Shown here in pieces: positions 1 through 64,000 of a stretch of DNA of 64,000 bases. Position 1 is the first letter of the stretch. Every line of letters begins with the position of its first letter. The DNA lies in contig CAWAEF010000031.1 in the NCBI GenBank assembly GCA_963780985.1, forward strand, positions 17,286-81,285, read 5' to 3'. The notes beneath the pieces were generated by a model. The model was given only the letters and a program-made list of their open reading frames with translations. It did no database searches and had not been told where the DNA came from. The translations under genes and the position numbers were made by a program. Origin of the DNA: an uncultured Alphaproteobacteria bacterium. Its GTDB lineage: Bacteria; Pseudomonadota; Alphaproteobacteria; JAGOMX01.

Positions 1-9154: not shown

Positions 9155-10956
9155 CAGGCTGACAGTGATTCGTTTTCAATCAGGTTTTGTCCCCGGTAGA
9201 GCAGCGCATAGGAGGCACAGCTCTTCAGAAGGCTGCTGTGACTGCCGCAGCTGACCACCTGGCCATTGTCGATAACATAAATCTTGTCCGCATCCATAAT
9301 AGTCGAAAGCCTGTGGGCAACAATTAGGGTCGTGCGGCCATCCATCAACTTGTTAAGGGCTTGTTGGACCTGGTATTCCGATTCATTATCCAGGGCGGAC
9401 GTTGCTTCATCTAACAGCAGAACCGGTGCATTTTTCAGCATTGCACGCGCAATGGCAATGCGCTGGCGTTGTCCACCGGAAAGCTTCACGCCATTTTCAC
9501 CAACCAATGAATCATAACCATTGGGCAGATCCTTGATAAATTCATGGGCAGCAGCAGCCTCTGCCGCGGCAATCACTTCATCCTTCGCGCAATCTGGTTT
9601 GCCGTAAGCGATGTTGTTGTAAATGGTGTCATCAAATAACATGATTTCTTGACTTACCAAGGAAATAGAGTGCCGTAAGGAGTCAAGGGTGACGGACTTT
9701 ATGTCTTGATCATCAATGGTTATTGTTCCCGAGTTCACATCATAAAACCGGGGGATCAGGTTGACGATAGTTGATTTACCCGAGCCGCTCGCTCCCACCA
9801 GTGCTGTCTTCTTGCCGGCAGCTATTTCCAGATTGATACCGTTTAGGGTCGTCTTACTGGCATTGTAAGAAAAGTGCACGTCCTTAAACTGAACGTGCCC
9901 CCGAGATAGCTTGATGGGCCTAGCGTCCTTGCTATTCTCAATCTCCGGAAGCACACTCAGCACCGCAAAGACGCGGGTGGCACCGGCAAGCTTTTCTTGC
10001 AGTTCCGCATTCAGATTCGCAATGTGTTTTAAAGGTTCGTAAGCCAGGAGCAGGGCCGTAATAAATGTGAAGAAGGAGCCGGCGCTCTGCTCGCCATTAA
10101 TAACCTGCATGCCGCCATAGCTAATCACAATCACGATAGCGATGCCGCCCAAAAACTCCATAATAGGATGAACGGCTGAGCGCGTTCTGGTGGCCTTCAT
10201 GATCTTGGCAAACAGGCCATCGACCAGTCCATCAACTGTTTTACGTTCCTGCTTTTCCATACAATAAGACTTGATGAGCCGAGCGCCCTGGAATATTTGC
10301 GACAGCATAATGGTAAAGCGCGCATAATCACTCTGGATGAAACCAGACTTCTTGCGCATGCTCTTGCCAATTTTAATGATCGGATAAAACGCCAATGGAA
10401 AGGCGATAAAGGCAAAGGTCGCTAATTTCCAGTCTGTCGCAAACATTAAGACAACAAGAAATATGAGGGTTAGCCCATCCTTAACAATGCTGGTCAAGGT
10501 GCGGCTTACAACACGGTGAAGCATGTTCACATCCGTGGTAAAGCGCGAGATCAACTCGCCGCTGGGCGTGTTATGAAAGAAGCTTAGGTCCGCATTCAAA
10601 ACGTGTTTGATGAGTTGTTTGCGCATGTCAGCAACGATCTTCTCGCCCACAAAGGTCATGGTCACCGAATGCCCGTAATCGGAAATACCCTTGAAGAGAA
10701 AGATAACGAATACCTGAATCGCCACCATCATCAGCATGTCCGGGTTACGAGCAATGAAAATATCATCAATGATAGGCTGCATCTGCTTAGCAAGAAAAGC
10801 CGTACAAGCAGCCCCCAACACCATACAAGCCAAGCCAAGAACCAGGTACCTGACATAGGGGCGCAAGTAAACCCTCACGAGTCTTTTCGACAGATCCAGT
10901 GTAGAAGGATCAGACATCCATTTTAATTTAGCCGCTTGCGTCAACTGAATACTCAC
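9154..10956 (-). CDS. msbA: lipid A export ABC transporter permease/ATPase MsbA
   Basis: 600 aa with an N-terminal 6-TM domain, Walker A GASGSGKST, signature LSGGQRQRIAIARA and Walker B LLLDEATSALD. Confidence 0.9.
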   Translation of the reverse strand: MSIQLTQAAKLKWMSDPSTLDLSKRLVRVYLRPYVRYLVLGLACMVLGAACTAFLAKQMQPIIDDIFIARNPDMLMMVAIQVFVIFLFKGISDYGHSVTMTFVGEKIVADMRKQLIKHVLNADLSFFHNTPSGELISRFTTDVNMLHRVVSRTLTSIVKDGLTLIFLVVLMFATDWKLATFAFIAFPLAFYPIIKIGKSMRKKSGFIQSDYARFTIMLSQIFQGARLIKSYCMEKQERKTVDGLVDGLFAKIMKATRTRSAVHPIMEFLGGIAIVIVISYGGMQVINGEQSAGSFFTFITALLLAYEPLKHIANLNAELQEKLAGATRVFAVLSVLPEIENSKDARPIKLSRGHVQFKDVHFSYNASKTTLNGINLEIAAGKKTALVGASGSGKSTIVNLIPRFYDVNSGTITIDDQDIKSVTLDSLRHSISLVSQEIMLFDDTIYNNIAYGKPDCAKDEVIAAAEAAAAHEFIKDLPNGYDSLVGENGVKLSGGQRQRIAIARAMLKNAPVLLLDEATSALDNESEYQVQQALNKLMDGRTTLIVAHRLSTIMDADKIYVIDNGQVVSCGSHSSLLKSCASYALLYRGQNLIENESLSA

Positions 10957-11088
10957 TTATTTTTATACCAAACTTCATTTAGCATATAAACTTCAAATAA
11001 GGCAAGAAATACGAGAGGCTGTTCAGATTTTTGGGAGGGGGTCAGGTAAATTTGTAACACTGTGCGGGCGGAATTCCACCATAAAACC

Positions 11089-11117
11089 TTGACAAATCAT
11101 AGCTGAATGTGTATACT
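11089..11117 (+). promoter_or_regulatory. sigma70-like promoter of mazEF with overlapping AT-rich palindromes
   Basis: TTGACA (11089-11094), a 17-nt spacer and TATACT (11112-11117) lie 30 nt upstream of the mazE ATG. gtatac and gtatatac palindromes overlap or follow the -10. Confidence 0.5.
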
Positions 11118-11146
11118 TAGTATATACATATTGAGAGAGAGTTACC

Positions 11147-11380
11147 ATGCAAACACATATTCAAAAATGGGGAAATAGTTTAGGGGTACGTATTCCTGCC
11201 AAGTTAGCTCACCAACTTAACATGAAGGCAGGCGGCGCTGTAGACATCTCCGTTGAAGATAATCATTTAGTTGTGAATCCTCAAAGATATCAACTTGATG
11301 ATATGATAGAGAACATAACGAAATGCAACTTGCAACATAATTTGCTCGAAGGTTCTGGCGTGGGTGTTGAAGAATGGTAA
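11147..11380 (+). CDS. mazE: MazE/PemI-type antitoxin (AbrB/SpoVT fold)
   Basis: 77 aa. MQTHIQKWGNSLGVRIPAKLAHQLNMKAG is the typical swapped-hairpin N-terminus. It overlaps the toxin gene by 7 nt. Confidence 0.85.
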   Translation: MQTHIQKWGNSLGVRIPAKLAHQLNMKAGGAVDISVEDNHLVVNPQRYQLDDMIENITKCNLQHNLLEGSGVGVEEW

Positions 11381-11709
11381 AATACGTGCCTGATCGAGGC
11401 GATATCGTGTGGCTAGAATTTGATCCACAAGCTGGATGCGAAATCCAGAAAAGGCGCCCCGCTGTCGTCATCTCACCTAAAAAATACAATTCCAAAACCA
11501 GCCTGGCTGTCTTCATGCCCGTAACAAGCCAAGTCAAAGGGTATCCGTTTGAATGTACATTCAAACTAAAGGAAATACAGGGCGCCATTTTGTCTGACCA
11601 GATCCGGTCCTTAGACTGGAAAGCTAGAAGGGCTAAGTTAATCACAAAAATTCCCGGGGACGTTCTGGAGGAAGCTGTTGAGAAGTTTAGTCTTTTATTG
11701 CGTGGATAA
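11374..11709 (+). CDS. mazF: MazF/PemK-type endoribonuclease toxin
   Basis: 111 aa. VPDRGDIVWLEFDPQAGCEIQKRRPAVVISP...FMPVTSQVKGYPFE matches the PemK/MazF pattern. Confidence 0.88.
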   Translation: MVKYVPDRGDIVWLEFDPQAGCEIQKRRPAVVISPKKYNSKTSLAVFMPVTSQVKGYPFECTFKLKEIQGAILSDQIRSLDWKARRAKLITKIPGDVLEEAVEKFSLLLRG

Positions 11710-11929
11710 TCTACCCTGAGGTAATCGAATAGATGTAAGATTCTATATTGACAAATCGGTAAAAATAGTATAACCATTCCCAATGGTAAACAATGCCTTG
11801 TGCTAGCGAAGTAACGGGCACATAATCAAGACTAGAAATAGTATTAAATTAACTAATAGGAAACCATTTTCGTTTATTATGTTAATAGGTAGGACTATTT
11901 GTAATAGTAATGTAAGGAGTATTTAATAA

Positions 11930-13474
11930 ATGAGCAAAGAAACTGAAGTAATTAGCAAGCCCGTTGAGGCTCCCGAGTTCGGGAAAATCAGAGCAGCCCT
12001 CTGGCCAATTTATGGTTATGAGATGAAGAAATTCCTGCCCATGGGCCTGATGATGTTCTTCATTCTGTTTGATTACACCATTCTCCGAAGTACCAAAGAC
12101 GCGATTCTCGTCCCCGTTGCGGGATCGGCTATTATTCCTTTCCTTAAAGGACTTATCGTAATGCCGGCGGCCATTCTTTTTGTGGTTTTATACTCGAAAC
12201 TTGTAAATACGTTCAAACCGGCAACGGTCTTTTATATGATCGCGGGCTTCTTTATAAGCTTCTTTGCTTTATACGCCTTCGTTATCTTTCCTAACAACGA
12301 GTTCCTTTTGCCCGATCCTGCGTATATCAAGGCTTTGCAAGCGGAGTATCCAAGGGTTCAACATATTATCGCTATTTATGCCTACTGGACGGATTCGCTG
12401 TTTTATACCTTTGCGGAGCTGTGGGGCAGTATTATGCTTTCCCTGTTGTTCTGGCAGTTCGCCAACGAGATAACCAGAACCCGTGAAGCATCGCGCTTTT
12501 ATGCGTTGTTTGGTCTACTTGGAAACTTGGGCTTGATTCTTTCCGGTTACGTTTTGACGACTGCTTCTTCCATTCAAAAAGCATCGGGCGGCGGACCAGA
12601 GGCTTTTGCTGGCACATTACATTACACAATGGGTGCGGTTATCGTTGCAGGCTTCATTGTTGTCTTCCTGTATAACTGGATGCAGAGAAACGTTCTGACA
12701 GATCCGCTGTATTACGATGCGGCTGAGAAAAGCGGTAAGGTTAAGATTAAGAAGCCAAAGATGTCCGTGGGCGAAAGCTTTAAATACCTATTGAAGTCTA
12801 AGTACATCATGTTCATCGCATTGTTGGTTTTGGCTTACGGTATTGCCATGAACCTGATTGAGTTGAACTGGAAGGAAATTCTGAGGAAGCAATATCCAGA
12901 ACGCATTGATTATCAGCACTTCATGGGTCTGGTTCAGTACGCTATGGGTGGTACGACCATTATTGCGATCTTGTTCTTCAAGGGCGTTGTCCGCAGGTTT
13001 GGTTGGTTCACCGGTGCTATTACGACGCCTCTGATGATGTTAGTGACAGGCGCAATCTTCTTCTCGTTCGTGTTGTTTGAGGACTTCATGTCACCGATCG
13101 CGGCCATGATTGGTGTGACCAGTCTGCTGATGGCGGTAGCCGTGGGAACCATTCAGAACGTGTTGAGTAAGGGTACAAAATACTCACTGTTCGACCCAAC
13201 CAAGGAGATGTCATACATACCCCTTGACCAAGAGCTTAAAACCAAAGGCAAGGCAGCCGTTGACGTTATCGGTGGCCGCTTAGGTAAAGCTGGTGGTGGT
13301 TACATCGTGGGAGCCATGTTTGCAATCACAGGTGCGGCCGACGTGCTGTCGATTACACCGATGATGGCTGTGGCCGTTTGTATCGTCATCCTGATCTGGA
13401 TCTTTGCCGTCTATGGCCTGAATGGTATGTACCAGAAAGCTGTTGCTGAGGCTGAGAAAAAGAAGGCCGAGTAG
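11930..13474 (+). CDS. tlc: ATP/ADP translocase (nucleotide transport protein, Tlc/NTT family)
   Basis: 514 aa, 12-TM type. The N-terminus FGKIRAALWPIYGYEMKKFLPMGLMMFFILFDYTILRSTKDAILV resembles Rickettsia/Chlamydia Tlc. Confidence 0.9.
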   Translation: MSKETEVISKPVEAPEFGKIRAALWPIYGYEMKKFLPMGLMMFFILFDYTILRSTKDAILVPVAGSAIIPFLKGLIVMPAAILFVVLYSKLVNTFKPATVFYMIAGFFISFFALYAFVIFPNNEFLLPDPAYIKALQAEYPRVQHIIAIYAYWTDSLFYTFAELWGSIMLSLLFWQFANEITRTREASRFYALFGLLGNLGLILSGYVLTTASSIQKASGGGPEAFAGTLHYTMGAVIVAGFIVVFLYNWMQRNVLTDPLYYDAAEKSGKVKIKKPKMSVGESFKYLLKSKYIMFIALLVLAYGIAMNLIELNWKEILRKQYPERIDYQHFMGLVQYAMGGTTIIAILFFKGVVRRFGWFTGAITTPLMMLVTGAIFFSFVLFEDFMSPIAAMIGVTSLLMAVAVGTIQNVLSKGTKYSLFDPTKEMSYIPLDQELKTKGKAAVDVIGGRLGKAGGGYIVGAMFAITGAADVLSITPMMAVAVCIVILIWIFAVYGLNGMYQKAVAEAEKKKAE

Positions 13475-13502
13475 TTTATCTTACTGAAATTACTTATAAA
13501 CA

Positions 13503-13537
13503 AATCCCGTCTGCTTAACCGCGGGCGGGATTTTTTA
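13503..13537 (+). terminator. rho-independent terminator after tlc
   Basis: Stem atcccgtc...ggcgggat is followed by tttttt. Confidence 0.6.
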
Positions 13538-13623
13538 TTAGAATTTGACACTTAACCATCGGTGGTTGACACCACGTCTCCCTGTTATATAATCCTCACT
13601 TCGACCTCAAAAAGGAAAGTTTT

Positions 13624-14943
13624 ATGGTTACCAGCACAGTCGCTTTTTTCGATCGTATGATGCGGGAATACACGCCAGATCCGTTTTTGCTATGTCTCTT
13701 TTTGACCATACTTCTCTTCTTCATGGGTATCTTCATGACGCCGTCCACACCTAAGGAAATGGTGTTCTATTGGGGCGAAGGCTTTTGGGCGTTGATTCAA
13801 TTTACCATGCAGATGGTTATGATCCTGGTGGGTGGTTATGTCATCGCTATTGCAGAGCCTTCTCGTAAGTTTTTGGCCAGCATCGCATCCACGGTGAAAA
13901 CATCTGGGCAAGCGGTAGTGGTGATTACTTTGGTGGCGCTGACGGCTTCGTTCATCAACTGGGGATTGGGCCTTGTGGTGGGTGGAATCTTGTGCCGTGA
14001 AATATACAAGGTCCTGCCGACGGCCAACTATCGTTTGTTGGTGGCCAGTTCCTACAGTGGTTTTATCGTTTGGCATGGCGGCCTCTCGGGCTCCATCCCA
14101 CTGGTCATTGCCACCCCTGGAAACTTTACGGAACACCTGATCGGCGGCACGATCCCGATCACTGAGACGTTATTATCACCCCTGAACATCGCAGCCGTGA
14201 CCGGTATGTTTATCTTGCTGCCCTTATCCAACTGGATGTTAGGCCGTGTCTACCCCAACAGTACACCCGTCGTGCTCCAAGAAACTCCCGCGCAATCTAA
14301 GCCACTCAAGGACGTATATATGGGGCCCGCAGAACGGCTCGAGAACAGTCGTTTGTTTTCCCTGGCCATATCAGCCATGGGCTTTACCTACATAGGGATT
14401 CAGGTTGCAGAGCATAATTTCCGATTCACCCTCAACGATGTAAACTTCTCTCTCTTGTTCCTGGCAATATTCCTACATGGCACACCTCGGTCACTCATCA
14501 ACGCCATCAGTGAAGCAGCCTCAAAAGTAGGCCCCATCCTGCTGCAGTTCCCATTCTATGCAGGGATCATGGGCATGATCGAATCCTCAAAGCTAGCGGA
14601 CCTCATCTCCAATTGGTTCGTAGAAACCGCAACAGTCCATACCTTCCCATTGCTGGCGTTCTACAGCGCAGGCTTGCTAAACCTGTTCATCCCCTCGGGC
14701 GGAGGCCAGTGGGCGGTACAAGGCCCCGTGATCCTAGAGGCCGCCACCAAAATGGGCGCAAGCATCCCGTACGCAGCCATGGCAGTCGCCTGGGGAGACG
14801 CCTGGACAAACCTGCTGCAACCTTTCTGGGCACTACCCGTACTAGCCATCGCTGGTCTGCAGCTACGGGAGATCATGGGTTACTGCGTGGCATTACTATT
14901 TATAACAGGCGCTTACTTGAGTTTCGTGTTTTTGGTTTTTTAA
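13624..14943 (+). CDS. short-chain fatty acid transporter (AtoE/TIGR00366 family)
   Basis: 439-aa polytopic membrane protein. The family assignment rests on my recognition of overall sequence character, not on a computed match. Confidence 0.75.
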   Translation: MVTSTVAFFDRMMREYTPDPFLLCLFLTILLFFMGIFMTPSTPKEMVFYWGEGFWALIQFTMQMVMILVGGYVIAIAEPSRKFLASIASTVKTSGQAVVVITLVALTASFINWGLGLVVGGILCREIYKVLPTANYRLLVASSYSGFIVWHGGLSGSIPLVIATPGNFTEHLIGGTIPITETLLSPLNIAAVTGMFILLPLSNWMLGRVYPNSTPVVLQETPAQSKPLKDVYMGPAERLENSRLFSLAISAMGFTYIGIQVAEHNFRFTLNDVNFSLLFLAIFLHGTPRSLINAISEAASKVGPILLQFPFYAGIMGMIESSKLADLISNWFVETATVHTFPLLAFYSAGLLNLFIPSGGGQWAVQGPVILEAATKMGASIPYAAMAVAWGDAWTNLLQPFWALPVLAIAGLQLREIMGYCVALLFITGAYLSFVFLVF

Positions 14944-15050
14944 GTCTTACGGCTTGTTTATCTCACATGATGGGCAGAGAACTTTTCTTGATGACAAGAG
15001 GGGCTTGGGTTGGATACAATTCCCTAAATGATTAAAAAAAGGGGAATCTT

Positions 15051-15710
15051 ATGATCAAGAAAACGTGTCTGTACTGCAGCATCCTAATGACCATGTTCAT
15101 TGTTCAGGAAGCGCATTCGTCAAAGTTATTGCCTGAAATGGAAGTAGTTCTGAGTAGACATATGCCTAATGGGATACAGACGCGTCCTGCTGAAAATCTC
15201 CGCCACACATTCGCCCTTACGCCTCGTTTAGTGGTTGTGTATGTAAATAATGCTCATCGTTGGAGGTCGAGGATTTACGCAGAGTTGAATTCCTATATCG
15301 CCTTTAAGGAACGTCAAGCTGATTTTATGTCGCAAATGAGCCAGGCGAATCCGCTGATCTCGCTTGATAAGGTAGTGTCCATCTATGCTTCCCCCAGGGA
15401 ACCGGGCGGCAGCGGATCACTTACCAAAAAGCAACCTCTTGAGGCGGACATATCTGAGTTTGTAATTTTGTCGGACTTGGATTTCACAGCGACAGAGCTA
15501 TTAAATGAGACTCCTTACTACTCGAGCTTGTTGGTAGCAGGAGGCGACTCTCTAGCTGAAATTCTGAAGTCTCTTAATATCGGCCAAGCTGACGTTGCCA
15601 TGCTTCTGTTTAATAAGGGTGTTTGTGAGAAGGAAGTAAGGATCCCAGAAGAGGTACTGAGATATAGATACGGAAAGATGGCTTTGTTGGATTTAGAGCA
15701 TTTTAAGTGA
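15051..15710 (+). CDS. hypothetical secreted protein
   Basis: 219 aa with signal-like MIKKTCLYCSILMTMFIVQEAHS. I recognise no family. Confidence 0.6.
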   Translation: MIKKTCLYCSILMTMFIVQEAHSSKLLPEMEVVLSRHMPNGIQTRPAENLRHTFALTPRLVVVYVNNAHRWRSRIYAELNSYIAFKERQADFMSQMSQANPLISLDKVVSIYASPREPGGSGSLTKKQPLEADISEFVILSDLDFTATELLNETPYYSSLLVAGGDSLAEILKSLNIGQADVAMLLFNKGVCEKEVRIPEEVLRYRYGKMALLDLEHFK

Positions 15711-15750
15711 TTGTTATTGCGCCGAGTCAGTTATTCTTCTCCATTCGGCC

Positions 15751-15980
15751 GTCATCCTGAACGGACGACTGCGAAGCGGGCGGTAGTGAAGGATCCAGTC
15801 AAACATGTGTCGCGTAGCGACTCTGCTTATAAATATATCAAACAAATAAATGATACAAGCAGCTGTCTATATGATGTCATACAATATGATTGGGACCATC
15901 TGCAGCAGAGTCGCTTCGCGACACATGTTTGACTGGATCCTTCACTACCGCCCGCTGCGCGGTCGTCCGTTCAGGATGAC
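15751..15980. repeat. 230-bp long-stem palindromic module (family B), stand-alone copy
   Basis: gtcatcctgaacggacgactgcgaagcgggcggtagtgaaggatccagt ... actggatccttcactaccgcccgctgcgcggtcgtccgttcaggatgac. Confidence 0.9.
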
Positions 15981-16046
15981 GGTCGGGTGTGGCTGACGCG
16001 GTCGTCCTTTAATGGGGCGGCGGCCTGCGTTTTAGGAGCAAGAGCA

Positions 16047-16769
16047 CTAGCTATAAAAACTTGATATCCACATCAGAACCGCAACCAGATAACTCACCGC
16101 AATTACGCTGTCCACTCGATCCAGGATACCGCCGTGGCCGGGGATGAGGTGGCTGCTGTCTTTCACATTGAGCTGTCGCTTGCTCCAGGATTCCAGCAGA
16201 TCGCCCAGTTGGGCCACGATGGATGTCATCACAAAGAATAAAGGCGCCGGCAACCAGGCCAGAAACGAGTTATCATAATAGGGCGTCATGGTCAGCAGAT
16301 ACCCGCCCGCAACGGTCGTGCAGATCGCCCCAAGGGCCCCTGACCAGGTTTTGTTAGGGCTGATACTCGGCACCAGCTTAGGACCCCTCAGGATGTTTCC
16401 AAACACGTAACCACCCACATCGGATAGGAACGTCAGGGTGAGAATAATGGTCAGCATCATCCAGTTCAGCTTGGTCGAAATCACCCAAAGCAAAAAATAC
16501 CCGATGAAGATATAGGCATTGCCCACGAGCAAAAACGAGACAGATCGAGGCAGGGAATCGGTTTTGATGGACATGCGAAACCATTCCACCAGGGAAAGGG
16601 CGCCTGCTATCAATATAAGAGCAAGGGTGGTCCATTGACCCAAGACCAGGCTCCAGACGACGATCGGGTAAAGGATGATGATAGAAAATATGCGCAACAG
16701 GAGGTTTTGTGTTTTGGTCAAGTTAATGTCCATACCTGCGCTGGCGGGTCTGGAATTCTCTGAGAACAT
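16047..16769 (-). CDS. cdsA: phosphatidate cytidylyltransferase
   Basis: Membrane protein with the C-terminal CdsA signature SxxKRxxxxKDxxxxIPGHGGxxDRxD (SWSKRQLNVKDSSHLIPGHGGILDRVD). The start is uncertain (TTG 16775, ATG 16769 with an AAGGA upstream, or ATG 16733). Confidence 0.88.
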   Translation of the reverse strand: MFSENSRPASAGMDINLTKTQNLLLRIFSIIILYPIVVWSLVLGQWTTLALILIAGALSLVEWFRMSIKTDSLPRSVSFLLVGNAYIFIGYFLLWVISTKLNWMMLTIILTLTFLSDVGGYVFGNILRGPKLVPSISPNKTWSGALGAICTTVAGGYLLTMTPYYDNSFLAWLPAPLFFVMTSIVAQLGDLLESWSKRQLNVKDSSHLIPGHGGILDRVDSVIAVSYLVAVLMWISSFYS

Positions 16770-17469
16770 GTTCAAGGTCCTTTTTATTGAAATCTGGCCA
16801 GTAGGTGTCCACGAACACTAGCTCTGAGTAGGATATTTCCCACAAGAGAAAGTTGCTCACCCGGTGTTCACCGCTGGTACGGATCAAGATATCAGGCGCG
16901 GGAAGGTTTGCGGTCGAAAGGTTTTCTCCCATCAGGGCCGGAGTAATATCCGCAACCACAAGCTCCCCTTGCTGGACCTTTATGGCCAATTTCTGAGCAG
17001 CGCGTGCAATATCGTAATGGCTTCCGTAATTCAAGCACACGGTCATAAAAAAGCGCGAGTTGTTGGAGGTTAAACTCTCCGCGTAATCGATCATCTCGCG
17101 CACATCTTTATTGAGCGTTTCTCTCTCGCCGATGAAGCGCAGGCATATACCATTTTCATGGATCTCCGCAAGCTCGCGCTTCAAGGACATGCAAATAAGC
17201 TTCATCAAGCCATTGACTTCCTCGAGGGGGCGGTTCTTATTCTCCGTGGAGAAGGCAAATACCGTCAAATACTTAATGCCATAATCGCGCATGGCTTCTG
17301 AGGTGCGCCGCAGAGCTTTAACGCCCTGACGATGACCTTCTAAAACGGGCAGACTGCGCGCCGATGCCCAACGACGATTTCCGTCCATAATAATAGCAAT
17401 ATGCTCAGGCATTTGGCCTGAGCTATTGAATTCCGGAATTGAGGGTTGAGCAAGATTGGCGCTATTCAC
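16723..17469 (-). CDS. uppS: undecaprenyl-diphosphate synthase (isoprenyl transferase)
   Basis: 248 aa with IIMDGNRRWA and the C-terminal RTSGEHRVSNFLLWE motifs. Confidence 0.93.
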   Translation of the reverse strand: MNSANLAQPSIPEFNSSGQMPEHIAIIMDGNRRWASARSLPVLEGHRQGVKALRRTSEAMRDYGIKYLTVFAFSTENKNRPLEEVNGLMKLICMSLKRELAEIHENGICLRFIGERETLNKDVREMIDYAESLTSNNSRFFMTVCLNYGSHYDIARAAQKLAIKVQQGELVVADITPALMGENLSTANLPAPDILIRTSGEHRVSNFLLWEISYSELVFVDTYWPDFNKKDLEHVLREFQTRQRRYGH

Positions 17470-17472
17470 TGT

Positions 17473-18030
17473 TTAAACCTGCATAATGTCTTTTTCTTTG
17501 GATACCAGTTCGTCGTCGATCTTCTTGATGAAGTCGTCTGTCAGCTGCTGGACCTCATCCGCATAGCGGTGATGCTCGTCTTCCGGCAAGTTATCGTCTT
17601 TTTCCATCTTCTTTAAAGCTTCCATACCATCACGGCGAATGTTACGTATTGAAACCCGAGCATTTTCCGCATATTTCTTAGCGATCTTTGTCATCTCAAT
17701 GCGTCGTTCTTGGCTGAGCTCAGGCAGAGGCACACGGATTAGCTGCCCATCGGCCATGGGATTTAGGCCCAGATTGGCTTCACGAATGGATTTCTCGACG
17801 GCTGAGACCATAGATTTGTCCCATACCTGAACGGTCAAAAGCCGCGCTTCTGGAGCGCCAATGGTTCCCACTTGGGGCAAGGGCATTTGCGAGCCATAGG
17901 CCTCAACCATAATGGGCTCAAGCAGGGCAATGGAAGCTCGACCTGTGCGCAAACCTGCGAATTCACGATGAAGGGCTTCTTGCGTATTGTGCATCCGGCG
18001 TTTTAAATCGGCGATCAGTGCGTTTGGCAT
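17473..18030 (-). CDS. frr: ribosome recycling factor
   Basis: 185 aa with typical RRF sequence and position after pyrH. Confidence 0.95.
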
Positions 18031-18041
18031 GTTTTTACTCC

Positions 18042-18794
18042 TTAAAGGTTTTCTTGGTGATCAACACGAGTGAATTTTCCCTTGCCATCGAGCGTCTTCA
18101 GGATGTTTCCGGGCTCCATAATCGAAAAAACAATGATGGGAATATGATTGTCTCGCGCTAAAGCGAGAGCAGGCGCATCCATAACTTTCAGATGGTCTTG
18201 CAGGGCCTGGTTATAGCTGACGGTTTCGTAGTGCTTGGCACCCTTATCTTTAAGAGGGTCTGAAGTATAAACGCCATCGACCTTAGTGCCCTTAAGCAGC
18301 ACATCACAACCCATTTCAGACGCGCGCAGAGCCGCCGCCGTATCCGTCGTGAAGTAGGGGCTGCCGCTGCCTCCCGCAAATATCACTATCCGTCCTTTTT
18401 CCAGGTGCCGCATAGCACGCCGACGCATATAAGGTTCACAAATGGTTTGCATAGGAATCGCCGAAAGGACACGGGTGTCTACATCGATTTTTTCAAGAGA
18501 CGATTGCAAGGCAAGAGCATTAATAACGGTTGCTAACATGCCCATGTAATCAGACGTTGAGCGCTCGATACCCTCTTTTTCGCCGACGATACCCCGAAAA
18601 ATATTACCGCCGCCAATAACAACGCATACTTCATATCCCGCATCATGAACCTGCTTAATGTCTTGAGCAATGCGAGAGACCATAGCCGCCGAGAGACCAT
18701 ATTCATGATCACCCATCAACACCTCACCTGACAGTTTGATGAGAGCACGTTTATAGACTTTGTTCACAAGAGCAGGGGCGTTCATATCAGTCAC
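18042..18794 (-). CDS. pyrH: UMP kinase
   Basis: 250 aa with [18 protein letters not shown] and the pyrH-frr synteny. Confidence 0.95.
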
Positions 18795-18820
18795 CAGTTA
18801 TCAGTTGTTCGTCAGTAGTT

Positions 18821-18916
18821 AGAATCCAGAATCTAGAATCTAGAATCCAGAATCCAGAATCCAGAATTCGGAATCTAGAATCCAGAATTCGGAATTCAGA
18901 ATCTAGAAAATCTAGA
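18821..18916. repeat. tandem heptamer array (AGAATCY, about 13 units)
   Basis: agaatcc agaatct agaatct agaatcc agaatcc agaatcc agaattc ggaatct agaatcc agaattc ggaattc agaatct ... read directly. Confidence 0.9.
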
Positions 18917-19061
18917 TTACGTAATTCAAAATCGTAAAACGTCACCAAGGGTAGCAAAAACAGTATGCGCATCTCCAGCCCGTCAATGCGAGTAACCGAC
19001 AATCCCTGTAGGGGGTCGATTTTACACGATGACCGGTCGGTTGTTAGAATGGTGATGGCCG

Positions 19062-19198
19062 CCAGCTGCCTCCCCTGCGAAAGCAGGGGCCCAGCCCTTA
19101 ACATGTGCTGCGTAGCAGCTCTGTATAGAAATACAGAGTCACTGCCGCGACACATTTTGCGCTGGACCCCTGCTTTCGCAGGGGAGGCAAGCTGGGGG
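19062..19198. repeat. 135-bp palindromic element, family A, copy 2 (inverted orientation)
   Basis: ccagctgcctcccctgcgaaagcagggg ... cccctgctttcgcaggggaggcaagctggggg. It is nested inside the pyrH-tsf palindrome. Confidence 0.85.
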
Positions 19199-19375
19199 CA
19201 ATCATCTCCCCTTGAACGCCTTGGCCATCAGAAGGAGCGAGGATCCATAGCAATCTAGTGCAGCACTTGACTATGTGTACCAGTCTGGACTATCGCACTG
19301 GGTTGTCACGGTGCCGCGCGCTGCGCAGCACCTCTCAATGACGGGCTGCTGGAGAGCCAAAATCTGACCCCGGAG

Positions 19376-19420
19376 TCTAGATTCCAGATTCTAGATTCTA
19401 GATTCCGGATTCCGGATTCT
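19376..19420. repeat. tandem heptamer array, reverse complement of the 18821 array (RGATTCT, about 6 units)
   Basis: tctagattcc agattct agattct agattcc ggattcc ggattct read directly. Confidence 0.9.
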
Positions 19421-19433
19421 ACCCCCTCAACCC

Positions 19434-20360
19434 TTACTTATTCAATTGTGCAGCAACTTCCGCTGCAAAATCTGTTTCTTCCTTTTCAATACCTTCGCCC
19501 AAGCCAAAGCGGATAAAGCCTTTGAGCTCAACGGGTGTACCAAGTTCTTTTGCGGCATCTTCAAGGACGTCTTTAACGCGCTTGTCAGGGCCCATAACGA
19601 ATTCTTGCTCGATGAGGACGACTTGCTCATAGTATTTGCGCATGCGGCCATCGATCATCTTGTCTAGGAATTCAGCAGGTTTGCCGGAAGCCTTGGCCAT
19701 ATCTTCATGAACGGCGCGCTCCTTGGCAACCAGCGCCTGATCCAACTCGTGGATGAATGCAGATTGCGGGTTCGTTGCTGCCACGTGCATAGCGATTTGT
19801 CTTGCGACCTCATAAAGGCGCTTGGTATCGCCGGTGGATTCGAGGCCAACCAGCACACCAATTCGGCCAAGGCCTTCGGCTGTTTGGTTGTGCACATAGG
19901 ATGCCACTACGCCTTGCTTTACTTCCATGAGCTCCGCACGGCGGAAAGTCATGTTTTCGCCAATAGTCGCGATCAAGTTTGTGAGCTCAGTCTCAACAGT
20001 GTTGCCGGTGCCGGGATAGCTAGCAGCTTTCAAAGCATCGGGATTAGTTCCCTCGTTTAAAGCAATTTTCGCGAGGGTGGAAACATATGCTTGGAACTGG
20101 TCGTTACGAGCAATGAAGTCTGTTTCTGCATTGACTTCAACGCAGGCACCCTTATTGCCAGCCGTAGCCACGCCAACCAGACCCTCAGCCGCAACGCGGC
20201 TTGCCTTCTTAGATGCAGCAGCCAAACCCTTTTTGCGCAGCCAGTCAGCTGCCGCTTCAATATCACCATTGGTTTCTGCGAGTGCTTTTTTGCAATCCAT
20301 CATGCCCGCGCCCGTACGATCGCGTAGTTCCTTGACCATTGCAGCTGTTACTGTAGACAT
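19434..20360 (-). CDS. tsf: translation elongation factor Ts
   Basis: 308 aa. The N-terminal UBA-like VKELRDRTGAGMMDCKKAL is present, and it follows rpsB. Confidence 0.95.
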   Translation of the reverse strand: MSTVTAAMVKELRDRTGAGMMDCKKALAETNGDIEAAADWLRKKGLAAASKKASRVAAEGLVGVATAGNKGACVEVNAETDFIARNDQFQAYVSTLAKIALNEGTNPDALKAASYPGTGNTVETELTNLIATIGENMTFRRAELMEVKQGVVASYVHNQTAEGLGRIGVLVGLESTGDTKRLYEVARQIAMHVAATNPQSAFIHELDQALVAKERAVHEDMAKASGKPAEFLDKMIDGRMRKYYEQVVLIEQEFVMGPDKRVKDVLEDAAKELGTPVELKGFIRFGLGEGIEKEETDFAAEVAAQLNK

Positions 20361-20478
20361 TGTCTAACCCCTTTTATTTTAGTATCTGTTATTTCGATTT
20401 CTTGCGGGGAGTCCAAGCTCACCCATAAGCAGCCAGGGAGCCGCGACCATAAGATCGCGCGCTCCAGGCAGTGCTATA

Positions 20479-21708
20479 TTACTTCTTTTCCTTAGCTGCA
20501 GGCTTAGCCTTAGCAGCCGCAGGCTTTTCGGCCTTAGTTGCAGCTTCCGCTTTCTTGGCAGGAGCAGCAGCTTTTTCAGCCTTGGGTGCAGCTTCCGCTT
20601 TCTTAGCAGGAGCAGCAGCTTTTTCAGCCTTAGGCGCAGCTTCCGCCTTCTCGGCAGGAGCAGCAGCTTTTTCAGCCTTAGGCGCAGCTTCTGCCTTCTT
20701 CGCGGGAGCAGCAGCCTTTTCAGCCTTAGGAGCAGCTTCTGCCTTCTCGGCAGGAGCAGCGGCTTTTTCAGCCTTAGGTGCGGCTTCTTCCTTCTTTGCA
20801 GGTGCTTTAGCTTCAGTCTTCTCAGCTGCTTTCTTTGCAGGAGCTTCAACCTTAGCTTCAGGCTTCTTAGCAGCTTCAGCCTTCGGAGCCGCCTTCTTAG
20901 CAGGAGCTTCTGCTTCAGCCTTTGGTGCCTTCGCAGGTTTTTCTGCAAATGCCGCAATGACTTCGAGCTCGCTCGCAGGAAGCTCAACGGCTTCGCCTAG
21001 ATCAATACCCGCTGCGACCATCTGGTCAGAAAGACCATCAAGAACTGCACCAGCAAATAGGTCACAGAAGAAACGAATAGAACGCAGTGCGTCATCGTTG
21101 CCAGGAACCGGATAATCGATTTCGGACGGGTCAGAGTTACTGTCGACCACGGCCACGATTGGTAGGCCTAGTTTACGTGCTTCTTTAATGGCTGTGAGCT
21201 CTTTATTGGTGTCAATAATCACCAAGATGCTAGGCACGCCACCCATCTCGCGGATACCGCCGATGGCACGTTCCAACTTTTCGCGCTCGCGCGTCAGTTG
21301 CAGAATCTCTTTCTTCGTCAAACCCTTTTCAGGATTGTTCAATGCTTCTTCATACTCACCCAGTCTCTTAATAGACCGAGAAACAGTCTTCCAGTTGGTC
21401 ATCATGCCGCCCAACCAACGGTGGTTGACGTAGTACTGACCACATCGACTTGCTGCTTCAGCGATGACGGCGGAAGCTTGAGGCTTTGTGCCCACGAATA
21501 GCACGCGGCCACCCTTGGTCACCACATCGTGCACGGCCTTCAATGCTTCTTCGAGCATCGGCACAGTTTTTTCTAGGTTGATAACGTGGACATTGTTACG
21601 AACGCCAAACAAATAGGGCTCCATACGTGGATTCCAACGGCGAGGGTGATGTCCAAAGTGAATGCCAGCTTCAAGCATCTGGCGCATAGTAAATGTAGGT
21701 ATAGCCAT
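20479..21708 (-). CDS. rpsB: 30S ribosomal protein S2 with about 155-aa Ala/Lys/Glu/Pro repeat C-terminal extension
   Basis: The N-terminal 250 aa is canonical S2 ([13 protein letters not shown]...). The tail begins near residue 255 (20482-20946). Confidence 0.93.
20545..20784. repeat. 48-bp in-frame tandem repeat (5 units) inside the rpsB tail
   Basis: It encodes [12 protein letters not shown][EK]KAE x5. The 48-nt DNA periodicity is visible directly. Confidence 0.85.
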
Positions 21709-21862
21709 AATTTTACTCCTATTCCGGTTATATCCTCCGCAGGGACTGCCATTTCTAGCACCGGAGCGACCGACAACCGTCGTGCGCTATCCTGCGTGTG
21801 TTTTAATGTATAGGGTATAGCCGTTTTCGCGACTTATTACAAGTGTTTTTGACAACCATTCC

Positions 21863-22506
21863 TTACTTCGTTCCAAACAGTCTATCGCCCGCATCGCCTA
21901 AGCCTGGGACGATATATGCGAGCTCATTAAGGTGATCATCCAGAGCGGCGGCGAAGATGGGGATGTCGCTGTATTTCTCGTTGAAAACCGCAATGCCCTC
22001 AGGCACGGTAACCAGGGCAAGAAACAGAATTTTCTTACGATCAACGCCACGTTCCACCAGTATATCCAGCGCTTTTACCGCCGAATAACCTGTGGCCAGC
22101 ATAGGGTCTACCACGATGAAGATTTGATCCTCTATAGGGGGTAGTTTGACCAGATATTCAACAGGCCGATGTGTTTCGTGATCCCGATAAAGGCCGATGT
22201 GTCCCTCGTTGGATGTAGGTATAAGTTCCCGCAAGGCATCAGCCATGCCCAGGCCAGCTCTTAATATAGGGACGATGGTCACGTCATGGCCGTCGAATAC
22301 TCTTCCCGTGGTAGAAGCCACCGGCGTTTGAATCGTCACGGTTTTGGTGGAAAGTCCTTGGTGACTTCATATCCCATTAGCAAAGCAATTTCCCGCAGCA
22401 GGCGCCTGAAATGGCCAGACCTAGTCTCCTCCATACGCATGAGGGTCAGTTTATGTTGGATGAGTGGATGGTTGATAACGTGTAAATTCGCAAAAGAATG
22501 AGCCAT
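21863..22506 (-). pseudogene. upp: uracil phosphoribosyltransferase interrupted by one frameshift
   Basis: N-terminal piece [24 protein letters not shown]...[11 protein letters not shown] and C-terminal piece TIQTP...ILRAGLGM...DPMLATG...PGLGDAGDRLFGTK lie in different frames. They join near the T4 run at 22342-22345, and adding one base restores PPKTVTIQ. Confidence 0.85.
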
Positions 22507-22578
22507 GGCTGTCCCCATATGTTTGTGTTCATAATCTTTTCGCATTCTTAGGGGCGGATTGCAAGGTACAAATAAGGT

Positions 22579-23917
22579 TTAATCGTTCAATCGTCGCGGT
22601 CGGGCGGGGTGGGTTTCTTTGATGAAGCCTAGCATGAATAGCGATAACGACAGGCATATTGGGATTACCGCCAAGGCATAGCGATAGTCCACTTCGTTAT
22701 AGACTGGATGGCCGTCCACCATTAATCCATTCCAACTTAAGTCGAGCATTTTGCCTACCAGTGGGTGATAGAAAGCGCCGCAGGCCATCACCAACATGTT
22801 GCTAAAGCCCACGCTGACACCGCTGGAAGAGGGCGGCATGATTTCGGTCATGCTGGCAAAGCAAAGGCACTTGGCGGTATAGCTGAAGCCAGCGATGAAG
22901 AATAGGGCGTACATTACAGAAAGAGGTATACCATGGACAAATACCACGATCATGTAGACGCTCAACGAGGTAAGGCCGCCTATGTACATAGGAATGCGTC
23001 GGCTTCTAAGCCTATCTGAAAGGGTTGTGTAACAGGGCTGCCCAGGGCTGCGCCTAAGAATAAGCTGGTGTTGATCAGTGCGGCTTCGGTTTTGCCTATG
23101 CCATAGATGCTCTCGATAAAGGGGACGCTCCAGGCGTCTCCCATGATGATCATGGGTGCATACATCAGGGTGCTGAACCCAGAGATGAACCAGGCTTGTG
23201 GCGATTTCAGAACGCGCTTCAATCCACCAAACATGTGCTCTTTAGGGCCCGTTCGCACTGGCATATCGCCTGAAGGCGTATTGCGCACGAATATGAAAAT
23301 GATCGTACCAATGGCCAGACCCACAACTCCCAATACCTGTAGGCTCCCTGCCAACCAACCGTATCAATCAAATATCTCAAAGGGGGACCGCCTAAGGCAG
23401 CGCCCGATGTGCCTAAGACCATGGCCAGGGCTATGACGTTGCCGATTTTTTGGGGTGGAAACCACATGGTGCCAAGTTTGATGGTGCCAGGCAGGCCGCT
23501 GGCGGCGCCCATGCCCATCATAAAACGGGCAAAGCCAGCTACATAAAAGTTTGTGGTCATGGAAAAGATAAAACAAGCTATGCCGCAGATAAACCCGGCC
23601 AGTGACAGCAATCGCCTGGGGCCAAATTTGTCCATGGTGATGCCAAGGGGGATCTGCATACCCGAATAGGTCCAGTAATAAAAGCCAACCATCAAGCCAA
23701 ACGCAGCGGCGTCAATGCCGAGAGCCGTCATGATTTCGTTGTTGAGAACGTTCGGGAATACACGAATGACGAATTGATAGCAATAGAATACACCCGCGCA
23801 GGTAACCATAAACCATGCGCGCTTGCTACCCAAAAGGGATGTGTCAGCCTGAGTATCTGCTTCAGCTCTCTTCATACGGCCCTGTAAATTCAGATGTCCA
23901 AAAGACAAGTCAATCAC
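22579..23917 (-). pseudogene. MFS transporter interrupted by two frameshifts
   Basis: Three consecutive ORFs (23219-23917, 22980-23354, 22579-22989) together make one 12-TM-type MFS protein. The junctions lie near 23351-23352 and 23022-23024, and each is restored by adding one base. Confidence 0.8.
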
Positions 23918-24067
23918 AGCAGGGGAAAAAACACAAGATTTTTCGAACCTTCGCTGTTACTGGCGGTAATTTTAGATTGAAACAATGAGCGTGTTCTCGT
24001 ATTATTTTGGTGACTAATTTACGTAGCCCATGGGCGGGGGAAGTCGTTAATAATATGGAGACTTTCA

Positions 24068-24670
24068 ATGCTTAAAAACACCAGGTCAAAGATGGTAGAT
24101 AAAGAAGCCCTACGCAAAACGGCTATGGACAGGCGACTGGCGTTTGTGTCCAGCCTTAGCTTTGGCACGCTGGAGCGGGTATCCCTTGGGCTTGTGGAGC
24201 GTTTTCAGCAGTATTTCCAGATTCCGAAAGACTATGTGATTAGCACTTATTTTCCTAAAGCTGACGAGCAGAATGTGCGGCTGCTGAATTTCTTCCTGAC
24301 TGAGGAAGGATATGTGATGGCCTACCCCCGCGTGGAAGAATCAGGGAATTTAAGTTTTCGGCAAGTCCATTCGACCAAAGAGCTAGAAATGGGATCCTTC
24401 GGGGTCATGCAGCCGTCTGAATCGGCACCCATGGTAGATCCGGATCTTTTCATCGTGCCGCTGTTGGCTTTTGATGTCCGCTGTCATCGCTTAGGCTATG
24501 GTAAGGGACATTACGATAGAGCCCTTGCCCAGGCTCGAGCAGACAGGAATGTTTTGGCAATTGGCGTCGCATATGATATGCAGAGAATAGATGAAATACC
24601 AGATGAGCCACTGGACGAGCAATTGGAGTTTGTCGTGACGGAGGCTCGGATATATAAGGCTGAAATGTAA
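24068..24670 (+). CDS. 5-formyltetrahydrofolate cyclo-ligase
   Basis: 200 aa with the C-terminal family motif VPLLAFDVRCHRLGYGKGHYDRAL. Confidence 0.85.
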   Translation: MLKNTRSKMVDKEALRKTAMDRRLAFVSSLSFGTLERVSLGLVERFQQYFQIPKDYVISTYFPKADEQNVRLLNFFLTEEGYVMAYPRVEESGNLSFRQVHSTKELEMGSFGVMQPSESAPMVDPDLFIVPLLAFDVRCHRLGYGKGHYDRALAQARADRNVLAIGVAYDMQRIDEIPDEPLDEQLEFVVTEARIYKAEM

Positions 24671-25488
24671 TGAAGTTATTATTTTGCGGAGACGTCGTAG
24701 GACGGTCCGGTCGGGAAGCTGTCCTGAAAGAAATTCCTCGTCTTAAAGAAAAACACGCCTTGGACGTGATCGTTGTGAACGGCGAGAATTCTGCCGGTGG
24801 CTTTGGAATTACGGGTACTATTGGCAAGTCATTCTTTGACGCCGGGGTCGACATTATCACCACTGGCAACCATGTTTGGCGGCAAAAGGATGTGGTGTCC
24901 TATATCAGCAACGAAAAACGTTTGCTGCGGCCTATGAACTATTCCAACAAAAAGCTACCGGGCGCAGGCATCGGTGTTCATAAGATGAAGGATGGCCGCA
25001 ACTTTGTTGTGCTCCATGCCTTGGGTCGGTTGTTTATGCCCGACCAGGTGGACTGTCCATTTTATGCCATCGATGAAGTTTTAGAGGCCGTGAACCTGTC
25101 CAACAAGAACGTTGCCGGCATTATGCTGGATTTCCATGGGGAAGTAACCAGCGAGAAGATGGCCATGGGCCATTTCTTGGATGGGCGCGTTTCATTCGTA
25201 GTAGGCACCCATACCCATGTGCCGACGGCAGATGCCATGATATTGCCCAACGGTACGGCCTATCAGTCAGACGCCGGTATGTGTGGGGACTATAATTCGG
25301 TTATCGGTATGGATAAAAAAATCCCCATCGCTAAGTTTTTGGGCAAGCTCGTCGACGCGAAGATGGAGCCCGCCATGGGTGAAGCGACTTTGTGTGGCTG
25401 CCTTGTGGAGATCAGCGATGAGACTGGGTTGGCAACGAAAATTGATCCTATTCGCATCGGCGGGGTATTAAGTCAAACGGGAGCGTAA
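24670..25488 (+). CDS. YmdB-like metallophosphoesterase (TIGR00282 family)
   Basis: 272 aa with MKLLFCGDVVGRSGR, NGENSAGGFGIT and ITTGNHVW. Confidence 0.85.
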   Translation: MKLLFCGDVVGRSGREAVLKEIPRLKEKHALDVIVVNGENSAGGFGITGTIGKSFFDAGVDIITTGNHVWRQKDVVSYISNEKRLLRPMNYSNKKLPGAGIGVHKMKDGRNFVVLHALGRLFMPDQVDCPFYAIDEVLEAVNLSNKNVAGIMLDFHGEVTSEKMAMGHFLDGRVSFVVGTHTHVPTADAMILPNGTAYQSDAGMCGDYNSVIGMDKKIPIAKFLGKLVDAKMEPAMGEATLCGCLVEISDETGLATKIDPIRIGGVLSQTGA

Positions 25489-25491
25489 GAC

Positions 25492-26268
25492 ATGTTTGTG
25501 GACAGCCATTGTCATTTAAATTATCCAGAATTTACCAACGACCTCGATGGGGTGATCAACAGGGCGGCGGATGTGGGCATAACTAAGATGCTCACCATCT
25601 GTACGGAGCTTTCTGAGGCACAAGCTGTTCTCGATATCGCCAACTCGCGGGATGAAATTTACTGTTCCGTGGGCGTGCATCCTCATGAGGCAAAACTAGC
25701 CGTCGAGGAGGGTGGCCTTTACGAGGGGCTGAAGCAGTATACCCAGTTCAAGAAAGTGGTTGGTTTGGGCGAGACTGGTCTGGACTATTATTACGAACAC
25801 AGTCCCAAGGCCGCCCAGCAAGAGGCTTTCGAGGCGCATATACGCGTGGCCAAAGAAACAGGGCTGCCGTTGATTATCCATACCCGGGATGCGGAGGAAG
25901 ACACCATCGCTATGCTCCGCAAGGAGCAGGGAAACATTACCGGCGTGATCCACTGTTTCAGTGGCACCCAATGGCTCTGTGACCAGGCATTGGCGCTTGG
26001 CTTCTATATTTCCATTTCCGGGATTGTGACCTTTAAGAAGGCCGAGGAGATTCGTGAGTCTGTGAAAACGGTTCCTTTAGATCGGCTGCTGTTGGAAACA
26101 GATGCACCCTATTTGGCGCCAGTGCCCATGCGAGGAAAAGGCAACGAGCCGAGCTTTATGATTCATACAGCCAAGACCGTTGCGGAACTCAAAGATATCA
26201 GCATGGATGAGCTCGCCAAGGTAACAACCAATAATTTTGCCATCCTGTTTAATAAGACGATGCTGTAG
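25492..26268 (+). CDS. tatD: TatD family metal-dependent hydrolase
   Basis: 258 aa with MFVDSHCHL, GETGLDYYY, IHTRDAEEDT, IHCFSG and ETDAPYLAP. Confidence 0.9.
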   Translation: MFVDSHCHLNYPEFTNDLDGVINRAADVGITKMLTICTELSEAQAVLDIANSRDEIYCSVGVHPHEAKLAVEEGGLYEGLKQYTQFKKVVGLGETGLDYYYEHSPKAAQQEAFEAHIRVAKETGLPLIIHTRDAEEDTIAMLRKEQGNITGVIHCFSGTQWLCDQALALGFYISISGIVTFKKAEEIRESVKTVPLDRLLLETDAPYLAPVPMRGKGNEPSFMIHTAKTVAELKDISMDELAKVTTNNFAILFNKTML

Positions 26269-26291
26269 TATAGTGCTTCGAATATTACACT

Positions 26292-26400
26292 GGCTCTTGT
26301 GCATAACGGGTGGGTTATATGTAATCTTCTGCCCCCGTAGACGTCATCCTTCACTACCGCCCGCTTCGCGGTCGTTCGTTCAGGATGACGGTCAAGGGGG
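26292..26400. mobile_element. truncated and collapsed copy of the TIR element
   Basis: The left TIR ggctcttgtgcataacgggtgggttatatgtaatcttctgccccc is present. It is joined to a collapsed long-stem module (26343-26389). The right outer arm is absent. Confidence 0.7.
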
Positions 26401-26422
26401 GCAGCGTCAATGATTTAAAGCT

Positions 26423-26764
26423 CTAACCCAACTGTATAGGCTTTTCCTCAATCTTCGGGCCAAATGTCTTTGGCTCCCATTCCATTGATTCCCAAAGAGT
26501 CTTTGGTTCAGGAGGTTTCGGTGGCGCTGGAGGGTAGCCCGCTATAAATTGTCTTTCTTGTTCCGCCTGCGGCTGCGCATAACAATCGGCCGTAGCCAAG
26601 GTCTTATAACAGTACAAGGGCTGAGGATAGAATTTAGTCCCATAGGGCGCATAGTCCCGGGCTTGAATCATTTCAGACGTGTAAAATTCACCATTAAGCC
26701 ATTTACTGCCACAGCCGGCTAATGTGAACGCCACGAAAGTTAAGGCTACAAGTTTATATCGCAT
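26423..26764 (-). CDS. hypothetical lipoprotein
   Basis: 113 aa. MRYKLVALTFVAFTLAGCGS is a signal peptide plus lipobox LAGC. Confidence 0.7.
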   Translation of the reverse strand: MRYKLVALTFVAFTLAGCGSKWLNGEFYTSEMIQARDYAPYGTKFYPQPLYCYKTLATADCYAQPQAEQERQFIAGYPPAPPKPPEPKTLWESMEWEPKTFGPKIEEKPIQLG

Positions 26765-26918
26765 AAGGTCTGGATTCCTTTTCTACATTACTCATGCAAT
26801 TACCATGCCAGGTAGTGTGGGAAAAAGAGAAGGCAAATACAAGGGGGTTGTCTGTCCGATCCTTCTATGGCACAATTTAGATGAAGTAACAAAATGAAAG
26901 AAAAGGGAGATTTTTCAC

Positions 26919-27308
26919 ATGCAGATGATTAAGTGCGCTTCTCTAACAATTTTTCTGGGCCTAACTTTGAATACATCGGTTTTTGCTAGCAATACGGATT
27001 CTGTAAGTGACGAACCTCTCTCACTCCGCTACGCATCCCCTCAGTCGATACAAACATTAATTATGGCGCCAGAGACGAATGCTAAGACTGATGGTCCCTT
27101 TGGGACTTTTATTAATGACATCGATCAGGGGCTTGAAGAAATCCTTTCTCCAGCCGAAGTTAAACCTAAAGGTGACATTGAATGGACACCGGAAATGCGT
27201 GTGAAACTAGATCAAATAATCGGTATGGTCGTCCAGATAAATCGTAGTATTTATGATCTAGAAATTGGTATGGCGCAACTTATATACGTAAATGGACGTG
27301 GCTACTAA
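26919..27308 (+). CDS. hypothetical secreted protein
   Basis: 129 aa with signal-like MQMIKCASLTIFLGLTLNTSVFA. Confidence 0.6.
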   Translation: MQMIKCASLTIFLGLTLNTSVFASNTDSVSDEPLSLRYASPQSIQTLIMAPETNAKTDGPFGTFINDIDQGLEEILSPAEVKPKGDIEWTPEMRVKLDQIIGMVVQINRSIYDLEIGMAQLIYVNGRGY

Positions 27309-27488
27309 AATTCTAATGCTTAACTCCAGGCCCACTTCTGCTCACAGTTAGGAGCGATTGTGTCCACATGTCTGGAGTTTCCCCCTTTCCTTCAATTCTT
27401 TTCTGAGATGGCAAAAACCTTTGACATAATGCCACTTAAAGTTTAAGTATAACCTCATATTCGTATCTCATATTTTTATGCAAAGGAA

Positions 27489-28925
27489 ATGTTCATGCAT
27501 GCGGTAATTTTATCTGGTGGCGTCGGTAGTCGTTTGTGGCCTGTTTCTCGGGATATGCATCCCAAGCCATTTATGAAGCTGTCCGACAGGCAAAGTTTCC
27601 TGCAGAAAGTATATTTGAGAAGTGCGGCGATCCCTTCGACGCAAAGTATTACGACGGTCACGAATAAAGAGTTGTTCTTTAAGACGAAGCAAGAATTTGA
27701 CGAAGTTAAGAGTCTTGCCGATCATAACGTCGATCTCAATTTCATTACGGAACCTTTCGGACGCAATACGGCTGCGGCTATTGCTTTGGCTGCTTTGAAG
27801 ATTTCTGAGTTATATGGACCAGATTCAATCATGCTGGTGCTGCCTTCTGACCACGTTATTTCTAATCAAGAGGCTTTTGCACAAGCAGTATCCCAGGCTG
27901 AACATTTGGCTCGCCAGGGCAAAGTTGTTACTTTTGGCATTAAGCCAAGCTCCCCGGAAACTGGGTATGGATATATCGAGGCCAAGGGCTTTGATGTTGT
28001 CCGCTTTGTGGAAAAACCTTCATTAGAGCAAGCTGAGATTTACTTAAGTGAAGGTAAGTATTTGTGGAATTCGGGTATGTTCTGTTTTTCTGCGGAGACG
28101 ATGCTGAAGGAAATGCAGGCTCTGTGTCCGGATATTCTGGCTGCGGCCAAAAAATGTTTCGCGTGTTCGAAAGTCGCCGATACGGCTGCATACAGGCATT
28201 TAGAAGTGGATTCTGCAACCTTTAAGGACGTGCCATCCAATTCCATTGACTATGCCATCATGGAAAAGACGACCCATGCGGCCATTATCCCTTGCGACAT
28301 TGGCTGGAGTGACATCGGGACCTGGACGGCTATCAGTGAGTTTTCTGTGCTGGATTCCGATGGTAACAGCATCAATGGCGATGTCATCACCCACGATGTG
28401 AAGAACTGTTATATCCAAAGCCGTGATCGCGTGATCGGTGCGGTGGGCCTTGAGGATCTGATTATCGTGGATACGGAAGACGCGATTCTGGTGGCCAATA
28501 AGAAGAAATCCCAGGAAGTTAAGAATATTTATGCTCAATTAAAGCATGATGGTCACGAGGCGCATAAGCTGCACAAAACCGTGCAGCGGCCCTGGGGAAC
28601 CTATACGGTTTTGGAAGAGGCGCCAGGGTTTAAGATCAAGCGCATTGAGGTGCTGCCAGGGGCTCAGTTGAGCTTGCAGATGCACAACCATCGCGCGGAA
28701 CATTGGGTGGTAGTAAGTGGCACCGCTCTCGTGGTCAATGGCGAGGAAGAAATGACTCTGGGTGTGAGCCAATCCACCTATATTCCCACAGGCAACAAAC
28801 ACCGCTTGAGCAATCCGGCTGAGGATTTGCTTGTGATGATTGAAGTCCAGACAGGGGCATACCTGGGTGAAGACGACATCATTCGATTCGACGACATCTA
28901 TGGACGTGCCAAAGATGCCGCATAG
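27489..28925 (+). CDS. manC: mannose-1-phosphate guanylyltransferase / mannose-6-phosphate isomerase (bifunctional type II PMI-GMP)
   Basis: 478 aa with the N-terminal ILSGGVGSRLWPVSR nucleotidyl-transferase motif and a C-terminal cupin (RPWGTY...QMHNHRAEHWVVVSG). Confidence 0.92.
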   Translation: MFMHAVILSGGVGSRLWPVSRDMHPKPFMKLSDRQSFLQKVYLRSAAIPSTQSITTVTNKELFFKTKQEFDEVKSLADHNVDLNFITEPFGRNTAAAIALAALKISELYGPDSIMLVLPSDHVISNQEAFAQAVSQAEHLARQGKVVTFGIKPSSPETGYGYIEAKGFDVVRFVEKPSLEQAEIYLSEGKYLWNSGMFCFSAETMLKEMQALCPDILAAAKKCFACSKVADTAAYRHLEVDSATFKDVPSNSIDYAIMEKTTHAAIIPCDIGWSDIGTWTAISEFSVLDSDGNSINGDVITHDVKNCYIQSRDRVIGAVGLEDLIIVDTEDAILVANKKKSQEVKNIYAQLKHDGHEAHKLHKTVQRPWGTYTVLEEAPGFKIKRIEVLPGAQLSLQMHNHRAEHWVVVSGTALVVNGEEEMTLGVSQSTYIPTGNKHRLSNPAEDLLVMIEVQTGAYLGEDDIIRFDDIYGRAKDAA

Positions 28926-30288
28926 TCTCGCTTGCTTTAAAGCCTACGATATTCGTGGGCGTGTGCCTGACGTGCTGAGTTATGATTTAGCTTATGATAT
29001 TGGCCGTGCCTATGCGCGGGTTATTAATCCTGGAACGGTCGTTGTGGGTTATGATATCCGCTTAGAGAGCCCAGAGATGGCCAATCGCCTGATGCAGGGT
29101 CTCAATGACGAAGGTGTCAACGTTATCAATATTGGACTATGCGGTACGGAAGAAGTTTATTTCCAAACCTTTGATCGAGGTGTGGGCGGCGGCATCATGA
29201 TAACGGCCAGCCATAACCCCAAGGGGTACAATGGTATGAAGTTGGTGCGTGAGAATTCGATCCCTATTTCAGGGGATTCCGGACTATTCGCGATCCGCGA
29301 TCTGGCGGCCCAGTTGCAGGCAGAGCGGCTTCCGTCTAAGGGACCGATAGGCAACATCAATGAGGACTTTGATAAGAGCCGCTATATCTCCCATATTCTG
29401 GGCTATGTGGACACGGACTTACTAAAACCCCTCAAAATCGTCGTAAACCCTGGCAATGGCGGGGCAGGGCTTATCATTAAGCTGCTGGAGCCACATTTGC
29501 CCTTTGAATTTATTTACATCAATGAAGAGCCCGATGGGAATTTCCCCAACGGTGTGCCTAACCCGTTGTTGCCCGATGCGCGGTCGCTTACAGCCGATGC
29601 GGTGAAGCTGCATGGCGCCCATATGGGTATTGCTTGGGATGGCGATTTTGATCGCTGTTTCTTGTTCTCAGAAAATGGCGACTTCATTGAGGGCTATTAC
29701 ATCGTAGGCTTGTTGGCGGCGGCATTTCTTAAGAAGTCTAAGGGTGAGAAAATTATTCATGATCCCCGCCTTACTTGGAATACCATTGATATGGTGGAAC
29801 AAGCAGGCGGACTCGCCATTCAAAGTAAAACCGGCCACGCCTTTATCAAAGAACGTATGAGGGAAGAGAACGCAATCTATGGCGGCGAGATGAGTGCCCA
29901 CCACTATTTCCGCGATTTCGCGTACTGCGACAGCGGCATGATTCCCTGGTTGCTGGTGGCAGAGCTAATGTGCATCGCCGGCAAACCCCTGTCCCAGATG
30001 GTGGAAGAGCGCATCGCAGCTTACCCTTGCAGCGGCGAGATCAACTATAAGGTTGAGAACGCACCGGCAGTGATCGCTGGCATAATGAAGTCCTACGAGT
30101 CCCAGAATCCCAAGGTCGAGAACATCGATGGGCTGAGCCTAGAGTTTCCAGAATGGCGTTTGAACCTGCGAACATCCAACACGGAGCCTTTGCTGCGGTT
30201 GAATGTGGAGACCCGGGCGGATCAGAAACTGTTGTGGGAAAAGGTTTCTGAGGTTGAGGCGCTGTTGGGTCAGGGGACGAGTTCTTAA
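28915..30288 (+). CDS. manB: phosphomannomutase
   Basis: The start is taken at ATG 28915 (MPHSLACFKAYDIRG). The active-site loop TASHNPKGYNGMK and GIAWDGDFDR are present. It overlaps the manC stop by 11 nt. Confidence 0.9.
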   Translation: MPHSLACFKAYDIRGRVPDVLSYDLAYDIGRAYARVINPGTVVVGYDIRLESPEMANRLMQGLNDEGVNVINIGLCGTEEVYFQTFDRGVGGGIMITASHNPKGYNGMKLVRENSIPISGDSGLFAIRDLAAQLQAERLPSKGPIGNINEDFDKSRYISHILGYVDTDLLKPLKIVVNPGNGGAGLIIKLLEPHLPFEFIYINEEPDGNFPNGVPNPLLPDARSLTADAVKLHGAHMGIAWDGDFDRCFLFSENGDFIEGYYIVGLLAAAFLKKSKGEKIIHDPRLTWNTIDMVEQAGGLAIQSKTGHAFIKERMREENAIYGGEMSAHHYFRDFAYCDSGMIPWLLVAELMCIAGKPLSQMVEERIAAYPCSGEINYKVENAPAVIAGIMKSYESQNPKVENIDGLSLEFPEWRLNLRTSNTEPLLRLNVETRADQKLLWEKVSEVEALLGQGTSS

Positions 30289-30313
30289 ATCTTAGTACCA
30301 TGCCCCAACACCC

Positions 30314-30543
30314 GTCATCCTGAACGGACGACCGCGAAGCGGGCGGTAGTGAAGGATCCAGTTAAACATGTGTCGCGTAGCGACTCTGCTTATAAATACA
30401 CGAAACAAGTAAGTGAAATAGCCGACCGTCGAGATGATGACAAACAAGATGATTGATGCCATGTAAAGCAGGGTCGCTTCGCGACGCATGTCTGACTGGA
30501 TCCTTCACTACCGCCCGCTTCGCGGTCGTCCGTTCAGGATGAC
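30314..30543. repeat. 230-bp long-stem palindromic module (family B), stand-alone copy
   Basis: gtcatcctgaacggacgaccgcgaagcgggcggtagtgaaggatccagt ... ctggatccttcactaccgcccgcttcgcggtcgtccgttcaggatgac. It lies between manB and wzm. Confidence 0.9.
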
Positions 30544-30714
30544 GGACGACTGGGGGTATGTGCTCGTTTTTTCAAAATTAGAATCGCTGCAAAAAAGTTG
30601 CGGAATTTTGGTATCTGTGTTACTAAAACATGTCTAAACAAGGGAACATCGTGACCACTAAATTGTTTAGCCTCACGCCCGTGCGTGACATCAATATAAC
30701 AGCTGGAACCGTTT

Positions 30715-31500
30715 ATGTTTGATAGTTTATGGACTTATCGTTATTTTATTTTTTCGGCCATACGAAACGACCTGACGGCTCGTTTTGCGCATTCTAAGCT
30801 TGGTGCCTTATGGGTCATCTTCAATCCCTTGGCCCAGGTCATGATCTATGCTTTGATTTTATCGAACGTTTTGGCGGCTAAGCTTCCCGGTATCGACAAT
30901 AAATATGCCTTTGCTATCTATTTGTTGGCTGGAACGCTGGGTTGGGCACTGTTCTCAGAAATCATCACCCGCTCGGTCAGTATGTTTGTGGAAAGCGCCA
31001 ATCTGTTAAAGAAAATCAACTTCCCCAAGGTAACGCTGCCGACCATAATGTTGGGATCATGCTTGTTGAACAACTTGATTTTGTTAAGCGTCATCTTGGT
31101 CATATTTACCCTGCTGGACCATTCTTTTAGCATGACTATTTTTTGGCTGATACCTGTTACAGGAACTTTGGTGTTGTTTGGCTTTGGCATTGGTTTGATC
31201 CTTGGTGTGATTAATGTATTTGTGCGCGACGTGTCCCAGGTTGTGCCTATCTTTTTGCAGGTTCTGTTTTGGTTTACGCCCATTGTCTATCCCATATCTA
31301 TTATCCCGGCAGAGTATGTATCCTGGATGAGCTTGAATCCGTTGGTTCCCATCATCGAGGCGTATCATAACATTTTGATGTACGACCAAGCGCCGGATAT
31401 GACGAGTTTTCTGCATCTGAATGTGATTGGGCTGGCCATTACTCTTGTTGGGCTGTTGATGTTCAGGAGAGCAAGCCCTGAAATGGTGGACGTGCTATGA
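30715..31500 (+). CDS. wzm: polysaccharide ABC-2 type transporter permease
   Basis: 261 aa, 6-TM ABC-2 type. The N-terminus RNDLTARFAHSKLGALWVIFNPL is typical of Wzm/TagG. It is coupled to the ATPase by an ATGA overlap. Confidence 0.88.
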   Translation: MFDSLWTYRYFIFSAIRNDLTARFAHSKLGALWVIFNPLAQVMIYALILSNVLAAKLPGIDNKYAFAIYLLAGTLGWALFSEIITRSVSMFVESANLLKKINFPKVTLPTIMLGSCLLNNLILLSVILVIFTLLDHSFSMTIFWLIPVTGTLVLFGFGIGLILGVINVFVRDVSQVVPIFLQVLFWFTPIVYPISIIPAEYVSWMSLNPLVPIIEAYHNILMYDQAPDMTSFLHLNVIGLAITLVGLLMFRRASPEMVDVL

Positions 31501-32720
31501 GTATTTTAAGGGTTAGCCAATTAGGAAAATCTTACCGGCAATATGCTTCGGAATTAATCCGTTTTGCGCGCTGGTTTGGTTTGCCGTTTAAACCCTCCGC
31601 CGAGCATTGGGTTCTTAACGAAATTTCCTTTGAGGTTCTGAAGGGCCAATCGGTCGGGATCATCGGTAAGAATGGTGCTGGAAAAAGTACTCTGTTGAAG
31701 ATGATTACGGGCGTTCTACAGCCCTCCACGGGCACGATTCAAGTGAATGGAAAGATTGCCGCCATCCTAGAGTTAGGCATGGGCTTTAATCCCGATCTTA
31801 ACGCCAGGCAGAACGTCTACCATGCGCTGGGCCTAATGGGTCATAGTCACGGGGCAATAGACGATGCTATGCCGGATTTAGAAGCATTCGCTGAAATCGG
31901 GGAATACTTCGATCAACCGATTCGCACCTACTCCAGTGGCATGCAGATGCGCGTGGCATTTGCTGTGGCAACGGCCTTCAGGCCTGATATTTTAATCGTG
32001 GATGAAGCATTGTCCGTCGGGGATGCTTATTTCCAACACAAGAGCTTTGATCGTATCCGCGAGATGAAAGAGCAGGGGACGTCCCTTTTGATCGTGTCCC
32101 ATGACTTGTCATCCATACAAGCGCTCTGCGATAAAGTGATTCTGTTACAAAATGGTGGACTTATAATGGAAGGGCGGCCTGAAACCGTTCTGGATTATTA
32201 TAATGCATCTCTGGCTGAGCATCAGAACCAAAAGGTTCGCCAAGTGGAGCATGGTGTCAACAAAGTTCAAACAATATCTGGTACGGGTGAAGTAACCATT
32301 TCTAAGGTGGAGCTATTGGATCACGATGGCCAATGTATCGAGGTAGCCAGTGTTGGTCAGGAATTAACTTTGGCGGTGGGTGCTAAAGCCCATTCTAATA
32401 TTGAAAAGCTGGTGCTTGGTTTTGCGATTAAAAACCATCTAGGGCAGGTGATCTATGGAACAAACACCTATCATACGAAACAAATCCAGCATAAAATAGC
32501 GGCTGGTTCCGAGCTGTCTTTTTTGGTAAAGTTCCCTGCTAATTTGGGTGTGGGGACGTATTCGGTGCAACTGGCTTTGTGTAGTTCAGATACCCATTTA
32601 GAGAATAATTATGAATGGCGTGACCTGGCTTATGTCTTTGAAATAGCTAATGTAGGCAGAGACTTCTTTGCAGGCATGGCATGGTTGGATTCAGCGATCG
32701 AGGTAAAAAAAGCTTCATGA
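31497..32720 (+). CDS. wzt: polysaccharide ABC transporter ATP-binding protein with C-terminal extension (Wzt-type)
   Basis: 407 aa with Walker A GKNGAGKST, signature YSSGMQMRVAFA and Walker B ILIVDEALSVGD. About 150 extra C-terminal aa resemble the Wzt carbohydrate-binding domain. Confidence 0.88.
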   Translation: MSILRVSQLGKSYRQYASELIRFARWFGLPFKPSAEHWVLNEISFEVLKGQSVGIIGKNGAGKSTLLKMITGVLQPSTGTIQVNGKIAAILELGMGFNPDLNARQNVYHALGLMGHSHGAIDDAMPDLEAFAEIGEYFDQPIRTYSSGMQMRVAFAVATAFRPDILIVDEALSVGDAYFQHKSFDRIREMKEQGTSLLIVSHDLSSIQALCDKVILLQNGGLIMEGRPETVLDYYNASLAEHQNQKVRQVEHGVNKVQTISGTGEVTISKVELLDHDGQCIEVASVGQELTLAVGAKAHSNIEKLVLGFAIKNHLGQVIYGTNTYHTKQIQHKIAAGSELSFLVKFPANLGVGTYSVQLALCSSDTHLENNYEWRDLAYVFEIANVGRDFFAGMAWLDSAIEVKKAS

Positions 32721-32763
32721 CTTGTAACTACTCACCAAATATTGCCAGGGGTGGTAACATCTT

Positions 32764-32900
32764 CCAGCTTGTCGTCCCCGCGAAGGCGGGGATCCAGCGC
32801 AAAATGCGTCGCGGAGCGACTCTGTACTTTCTATACAGAGCTGCTTCGCAGCGCATTTTAAGAGCTGGACCCCCGCCTTCGCGGGGGCGACAAGCTGGGG
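32764..32900. repeat. 135-bp palindromic element, family A, copy 3
   Basis: ccagcttgtcgtccccgcgaaggcggggatccagcgcaaaatgcgtcgcggagcgactctg ... gctggacccccgccttcgcgggggcgacaagctgggg. Confidence 0.85.
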
Positions 32901-32940
32901 GCTTGTGCCCTCCTATCCACCATTATGCTGAGTGGTTACC

Positions 32941-35900
32941 ATGACGTTTATATCTTATGCACAGAATTTTGAAGACGTCATGTTATGGCGGGTCTTTAAA
33001 GATATTAAGAACGGCTATTACGTTGATGTTGGCTCACAAGATCCTGTGGTTGACTCGGTCAGTTATGCTTTCAGCCAAAATGGCTGGAAGGGGCTTAGTG
33101 TAGAGCCGACCGAGCAGTATGTTACTCTGTTTAAAGAAACCCGCCCCCAAGACGATATTATTCAAGCATTTGTTTCCGATCATAAAACCCAGCTGGAATT
33201 TTATGTTTTTCCAGATACGGGCTTGTCTACAGCTAATTCTGAGATATCCGAGGGACACAAGCTGGCTGGTTTTGAATGCGTTACAAAACTTGTTGAGACC
33301 ATTACCCTTGACGATGTTTTAAGGCATGCCGGTAATAGGGAAATTCATTGGCTGAAGATTGATGTGGAAGGGCATGAAGAACAGGTTGTCAAGGGATGGA
33401 CTAATGATGTTCGGCCGTGGGTGTTGGTTTTAGAAAGTTTCCTGCCTTTATCAGGAGTTCAGACCCTTCATAAGATTGAAAGTTACCATACTTGGGAGCC
33501 ATCTCTTCTTGAAAAAGGCTATGAATTTGTATACGCAGATGGACCAAATCGTTTTTATCTGCATAAGGATCATTTGGATTTAAAACCATCCTTTCGTTTT
33601 CCCCCGAATGTTTTGGAAGATGACTATATAACTTATCAGGCTTCTCAAGCGGAGGATCGGGTTACTCAGGCGGAGCATAGAGCTTGGAAGGCGGATTGTG
33701 GACTCAGGGAAAGCGAGCTAGCCATTCAGTCCCTCAGGAGCGAGCTTGGCGACCAGGCGCTGAAGCTGAAAATTATAGATGACCAGCGGTCCTATCTGGA
33801 GAGCATGCAAGCGGCTCTAAAGATAGCAACCGAGCGGCAAGCTGAATTATTGGCTGAAAAATGCGCTTTTGAGATACGCATTGCTGAAACGAAGGACCTG
33901 ATAGCGAAACTTGAAGCGGAAAATGCCCACAAGCAAGAATTGTTGGTTGAGACGGCTAATCTCGAGTCAACCGTCGAGCTGATGAATCAACAAATTGCGG
34001 AACTAGAAGCGGAAAATGCCCACAAGCAAGAATTACAGGGTGAGATGGCTAGATTAGAGTCATGCTTGGAAACGACCAATCTGCAAATCGCTGAGTTAAA
34101 TACGGATAAAATCGTTATGTCAAAACACGAGGATGAGCTACTTAAGCAAATTCGAGATCGGGATACCCATATTCGAGAGTTAGAGACTGAACTATGCCAT
34201 CGCAAAGCCTCTTCTTCCGAAGCATCCAGGGCGCTTGAAGCACTACATCGCAGCCTTTCCTGGAAAATCACCCGTCCTTTACGGGAATCCAAAAAGATTC
34301 TCCGGGATTGTTACCTGAAGCTAAGATCGGTCCTCTGGCGAGTGGCTAAGCCGATCTTCAGCAAAATTCTGTTAGAAGTGGGGCTTATCGTGAAAAGACA
34401 CCCAGGTCTAAAGGAAAAGGTACTCCTCCAGTTGCACAGATTCCCGCGGCTAGCATCACGAATGCAGCGGGTGTTTGAGCAAGAGGTGCACAAAAAGGTA
34501 TTTGGCACCGCCAACGTCGAACAACTTCTGGTCATCGATGGCTCTTCCATTGAAGACATTTTGAAATCCCGTTTGAAATCCCAAGCCTATACCCATTTGC
34601 CGAAAAGGGCAGGGTGTGATGGTATGAGAATCATACTGGATATGCGGGAAGACTCTATTCAAAGCACCGCAGGTCAATTTACCATGAATCATACCAAGGC
34701 GTTGCTTCGAAACGCAGGGAAACATGAATATATCCTGCTATTGTCAGATAGCTCGCCCGAATTTAAGCACCGACTGACCCGAGAATTCCATGGGCTCTTA
34801 GCTGACGACCGCGTCATTGTCTGGAATGATCTTCCCGATGAGTTTTATAAGAACGTTGACCAAACGACACGCGCCACTGTTGCGGGGATCTTGCGGGAAC
34901 AATTTATCTCCGGGTTGCAGCCAGACCTGATCTATACCACCAGCCTGCCCGTGGATGATGGCTCACCCGGGTCCTGTCGATCCAGCATCCCAACAGCTGT
35001 CACCTTGTTCCATATGCAGCCATACGTCCTTTCGCAAATCGACTTTCTTAAACGAGCGGACCTTATTTTAGTCCCTTCACCTGCCTTACGAGAACAGGTC
35101 ATTGAACATCTGCATAAGCCAGAAGACCAGGTCGTTAACATTGCCTGCGATGACAATGGCCTATTATTGGATCTTGCAAACTGTCGCGAGAAACATCAGC
35201 AGGAAAACTATTGGAACACACTTGCCAAGACCACGTTACAGGCCTTTGAAAATGCGCGCGAGCAACATGTAGGCTCCGTTGCAATCCGGATGCCACACGT
35301 TGAAGAACTATCCAGAGCCGTATCCGAGCAATACTCGCGTCTTAGGAACAGTATGGTGCGCCGCAATCTAAATTTGGGCAACGGGCTCAAAATAGTCTTA
35401 GATCTGCAAGGTGCGCAAGGCTCACAGGCTGAAAGAGGCATTGGACGCTACAGTATCGTCATGGCAAAGGCCATACTTCAAAACCCCAGAGACCATAAGA
35501 TTTTTATTGCCCTGAATGGAGCATTTCCTGAATCCGTTGAGAAGTTGAAAAATGAATTCAAGGATCTTGTCCATCCAGATGACATCATCGTATGGAATGG
35601 TTTGTCGCACACGGCACGCTACCACCAAACCAATAGCGACCGAGCCCAGCTGTCGGCCTTCATTCGTGAGGGCACATTGTGGAGTCTGAATCCTGATGTT
35701 CTTCACATATCCAGCCTATTTGAAGGTCTTCATGAGGATCATGTTACTTCCATTAAAAGCTATTTTGGCGAAGTACCGACGACTGTTACTCTTTATGACT
35801 TGATTCCCTTTATCAATCCAGACCAGTATCTGGCATTGCCCGAGGCGAAAGAGTTATACATGCAGCAAATCGAACATCTAAAACAGGCTGATTTGCTGTT

Positions 35901-36690
35901 ATCTATCTCCGATTCTTCCCGACAGGAAGTGCTTGATCATCTGGGCATCCAGCAGTTCAGAAAAACTGTAACCATATCCTGTGATACCTCTTCCAACTTC
36001 CGCGCCCTGAATCTTTCTGAGCCGGAAATTGCGGACTTGCGGTCAAGATATCACATTACCGGTAAATTCATCTTAACGGTGGGAGCCGTGGGCGCGGGCA
36101 ATGATCGCAAAAATGCCAAAGCCTTAGTAGAAGCATATGCGCGATTGCCCAAGCATTTACAGAATGAATATCAGCTGGTGATTATTGGCTCAGCGGACGA
36201 TATTGCAAAGCTTGCGATGAAGGAATTTACAAGAAACCTATCCTTGGGAGACGACAGAATCCTGATTACGGGTCATATCTCAGAACGGGATTTGGTGTCC
36301 CTTTATAATCAAACGGAGCTTTTTGTATTTCCGTCTCTGCACGAGGGTTTTGGTCTTCCTGCACTAGAAGCCATGCGCTGCGGTGTTCCCGTCATAGGCT
36401 CCAACACCAGCAGCATTCCAGAAGTGATTGGCATCGAGGATGCTCTGTTTGATCCTACATCTATTGAGTCTATGGCGGCAAAAATGGAGCAGGCCCTGAC
36501 CTCGGAAGAATTTAGGCAAGCATTGCTTTCCCACGGTAAGGAACAGCAGAAGAGGTTTTCCTGGGAGTCCATAGCTGACCGTGCTTTCGACGCCTTTGAG
36601 GAGTTCTATGGAAGGTCGCGGAACTCAGGGGTGACCATAACGAAGGACACGAGTCAGTCAACAAAAAAGCTGCAGCAACTCGCGGGCTAA
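32941..36690 (+). CDS. fusion protein: FkbM-type methyltransferase + long coiled coil + two GT4 glycosyltransferase modules
   Basis: The ORF starts at 32932 (GTG) and ATG 32941 gives MTFISYAQNFEDV. The FkbM pattern is YYVDVGSQDP...WLKIDVEGHEEQVV. A heptad-rich region lies at about 33640-34290. The C-terminal GT4 signature is FVFPSLHEGFGLPALEAMRCGVPVIGSNTSSIPEV. Confidence 0.85.
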   Translation: MTFISYAQNFEDVMLWRVFKDIKNGYYVDVGSQDPVVDSVSYAFSQNGWKGLSVEPTEQYVTLFKETRPQDDIIQAFVSDHKTQLEFYVFPDTGLSTANSEISEGHKLAGFECVTKLVETITLDDVLRHAGNREIHWLKIDVEGHEEQVVKGWTNDVRPWVLVLESFLPLSGVQTLHKIESYHTWEPSLLEKGYEFVYADGPNRFYLHKDHLDLKPSFRFPPNVLEDDYITYQASQAEDRVTQAEHRAWKADCGLRESELAIQSLRSELGDQALKLKIIDDQRSYLESMQAALKIATERQAELLAEKCAFEIRIAETKDLIAKLEAENAHKQELLVETANLESTVELMNQQIAELEAENAHKQELQGEMARLESCLETTNLQIAELNTDKIVMSKHEDELLKQIRDRDTHIRELETELCHRKASSSEASRALEALHRSLSWKITRPLRESKKILRDCYLKLRSVLWRVAKPIFSKILLEVGLIVKRHPGLKEKVLLQLHRFPRLASRMQRVFEQEVHKKVFGTANVEQLLVIDGSSIEDILKSRLKSQAYTHLPKRAGCDGMRIILDMREDSIQSTAGQFTMNHTKALLRNAGKHEYILLLSDSSPEFKHRLTREFHGLLADDRVIVWNDLPDEFYKNVDQTTRATVAGILREQFISGLQPDLIYTTSLPVDDGSPGSCRSSIPTAVTLFHMQPYVLSQIDFLKRADLILVPSPALREQVIEHLHKPEDQVVNIACDDNGLLLDLANCREKHQQENYWNTLAKTTLQAFENAREQHVGSVAIRMPHVEELSRAVSEQYSRLRNSMVRRNLNLGNGLKIVLDLQGAQGSQAERGIGRYSIVMAKAILQNPRDHKIFIALNGAFPESVEKLKNEFKDLVHPDDIIVWNGLSHTARYHQTNSDRAQLSAFIREGTLWSLNPDVLHISSLFEGLHEDHVTSIKSYFGEVPTTVTLYDLIPFINPDQYLALPEAKELYMQQIEHLKQADLLLSISDSSRQEVLDHLGIQQFRKTVTISCDTSSNFRALNLSEPEIADLRSRYHITGKFILTVGAVGAGNDRKNAKALVEAYARLPKHLQNEYQLVIIGSADDIAKLAMKEFTRNLSLGDDRILITGHISERDLVSLYNQTELFVFPSLHEGFGLPALEAMRCGVPVIGSNTSSIPEVIGIEDALFDPTSIESMAAKMEQALTSEEFRQALLSHGKEQQKRFSWESIADRAFDAFEEFYGRSRNSGVTITKDTSQSTKKLQQLAG

Positions 36691-36755
36691 ACGGGAGGCT
36701 ACGGGTTATTTTATAGCTTGCCTTTTCACGTATAACTGATCTATATAACATCAGT

Positions 36756-36780
36756 AAAATGGGGAGACTCCCCTTTTAAA
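36756..36780 (+). terminator. putative rho-independent terminator after the fusion gene
   Basis: aaaatggggag a ctcccctttt hairpin with a T run. A second hairpin (actgat...atcagt) lies just upstream. Confidence 0.5.
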
Positions 36781-36803
36781 GACAAGTACAAGACAGAATT
36801 TGA

Positions 36804-38747
<1,944 letters not shown>

Positions 38748-38766
<19 letters not shown>

Positions 38767-39890
38767 AAATCGGTGTAGATGCCAAAAGCCTTTGTGGTAC
38801 CATTACGGGTATCGGCAGATATACCATTGAGATGTGCAAAGCCCTCAGCACCATTCCCGGTGTGTCACTTTATCTTTACAGCCCCAGTCCCATTAATGAA
38901 GAAATTGTAAAAGCCATTGGTCCCAAACATTACAGGTCTGGAACTATCAACAGCCGGGTGGTAAGGCAACTCTGGTGTGATACCTCCCTGCCGATGTGGG
39001 CGAATACCGATGGGGTCGAGGTGTTATGGGGACCTAGCCATCGCTTACCCCGCTTCATAGCCTCTCATATTGTCCGGGTTGTTACTATTCATGACTTGGT
39101 CTGGATATATGCCAGTCAAACCATGAGCAGCCTCACCAGATTTCTAGAACGGCTCCATATGCCCGCAGCAATTAAAAAAGCAGACCGGATTGTTGCCGTC
39201 TCATCAGCTACCGCCAAGTCAATTGCCGAGAATTACCGCAGCCGTGCCAATAGGGTAGCCACAGTGCTTGAGGGTGCCGATCACATGACGACTACACCCG
39301 ACACAACAGTGCTGGAATCCTATAACATATCGGGACCTTATTGTCTATTTGTGGGAACCCTAGAGCCCCGCAAGAATCTGGCGAATTTACTAGCTGCATA
39401 CGCAAAATTACCCCAGGAAGTCAAAGAAAAATGCACATTGCTTGTCGCTGGAGGCAAGGGCTGGGGGGATGTGAATCTGGCAGAGACTATTAAGAAGCTT
39501 GAACTCGAAGCCCACGTACTGCTGCTCGGCTACGTGGACGAGCCAACCCTGGCGGCTTTGTATTCTCAGGCGCGATTTTTAGTCATGCCATCTCTCTACG
39601 AAGGCTTTGGGCTACCCTTGGTGGAGGCAATGACCTATGGCACCCCGGTGCTCACATCTAATAACTCATCCATGATCGAAGTGGCGGGAGACGCGGGAAT
39701 TCTCGTTGATCCCTTAGACCTTGATTCTATTACCCAGGGCCTGTTACAACTCATCACCGACGACAAGCTGCACAGCAAGTTGTCCCAGAATGCGACAAAG
39801 CATGTAGCCCAATTCACCTGGAGCCGAGCCGCGGAACAGTTGACCCAGGTGCTACATGAAGCTGTAGCTGAAAGGAAAATAGCTTCATGA
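38748..39890 (+). CDS. GT4 family glycosyltransferase (WbpZ/WbpY-like)
   Basis: 380 aa with the C-terminal VMPSLYEGFGLPLVEAMTYGTPVLTSNNSSMIEV. Confidence 0.88.
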
Positions 39891-41005
39891 AGGTCCTACA
39901 TTTCTGCAAGTCCTACTTCCCGGACAATTACGGTGGCATCGAAACCACTATTAACCAGATATGCTTGGGCACCAAAGCCCTGGGTATAGAGTCTGAGATT
40001 CTCTGCCTGACACCAAATAAAGAAGAATCAACCATTGAGATCAACGGCATAAAGGTCCATCGTGTACCACAATTAATGTCGCTAGCATCCACACCGCTTT
40101 CATTTAAAATCCTCAAGCGATATGCTGAGATAGCCAAAGATTTCGACGTAATAAACTTCCATTTCCCGTGGCCCATGGCTGATCTAACCCATTTGGTCTC
40201 GGGTTTGAACAAGCCCTCGGTTGTGCTGTATCATTCAGATATCGTCAAACAAAAGACAATTCTGAAATTCTACAAACCCTTAATGAACCGATTTTTATCA
40301 AGCGTGGACGCAATCGTTGCCACATCACCTAACTATGCGGCGAGTAGCGAAGTGCTGCATCAGTACGCACACAAAGTAAGTGTTATTCCCTTTGGTTTGT
40401 CCCGGGCATCTTATCCCCAGCCGTCCGAAGAGCGACTCAATTACTGGCGCGAGAGGTTTCCATCCCGCTTCTTTTTATTCATAGGTATCTTGCGCTATTA
40501 TAAGGGCGCTCATGCCCTGATCGATGCGGCCAAGGGATTGTACGTACCTGTCGTCTTGATTGGTGCTGGCGGTATTGAGTCTGAACTGAAAGCCCAGGCT
40601 GAAGAAATCAACGCTTCCAACGTACATTTTCTGGGGGCACTGTCCGATGAAGATAAGGTGGCATTGTTGATGCTCTCTTATGGTGTAATTTTACCATCCC
40701 AGCTGCGCTCTGAGGCCTTTGGTATCTCGTTGCTAGAGGGAGCCATGTATGGCAAGCCTCTGATTTCCTGCGAAATCGGAACGGGCACCACCTATATCAA
40801 TATCCACGGGCAAACCGGCATAGTTATACCCCCCGAGTACCCATATGCTCTCCACCAAGCCATGAAGAATCTCCTAGACAACCCAGACAAAGCCGCAGAA
40901 CTGGGACAAGGCGCAGCCAAAAGGTTCGAAGAACTCTTTACGGAACAGAAGATGGCAAAGTCCTATGCGGACTTGTATCGCAAGGTTATGGAGAATAAGA
41001 GATAG
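39887..41005 (+). CDS. GT4 family glycosyltransferase
   Basis: 372 aa with ILPSQLRSEAFGISLLEGAMYGKPLISCEIGTG. An ATGA overlap joins it to the previous GT. Confidence 0.85.
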   Translation: MKVLHFCKSYFPDNYGGIETTINQICLGTKALGIESEILCLTPNKEESTIEINGIKVHRVPQLMSLASTPLSFKILKRYAEIAKDFDVINFHFPWPMADLTHLVSGLNKPSVVLYHSDIVKQKTILKFYKPLMNRFLSSVDAIVATSPNYAASSEVLHQYAHKVSVIPFGLSRASYPQPSEERLNYWRERFPSRFFLFIGILRYYKGAHALIDAAKGLYVPVVLIGAGGIESELKAQAEEINASNVHFLGALSDEDKVALLMLSYGVILPSQLRSEAFGISLLEGAMYGKPLISCEIGTGTTYINIHGQTGIVIPPEYPYALHQAMKNLLDNPDKAAELGQGAAKRFEELFTEQKMAKSYADLYRKVMENKR

Positions 41006-41046
41006 GGACTCCAGGGCCTATGCATGAAAATTAAAAGTGCACAAAG

Positions 41047-41180
41047 CTCCAGCTTGCCTCCCCTGGATGCGCAGGGGTCCAGCGCAAAATGCGTCGCGTA
41101 GCGACTCTGTATTATCTTCGGAGCTTCTACGCAGCACACTATCAGTGCTGGGCCCCTGCGCATCCAGGGGAGGAAAGCTG
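41047..41180. repeat. 135-bp palindromic element, family A, copy 4
   Basis: ccagcttgcctcccctggatgcgcaggggtccagcgcaaaatgcgtcgcgtagcgactctg ... cccctgcgcatccaggggaggaaagctggg. Confidence 0.85.
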
Positions 41181-41302
41181 GGAGCTAAGTGTTTCCCTGT
41201 ATATCCTTCTTTTTCATGCGTAGGCCCTGGATAGGCTCTTGACATCCCTATCTTAACTTTCTAAGAATATCTTTACACGTTAATTATTTTCAGGAGTTTA
41301 GA

Positions 41303-62118: not shown

Positions 62119-63818
62119 GCTTTCGCCTTTTCTCTACGCTTGGCGGTGGTCATAATGGCCCATTGTTGAATAATGGAAAGCACGTTGTTGGCCGTCCAGT
62201 AGAGCACCAATCCCGCAGGGAATTGGGCAAACACGAAGGTCATTACCAGCGGCAAAACCATAAACATCTGTTGCTGCACAGGATCCATAGGGGCAGGGTT
62301 TAGCTTTTGCTGAACCCACATAGATCCACCCATCAACAGCGGCAGAACACCAATCATCAACAGACTAGGCGGATCCCAAGGGATCAGGCCAAAGAGGTTG
62401 AAAACGGTCGTAGGATCAGGCGCAGAAAGGTCCTTAATCCAGCCATAAAAGGGTGCCTGACGCATCTCGATGGAGATAGACAGTACGTTATAAAGCGAAA
62501 TAAACACCGGCAGCTGTATAACAATCGGCAAGCAACCAGAAGCCGGGTTGACCTTTTCCCGCTTGTAAAGATCCATCATTTCCTGATTCATGCGCAGTTT
62601 GTCGTCGCCAAAACGCTCTTTAATTCGTTCCATTTTGGGCTGCAATTCCTTCATGCGTGCCATAGAGCGATAGGACTTATTGGCCAATGGGAAGAAGGCA
62701 ATTTTCAAGAGCAAGGTCAGGAACAAAATCGCCAAACCAAAGTTGCCCAGCCAGCTGTGGAACCAGTTAAGCAGGTAGAACATAGGCTTGGTGATCAGAT
62801 ATAGGTACCCAAAATCCACCGCCAGATCGAAGTGCTTAACGTCCAAGGTTTCTTCATAATGGTCCAACAAACTCAACACCTTTGCGCCCGCAAACAGGTG
62901 GGATTTTATCCCCTGTTTCTGGTTTGCAGCAATGGTAACAGGCTCACCCACATAGCCTGTGACATAAGTATCCTGGGCGCCCACGCGTTTATCTTCTACG
63001 TAAAACATAGACTTTGTCTTCTGATCAGGGATCAGAGCAGTAAGCCAGTACTTATCGGTCATACCGATCCAGCCACCCATGCTGTCATGCTTTTCTTCGC
63101 CGGTTTTTTGCAGCTTCTCGTATTGATAGGTGTGCAACTTGTCATCCATATAGCCCAAAGGACCCTCTTGCACGTATCCATGCAGAACAGGCGTGCCAAT
63201 GCGGGTAATCTGGTTATAGGGCACCAACTGAATGTTTTGGCCCGTATGGTTCGTGACCGACTGCTCGATGGTGAACATATAGTCTTTGTCCACACTGATT
63301 TGCCGCTCGAAGACAATGCCCTGGGGGTTAGTCCACGTCAAGGTCACTGGGCCAGAGGTATGAGTGATTTCCGCGCGGTCCGCCTTCCAGACGGTGTTTT
63401 CGTCGGGCAGGGTTATATTTTTATCGGACGTAACCCATCCAAAGCCAGCGAAGTAGGGGTGTTTAGTACCCACGGGCATTAACAGCACTTCATGAGGACT
63501 GTTTCTCTGAGTGGTTTCCAGATATTTCATCAGGGTCAAATCATCAAGAACACCACCCTTAAGGTTAATAGAACCCTCGAGCGCAGGCGTATCAATTTGT
63601 ACCCGCGAAGAAGCGCTAATAGCTTCATCACGGCCCAAAGGTGCCATGATCGCCGGCACAGATGGCTCAGGCGCCAGAGGCCCCGCTGTGTGCTGTGGCT
63701 GTGCAGCCGCCATCTGGTGCGCTTTTTCCGCTTTTGGTCCTTCATAGAAATAGTTCCAACCCACCATCACGCTAATCAGGATGATAACGAAAAATATCAT
63801 ATTCTTTTGATCGTTCAT
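62115..63818 (-). CDS. yidC: membrane protein insertase YidC
   Basis: 567 aa with a large periplasmic domain and a C-terminal 5-TM core ([14 protein letters not shown]...[12 protein letters not shown]). Confidence 0.93.
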
Positions 63819-64000
63819 TTTGTTCTCTTCTTCTGTTTTCGTATAGGATCAAGCCCATGCCCACCCCAAGGGTGGCAGCGGCCGATGCGTTTGGCGGCCA
63901 ATATTGTGCCCTTGTAGGGGCCGAAGTCATTTATAGCATCAATCGCGTATTGCGAACAAGTTGGCAAATAGCGACAACGCGGCGGTATCCACGGCGATAT
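63815..64000 (-). CDS. yidD: membrane protein insertion efficiency factor YidD (5' end outside the window)
   Basis: Not in the ORF track because the start lies beyond 64000. My translation is ...[60 protein letters not shown]. The stop overlaps the yidC ATG (ATGA). Confidence 0.85.

Follow-up and report, generated by a model that had tools for sequence, protein, structure and literature searches.

Palindromic repeats with a CGTC tag are found across many bacterial phyla. The closest described systems include the CGTC-tagged REPs, for which Di Nocera et al. (2013, PMC3733652) found no dedicated enzyme, and the Ssn-related motifs and NTS-ssnA-NTS units analyzed by Chenal et al. (2025, PMC11893778), in which CGTC repeats were linked to SsnA nucleases and the mobility of the repeat-gene-repeat unit was left open. 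Judged from its sequence, the palindromic module examined here (module A), which recurs in a 64,000-nt stretch of alphaproteobacterial DNA (hereafter, the window), belongs to these known CGTC-tagged REP and Ssn-motif repeats; what appears to be new is its form, a gene-less miniature that carries a remnant of the nuclease gene.

With the NTS-ssnA-NTS units (PMC11893778), module A shares a CGTC head, a stem base that starts with AT and a tail that starts with C, the inverted motif pair around a gene for a single-domain GIY-YIG protein of ~95-100 aa, and the abundance of solo motifs in intergenic DNA. The NTS/SRM repeats are enriched in host-associated bacteria, and the window encodes an ATP/ADP translocase and an F-box/LRR protein. 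The module differs from NTS/SRM in that its arm is ~80 nt long rather than ~28 nt, a second mini-hairpin is added, and the 8-bp stem with a 4-nt loop (8-9 bp and 4-5 nt in the pattern unit) is replaced by a 33-nt interior; furthermore, its abundant unit is an internal-deletion derivative that keeps the 5' end of the gene, a form not described in PMC11893778. The CGTC-REPs (PMC3733652) share with the module the terminal CGTC and the CCA-type tail, the occurrence mostly as inverted dimers with conserved structured spacers, and the siting downstream of genes; dimers within other palindromes, reported for Halothiobacillus neapolitanus, are found here as well. Hybrid dimers occur in both settings, here in one metagenome locus (L071). 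In contrast to the CGTC-REPs, the “spacer” of the module dimer is recognizable as a remnant of the associated nuclease gene, and none of the four described CGTC families has stems and loops of these dimensions.

The window contains four full modules (15750-15981, 30313-30544, 42264-42502 and 53568-53799), each with inverted arms of ~80 nt around a centre of ~75 nt. All four are within 2 nt of the sites given in the original prediction, and the module indeed exists in stand-alone, nested and collapsed forms; the arms, at 77-87 nt, are longer than the 50-70 nt originally claimed. In the order of the copies, arm length and complementarity are 82 nt and 95%, 80 nt and 94%, 87 nt and 86%, and 77 nt and 87%, and the arms are 74-85 nt apart. 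Both ends are uniform across these copies (CGTCATCC...GGATGACG), and the terminal 19-mer has 10 matches in the window compared to 0.00 expected from shuffles. Copy 1 (15750..15981, + strand, 232 nt including the terminal C and G) lies between convergent genes, with the left arm at 15750-15827, the centre at 15828-15903 and the right arm at 15904-15981, and its orthologue is present in metagenome locus L064. Copy 2 (30313..30544, + strand) is located between the co-directional genes for phosphomannomutase and an ABC-2 permease, and short-read contigs of the same organism end inside it. Copies 3 (42264..42502, + strand, with a 7-nt insertion in the centre) and 4 (53568..53799, + strand, with a G..A haplotype on both arms, GGGAGAGAAGG / CCTTCTCTCCC) are nested in another repeat, host element C. 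When folded, as had been proposed, a whole copy forms a single hairpin both as DNA (-101.7 kcal/mol, z = -19.7) and as RNA (-169.2 kcal/mol, z = -22.7), a stability that is a trivial consequence of the inverted repeat; a single arm alone has no significant structure (z about -1.2).

A blastn search with module A against plasmids produced no match, and the 32 single matches to the terminal 19-mer in species-representative genomes came from unrelated taxa, compared to ~35 expected by chance (our own calculation for a pattern of 16 specified bases in 596 Gb), so that the source lineage is evidently missing from the species-representative genome collection. The closest relative identified by phosphomannomutase (76% amino acid identity; L037-L046) lacks both the module and synteny.

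Each arm of the module consists of a CGTC tag, an ATCC...GGAT stem base around the enlarged 33-nt interior, a CCAG tail, and a short spacer followed by a mini-hairpin. In copy 1, the outer left arm (15750..15798, + strand) comprises CGTC, ATCC, the 33-nt interior with a CCGC-GAA-GCGG mini-hairpin, GGAT and CCAG, and the outer right arm (15933-15981, minus strand) is its mirror image. On comparison with the NTS/SRM consensus (PMC11893778) and with the arms of a second repeat family of the window, family B, the CGTC-ATCC head, the GGAT-CCAG tail and the CCGC-GAAG-CGGG core loop align with NTS CGTCATTCCCGCGMAVGCGGGAATCYRG and with the family B arms; by this alignment, the outer part of the arm is identified as an expanded version of the CGTC-REP / Ssn-related motif. 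The inner mini-hairpin, GTCGC-GTA-GCGAC (15809..15821, + strand; 11 matches versus 0.00 expected), has a partner in the right arm, GTCGC-TTC-GCGAC (15910-15922), and the form GTCGC-NNN-GCGAC is common to module A and family B. The family B element at 55659..55789 (+ strand) consists of two canonical Ssn-related motifs (AGTCATCCCCGCGAAGGCGGGGATCCAG) in inverted orientation, with an inner hairpin of this kind and a centre of only ~10 nt; further copies are located at 5328-5467, 19059-19198, 32762-32901, 41047-41184 and 57329-57467, and a 27-mer of family B has identical matches in plasmids of Azospirillum, Photobacterium and others. In the window, the published SRM pattern, HGTCWYN(0-2)YYVSBRHN(0-5)WNVSBRGN(0-2)RNCYNB, matched none of the module A arms, because the 33-nt interior takes the place of the 8-bp stem and the 4-nt loop, and was found in three family B arms only (55662, 55754 and 57431).

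Altogether, 47 full copies of the module were recovered, 22 of them exactly 230 nt long. The termini are identical in all 47 copies, each of which starts with CGTCATCC (or a one-base variant), including the outer unpaired CGTC tag, and ends with GGATGACG. In an alignment of 44 copies, columns 2-7 are invariant, and the C-starting tail, GGAT-CCAG, is almost invariant in both arms. The key bases reported for SsnA are the three that precede the palindrome and the C that follows it, and these are invariant or nearly so among the 44 aligned copies.

The origin of the module is illuminated by a cassette in metagenome locus L095 (6600-7094), the arms of which are 97.6% and 94.9% identical to the left arm of copy 2 used as the query and flank an intact ORF of 100 aa (a gene of ~300 bp). 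The encoded protein contains a Pfam GIY-YIG domain (residues 5-75, E = 1.6e-14) and no second domain, and has 250 homologues, mostly 95-97 aa long. It shares 49% identity with a GIY-YIG protein of Azospirillum, which is itself encoded between canonical motif pairs, and 65% identity with its best match in the protein collection, a homologue flanked by single canonical motifs; these homologues indirectly support the assignment of the ORF to the SsnA type. In a DNA alignment, the module is collinear with L095 except for one gap of ~265 nt: both arms, the untranslated upstream stretch and the first ~17 codons of the gene are kept and continue directly into the final bases that precede the right arm. 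In copy 1, this 5' gene remnant occupies positions 15850..15900 (+ strand) and reads MIQAAVYMMSYNMIGTI, compared with MKQPAVYMMSNKMNGTI in the intact L095 gene. The coding remnant matches the MKQPAVY..NGT(I/L)Y start that is conserved in homologues from other organisms, and hence the gene is ancestral to the module. Comparison with L095 thus identifies the module as a non-autonomous, internally deleted derivative of a cassette in which inverted arms of ~80 nt surround a GIY-YIG gene of the SsnA type. The deletion junction is identical in all 47 copies, that is, a single deletion product has been amplified to dozens of intergenic sites in this lineage.

L095 is a metagenome locus that was placed in the same population by shared repeats and neighbouring contigs only; evidence for the same organism comes from strain locus L089, which is 98.6-98.9% identical to the window over 11.5 kb (18821-30332). 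Within the 64-kb window, no GIY-YIG gene was detected by regular expression, tblastn or phmmer searches, and a working nuclease, if the source genome has one, would be encoded outside the window; the GIY-YIG gene flanked by the module arms is that of the related locus L095. A conserved TTATAAATAT was considered as a promoter and dropped after a consensus scan of L095 found no sigma-70-like site upstream of ssnA.

All 47 copies are intergenic, in convergent (15), co-directional (19) and divergent (6) contexts. Target duplication is absent in all 47 copies, and the flanks are inverted, not direct: most copies sit at the exact centre of other palindromic repeats. About 30 of the 47 lie in element C, in a single fixed orientation relative to the module centre; the other flank contexts, at least four in number, include a CATTAATTCTACCCCC palindrome, heptamer arrays and, for copies 1 and 2, unique DNA. 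A family B composite is present inside the centre of a module A copy (L068), which indicates that these elements insert into one another. The mean pairwise identity is 0.90 for the arms, a value inflated locally by the selection of metagenome copies through an exact 20-mer in one arm, and 0.665 for the centre. The closest pair of copies is 95.6% identical, so there is no sign of very recent copying among the recovered copies, and copies are retained at orthologous sites in strains that are 96-99% identical. An all-against-all comparison of the loci, with almost no overlaps, yielded no clean pair of an occupied and an empty site. Two contig ends were tried as empty sites and set aside as unreliable ends at a repeat: that of L089 at the copy 2 site, where the 19-nt hairpin and 13 nt of the right flank are followed by sequence found nowhere else, and that of L125, which joins copy 2 to the flank of another element.

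The sole usable strain overlap contrasts a full and a collapsed copy at 26342. Both collapsed forms that had been predicted are real. The single-arm form at 26342..26390 (+ strand), which lies within a truncated element C, consists of CGTCATCC fused to TTCACTACC...GGATGACG, with the junction at a direct repeat ATCC(T); the same junction is present in L079 and L090. In a strain that is ~98.7% identical, the orthologous site (L089, 7833-8048) holds a full copy of 216 nt. This supports the proposed origin by deletion, the most economical interpretation, even if a comparison of two strains does not strictly establish which way the change went. The other form is a solo 19-nt terminal hairpin, GTCGTCC-GTTCA-GGATGAC (GTCGTCCGTTCAGGATGAC), at 3040..3058 (+ strand), in the centre of a complete element C; it could be either a deletion remnant or an unoccupied target, and L109 shows the same solo hairpin. 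Collapsed and decayed forms of the module are frequent. Element C itself, as exemplified by the copy at 53517..53881 (+ strand) with module A at its centre, has the terminal inverted repeat CTCTTATGCAA...TTACATAAGAG; further copies are at 2988-3140, 26290-~26420 (truncated) and 42213-42585.

The original prediction took two paired compensatory changes as a sign that pairing is maintained, either by selection on a DNA/RNA hairpin or by arm-to-arm templated repair. The changes in the copy at 53568 are indeed there, with GGGAGAGAAGG on the left and CCTTCTCTCCC on the right compared to GGTAGTGAAGG / CCTTCACTACC in copies 1 and 2, whereas copy 3 (42264-42502) is changed at the same two right-arm positions (CCTTCGCTCCC) with the left arm unaltered, that is, without compensation. 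Across the 44 aligned copies, 93.2% of the cells are paired compared to 92.4% in shuffles, an excess reached in 0 of 500 shuffles. As originally worded, the claim that pairing is maintained is not supported. Pairs changed on both sides number 12 versus 9.4 expected (33 of the 500 shuffles reach 12), and cells changed on both sides 49 versus 30.7 (2 of 500). The slight excess of paired cells, the excess of cells changed on both sides and the extreme stability of the long hairpin are what speaks for the view that the module is a structured RNA or a single-strand DNA hairpin, the stem of which is under selection with compensatory substitutions; we nevertheless consider that view very improbable. 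Arm-to-arm covariation is weak: the entire signal comes from four of the 79 pairs (27/261, 35/254, 40/251 and 43/248), all hypervariable, in which mismatched copies are about as frequent as compensated ones (pair 40/251, for example, is UA in 20 copies, GC in 7 and unpaired in 17), and the inner third of the arms (27 columns) shows no association, with 29 symmetric variants versus 29.3 expected. Moreover, an Rfam scan of the window matched one tRNA only and no family for the module, G-T wobbles have no strand bias (88 on top versus 69 on the bottom over all columns; an apparent top-strand bias at two columns vanished in this count), orientation relative to the flanking genes is unbiased (11 versus 8), the centre is a gene remnant, and the inner mini-hairpins of family B differ (GTCGC..GCGAC versus GCTGC..GCAGC) such that each keeps its own stem while arm-to-arm pairing is broken. 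A rather doubtful possibility, although one with appreciable weight, is that the symmetric variants arose by templated copying from arm to arm, through template switching in replication or repair of a hairpin or cruciform; this account concerns the “compensatory” pattern only and is compatible with the cassette origin of the module. In the outer arms, symmetric variants number 25 versus 10.0 +/- 2.7 expected (0 of 5000 permutations), in a permutation test that ignores shared descent and the exchange of arms between copies, and the two flagged sites, 3 nt apart, often change jointly on one arm. The G..A variant of copy 53568 is found with different centre lineages and so does not stem from a single recent duplication, the explanation offered as a check on the prediction; nor is it a clean compensation, being a recurrent arm haplotype present on one arm alone about as often as on both. 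Single-arm carriers, which for each variant are about as frequent as double carriers, weigh against templated copying, as do the asymmetries fixed in most copies (the inner loop mostly has T in the left arm and A in the right, and matches at column 61 are below chance), which frequent copying would erase. The limited symmetry of the arms probably reflects haplotypes exchanged or copied between arms and copies, rather than strong selection for base-pairing.

Other readings concern the way in which the module is propagated or used. It is conceivable, if on balance unlikely, that SsnA-type cutting serves the host by controlling recombination or incoming DNA, with the modules as domesticated landmarks rather than active mobile DNA. 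The much better conservation of the arms than of the centre, the age of the copies, none of which has a neighbour closer than the pair noted above, their persistence at orthologous sites, and the modulation of transformation by SsnA/NTS in N. meningitidis (PMC11893778) are all compatible with a host function, but the commonness of collapsed and decayed copies weighs against it, it leaves the spread of one internal-deletion product to dozens of sites unexplained, and nothing in the present data bears on transformation or recombination in this organism. We regard as quite improbable that most copies are passengers, spread along with element C or other palindromes by an unrelated transposase that recognizes the terminal repeats of C, although some copies may have travelled with C. 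The constant orientation of the many copies within C and the occurrence of C without a full module would suit such passengers; homology-dependent copying into C predicts the fixed orientation equally, however, the module occupies at least four other contexts, and no transposase domain, Y1_Tnp included, was found in the scanned ORFs of the window. The last observation also bears on the possibility, remote in our estimate, that the module is a REPIN mobilized by a RAYT or a classical MITE of a DDE-type insertion sequence. In general appearance, an intergenic, hairpin-forming inverted doublet in many copies, the module fits either; with REPINs and their RAYTs (Bertels and Rainey 2011, PMC3116915) it shares the inverted doublet of a short palindromic repeat as the replicating unit, one associated gene flanked by repeats, and some compensatory changes, and with MITEs, such as the Correia elements of Neisseria and the QMITEs of Coxiella, termini and internal sequence that match those of a longer coding element, the multiplication of a single deletion product, intergenic siting and mutual nesting. 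Nevertheless, the tag is CGTC and not GTAG, the full-length form encodes a GIY-YIG nuclease instead of a Y1/HUH transposase or a DDE enzyme, and the module carries part of its gene, whereas REPINs are not products of a deletion that left a piece of the RAYT gene behind. Unlike MITEs, the module has no target-site duplication, its arms greatly exceed the usual length of terminal inverted repeats, and its partner gene encodes a nuclease without known strand-transfer activity.

The explanation that we favour, and consider probable, is that the module is a gene-less miniature of a GIY-YIG (ssnA-type) cassette, with arms that would serve as nuclease sites and a presumed spread in trans. By analogy with characterized SsnA enzymes, the nuclease would bind and cleave the arms in single-stranded DNA. 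It would recognize the left arm in the top strand and the right arm in the bottom strand, and would cut a few nucleotides beyond the CGTC tag. Full-length copies would supply the nuclease that propagates the miniature in trans. The potential to form a long hairpin would be a by-product of two inverted recognition arms, and this hairpin may in turn render the element prone to deletion, giving rise to the collapsed forms. To our knowledge, GIY-YIG nucleases cut DNA and do not join it, so no complete transposition chemistry is known for the module.

The intact cassette and the internally deleted miniature, present in the same population, make up a matched pair for testing spread, and dozens of sites with sharp ends, no target duplication and insertion at palindrome centres are the pattern expected of an autonomous and a non-autonomous partner. 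The arm sequences, the protein sequence and the candidate target hairpin are concrete substrates for a direct biochemical or genetic test. On the practical side, short-read assemblies of this organism break at every copy of the module. The analysis also carries a caution: “compensatory” differences in inverted repeats can reflect arm haplotypes and shared protein recognition and need not be a product of hairpin selection. More tentatively, and with less than even confidence, we suggest that motif-ssnA-motif units might be true autonomous mobile elements with a GIY-YIG single-strand nuclease, and the inverted dimers of CGTC-REPs generally their gene-less miniatures. No target duplication would accompany the copying of such cassettes, which would enter the tips of palindromes already present; one conceivable route is a nick in a resident CGTC hairpin, with an occupied site then serving as the template for repair. 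If this is true, motif-ssnA-motif cassettes would be a class of prokaryotic mobile DNA apart from the DDE, HUH, serine/tyrosine-recombinase and IS110-type elements.

Examination of the window confirmed the four predicted copies of the palindromic module within 0-2 nt, at 15750-15981 (copy 1), 30313-30544 (copy 2), 42264-42502 (copy 3) and 53568-53799 (copy 4; flanking C and G included throughout), the last two inside another palindromic repeat, element C. The arms, originally put at 50-70 nt, measure ~80 nt: the within-copy inverted repeats span 82 nt (95%), 80 nt (94%), 87 nt (86%) and 77 nt (87%), with a separation of 74-85 nt, and the terminal 19-mer GTCGTCCGTTCAGGATGAC occurs 10 times in the window (0.00 expected). 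Copy 4 carries the arm variant GGGAGAGAAGG / CCTTCTCTCCC, as described, in place of GGTAGTGAAGG / CCTTCACTACC of copies 1 and 2; in copy 3, the right arm is altered at the same two positions and the left arm is unchanged. Genes are never interrupted, every window module being intergenic, and in short-read assemblies of the same organism contigs break at each module.

A terminal-repeat scan of the genome collection produced chance hits only; a metagenome scan with a 20-mer of the arm yielded 70 loci (524 kb), nearly all from one JGI metagenome. Locus L095, whose only ties to the window organism are repeats in common and joint occurrence in one metagenome, contains at 6600-7094 module-type arms on both sides of a 100-aa ORF with a Pfam GIY-YIG domain (E = 1.6e-14), 49% identical to an Azospirillum GIY-YIG protein; its best database homologue (65% identity) is located between single canonical motifs. 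In alignment A2, the module equals the L095 element minus ~265 nt: it retains the left arm, an upstream stretch with conserved TTATAAATAT and the first ~17 codons of the gene (MIQAAVYMMSYNMIGTI in copy 1 vs MKQPAVYMMSNKMNGTI in L095), and restarts after the gap just before the right inner hairpin. Because homologues in other organisms have the same conserved N-terminus, the module is the derived form and the gene-bearing cassette its source; the module is an internally deleted cassette of the ssnA type, that is, of the gene for a single-domain GIY-YIG single-strand DNA nuclease. No GIY-YIG gene was found in the 64-kb window, and Pfam scans of essentially all long window ORFs detected no transposase.

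The module arm is related to family B, a further palindromic repeat of the window, with six copies (5328-5467, 19059-19198, 32762-32901, 41047-41184, 55659-55789 and 57329-57467) and an outer hairpin of the type GTCATCCCCGCGAAGGCGGGGATCCAG. Read side by side, the two arms are homologous over their whole length, with the same kind of inner mini-hairpin (GTCGC-GTA-GCGAC, then CTCTG); in the module, the core CCGC-GAAG-CGGG hairpin has ~11 additional bases to either side. Plasmids from Azospirillum, Photobacterium and Novosphingobium, among others, carry an identical family B-type 27-mer, often in inverted pairs. In Azospirillum lipoferum, a GIY-YIG gene (97 aa) has been inserted between sufB and sufC, flanked by two such pairs. 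The B-type motifs are the CGTC-tagged REPs of Di Nocera et al. 2013 (PMC3733652), which occur mainly as inverted dimers, at times within other palindromes, and for which no dedicated enzyme was reported, and also the NTS, or Ssn-related motifs (SRM), of Chenal et al. 2025 (PMC11893778), with the consensus CGTCATTCCCGCGMAVGCGGGAATCYRG. According to the latter work, SsnA is a 94-aa single-domain GIY-YIG protein that binds just one strand of the motif, and this only when the DNA is single-stranded, with cleavage a few nucleotides upstream; the bases that matter most are the three preceding the palindrome and the C following it. The ssnA gene typically has the motif on both sides, and the idea of a mobile gene-plus-repeats unit was raised there, miniature derivatives not being described (PMC11893778). 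The published SRM pattern matched three B arms and no module arms in the window. Outside the window, a 65%-identical ssnA homologue (L121, 1400-1940) with a single canonical motif per side lies between the type I restriction genes hsdM and hsdS, and a ~26-nt direct repeat (GAACTTCGAGGAGTTGGGG..ATGA), a duplication of the gene junction, borders the insert. Another ssnA homologue is followed downstream, at L123 1790-2010, by motif-like units with ends CGTCATCAC...GTGATCCAC and a ~50-nt interior, so that enlarged versions of the motif are not unique to the window lineage.

Altogether, 47 full module copies are available (4 in the window and 43 in the loci), which represent one amplified deletion product: 22 are exactly 230 nt long, and the deletion junction is the same in all. 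Their ends are defined, CGTCATCC...GGATGACG in all copies (single-base variants allowed), with no direct target duplication at any of the 47. The flanks are inverted, usually a C-run and a few variable bases on the left, and their complement and a G-run on the right. Insertion occurs at palindrome centres, with nesting. With orientation assigned by the gene remnant, ~30 copies lie within element C (in the window, 2988-3140, 26290-~26420, 42213-42585 and 53517-53881), always with the asymmetric right half of C on the same side; the others occupy unique DNA, a different palindrome or the space between inverted (GGATTCT)n arrays. No copy lies within a long ORF; the gene context is convergent for 15, co-directional for 19 and divergent for 6, and in co-directional settings the two module orientations number 11 and 8.

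Nesting extends to family B. The copy in window 41010-41240 sits inside another palindromic host (CCAGGGCCTAYGCATGAA...TTCATGCGTAGGCCCTGG), and at L068 5730-5925 this composite occupies the centre of a module copy, which shows that one element nests inside another. A hybrid at L071 3870-4071, with a family B left arm (CCTCCCCTGCGAAAGCAGGGGGCCAGC), a module right arm and a shortened centre, indicates exchange between the two families via the shared inner hairpin region. Inverted 7-nt arrays, (AGAATCC)n and (GGATTCT)n, at 18807-18911 and 19365-19420 bracket the family B copy at 19059-19198, and arrays of the same kind bracket the intact ssnA cassette (L095, 6540-6590 and 7100-7160); with such arrays, the palindrome around an element becomes larger still. 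The element C around copy 4 is directly preceded by three tandem ~101-nt units (52999-53302; the second and third 82% and 71% identical to the first), which overlap a 119-aa ORF without a Pfam match.

The original prediction held that pairing of the arms is maintained, as judged from compensatory substitutions. In an alignment of 90 arms, 91% of the arm positions are complementary within a copy, and wobbles (88 on the top strand, 69 on the bottom strand) carry no strand signal. The outer 53 columns contain 25 symmetric variants, where random reassignment of right arms to copies gives 10.0 +/- 2.7 (0/5000), and the inner 27 columns contain 29 against 29.3 expected. For 44 copies, compared with shuffle controls that leave relatedness among copies in place, paired positions amount to 93.2% vs 92.4% (0/500), pairs changed on both sides to 12 vs 9.4 (33/500) and cells changed on both sides to 49 vs 30.7 (2/500). 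The covariation signal is confined to four pairs, at each of which unpaired cells are common: 27/261 (AU 31, CG 6, other 5), 35/254 (CG 29, AU 3, other 11), 40/251 (UA 20, GC 7, other 17) and 43/248 (UA 24, AU 7, other 10). The last two, the positions initially singled out, are multi-state hotspots, and their G..A haplotype is present in both arms of 5 copies and in a single arm of about 8, in different centre lineages, which argues against a single recent duplication as the source of the paired differences. Given these hotspot counts and the haplotype distribution, the symmetry excess is real but small, and is neither the product of one recent duplication nor evidence that pairing is maintained. 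Within family B elements, the inner mini-hairpins differ (GTCGC..GCGAC vs GCTGC..GCAGC) with each stem intact, so that the conserved units are more likely the local hairpins than the long stem. The arms themselves are constrained: mean pairwise identity is 0.895 and 0.908 for the arms vs 0.665 for the centre (locus selection by the 20-mer inflates arm conservation, locally only), which points to constraint on their sequence.

Modules also decay by deletion. Both predicted collapsed forms are real, a solo 19-nt hairpin at 3040-3058 inside a complete element C and a form at 26342-26390, also inside element C; for the second, the proposed deletion is the simplest reading. There, the copy in locus L089 is full, at 216 nt, and shares the rare right-arm variant (GTCGTTCG), and the short form corresponds to a deletion between ATCC(T) direct repeats in the left head and right tail. 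The junction is found again, in one or the other mirror form, in L079 and L090, and other module deletions occurred at the 9-nt repeat CGCTTCGCG (L058, L100). The solo hairpin, seen within a complete element C also in L109, may be either a deletion remnant or an unoccupied target. L089 (98.6-98.9% identical to window 18821-30332) and L064 (96.3% identical to 13499-15977) come from the same population as the window or a sister one. At the copy 2 site (L089 11972-12063 vs window 30313-30560), L089 has the 19-nt hairpin only, then 13 nt of the window right flank and, up to the contig end, sequence found nowhere else; this could be a genuine presence/absence variant or could stem from faulty assembly at the repeat, where contig ends are unreliable. 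At copy 1, the gene and the module are conserved in L064 and the window despite ~35 non-homologous nucleotides between the upstream gene's stop codon and the module (L064 2690-2732 vs window 15712-15749); the usual left C-run is present in L064 and absent from the window, and the left arms differ at two nearby positions. At 16000-16025, ~20 nt downstream from the end of copy 1, a degenerate stretch similar to another right-arm end (GACGCGGTCGTCCTTTAATGGGGCGG) suggests that an earlier copy has decayed here.

The closest homologue of the window phosphomannomutase is only 76% identical. An ATP/ADP translocase of the TLC family (11930-13474), an F-box and leucine-rich-repeat protein (119-2143) and a MazE/PemK toxin-antitoxin pair (MazEF; 11147-11709) suggest a host-associated lifestyle; together with a T4-type terminase large subunit (57596-58888), this gene content also hints at phage remnants in such a bacterium. 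Ribosomal protein S2 (ORF 20479-21708, minus strand) has a ~180-aa C-terminal extension with Lys/Ala/Pro-rich codons, made of 48-nt tandem repeats (20446-20915), and 24-nt tandem repeats (56225-56455) lie inside a 283-aa ORF without a Pfam match (56209-57060, minus strand).

By analogy with SsnA enzymes (PMC11893778), each arm would be recognised as single-stranded DNA, on one of its strands, and cut just outside the CGTC tag. The bases reported as most important for SsnA (see above) show no or almost no variation among the module arms. A GIY-YIG nuclease by itself cannot join DNA; repair-templated copying into sites already holding a CGTC hairpin would be consistent with the constant orientation within element C and the absence of target duplication. 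Less probably, modules may spread as passengers of element C, a reading in line with the ~30 of 47 copies within C and the fixed side of its asymmetric half. The module itself belongs among the known CGTC-REP/Ssn-motif elements, as a variant with two unusual features, namely, arms expanded to ~80 nt and an abundant unit that retains the 5' end of the nuclease gene.

Follow-up and report, generated by a model that had tools for sequence, protein, structure and literature searches.

A nested palindromic composite of heptamer arrays and two MITE-like elements in the tsf-pyrH spacer of an uncultured alphaproteobacterium

Results

The tsf-pyrH locus

The window, by which we mean the whole 64 kb stretch of DNA analysed here, carries the genes for elongation factor Ts (tsf) and UMP kinase (pyrH), separated by a spacer at positions 18795-19433 (Table 1). 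The identity of tsf is supported by a Pfam EF_TS domain on record for a product identical to its own, and by homologues that carry the name elongation factor Ts. Two start codons are candidates for pyrH, the GTG at 18794 chosen by the ORF finder and an ATG at 18785. The ATG appears the likelier one: the JGI gene call in contig L002 begins pyrH there, and the N-termini of the PyrH proteins of relatives align with it. The spacer would then extend over 18786-19433. Two ORFs of 97 and 122 aa inside it were rejected as spurious, both traversing palindromes and arrays. A scan of the window with Rfam 15 gave no spacer match at or above the gathering score, its sole match being a tRNA at 50574-50655, so that a known riboswitch, leader or small RNA is unsupported at this place. 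The spacer is a non-coding composite of three palindromic layers: a hairpin of heptamer arrays, a MITE of a family that we call B and a MITE of family A.

Table 1. Features of the tsf-pyrH locus (positions in the window) and heptamer-array loci on conspecific contigs (positions in the contig)
Feature	Position	Strand	Remarks
tsf (elongation factor Ts), upstream gene	19434..20360	-	308-aa ORF
pyrH (UMP kinase), downstream gene	18042..18794	-	ORF
Degenerate heptamers of AACTGAT type (= TAACTGA)	18786..18820	-	five units: AACTACT GACGAAC AACTGAT AACTGGT GACTGAT
pyrH-proximal heptamer array	18821..18908	+	~12.6 AGAATCY units (13.6 counted to 18916); arm of outer stem
Decayed heptamer units	18909..18937	+	AATCTAG ATTACGT AATTCAA AATCGTA, read from sequence; between array and MITE B
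Family B MITE, left arm	18938..19014	.	begins with TAA, then AACGTCACCAAGGGTAGCAAAAACAG; boundaries approximate
Family A MITE, at centre of B	19015..19234	.	boundaries approximate; outer termini diverged
Family B MITE, centre and right arm	19235..19357	.	arm decayed; boundaries approximate
tsf-proximal heptamer array	19372..19421	+	~7 RGATTCT units; other arm of outer stem
Conspecific hairpin, L152	2672-2904		loop ~20 nt
Conspecific hairpin, L145	8010-8320		~115 nt between arms
Conspecific locus, L146	2512-2863		two + arrays, then one - array
Conspecific locus, L145	4309-5229		arrays flank two family A copies
Conspecific locus, L148			array at contig end

Heptamer arrays form the outer layer

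Tandem Repeats Finder described the array next to pyrH (18821-18908) as a period-7 repeat of 12.6 copies with 83% matches, consensus AGAATCC and a score of 113. For the array next to tsf it reported, at 19379-19419, 5.9 copies of period 7 with 91% matches and consensus AGATTCC, and our own unit scan recovered seven units at 19372-19420. On the operon (minus) strand the latter array reads TAGAATCC GGAATCC GGAATCT AGAATCT AGAATCT GGAATCT AGACTCC. The outer end of the tsf-side array is 12 nt away from the stop codon of tsf, that of the pyrH-side array 35 nt away from the ATG of pyrH. The arrays provide inverted arms of 52 nt (18820-18871 and 19370-19421) that are 83% complementary and have 498 nt between them; the similarity of the two inverted arrays reaches a BLAST E value of 8e-10. 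A pattern of three units with at most 3 mismatches matched 18 times in the 64 kb, in the two spacer arrays only, and never in 100 shuffles. The initial annotation had described the spacer as capped by inverted heptamer microsatellites, and both the repeat finder and the inverted-repeat search agree with this, with about 13 units facing about 7. It had also pointed to a richness in TCTAGA and GAATTC palindromes, which the counts bear out: the spacer holds 8 of the 20 TCTAGA sites of the window (0.12 expected per 639 bp) and 3 of its 26 GAATTC sites (0.23 expected).

The RGAnTCY unit is itself an interrupted palindrome of 7 bp, plus and minus units differing solely by the central A or T. RGAATCY units contain GG at most, and so lack the tract of at least three G residues that marks the G4-forming subclass of heptamer repeats. 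The spacer arrays, whose 12.6 and 5.9 head-to-tail copies exceed the minimum of 2-4, belong to the structural class of intergenic heptamers arranged in inverted pairs, outside that subclass.

Together with about 19358-19371, the decayed units at 18909-18937 are probably what remains of the loop or the inner stem of the original hairpin. Once A and B are subtracted, 35-43 nt of loop are left, in agreement with the typical gap between facing arrays, the median of which is 41 nt (see below). On the side of pyrH, the array is adjoined in phase by five degenerate TAACTGA-type heptamers that stop 1 nt short of the pyrH ATG. The minus strand at 18787-18807 reads CAACTGA TAACTGG TGACTGA, then T, then the ATG, that is three units where at least two define a TAACTGA repeat. 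Tandem Repeats Finder detected this stretch (18785-18806) with the unit TATCAGT, which is a rotated TAACTGA read on the opposite strand. In about 400 kb (window, conspecific contigs and the loci of two relatives), the site upstream of pyrH was the single match to three TAACTGA units with at most 4 mismatches.

Two related MITE-like families occupy the interior

Species-wide figures, here and below, derive from conspecific metagenome contigs totalling about 300 kb, which were retrieved with family A as the handle. The family A copy that had been placed at the centre of the spacer has a core palindrome at 19062-19198, with 40-nt arms (19067-19106 and 19150-19189) that are 85% complementary, and five further copies lie in the window (six in total). 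One pattern retrieved 39 conspecific stretches of family A, and 43 copies can be aligned when conspecific contigs are included, the density being about one copy per 8-10 kb. The spacer copy matches L163 13315-13499 at 82% over 19049-19234, and was also aligned to a full-length copy of 208 bp.

The mirrored interior segments reported in the initial annotation were found at 18976-18992 and 19332-19348, where 15 of 17 bases mirror each other; 7 of 1000 shuffles reach this score, which is marginal when taken alone. What makes the mirror convincing is that each of its arms is similar to the same independent palindrome, a conspecific 206-bp element (L148 4955-5160) that aligns to its own reverse complement with E = 6e-9. 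The left arm matches it at 18942-18992 (L148 4959-5010, 85%, E = 1e-9), and the right part, which contains CTCTCAATGACGGGCTG, the mirror of 18976-18992, at 19233-19347 (L148 5109-4995, 73% over 115 nt, E = 2e-13). The interior mirror thus consists of the inverted arms of a second MITE family, B, which the initial annotation had missed. Family B spans about 18938-19357, and the outer right terminus of the window copy is absent or unrecognisable. One other clear copy occurs in about 350 kb (two in total), so that multi-copy support for B is weak.

We rejected a single ancient inverted duplication as the origin of this symmetry. Only the 17-mer aligns arm-to-arm (7 of 1000 shuffles), and a global alignment of the arms (74/500) is not significant. 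This failure led us to prefer nested elements, and the homology to L148 then confirmed them. The Russian-doll arrangement proposed earlier therefore holds, with its nested mirror symmetry; the notion of one large palindrome does not, three independent layers being present.

Full-length copies of A and B measure 206-208 bp and have common termini, TAA followed by CCACTCACCAA at one end and TTGGTGAGTGG followed by TTA at the other; the left-arm terminus of B in the spacer matches TAA-CCACTCACCAA. With a size below about 500 bp, no coding capacity and CCACTCACCAA/TTGGTGAGTGG as terminal inverted repeats, both families can be classified from their sequence as putative MITEs. The flanks of full-length copies read (g)TAA...TTA(c), which fits either a TA duplication or a longer inverted repeat. 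At the nested copies (A in B, B in the loop) no clean target-site duplications can be read, owing to the decayed termini. No autonomous element or IS with the A/B termini (TAACCACTCACCAA) was found in the 353 kb sampled, where a single pair of termini had a spacing of 0.5-3.5 kb, and this pair belongs to two adjacent MITEs.

The spacer RNA has a minimum free energy of -317 kcal/mol, as compared to -211 +/- 8 kcal/mol for shuffled sequences (z = -13.4), and folds into one nested rod, also in keeping with the Russian-doll arrangement. In the transcript the two arrays are predicted to pair into a stem of about 45 bp. No convincing intrinsic terminator was found on the operon strand inside the insert.

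The insert is lineage-specific and its arrays vary in length

The orthologous spacer of relatives measures 24 nt in P0003 (87% Tsf identity), 4 nt in P0002 (86%), 24 nt in P0004 (83%), 21 nt in P0005 (81%) and 23 nt in P0006 (80%). The junction is normally compact, as had been assumed, and the insert is therefore lineage-specific. BLAST revealed no similarity to A, B or the arrays in about 70 kb from relatives P0002-P0006. The whole insert is missing there, and none of the genomes compared separates its layers; the spacer flanks are too diverged from those of relatives to show an empty-site junction. A GGAG ribosome-binding site precedes pyrH in relatives, and the TAACTGA-type heptamers take its place here.

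The composite recurs in four other assemblies from different samples, namely a JGI contig, an ENA contig and, in part, two Logan contigs. Peat samples that contain the organism include JGI 3300014838, ENA ERZ27248494 and the runs ERR11630400 and SRR6960546. The JGI and ENA assemblies (L002/L003) are independent and mutually identical. As compared to the window, their tsf-side array is one unit shorter (43 vs 50 nt, -7 nt) and their pyrH-side array 11 units longer (184 vs 107 nt, +77 nt), array lengths being taken from short-read assemblies in which partial collapse is possible. The interior measures 444 nt in both. Changes in whole 7-nt steps at constant interior length point to replication slippage, which the initial annotation had invoked for the unequal numbers of units.

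Facing heptamer arrays elsewhere

Absence of other genomic copies and of length variation would have spoken against the structure; copies exist, and lengths vary between samples. Besides the spacer, five RGAATCY loci were found in the about 300 kb of conspecific DNA, that is six in about 365 kb, all of one polarity. All long period-7 arrays in the sampled DNA of the species use RGAATCY. The other conspecific hairpin loci fill the interval between the flanking stop or start codons, and RGAATCY hairpins lie between convergent genes as well as in every other gene context. No conserved sequence was detected outside or between the arrays across conspecific loci. Family A-type MITEs sit inside two of the five complete hairpins of the species, a count biased by the route by which loci were found.

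The heptamer hairpin is thus not confined to the tsf-pyrH junction. It belongs to a genome-wide family, and occurs across phyla as well. Facing RGAATCY arrays were found in Acidobacteriota, Planctomycetota, Patescibacteria and other phyla, with a median gap of 41 nt (interquartile range 21-97, n = 49) and, by a rough ORF call, a median of 7-17 nt from array to neighbouring ORF. In contrast, the arms in the tsf-pyrH spacer are 450-500 nt apart, because of the two inserted MITEs. Hairpins are numerous in the Isosphaeraceae MAG CAWHUG01 and on the Pyrinomonadaceae chromosomes OZ244585.1 and OZ252034.1. Polarity within the species is (AGAATCY)n...(RGATTCT)n in 5 of 5 cases. The opposite polarity is found in an Isosphaeraceae MAG (9/9) and an Acidobacteriota MAG (8/8), and two further genomes are also uniform (2/2 each); with all genomes pooled the two polarities number 29 and 20. 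Heptamers of unrelated sequence in other genomes gave 15 inverted array pairs, no direct ones and 5 that were unrelated. In viral contigs, arrays of three scrambled cores were about as numerous as those of the GAATC core once about 55 contigs of one metagenome (one phage group) had been collapsed, and we therefore make no claim that the GAATC core is special.

Hairpins have one polarity per genome and abut gene ends. Both features weigh against neutral DNA, in that either may stem from a function or from a dedicated way of copying.

Discussion

The heptamer arrays resemble the GGGAATC repeats of Xanthomonas, 89-93% of which are intergenic, with 70-75 convergent pairs per genome (Rehm et al. 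2015, PLoS One, PMC4692102). The Xanthomonas repeats vary in length between species and are mostly transcribed, and no function has been identified for them (PMC4692102). Common to both are a 7-nt tandem unit with a GAATC core (GGAATC when R = G), an intergenic position near ORF ends at many loci per genome, convergent pairs of opposite-strand arrays capable of forming stem-loops or cruciforms, and strong length variation among close relatives. However, RGAATCY has no GGG tract, so that the G-quadruplex rationale of the Xanthomonas study is inapplicable. The present case further differs in its host, an uncultured alphaproteobacterium, and in its arms, which are not adjacent, two MITEs occupying the loop. 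Facing RGAATCY arrays in Acidobacteriota, Planctomycetota, Patescibacteria and others are unreported in Rehm et al. 2015 (PMC4692102), and a literature search by unit sequence returned nothing past that study. A heptanucleotide class of 'long simple sequence repeats' is credited to Mrazek et al. 2007 in the summary given in PMC4679880. The layers of the spacer belong to described kinds, and RGAATCY-type hairpins are far more widespread than the literature that we found reports.

TAACTGA direct repeats just upstream of start codons have been described in Beggiatoaceae, where they were proposed to act in translation, and the genomes described in that study hold hundreds of them (MacGregor 2015, PMC4679880). 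The 3-5 degenerate units reported here likewise lie immediately before a start codon; the STRR heptamers of cyanobacteria are a further comparison. Unlike the genomes described by MacGregor, ours shows one degenerate occurrence in the DNA sampled, beside a different heptamer family.

Bacterial MITEs and palindromic dispersed repeats include, for instance, the Rickettsia palindromic elements, Correia/NEMIS and ERIC. Families A and B are like bacterial MITEs in that they are about 206 bp long, non-coding, palindromic, bounded by terminal inverted repeats, multi-copy, species-restricted and mutually nesting; they have no sequence relationship to a described family, and Rfam is blank in the spacer. 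IS1397 and ISKpn1 insert into REP loops, and small dispersed repeats were reportedly seen within cyanobacterial heptamer arrays by Elhai et al. in 2008. The spacer likewise shows successive elements at the apex of a palindrome or in heptamers, in Russian-doll fashion; two occupied hairpins out of five, with biased ascertainment, do not demonstrate a preference for apex insertion. REP units are imperfect palindromes of 20-40 nt with a conserved 5' tetranucleotide and an associated RAYT transposase, and the spacer, with its 206-bp elements and its arrays of 7-nt units, does not agree with the REP/BIME unit size. Eukaryotic Foldback (FB) transposons possess long inverted arms made of tandem arrays of a short unit; the arms vary in length, and the middle varies or is lacking altogether. 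They also have target-site duplications and, in some copies, a linked transposase. The heptamer hairpin resembles them in architecture alone.

In our favoured reading, the insert is probably a lineage-specific composite that was built in three steps, that still undergoes slippage and that is essentially selfish or neutral. A hairpin of facing RGAATCY arrays would have arisen at, or arrived in, a junction of 4-24 nt, its loop probably measuring about 35-43 nt. A palindromic MITE of about 206 bp, family B, would then have entered the loop, and a related MITE of family A, which has the same termini and is abundant in the genome, would have entered the centre of B. We infer this order of events from the nesting. 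If each newcomer hit the apex of the preceding palindrome, this would explain why the whole insert still folds as a rod, with array-array, B arm-B arm and A arm-A arm pairing preserved along its length. The arrays would keep altering by replication slippage in 7-nt steps while the interior stays stable. The insert may be tolerated because a self-contained rod would permit transcriptional read-through from tsf to pyrH. Likely side effects are a stable stem-loop 3' of tsf in the mRNA, a possible target for double-strand RNases, and an altered initiation of pyrH translation. The most likely effect of the composite is a rod-like RNA or DNA structure tolerated by the operon; a function of the nested composite is unproven, and a selected one would be absent under our reading.

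It is possible, if somewhat unlikely, that the heptamer hairpin is a dispersing element of REP/BIME or foldback type, copied to new intergenic sites by an enzyme or by template switching, which came as a unit, became a landing pad for MITEs afterwards and owes to slippage the modulation of its length only. One unit common to all six loci of the species, a polarity that is uniform in each genome (here 5/5; elsewhere 9/9, 8/8 and twice 2/2) and the absence of the hairpin from the orthologous junction of relatives count in its favour. The inverted pairing of unrelated heptamers (15 inverted, 0 direct, 5 unrelated) and the ascertainment-biased count of two in five complete hairpins housing family A-type MITEs also agree with it. 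Nevertheless, the sequences outside and between the arrays are not conserved among loci, no target-site duplications are visible and no gene could be associated with the hairpins. The arms are highly unequal and variable in length, as plain slippage predicts, and scrambled-core arrays are about equally frequent in viral contigs with one phage group collapsed.

We regard as rather unlikely that the insert is a selected regulator of the operon, whether through an array stem that serves as an RNA processing or stabilising site (e.g. for RNase III) and uncouples tsf from pyrH, or through TAGAAT -10 boxes for pyrH tuned by unit number. The predicted array stem of about 45 bp in the transcript would suit the former. 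For the latter, a sigma-70-like consensus match (TTGAAT-18 nt-TAGAAT) is present at 19445-19416 of the operon strand, a -10-like TAGAAT occurs at each CTAGAATC junction, and strains differ in unit number. However, these promoter matches are to consensus only, 4 as compared to 0.9 +/- 1.1 in shuffled sequences. The TAACTGA-type heptamers stand where pyrH of relatives has GGAG, and the Beggiatoaceae repeats were proposed to act in translation (PMC4679880). Against any regulatory device, equal hairpins lie between convergent genes and in all other contexts, both MITE layers are clearly parasitic additions, and the Xanthomonas study found no regulatory role (PMC4692102).

Still more doubtful is a reading of the arrays as protein-binding or methylation sites, in which GANTC units (CcrM/HinfI-type) would serve to titrate a methyltransferase or a dimeric DNA-binding protein, or to position it. 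Apart from its central base the unit consensus is self-complementary, there are 17 GANTC sites in the 639-bp spacer, and the host is an alphaproteobacterium, a group in which CcrM is common. We downgraded this reading because GANTC is not notably avoided in the window (212 sites observed vs 250 expected) and because hairpins of unrelated, non-palindromic heptamers are equally common in other genomes. Degenerate units, moreover, frequently lack GANTC, and no candidate binding protein was identified. An artefact of assembly could take the form of a chimeric join or of repeats that were collapsed or expanded. Such repeats do break short-read assemblies and two Logan contigs end within family A, but the order of the parts and the 444-nt interior agree in the window, JGI, ENA and, partly, two Logan contigs, so that for the architecture this hardly credible reading is effectively refuted.

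Under the three-step reading, a 30-fold enlargement of an operon junction of 4-24 nt is explained by nested structural and selfish DNA, not by a hidden gene or RNA. Facing heptamer arrays are neither local to Xanthomonas nor dependent on G-quadruplex potential, GAATC-core and unrelated heptamers forming hairpins in Acidobacteriota, Planctomycetota, Patescibacteria, Bacteroidota and others. If their uniform polarity reflects a copying mechanism or a function, a large unexplained share of the intergenic DNA of soil and peat bacteria would be concerned. More speculatively, and at present with little confidence on our part, heptamer-array hairpins could form a distinct class of dispersed intergenic elements across phyla, each genome with its own unit and a fixed polarity, spread by dedicated copying (REP/RAYT-like or template switching) and preferred by MITEs as landing sites. 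The tsf-pyrH spacer would then be a snapshot of an element that colonised an essential operon and was itself colonised. In practice, annotators may mask the insert, and its 7-nt length polymorphism is usable as a marker for strain typing.

Layers of the tsf-pyrH spacer

The spacer lies in an operon that runs, on the minus strand, in the order rpsB, tsf, pyrH, frr, uppS and cdsA. It measures 639 bp to a GTG at 18794 and 648 bp to an ATG at 18785; the ATG is the likelier pyrH start, since JGI annotates it as such in a conspecific contig and the N-termini of the relatives align there. Inverted heptamer arrays had been proposed at both ends of the spacer, and Tandem Repeats Finder located one on each side. 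The two match each other in inverted orientation (BLAST E = 8e-10), the best arms being 18820-18871 and 19370-19421 (52 nt, 83% complementary, 498 nt between them). Within the 64 kb, a three-unit heptamer pattern found no match beyond these two arrays, and none in 100 shuffles. The described richness in TCTAGA and GAATTC palindromes was also borne out, both being strongly over-represented in the spacer (8 of the 20 and 3 of the 26 occurrences in the window, respectively). Two other sizeable tandem repeats of the window are a 102-nt unit in 3.1 copies (52967-53281) and a 24/48/72-nt unit array (56229-56447).

Features of the operon, the spacer and related heptamer loci (L, conspecific contigs; P, Tsf proteins of relatives, each standing for its contig's junction)
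Feature	Coordinates	Strand	Description
rpsB	20479-21708	-	first operon gene
tsf	19434-20360	-	follows rpsB
pyrH	18042-18785/18794	-	follows tsf
frr, uppS, cdsA		-	follow pyrH, in that order
pyrH-side array	18821-18908		period 7, 12.6 copies, consensus AGAATCC
tsf-side array	19379-19419		period 7, 5.9 copies, consensus AGATTCC
family B	about 18938 to about 19357		left terminus recognisable, right terminus decayed
family A	about 19015-19234		at centre of B, between halves of its inner palindrome; termini diverged
L152	2672-2904		about 13 units, 20-nt loop, about 18 inverted units
L145	8010-8320		about 13 and 14 units, 115 nt between
L146	2512-2863		two + arrays, then one - array
L148			array at contig end
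L145	4309-5229		array + 100 nt + family A twice in succession (100 nt identical), then inverted array
P0003			Tsf identity 87%, tsf-pyrH spacer 24 nt
P0002			Tsf identity 86%, spacer 4 nt
P0004			Tsf identity 83%, spacer 24 nt
P0005			Tsf identity 81%, spacer 21 nt
P0006			Tsf identity 80%, spacer 23 nt

As the initial annotation had noted, a family A element is nested inside: the spacer centre is a palindrome with 40-nt arms and five further copies in the window. The same annotation described the remaining interior segments as mirroring each other, and this stood in part. Once the arrays and family A are set aside, the two halves have in common a single 17-mer (15/17 matching), marginal alone since 7 of 1000 shuffles reached its score, and their global alignment was not significant. 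However, both halves, 18942-18992 and, as reverse complement, 19233-19347, match by BLAST one and the same region of a conspecific contig (L148 4959-5109). The region, a family B copy, is palindromic over 206 bp (E = 6e-9 against its own reverse complement) and has the ends TAA-ACACTCACCAAAGGTAGC...GCTACTTTTGGTGAGTGG-TTA. Full-length family A, from 43 copies aligned with their flanks, is 206-208 bp long and, as in B, ends in TAA-CCACTCACCAA...TTGGTGAGTGG-TTA; with this common length and these termini, A and B both belong to a single MITE-like superfamily. Their size, inverted ends and copy number agree with the MITE definition. Once A and B are subtracted, 35-43 nt remain between the arrays, partly decayed heptamers. 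An Rfam search gave no match within the spacer. The nested reading is essentially right and the spacer finding real. As operon transcript, the spacer is predicted to fold into a single nested rod (-317 kcal/mol versus -211 +/- 8 in shuffles, z = -13.4).

Elsewhere, a 339-bp segment of the window (350-688) is bounded by A/B-terminus-like sequences, CCACTCACGAA ... TTTGGTGAGTCT, and may belong to this superfamily as a longer or composite element. In L148 (4126-5163), a 174-aa ORF on the minus strand (4343-4867) lies between a family A copy and the family B copy, all within 1 kb.

Absence from relatives and length variation among conspecifics

Tsf homologues place the host among uncultured Alphaproteobacteria. 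We compared contigs coding for Tsf proteins 80-87% identical to that of the window. The spacer had been called exceptional for a normally compact junction, and in five relatives (P0002-P0006) it is only 4-24 nt long and the insert is absent; nothing resembling A, B or the arrays turned up in about 70 kb from these relatives. The insert is lineage-specific. P0007 (81% Tsf identity) has a 368-nt spacer (L291 2901-3268) with a different palindromic element, and a second contig with an identical Tsf carries yet another at the same point (L292 1225-1292). In this clade, small palindromic elements thus seem to have landed at the junction repeatedly.

Conspecific contigs were fetched by scanning public metagenome contigs with a degenerate pattern on the invariant family A core. 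This gave 39 stretches, all from JGI Ga0182030/Ga0182031 and one of them the conspecific tsf contig, for a sample of about 300 kb of the same species. The same architecture occurs in contigs of other samples, L002 (JGI) and L003 (ENA), both with 99% Tsf identity, and in the partial Logan contigs L001 and L004. In each, the interior is 444 nt long and 98.6-98.9% identical. On the tsf side, the array region of the conspecific contigs has one unit less than that of the window (43 against 50 nt), and on the pyrH side eleven units more (184 against 107 nt); these counts derive from short-read assemblies, of which the independent JGI and ENA ones agree in array length. Every change is a multiple of 7, as expected from the replication slippage proposed initially.

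The neighbouring S2 protein has a long Ala/Lys/Glu-rich C-terminal extension, coded by a 48-nt tandem repeat of rpsB (20525-20802; 5.8 copies, 89% matches). S2 has 409 aa in the window and either 402 or 409 aa among the conspecific contigs; its length is 312-357 aa in relatives with an S2 Pfam hit on the upstream gene (one further contig has a 394-aa gene at this position, without Pfam hit); tail length is therefore variable in the clade. At 11930-13435 the window codes for a homologue of TLC-type ATP/ADP translocases, 80% identical to the copy that adjoins the same operon in a relative. This is a hint of an intracellular or energy-parasitic lifestyle, with which a palindromic-repeat-rich genome would agree.

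Comparison with known repeats, origin and possible effects

The spacer consists of three nested layers, and each of them belongs to an already described kind. Heptamers are the commonest class of long simple-sequence repeats in bacteria (Mrazek et al. 2007, as summarised in PMC4679880). Two Xanthomonas genomes hold 186 and 183 GGGAATC-type repeats, 89-93% of them intergenic and near ORF ends, with 70 and 75 cases of array pairs convergent on opposite strands; they vary extensively in length between species and most are transcribed, and the study, interested in G-quadruplex formation, identified no function (Rehm et al. 2015, PMC4692102). The GAATC core is common to both, but RGAATCY has no G-tract, which makes the hairpin arrangement independent of G4 potential. 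TAACTGA repeats are found directly upstream of start codons in Beggiatoaceae, cyanobacteria and Bacteroidetes (MacGregor 2015, PMC4679880). The same heptamer, in three to five degenerate AACTGAT (= TAACTGA) units, occupies 18786-18820 (minus strand) and shares the phase of the RGAATCY array; the roughly 400 kb searched contained no second site of this kind. It ends 1 nt ahead of the pyrH ATG, where P0003 and P0005, the two junctions read, have a GGAG ribosome-binding site.

The heptamer hairpin would have come first, family B would then have entered its loop, and family A would have entered B. Transcription probably reads through the insert, on whose operon strand we found no convincing terminator, and we infer that the insert has no selected function. 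Side effects are possible: an RNA stem of about 45 bp, as modelled, at the 3' side of tsf; putative -10-like TAGAAT motifs in the heptamer units (one TTGAAT-18 nt-TAGAAT match faces pyrH); and TAACTGA-type heptamers in place of the ribosome-binding site.

Heptamer hairpins in this species and across phyla

Whether such arrays recur in the genome had been raised initially, and five further RGAATCY loci occur in the roughly 300 kb of conspecific contigs; all long period-7 arrays of this species have this unit. They take up the whole interval between two convergent or co-directional genes, bounded on each side by a stop or start codon. L145 4309-5229 is the spacer's architecture plus a segmental duplication and fills the gap, stop codon to stop codon, between two convergent ORFs. 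Its tandem-duplicated segment (array, 100 nt and family A) is closed by a single inverted array.

Four consecutive RGAATCY units were then searched in one genome per GTDB species, which gave at least 120 stretches. The matches listed come from Acidobacteriota, Planctomycetota, Patescibacteria, Verrucomicrobiota, Bacteroidota, Gemmatimonadota, Proteobacteria and others. Among them, arrays typically stand in facing pairs (median gap 41 nt, interquartile range 21-97, n = 49), period 7 is far ahead of other tandem periods (398 of 1007 Tandem Repeats Finder rows), and heptamers of unrelated sequence also pair inverted (15 inverted, 0 direct, 5 unrelated).

Since a facing pair looks identical from either strand, polarity is an intrinsic property of it, being either (AGAATCY)n...(RGATTCT)n or the reverse. 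Polarity is uniform within genomes: 5/5 one way in this species and, among the matches listed, 9/9 in an Isosphaeraceae MAG and 8/8 in an Acidobacteriota MAG, both opposite to this species, and 2/2 in each of two more genomes (examples: L024, L025, L060, L064, L101, L120; L015, L052, L056, L075, L086, of loci L009-L128). Over all genomes listed, both polarities occur (29 versus 20). Such uniformity is not what random slippage acting separately at each site would produce, and either a copying mechanism or a structural constraint may lie behind the hairpins. This cross-phylum hairpin with genome-specific polarity is the most interesting part left.

Four consecutive RGAATCY units were also present in 74 viral contigs (L168-L241); scrambled-core controls gave 12-19 contigs. 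Most of the 74 come from metagenome 3300045988 and are mostly 20-50 kb long, a pattern suggestive of a single group of related phages that share a conserved heptamer array.

Follow-up and report, generated by a model that had tools for sequence, protein, structure and literature searches.

An intact ABC-transporter-dependent operon for a surface polysaccharide, most likely based on D-rhamnose, in an amoeba-symbiont-like alphaproteobacterium

Introduction

The Wzm/Wzt transporter of Aquifex aeolicus exports a D-rhamnose/D-mannose polymer with a 3-O-methyl sugar cap, which is bound by the C-terminal domain of Wzt, where W362 is mutationally critical (PMC9445017). The O-antigen of this organism comprises about 80% rhamnose and 20% mannose in semi-random order, with 3-O-methyl-rhamnose and 3-O-methyl-mannose caps (PMC9445017). 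A ruler format joining methyltransferase, coiled coil and glycosyltransferase (GT) modules has been described for Klebsiella pneumoniae O7 ORF6, WbbB and WbdD (PMC11231755).

Here we describe a locus with comparable components at positions 27489–41005 of a 64-kb window, the whole stretch of DNA analysed. It is an intact operon for the synthesis, length measurement, capping and export of a 6-deoxy-sugar surface polysaccharide, whose sugar is most likely D-rhamnose. As an O-antigen cassette, the cluster is of a common and widely distributed type, not a novel kind of system.

Gene content and precursor supply

A preliminary description of this DNA had reported a co-oriented polysaccharide gene set, and the set is real, with nine genes at the positions it gave, all on the + strand:

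27489–28925, +, manC (wbpW/algA-type), bifunctional GMP/PMI (TIGR01479, 555 bits, cut-off 373; Pfam NTP_transferase, MannoseP_isomer and ManC beta-helix)
28900–30288, +, manB, phosphomannomutase (all four PGM_PMM domains)
30715–31500, +, wzm, ABC-2 permease of the glycan exporter (ABC2_membrane, PF01061, 1.7e-20)
31497–32720, +, wzt, ATPase with C-terminal carbohydrate-binding domain (ABC_tran; Wzt_C, 3e-34)
32941–36690, +, putative terminator/ruler/polymerase fusion, 1249 aa (PF05050, 1.1e-23; Glycos_transf_1, 4e-32)
36825–37862, +, gmd, GDP-mannose 4,6-dehydratase (TIGR01472, 469 bits, cut-off 415; PF16363, 5e-138)
37840–38766, +, rmd-like GDP-4-keto-6-deoxy-D-mannose 4-reductase, an extended SDR (PDB matches, motifs)
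38748–39890, +, GT4 glycosyltransferase, 380 aa (Glycos_transf_1, 2e-36; Glyco_transf_4)
39887–41005, +, GT4 glycosyltransferase, 372 aa (Glycos_transf_1, 3e-26; Glyco_transf_4, 4e-17)

All nine ORFs are intact, with catalytic motifs present, and the overlap of four junctions (wzm/wzt, gmd/reductase by 23 nt, reductase/GT4 and GT4/GT4) fits a one-operon layout. What we observe directly for the operon is its domain content and gene order, the intact catalytic motifs, purifying selection, and homology to proteins that are solved or characterized. The earlier view of an ABC-transporter-dependent glycan cluster is supported, and we consider it probable that this single operon produces an end-capped surface polysaccharide exported by that route, most likely an O-antigen based on alpha-linked D-rhamnose.

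The manC product is predicted by homology to be both mannose-6-phosphate isomerase and mannose-1-phosphate guanylyltransferase, supplying GDP-D-mannose, and is 70% identical to its syntenic counterpart in another alphaproteobacterial MAG (GCA_019749915.1, locus L087). ManB scores 597 bits with NF011943 (CpsG-like), under that model's 801-bit cut-off; its listed ORF starts at TTG 28840, and the translation points to ATG 28900 as the likely start.

Identity of the reductase

The reductase carries both the GxxGxxG and the YxxxK motif. Its best PDB match is 4lw8 (7e-83; 46% identity), followed by the Rmd enzymes 2pk3 (1e-40) and 6x3b (8e-32), with the next match at 2.5e-18. Among characterized proteins, two proven Rmd enzymes are its only strong relatives, at 34% and 31% identity. 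Classification as a GDP-fucose synthase was rejected (NF047922, 36 bits against a cut-off of 500); the enzyme does not group with that family, a grouping that the preliminary description had named as fatal to its proposal. The pair it had proposed, Gmd with an Rmd-family 4-reductase, is present in the cluster.

It is rather improbable that the enzyme is instead of the Tld type, yielding a polymer of 6-deoxy-D-talose, alone or with rhamnose, with export and capping otherwise the same. C4 stereochemistry is not readable from the reductase sequence, identity to the proven Rmd enzymes is only 31–34%, and in JGI three close homologues (P0005, P0031 and P0100) are annotated as ‘GDP-6-deoxy-D-talose 4-dehydrogenase’. 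However, the same automatic label is attached to Psyr_0915, which the authors of its paper treat as rmd in the GDP-D-rhamnose pathway of Pseudomonas syringae B728a (PMC12608077), so the label has no discriminating power. Moreover, the proven Rmd enzymes are no nearer to each other (34% identity) than to the reductase. The closest solved relative, 4lw8, also argues for Rmd: a 98% identical copy in another Burkholderia cenocepacia strain adjoins gmd, with a Wzx-type flippase close by, and the 3.2-Mb replicon that carries them is deposited as a plasmid and is of chromosome-2 size. This setting fits bceN/bceM, the D-rhamnose genes of the cepacian cluster (PMC3584063).

Export, capping and chain length

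Wzt matches A. aeolicus Wzt (8dku) over its full length (1.5e-79) and contains the Walker A, signature and Walker B motifs. Only 4 of ~10 cap-binding residues of the A. aeolicus pocket are conserved (N313, A348, H355 and W362), while six others differ. By analogy, the C-terminal domain should recognize a capped chain end.

The 1249-aa gene is the most informative of the cluster. It had been described simply as GT4; a GT4 module is indeed present, but the full format had been missed:

residues 1–225, FkbM methyltransferase (PF05050)
residues ~242–489, coiled coil of ~250 residues (AlphaFold)
residues ~562–739, truncated remnant of a GT4 N-terminal half (blastp, 1e-12 to 1e-18)
residues ~816–1249, complete GT4 (Glycos_transf_1, 4e-32)

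AlphaFold modelled the methyltransferase and GT4 with pLDDT reaching >90 and the helices at 242–337, 344–439 and 442–489 with pLDDT ~80, whereas residues 518–790 are poorly modelled (pLDDT <50). Foldseek matched the protein to GT-B/GT4 enzymes, and an EX7E motif (EGFGLPALE) lies at residue 1135. The GT remnant may be non-functional. This architecture is the one already known from proteins that combine a terminator, a molecular ruler and a polymerase. No match to the structures of WbdD or WbbB was detectable at the sequence level. Because the methyltransferase is of the FkbM type and has no kinase domain, a plain methyl cap is expected rather than a methyl-phosphate.

Glycosyltransferases and the predicted polymer

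The two small GT4 enzymes have EX7E motifs at residues 285 (380 aa) and 276 (372 aa). The former, 58% identical to its syntenic counterpart in L087, is a candidate adaptor or chain-building rhamnosyltransferase; the latter, with homologues in nine syntenic loci (41–56% identity), may be the enzyme that adds the first sugar to the lipid-linked primer. GT4 is a retaining glycosyltransferase family in CAZy. Since every GT module here belongs to it, an all-alpha chain is expected.

In the pathway we propose, ManB and ManC would produce GDP-D-mannose, Gmd would dehydrate it to GDP-4-keto-6-deoxy-D-mannose, and the Rmd-family reductase would reduce C4 to give GDP-D-rhamnose. An initiating transferase, its gene lying outside the window, would make a polyprenol-phosphate primer, on which both small GT4 enzymes, together with the GT4 module of the 1249-aa protein, would build the chain in the cytoplasm. 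Once the growing chain spanned the coiled coil to the FkbM methyltransferase at its other end, the non-reducing end of the chain would be O-methylated and growth would stop. The Wzt C-terminal domain would then bind the methylated end, Wzm/Wzt would export the chain, and a ligase encoded elsewhere would join it to lipid A-core. We infer the sugar stereochemistry, methyl cap, ruler function and LPS attachment in this scheme.

The D-rhamnose polymer proposed earlier is supported by the presence of Gmd and an Rmd-family reductase, but mannose may also be incorporated, as in A. aeolicus. A mixed D-rhamnose/D-mannose product, with GT4 enzymes accepting both GDP-sugars, is unlikely. In its favour, the operon makes both GDP-mannose and its 6-deoxy derivative, and the organism of the best-matching transporter has such an O-antigen. 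Related large proteins also occur in loci without gmd or rmd in their ~10-kb flanks; of 80 loci with a large-protein homologue, 33 also have gmd and the same reductase type, and 24 have no gmd within about 10 kb, so the GT family of this protein is not rhamnose-specific. Against a mixed product, the Pseudomonas aeruginosa locus, with the same gene classes, is reported to make a predominantly D-rhamnose homopolymer.

As the preliminary description had stated, the window lacks an initiating transferase and a ligase: no PF00953 (WecA/WbpL) or PF04932 (WaaL) domain turned up in Pfam scans that covered four short ORFs and, of the 55 ORFs in the window with 150 aa or more, all but two. Genes on the opposite strand that match Pfam strongly cover 59–89% of these two. 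This absence could suggest a capsule-like or protein-linked glycan using the same ABC export route instead of an LPS O-antigen, which we judge very unlikely. Ligase and initiating transferase genes are often unlinked to such clusters, and a PF00953 gene lies beside the syntenic Burkholderia cluster. A Wzt with Wzt_C plus a coiled-coil terminator has been described as the marker for assembly of capped O-polysaccharides (PMC11231755). Furthermore, no KpsE/KpsD-type capsule export genes were seen, and the window encodes lipid A-core functions (WaaA and an MsbA-like transporter) as well as UppS.

Among the alphaproteobacteria, the uncultured, amoeba-symbiont-like host falls near Nucleicultrix and Paracaedimonas. 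The ATP/ADP translocase noted previously was recovered at 11930–13474 (TLC, 5.5e-178). An LRR protein lies at 119–2143, with a sub-threshold F-box match. Calling the cluster ‘unexpected’ in such a genome was too strong, given WaaA, the MsbA-like transporter and UppS in the window and the precedent of obligate intracellular Coxiella, whose O-polysaccharide is made of GDP-mannose-derived sugars according to two reports (PMC3204966, PMC3539893).

Palindromic elements and strain comparison

The palindromic elements noted at three points are genuine inverted repeats (30312–30545, 32764–32898 and 41049–41181), and a fourth lies at 42264–42502. Those in and beside the operon are parts of the following features:

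30312–30545, no strand, family-A palindromic repeat, 234 nt, in the manB–wzm spacer (80-nt arms, 94% complementary)
32722–32939, no strand, family-B palindromic element (MITE-like), lying between the wzt stop and the 1249-aa gene (CATGAC duplicated on its flanks)
41010–41231, no strand, family-B palindromic element at the operon 3' end (inner arms 41049–41181)

The family-A repeat has further copies at 15749, 42264 and 53567 (87–88% identical), and the copy at 30312–30545 is also found in a ~99% identical strain (L004). The 32722–32939 element is missing from L004, where the junction between wzt and the 1249-aa gene reads TCATGAC with an overlapping ATGA. Its absence there and the flanking CATGAC duplication mark it as a recent insertion, and the duplication kept both the wzt stop codon and the ATG of the next gene. 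Its RNA fold is strong (−148.7 kcal/mol, z = −16.4), and this 218-nt hairpin-forming insert could lower expression of the 1249-aa gene. Other family-B copies occur at 5328, 19058, 41048, 55654 and 57328. Contigs L002 and L003 both terminate at window position 41051, as expected of a repeat.

Relative to L004, pooled pN/pS was 0.18 and fell to 0–0.01 for wzm, wzt, gmd and the 372-aa GT4; nonsynonymous and synonymous differences numbered 0 and 3 in wzm, 1 and 21 in gmd, and 0 and 20 in the 372-aa GT4. Purifying selection is strong in most cluster genes. This argues against a locus decaying in a reduced endosymbiont genome, its polymer no longer made, as do the nine intact ORFs with their catalytic motifs and the preserved wzt stop and following ATG. 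One GT module of the 1249-aa protein is truncated, a 1469-aa multi-GT4 gene of the close relative L087 is missing, three cluster spacers hold repeat elements and the neighbouring aconitase gene is frameshifted, yet we find decay highly implausible.

Comparison with known systems

Another alphaproteobacterial MAG, B. cenocepacia and many Proteobacteria carry this cassette with its genes similarly arranged, and the closest clusters are those of the first two. L087 has the order manC, manB, wzm, wzt (Wzt_C), FkbM/coiled-coil/GT4, gmd, reductase, GT4, GT4, with 45–82% protein identity to our cluster and a G+C content of 37% versus about 48% here. The B. cenocepacia locus (L085, CP034545.1) runs manC, wzm, wzt, methyltransferase, multi-GT4, gmd, reductase and GT4 genes, with a 55% identical reductase and a PF00953 initiating transferase nearby. 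Each holds an extra multi-module GT4 polymerase (1236–1469 aa) that the window lacks, and the Burkholderia methyltransferase stands alone as a 510-aa protein and belongs to a different methyltransferase family, unlike the fused FkbM here.

The likeness drawn earlier to the P. aeruginosa common polysaccharide antigen (CPA) locus (rmd-gmd-wbpW-wzm-wzt-wbpXYZ) holds for gene classes: Gmd, an Rmd-family reductase, a bifunctional PMI/GMP, Wzm/Wzt and three GT4 modules are common to both. In P. aeruginosa, methylation is likewise tied to export and chain length, and the initiating transferase WbpL is likewise encoded elsewhere in the genome. Membership of the CPA type does not follow, as the closest clusters lie in the alphaproteobacterial MAG and in Burkholderia, the reductase shares only 31% identity with P. 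aeruginosa Rmd and the terminator is fused: PA5457 and PA5459 are small free methyltransferases without coiled coil or GT4, whereas here the methyltransferase is joined to both. Also unlike the CPA locus, manB lies inside the cluster.

A. aeolicus Wzt is the best solved match to our Wzt over both the ATPase and the cap-binding domain, but its polymer has beta-(1->2) linkages, in contrast to the all-alpha chain expected here. The 1249-aa protein shares with Escherichia coli O9a/O8 WbdD, K. pneumoniae O12 WbbB and O7 ORF6 an N-terminal terminator on a coiled coil with C-terminal GT modules. Its layout of methyltransferase, coiled coil and GT modules is the same as that of O7 ORF6, whose GT modules are GT2 rather than GT4.

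Operon content and overall reading

The stretch 27489–41005 carries nine genes, all on the forward strand, in the order manC, manB, wzm, wzt, a large gene, gmd, a reductase gene, and two GT4 genes, and Pfam and NCBIfam searches bear out the co-oriented polysaccharide cluster that the preliminary description had placed there. ManC is a bifunctional PMI/GMP enzyme (TIGR01479, 555 bits), ManB (likely start ATG 28900) has all four phosphomannomutase domains, Wzm is an ABC-2 permease (PF01061, 1.7e-20), and Gmd scores 469 bits against TIGR01472, over the cut-off. Downstream of gmd follow a 308-aa extended SDR and GT4 proteins of 380 and 372 aa, and the operon holds three intact GT4 modules in total. 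Four junctions overlap, by 4–23 nt, consistent with an operon.

Taken with the results below, this gene content marks the locus as a genuine and intact operon for a cap-terminated O-polysaccharide exported by an ABC transporter. The polymer it makes is most likely based on alpha-linked D-rhamnose and ends in an O-methyl sugar, and a coiled-coil ruler probably sets chain length.

Of the 55 window ORFs that reach 150 aa, 53 were scanned for domains, together with four shorter ORFs. The scans returned neither PF00953 (WecA/WbpL) nor PF04932 (WaaL), confirming the earlier statement that the window holds no initiating WecA/WbpL-type transferase or WaaL ligase. The remaining two ORFs of that size are 59–89% covered by opposite-strand genes that match Pfam strongly. 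Three ORFs flank the operon:

26919–27308, forward strand, 129-aa ORF
41303–42208, forward strand, 301-aa ORF
45854–48016, reverse strand, 720-aa ORF

All three have hydrophobic N-termini, signal-peptide-like by eye. As candidates for a ligase or membrane proteins they were rejected, with zero transmembrane segments and zero Pfam matches; they may be secreted proteins.

A methyltransferase, coiled-coil, and glycosyltransferase protein

The true start of the large gene is ATG 32941, giving a protein of 1249 aa, in agreement with an identical database protein (P0125) and with L004, a metagenome contig from a second, ∼99% identical strain. The gene had been described as a GT4. A GT4 module is indeed present, but an FkbM methyltransferase and a coiled coil, both apparent from the AlphaFold model and blastp comparisons, had been overlooked. 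In the model, built from an input of 62 homologues, residues 1–225 form the FkbM methyltransferase (pLDDT >90), which matches PF05050 at 1.1e-23 and keeps the near-invariant residues of the family. Very long helices follow (242–337, 344–439, and 442–489; pLDDT ∼80), making up a coiled coil of ∼250 residues; residues 226–445 lack proline, and the coiled-coil segment contains an internal IAELEAENAHKQEL repeat. Residues 518–790 are poorly modelled, and a confident GT-B fold begins at residue 816 (GT4, 816–1200).

The complete GT4 module keeps its EX7E motif. According to blastp against longer homologues (1e-12 to 1e-18), residues ∼562–739 (window 34624–35157) repeat the N-terminal half of this module in truncated form and lack the C-terminal half. 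The order in the model is thus terminator domain first, long coiled coil in the centre, and polymerase GT module last, and we infer that the FkbM domain is the chain-terminating (capping) enzyme, acting on the glycan end.

This is the layout of K. pneumoniae O7 ORF6, which comprises a methyltransferase, a coiled coil, and GT module(s) (PMC11231755); ORF6 has no solved structure, and the two proteins are likened by description. Functionally, ORF6 corresponds to WbbB and to the pair WbdD and WbdA, and in all these systems the coiled coil is a molecular ruler between polymerase and terminator (PMC11231755). Searches of PDB sequences with phmmer, using the whole protein and the methyltransferase domain, gave no match to WbdD or WbbB: the domain had zero matches and the whole protein matched generic GT4 enzymes only, as did the full model in Foldseek. 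The likeness to WbdD and WbbB is therefore architectural, not familial. Proteins of the FkbM plus GT type are plentiful, with 814 database clusters at E ≤ 1e-30, and the best match to the large protein in a scan of genome contigs is 46% identical.

Predicted cap recognition by Wzt

The Wzt ATPase (ABC_tran, 2.5e-23) has its Walker A, signature, and Walker B motifs, and its C-terminus carries a Wzt_C domain (PF14524, 3e-34, residues 259–397). It aligns over its full length, through the CBD, with A. aeolicus Wzt (8dku, 1.5e-79). The O-antigen of A. aeolicus is a D-Rha/D-Man polymer capped with 3-O-methyl-Rha or 3-O-methyl-Man, and the cap is bound by the C-terminal domain of its Wzt (PMC9445017). 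Of the published cap-contact residues, located by way of this alignment, N313, A348, H355, and the essential W362 are kept, and I299, L300, T346, H350, M353, and V380 are changed. At the level of sequence, this pattern would fit recognition of a methylated hexose end.

Reductase and sugar identity

The reductase, an extended SDR with both GxxGxxG and YxxxK, has its gene adjoining gmd with a 23-nt overlap. Its matches among solved structures are led by 4lw8 (7e-83), followed by the Rmd enzymes of A. thermoaerophilus (2pk3, 1e-40) and P. aeruginosa (6x3b, 8e-32); the remaining PDB matches are at 2.5e-18 or worse. Identity to these two proven Rmd enzymes is 34% and 31%, compared with 34% between the two Rmd enzymes themselves, so the reductase falls within the span of known Rmd diversity. 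Grouping with GDP-fucose synthases, the outcome that the preliminary description had set against a D-rhamnose reading, is ruled out: the protein scores 36.5 bits against NF047922 (GDPFucSynFcl), whose cut-off is 500.

Homologues at 52–56% identity occur in Burkholderia, Massilia, Undibacterium, Pseudomonas, and Aeromonas. We considered 4lw8 as the Burkholderia orthologue of O-antigen type and rejected it, as it is 57–60% identical to the Burkholderia proteins of that type. Also against this assignment, a 98%-identical copy in another B. cenocepacia strain lies directly 3′ of gmd and near a Wzx-type flippase, on a 3.2-Mb replicon that is filed as a plasmid and is chromosome-2 sized. This neighbourhood fits bceN/bceM of the cepacian cluster, in which BceM is a predicted but uncharacterised Rmd (PMC3584063). 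A literature search on “4LW8” found nothing.

The alternative product is 6-deoxy-D-talose, made by a Tld-type enzyme, and three close homologues do bear the JGI name “GDP-6-deoxy-D-talose 4-dehydrogenase”. We gave this name no weight because the rmd of P. syringae B728a bears the same label and is placed by its authors in the GDP-D-rhamnose pathway (PMC12608077). We regard a talose product as distinctly improbable, and D-rhamnose as the probable product.

Palindromic elements and strain variation

Palindromic elements lie at all three intergenic points at which the cluster had been described as interrupted (30314, 32764, and 41047), and a fourth lies at 42264. They belong to two families of long palindromic repeats with at least 10 copies in the 64 kb, every one intergenic:

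15749–15982, family A, 234 nt
30312–30545, family A
42264–42503, family A
53567–53800, family A
5328–5467, family B, ∼137-nt core
19058–19199, family B
32764–32898, family B
41048–41186, family B
55654–55789, family B
57328–57490, family B
26346–26391, palindromic repeat remnant

The segment 32722–32939 of the window is missing from the ∼99% identical strain L004, in which the wzt stop and the next ATG overlap as ATGA inside TCATGAC. In the window, the insert is bounded by a 6-bp CATGAC target duplication, one copy on each side, so that the wzt stop and the ATG of the next gene are both kept. Its hairpin has a folding energy of −148.7 kcal/mol (z = −16.4). This insertion polymorphism with a target duplication between such close strains indicates that the elements are mobile now or were recently (MITE-like). 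An Rfam scan of the window found one tRNA and nothing else.

The window and L004 differ by 150 mismatches, all within 32940–43320, a span made up of the polysaccharide cluster and the genes 3′ of it, with zero differences across 43500–48766. Their distribution is patchy, and they fall in the methyltransferase domain, in gmd, in the two small GT4 genes, and in the 301-aa ORF. The densest patch, at 33000–33750, has 58 differences and produces 22 amino-acid changes in the methyltransferase domain, at residues 102–217. These patches look like recombination tracts. Pooled pN/pS against L004 is 0.18, and is 0–0.01 for wzm, wzt, gmd, and the 372-aa GT4 gene. Low pN/pS together with patchy mismatches points to a locus that is functional and recombining, as is usual for surface polysaccharide loci.

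The methyltransferase patch and the mobile insert between the wzt stop and the next start could also be taken to mean that the surface polysaccharide of this bacterium, which resembles protist symbionts, is under ongoing strain-level diversification, a suggestion that we hold to be rather unlikely. If the patch or the insert altered cap chemistry or the terminator:polymerase ratio, they would be a natural means of varying the O-antigen end or chain length in an intracellular bacterium.

Relative to L004, which has one 893-aa aconitase gene, a deletion of 1 nt at 43316 divides the gene of the window (42646–45374, reverse strand) into ORFs of 221 and 688 aa; the cause is either a true frameshift, which would make it a pseudogene, or an error of assembly.

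Host and genomic context

Host placement was based on YidC homologues. YidC shares 53% identity with its counterpart in Candidatus Nucleicultrix amoebiphila and 52% with the one in Candidatus Paracaedimonas acanthamoebae, and is 60–81% identical to metagenomic proteins, the 60% one being from an “Alphaproteobacteria bacterium” MAG. Besides uppS, the window encodes:

119–2143, reverse strand, LRR protein with a weak, sub-threshold F-box match
7179–10956, reverse strand, waaA, DUF374, and msbA-like gene group
11930–13474, forward strand, TLC ATP/ADP translocase

Taken together, these features suggest that the host lives inside cells and has kept its lipid A-core pathway. The preliminary description had called the cluster unexpected in this genome. 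It is not very surprising, because waaA, the msbA-like gene, and uppS lie in the window and because the obligate intracellular Coxiella is described as having O-polysaccharides from GDP-mannose-derived sugars (PMC3204966, PMC3539893). The locus shows that a host with intracellular hallmarks (translocase, LRR protein) has retained, under selection, the full machinery for a long, capped 6-deoxyhexose O-antigen. This implies a stage at which the surface glycan matters, for example in transmission, in recognition of the host, or as a defence against phage or predators.

Elsewhere in the window, a large terminase subunit (Terminase_6N plus Terminase_6C; 57596–58888, forward strand) is followed 3′ by a 386-aa ORF without a Pfam match (59543–60703, forward strand); the two may be left over from a prophage or belong to a cluster of gene-transfer-agent type. 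A 232-aa ORF (23219–23917, reverse strand) covers the first half of the MFS_1 profile only, and a 158-aa uracil phosphoribosyltransferase ORF (21863–22339, reverse strand) lacks the first ∼48 profile positions. Both may be truncated genes or have mis-set starts.

Related clusters and comparison with known systems

The nearest cluster, in the alphaproteobacterial MAG GCA_019749915.1 (L087), has exactly the gene order of the window. Identity is 70–82% in manC, manB, wzm, wzt, and gmd, and falls to 65% in the reductase and 45–58% in the GT genes. L087 has an additional 1469-aa multi-GT4 gene and a longer large protein. By comparison, the window cluster, whose intact GT4 modules number three, looks reduced. 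The syntenic locus of B. cenocepacia (CP034545.1) reads manC, wzm, wzt (with Wzt_C), methyltransferase, three-module GT4, gmd, reductase, GT4, GT4, with a PF00953 initiating transferase ∼9 kb downstream. A search of the literature on Burkholderia D-rhamnan O-antigens found no structure tied to this cluster type.

The comparison took in 80 genome loci that encode a large-protein homologue. A gmd at least 70% identical occurs together with this reductase type in 33 of them (the two adjacent in 30 of the 33), and 24 show no gmd in the fetched flanks, which marks the cassette as common and modular. The GT family serves non-gmd polymers too, presumably mannans.

In the FkbM/coiled-coil/GT4 protein, the terminator, ruler, and polymerase principle takes an uncharacterised yet very widespread form, and the compact, single-GT version found here could serve as a convenient model of the principle. 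In the P. aeruginosa CPA system, the methyltransferases PA5457 and PA5459 are small, stand-alone proteins without coiled-coil or GT-interaction domains (PMC3560663), whereas in the operon the methyltransferase shares one polypeptide with a ∼250-residue coiled coil and a GT4. The resemblance to the CPA locus drawn in the preliminary description holds for the way the system works, while this arrangement of the methyltransferase speaks against membership in the CPA family. Current understanding of O-antigen assembly is left unchanged by this locus, whose mode of working is that of E. coli O8, K. pneumoniae O7, A. aeolicus, and the P. aeruginosa CPA system.

Follow-up and report, generated by a model that had tools for sequence, protein, structure and literature searches.

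A large enzyme that probably builds a surface sugar chain, measures it with a helical spacer and caps it with methyl

Known terminators and the setting of the fusion gene

In characterised precedents, the coiled coil that separates the terminator from the polymerase sets the length of the chain, and the polymerases carry two or three glycosyltransferase (GT) modules, one per linkage type (PMC11231755). These functions can be joined in one polypeptide: ORF6 of Klebsiella pneumoniae O7 has been characterised as an N-terminal methyltransferase(-kinase) followed by a coiled coil and two GT modules (PMC11231755), and WsaE of Geobacillus stearothermophilus fuses a capping methyltransferase to two polymerising rhamnosyltransferase domains (PMC2943079).

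The window, by which we mean the whole stretch of 64,000 nucleotides that was analysed, carries a related fusion gene in a locus ordered manC-manB-wzm-wzt(CBM)-fusion gene-gmd-rmd-wbdB-like-wbdC-like. This order is colinear with manC-manB-wzm-wzt-wbdD-wbdA-wbdB-wbdC of E. coli O9, with clear homology for ManC, ManB, Wzm, Wzt, the first module of WbdA, WbdB and WbdC. The genes around the fusion gene are as follows.

27489-30288, + strand: manC and manB, GDP-mannose supply (Pfam; 44% and 59% identity to E. coli O9 ManC and ManB)
30715-31500, + strand: wzm, ABC-2 permease (PF01061; 39% identity to E. coli O9 Wzm)
31497-32720, + strand: wzt, ABC-transporter ATPase with a C-terminal carbohydrate-binding module (CBM, residues 259-397; PF00005 and PF14524 Wzt_C, E 3e-34; 37% identity to E. 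coli O9 Wzt)
36825-38766, + strand: gmd and an rmd-like reductase, supply of GDP-D-rhamnose or another GDP-6-deoxyhexose (PF16363, E 5e-138, for gmd; SDR fold for the reductase)
38748-39890, + strand: WbdB-like stand-alone GT4, putative adaptor/primer transferase (30% identity, E 8e-52, to E. coli WbdB)
39887-41005, + strand: WbdC-like stand-alone GT4, putative adaptor/primer transferase (48% identity, E 3e-131, to WbdC)

Unlike the E. coli O9 cluster, the locus contains an insertion of gmd and rmd, and the sugar is therefore probably D-rhamnose rather than mannose alone. Assignment of the reductase as Fcl was rejected; it has an SDR fold and is rmd-like. The setting is that of an ABC-transporter-dependent locus, which fits the analogy to WbdD and WbbB drawn in the first-pass annotation, and the adjacent wzt encodes the Wzt_C module that marks the partner transporters of WbdD-type terminators, with a putative role in reading the cap. 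A palindromic repeat element lies between wzt and the fusion gene.

The nearest relative is only ~45 to 50% identical in the methyltransferase and GT4 parts; its locus has an identical gene order plus one extra gene, absent here, that encodes a 1469-aa multi-GT4 protein. Relatives of the head domain occur in at least 585 species. When 73 loci with a relative of the methyltransferase were compared at the species level, a wzt with a homologous CBM lay just upstream in 39, gmd was found in 50 and rmd in 46. FkbM-plus-spacer proteins, alone or fused to GTs, adjoin wzt in many species.

Architecture of the fusion protein

The fusion gene is a single uninterrupted open reading frame, as the first-pass annotation had read it, and has 1249 codons. 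The ATG at 32941 is favoured as the start over the alternative GTG at 32932 because homologues begin MTFISYAQNFED. Three independent assemblies (NCBI/ENA, JGI and ENA sources) contain the full-length protein, 98% identical and equal in length, with an unchanged junction length, and the suspicion of an assembly fusion of separate genes is thereby contradicted. Its parts, all on the plus strand, are listed below.

32941-36690, + strand: whole ORF, 1249 aa, comprising methyltransferase, helical spacer, membrane-proximal helices, GT4 remnant and GT4 module
32941-33600, + strand: FkbM-type SAM-dependent methyltransferase domain, putative chain-capping enzyme (residues 1-220; PF05050, TIGR01444, AF2, Foldseek)
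33655-34086, + strand: spacer long helix 1 (residues 239-382; a single 144-residue helix in AF2, Pro/Gly-poor, heptad signal in some windows)
33901-34086, + strand: tandem duplication, 2 x 93 nt (2 x 31 aa: IAKLEAENAHKQELLVETANLESTVELMNQQ / IAELEAENAHKQELQGEMARLESCLETTNLQ; TRF, repeat search)
34129-34251, + strand: spacer helix 2 (residues 397-437; AF2, beyond a low-confidence break at residues 383-396)
34255-34503, + strand: basic amphipathic helices, putative peripheral membrane-binding or junction region (residues 439-521; AF2, charge, hydrophobic moment)
34258-34284, + strand: SWKITRPLR motif closing the spacer (residues 440-448; conserved in the family)
34624-35160, + strand: degenerate GT4 N-terminal half-domain, predicted to be non-catalytic (residues 562-740; BLASTP, alignment, AF2, Foldseek)
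35161-35385, + strand: linker (residues 741-815; partly helical, low-confidence AF2)
35386-36615, + strand: intact GT4 (GT-B, retaining) module of the WbdA family, putative chain-extending enzyme (residues 816-1225)
36343-36369, + strand: EX7E motif, E1135 to E1143, within HEGFGLPALEAM (read from the sequence; columns invariant in the alignment)

The assignment of the N-terminal ~220 aa to the FkbM type was borne out by profile searches, in which PF05050 matched residues 29-196 (E 1.1e-23; 84.7 bits against a cut-off of 22.7) and TIGR01444 scored 48.3 bits against a cut-off of 37.7. The SAM-binding fold is present: AF2 pLDDT is mostly >90 over residues 11-220, and the top 50 Foldseek matches to the model are all class I SAM methyltransferases, led by MeT1 (PDB 6g80), a mannoside O-methyltransferase (E 1.8e-5, identity 15%). 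D29, G31, E55, K139, D141, E143, G144 and E146, which we take to be the SAM-binding residues of the FkbM family, are all present, in columns invariant across 61 family sequences. From these sequence features we are confident that the head belongs to the FkbM methyltransferase family, for which methyl transfer to a sugar hydroxyl is predicted. Profile searches of the protein gave no kinase or GT99 match, no similarity to E. coli HS WbdD was found by BLASTP at E 1e-5 or better, and in the AF2 model a gap of only ~20 residues separates the end of the methyltransferase (~residue 220) from the start of the helix (residue 239). A literature search found no experiment on the protein itself or on any FkbM-type member.

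The spacer had been described as heptad-rich, which held for its helical character and for local windows but not for its length as a whole. Residues ~225-445 contain 0 to 2 Pro/Gly per 28-aa window, and AF2 predicted helices at residues 239-382 (pLDDT 59 to 95, and at least 81 over residues 251-360) and 397-437. Our own crude 28-residue a/d score, calculated every 14 residues and compared with shuffles, exceeded the 99th percentile only in windows 253-280, 365-392 and 393-420, the last of which, in the helix 2 region, gave the highest local score of the spacer. A Fourier test at period 3.5 over the whole of residues 239-382 was not significant (z -0.5), and the power in the helix 2 region was (z 2.4). 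The 31-aa repeat amounts to four heptads plus three residues, with the heptads interrupted. We infer that the spacer may oligomerise as a coiled coil. At the low-confidence break, residues 383-396, it might fold back and then span less than 30 nm.

The reported 93-nt internal duplication was confirmed. Copies at 33901-33993 and 33994-34086 (TRF score 221, 77% matches) share 21 of 31 aa and differ at 23 of 93 nt, in 5 synonymous and 10 non-synonymous codons; LEAENAHKQEL starts at 33910 and again at 34003, each time one codon upstream of the position first given (33913 and 34006). Directly after the second copy, a segment beginning IAEL resembles the start of a third, diverged copy. Comparison of homologues revealed spacers of 43 to 790 aa in which internal tandem repeats are common, a range that fits length retuning by duplication; on this sequence comparison, duplication could be a route to a new chain length.

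In 44 of 120 homologues the variable spacer gives way to a W[RK]xTxP[LMIF]R motif. In this part of the protein, AF2 places helices at residues 439-486, 488-499 and 502-521. Residues 437-545 contain 24 K+R versus 10 D+E (net +14), and hydrophobic moments of 0.5 to 0.7 over residues 437-515 lie above the 95th percentile of the protein. By analogy with the C terminus of WbdD, a membrane role for these basic helices is putative.

Two GT4 polymerase modules had been proposed. Both GT4-like regions exist, but only the second, residues 816-1225 with HEGFGLPALEAM, is complete, and the first is a remnant consisting of an N-terminal Rossmann half. The complete module has both Rossmann halves and EX7E (PF13439 in the N-half, E 5e-7; PF00534 in the C-half, E 4e-32). 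It is 33.6% identical to residues 1-428 of E. coli HS WbdA over 432 aa (E 1.5e-83) and 43 to 46% identical to the first modules of 840-aa and 1240-aa multi-GT4 proteins, and it keeps every invariant column of 17 WbdA-like homologues. The remnant, residues 562-740, matched the N-half of the downstream GT4 at 29% identity (BLASTP, E 2e-21), with homology ending at ~residue 737, and gave a weak, sub-threshold match to PF13579. Its alignment revealed loss of the RGIGRY loop, replacement of the LYDLIP motif by LFHMQP, a 16-aa deletion and no C-domain (the donor-binding half). AF2 modelled it as a 7-strand Rossmann fold, and Foldseek matches covered only ~190 of the ~370 residues of GT-B enzymes. 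M562 aligns with Met1 of WbdA-like polymerases. No relatives of the linker (residues 741-815) were detected in an exhaustive search, which matched only query residues 18-192, equivalent to residues 562-736 of the protein.

Proposed function and competing explanations

Our preferred reading, to which we assign a probability of about 0.6, is that the protein is a single-chain terminator, spacer and polymerase for an O-polysaccharide-type glycan, which would be assembled in the cytoplasm on undecaprenyl diphosphate before Wzm/Wzt export it; the best reading of the product is an ABC-transporter-exported polymer of D-rhamnose/mannose. Judging from their sequences, the WbdC-like and WbdB-like GT4 enzymes would prime the lipid carrier. 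The C-terminal WbdA-type GT4, which the basic amphipathic helices would keep close to the membrane, would extend the chain from GDP-D-rhamnose and/or GDP-mannose, as homology and gene content suggest. The FkbM methyltransferase would be held up to ~27 to 30 nm away, a figure that assumes a fully extended helical spacer of ~185 to 200 residues and our own value for the rise per residue, and would reach only chains that have grown sufficiently. There it would O-methylate the non-reducing terminal sugar; the cap is expected to be plain methyl, and not methyl-phosphate, since there is no room for a kinase between the methyltransferase and the spacer. Methylation would stop extension, and the CBM present in Wzt would recognise the cap and so license export. 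The half GT4 would be what is left, without catalytic activity, of the first module of a WbdA-like polymerase whose gene was originally separate and later fused; it is conceivable that it now has a structural or docking role. With a single intact polymerising module present, and an extra 1469-aa multi-GT4 gene in the nearest relative, the polymerase complement may be incomplete or the polymer very simple.

It is possible, though unlikely, that the methyltransferase is a tailoring enzyme acting on internal residues or another substrate, that the helical region does no more than oligomerise or scaffold the GT, and that length is set by stoichiometry or export. FkbM enzymes are generic O-methyltransferases for which Pfam gives no specificity, the heptad signal is patchy, and the D-rhamnan methyltransferases PA5457 and PA5459 of P. 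aeruginosa are unlike WbdD-type length regulators (PMC3560663). However, the CBM in Wzt belongs to a class of modules that read a terminal cap in characterised systems (PMC11231755), wzt(CBM) followed by an FkbM-plus-spacer gene recurs in 39 of the 73 loci, and the methyltransferase always occupies the spacer end distal to the GT and membrane-proximal region, as in every characterised terminator (PMC11231755).

Loss would offer a different account: the gene would be a decaying fusion left behind by a vanished multi-module polymerase, its locus would yield only a short oligosaccharide or no polymer at all, and the architecture would be an evolutionary leftover. The GT4 region that lacks its donor-binding half and conserved motifs, the absence of the 1469-aa gene of the closest relative and the palindromic repeat element upstream would all suit this account, which we nevertheless regard as improbable: three assemblies carry the 1249-codon frame unbroken, the methyltransferase and the intact GT4 have kept all their invariant residues, and the remaining genes of the locus are all intact. 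The alignment of M562 with the start Met of free-standing WbdA-like polymerases implies that the terminator and polymerase parts were once separate genes, and could be taken to mean that an assembly or frameshift artefact has joined them. That is scarcely credible, given the agreement of the three assemblies and the absence of any stop codon or frame change in the frame as it stands in the window.

Extending the preferred reading of a single-chain terminator and polymerase, we tentatively suggest, while thinking it doubtful, that FkbM heads with a variable spacer and SWRxTxPLR may be the main terminator family for D-rhamnose-based ABC-exported glycans, capping by plain O-methylation, and that the dead half GT4 is kept here as an acceptor-holding or docking domain. 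If this were true, the gene would be a natural 'Rosetta-stone' fusion marking the contact surface between terminator and polymerase.

Comparison with related systems

The WbdD system of E. coli O9a/O8 (K. pneumoniae O3/O5) resembles the present one in that Wzt carries a CBM and that the capping enzyme, putative here, lies at the distal end of a long helical spacer, predicted here, with a membrane-proximal region behind it. WbdD and WbdA are separate, whereas here terminator and polymerase form one polypeptide; WbdD is a methyltransferase/kinase, whereas the head here is of the FkbM type, lacks a kinase and gave no BLAST match to WbdD at E 1e-5 or better. WbdA, to which the polymerase part is homologous, has two or three GT modules compared with the single intact GT4 found here. 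In E. coli O8 and K. pneumoniae O5 the cap is methyl only, and the same is expected here (PMC11231755).

ORF6 of K. pneumoniae O7 also starts with a methyltransferase terminator and ends in polymerising GTs on one chain, with a coiled coil between them where the present protein has a predicted helical spacer, and it works with Wzm/Wzt and a further separate GT (Kelly et al. 2024, PMC11231755). It uses a CgnL-like class I methyltransferase, a kinase and an Ig-like CBM to form a methyl-phosphate cap, and its GT2 modules draw on dTDP-L-rhamnose; the present protein has an FkbM methyltransferase with no kinase or CBM domain, one GT4 and a GT4 remnant. WbbB of K. pneumoniae O12 and Raoultella also carries terminator, coiled coil and polymerase on one chain (PMC11231755), but its terminator is a Kdo-transferring glycosyltransferase and it has two intact polymerase GT modules. 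The WbbB-like logic proposed at first holds, with the putative capping methyltransferase at the far end of the long helical spacer and GT sequence at the near end; the single-chain order with a distal terminator is found here, and the kinase of O7 and the Kdo-transferase of WbbB are not.

WsaE shares an N-terminal O-methyltransferase, which caps its own chain, and fused polymerising GT domains, encoded directly after wzm and wzt (PMC2943079), and serves a Gram-positive S-layer glycan of L-rhamnose. MeT1 of Mycobacterium hassiacum, the best structural match, is a SAM-dependent O-methyltransferase acting on mannosides (PMC9883506); it is a stand-alone cytoplasmic enzyme of 15% identity, whose methylation target is the 1-OH at the reducing end of methylmannose polysaccharide, and it has no spacer or GT. 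Uncharacterised FkbM multidomain proteins, among them those of Pseudomonas carbonaria, Variovorax sp. GT1P44 and an alphaproteobacterial MAG (P0002), are also built from this N-terminal domain, a helical spacer of variable length and SWRxTxPLR, with GT4 and/or GT2 behind; many such proteins adjoin wzm/wzt(CBM) and gmd/rmd, as here. These fusions have two or three intact GT modules, P0002 having one, and among the best matches listed in the exhaustive search an internal half GT4 behind an FkbM terminator region occurred only in the protein's own cluster. The first-pass annotation had regarded the combination as undescribed, but ORF6 of K. pneumoniae O7 (PMC11231755) and WsaE (PMC2943079) precede it, and FkbM-spacer-GT fusions are common in databases. 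The design is already known from Klebsiella and others, and this protein is a variant of it rather than a new principle.

Extent and domains of the fusion protein

The fusion protein is encoded by a single ORF of 1,249 codons, which runs without interruption from 32941 to 36690 (+) of the window. Translation likely starts at the ATG at 32941, judging from the sequence, since homologues begin MTFISYAQNFED; a GTG nine bases 5' of this ATG is a possible alternative. Three contigs from independent assemblies carry the protein (NCBI/ENA, 163 kb; JGI, 24 kb; ENA, 23 kb), and the full-length copies share 98% identity and keep a constant length across the domain junctions. An origin as an assembly fusion of separate genes, a concern raised in the first-pass annotation, is therefore excluded; the fusion is real. 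Among the GTDB species representatives, the best match to the protein is just 45% identical (locus L003), and NCBIfam holds no specific equivalog for either the fusion or the GT4 genes of the locus. The domains and repeats are as follows (residues of the fusion protein, or window positions where nucleotides are stated; + strand).

Residues 1 to 220: FkbM-type methyltransferase (PF05050, E = 1.1e-23; TIGR01444 over cut-off)
Residues 221 to 238: linker of ~20 residues, modeled with low confidence
Residues 239 to 437: spacer; in the AlphaFold2 model, a helix at 239 to 382 (144 residues), a low-confidence break at 383 to 396 and a helix at 397 to 437 (41 residues)
Nucleotides 33901 to 33993 and 33994 to 34086: 93-nt tandem duplication (TRF score 221)
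Residues 439 to 521: junction, SWKITRPLR and then three basic amphipathic helices (AlphaFold2)
Residues 562 to 740: half GT4 domain, its match limited to the N-terminal Rossmann half
Residues 816 to 1225: intact GT4 module, the sole complete one, with both halves (PF13439 and PF00534, E = 4e-32)

The 25 amino acid differences among the three copies all fall within residues 102 to 375 (window 33244 to 34065), 22 of them in the methyltransferase domain (residues 102 to 217), and residues 376 to 1249 are invariant. This clustering suggests mosaicism through recombination, or diversifying selection acting on the methyltransferase's substrate-facing half.

Methyltransferase head, spacer and junction

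Searching PDB sequences with the methyltransferase alone gave no match, so a fold comparison was needed. The AlphaFold2 model, built from a 61-sequence alignment, has a pLDDT mostly above 90, and the only PDB entries matched by Foldseek were class I SAM methyltransferases. The top match was Mycobacterium hassiacum MeT1 (6g80, E = 1.8e-5), an O-methyltransferase whose substrates are mannosides (PMC9883506). The family-invariant residues (D29, G31, E55 and the KIDVEGxE block) are present. Profile matches and predicted fold thus agree with the initial assignment of the N terminus as an FkbM-type methyltransferase. The linker that follows is too short for the kinase of WbdD(O9a) or of Klebsiella pneumoniae O7 ORF6.

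The spacer is acidic, with 0 to 2 Pro/Gly per 28 residues. In a crude a/d heptad score of our own making, sampled at 14-residue steps, just three windows exceeded the 99th percentile of shuffles (residues 253 to 280, 365 to 392 and 393 to 420), and all of them lie in the spacer. A global Fourier test for a period of 3.5 over the long helix (residues 239 to 382) was not significant, so we make no claim that an unbroken canonical heptad coiled coil is present. The heptads are interrupted, and the 31-aa repeat comprises four heptads plus three residues. A search of PDB chains with residues 232 to 440 returned nothing useful, the sole match being CHMP1B (E = 1.7). The heptad-rich coiled coil described at first pass is thus borne out in part, by long, Pro/Gly-poor predicted helices and local heptad windows but not by global periodicity; on the model, the spacer is likely a coiled coil. 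The internal duplication of 93 nt, also described then, is confirmed; its two copies differ at 23 of 93 nt, and it is not recent.

The spacer terminates in SWKITRPLR, and 44 of 120 homologues have this motif at the end of their spacer. Net charge over residues 437 to 545 is +14, and the hydrophobic moments of the junction (0.5 to 0.7) are above the 95th percentile of the protein. By analogy with the C terminus of WbdD (PMC11231755), these predicted helices sit where a peripheral membrane anchor would be expected.

At the C termini of two free-standing WbdA-like multi-GT4 proteins, P0193 and P0205, a segment that by eye seems helical is followed by SSW[KR]VT.F.RF, at columns about 1000 to 1030 of our alignment of the half-domain and GT4 modules with WbdA-like proteins. 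The SWRxT motif common to these C termini and to the spacer end of FkbM terminators may have a shared role, in interaction or in assembly.

One intact glycosyltransferase module and a half-domain

The two GT4 polymerase modules originally proposed are reduced to one complete module and an N-terminal remnant lacking the donor-binding half, an error in module count that matters for function. The intact module retains its EX7E motif (HEGFGLPALEAM) and every column invariant among 17 homologues. It is 43 to 46% identical to the first module of 840-aa and 1,240-aa multi-GT4 proteins, a large family, and 33.6% identical to residues 1 to 428 of E. coli HS WbdA (E = 1.5e-83). Homology to WbdA, WbdB and WbdC was established by direct comparison with the E. 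coli HS O9 locus.

The half-domain aligns with its neighboring module at 29% identity (E = 2e-21); the RGIGRY loop is lost, LYDLIP has become LFHMQP, 16 residues are deleted and the donor-binding half is absent. Its AlphaFold2 model is a seven-strand Rossmann domain, for which Foldseek matched ~190 of the ~370 residues of GT-B enzymes. HMMER, run exhaustively against 1.84 billion representatives, detected 674 relatives; of the 150 top-ranking ones, almost all correspond to residues 1 to 198 of WbdA-like proteins, with M562 of the fusion protein aligned to their Met1. The best match among them, P0248, is 38% identical. A recent internal duplication of the neighbor's N-terminal half was considered as the origin and rejected, since the half-domain is closer to the first module of unrelated WbdA-like proteins such as P0248 than to the neighbor. 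Since M562 corresponds to Met1 and the match is confined to the N-terminal half, the alignments argue that the half-domain is what remains of the first module encoded by a formerly separate polymerase gene, which would have been fused behind the terminator and have lost its C-domain afterwards. P0248 was considered as a second carrier of a half-module and was rejected, its first module being complete.

In locus L001, that of the nearest relative P0002, a 1,469-aa multi-GT4 protein (14287 to 18696) seems to start with an N-half-only, motif-degenerate GT4 (residues 1 to about 200; RGIGRY replaced by NQIAQNSF), behind which further GT4 modules follow. If this reading, made from the sequence and a BLAST match to residues 1 to 193, holds, degenerate half GT4 domains would recur at differing positions in related loci. 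In P0290 (1,296 aa), the N-terminal ~310 residues contain a glycine-rich LDLGCGWG, class I methyltransferase-like by eye, and are fused straight to a WbdA-like GT4, a long spacer not being obvious; cap and polymerase modules may here be arranged in a further way.

Locus, relatives and comparison with known systems

The gene order is manC, manB, wzm, wzt, fusion gene, gmd, rmd-like reductase, WbdB-like GT4 and WbdC-like GT4. The wzt product carries a Wzt_C carbohydrate-binding module (CBM; E = 3e-34), and the last two proteins are 30% identical to E. coli WbdB and 48% identical to WbdC (E = 3e-131), respectively. This matches the manC-manB-wzm-wzt-wbdD-wbdA-wbdB-wbdC order of E. coli O9, except for the fusion of terminator and polymerase and an added GDP-6-deoxyhexose branch here. 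The product is probably a D-rhamnose polymer.

Several other elements were observed nearby. A near-perfect palindrome of ~135 nt lies between wzt and the fusion gene (32761 to 32901; RNA fold, -116.8 kcal/mol; z, -16.8). Further copies of its arm motif GTCGTCCCCGCGAAGGCGGGGAT lie at 55663 to 55780 and 57435 to 57457, as one inverted pair and one single arm, against 0 occurrences expected by chance in the window. The palindrome looks like a member of a MITE/REP-like repeat family and could have a role, within the operon, in termination, attenuation or mRNA stability. Directly 3' of the last GT4 gene, a 301-aa ORF (41303 to 42208, +) has an N terminus resembling a signal peptide by eye (MKFSPYILATLLTIAPVFA) and no match in Pfam or NCBIfam. 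The listed manB ORF begins at a TTG and overlaps manC by 86 nt (28840 to 28925); its true start is probably downstream, since homology begins at residue 29 with E. coli ManB and at residue 24 with L001 ManB.

P0002, from an alphaproteobacterial MAG, shows 45 to 50% identity over its methyltransferase and GT4 portions and has the same gene order, with the 1,469-aa multi-GT4 gene in addition. Its 564-aa spacer is made up of tandem repeats that closely resemble one another (autocorrelation lag, 78; about 39-aa units by eye). Relatives of the N-terminal domain occur in at least 585 loci, scanning one genome per GTDB species. Among the 73 best loci, wzt with a homologous CBM ends just upstream of the FkbM gene in 39, and wzm, gmd and rmd are found in 41, 50 and 46, respectively. 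Most of the proteins in these 73 are short (380 to 500 aa; e.g., in Stenotrophomonas maltophilia and Pseudomonas), with room only for methyltransferase and spacer; about seven are long and have GT4 modules fused on, among them the proteins of Pseudomonas carbonaria (1,763 aa, FkbM and three GT4 C-domains) and Variovorax sp. GT1P44 (FkbM, two GT4, one GT2). The spacers of homologues measure anywhere between 43 and 790 aa, frequently with tandem repeats, which supports evolution of spacer length through internal duplication at the family level. The earlier idea that duplication retunes chain length gains plausibility from this range but is not demonstrated for the duplication here.

Each enzyme reaction in the following scheme, like the oligomeric state and the ruler effect, is our inference. 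Priming would be carried out by the WbdC-like and WbdB-like enzymes and extension by the membrane-proximal WbdA-type module. The distal FkbM head would O-methyl-cap the chain once it is long enough to span the spacer, up to about 27 to 30 nm if fully extended (by our own rise-per-residue value), and the Wzt CBM would recognize the cap, leading to export.

The length of surface polysaccharide chains influences resistance to complement, recognition by phages and bacteriocins and the quality of vaccine antigens. Just a handful of enterobacterial prototypes have established the coiled-coil ruler principle, and the fusion protein is a compact candidate for testing that principle with a different, FkbM-type and methyl-only, capping enzyme. 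The duplicated 31-aa unit and the broad spacer range are ready-made natural variants for such tests. Additional cases come from relatives in Pseudomonas, Stenotrophomonas, Burkholderia/Paraburkholderia and Variovorax, among other genera. The open-access papers searched yielded no functional work on an FkbM-type terminator. Terminators have reportedly been surveyed bioinformatically by Mann, Kimber and Whitfield (2019; Glycobiology 29:822).

The first-pass annotation was largely right in observation and right in outline in interpretation, module number and novelty excepted. It had regarded the combination of methyltransferase cap, coiled coil and polymerase in one chain as undescribed. The terminator-spacer ruler has been established in WbdD/WbdA, in WbbB and in the O4 and O7 systems of K. 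pneumoniae, the O7 case with biochemical validation (PMC11231755), and WsaE of Geobacillus stearothermophilus fuses a capping 2-O-methyltransferase to two polymerizing rhamnosyltransferase domains (PMC2943079). Given the O7 and WsaE precedents, the combination has already been described; the protein opens no new principle, and its value lies in being a tractable variant and in correcting that claim on architecture. Compared with the described systems, it has an FkbM-type head without a kinase, a WbdA-type GT4 in place of GT2, and a single intact GT module plus a fused half-domain.
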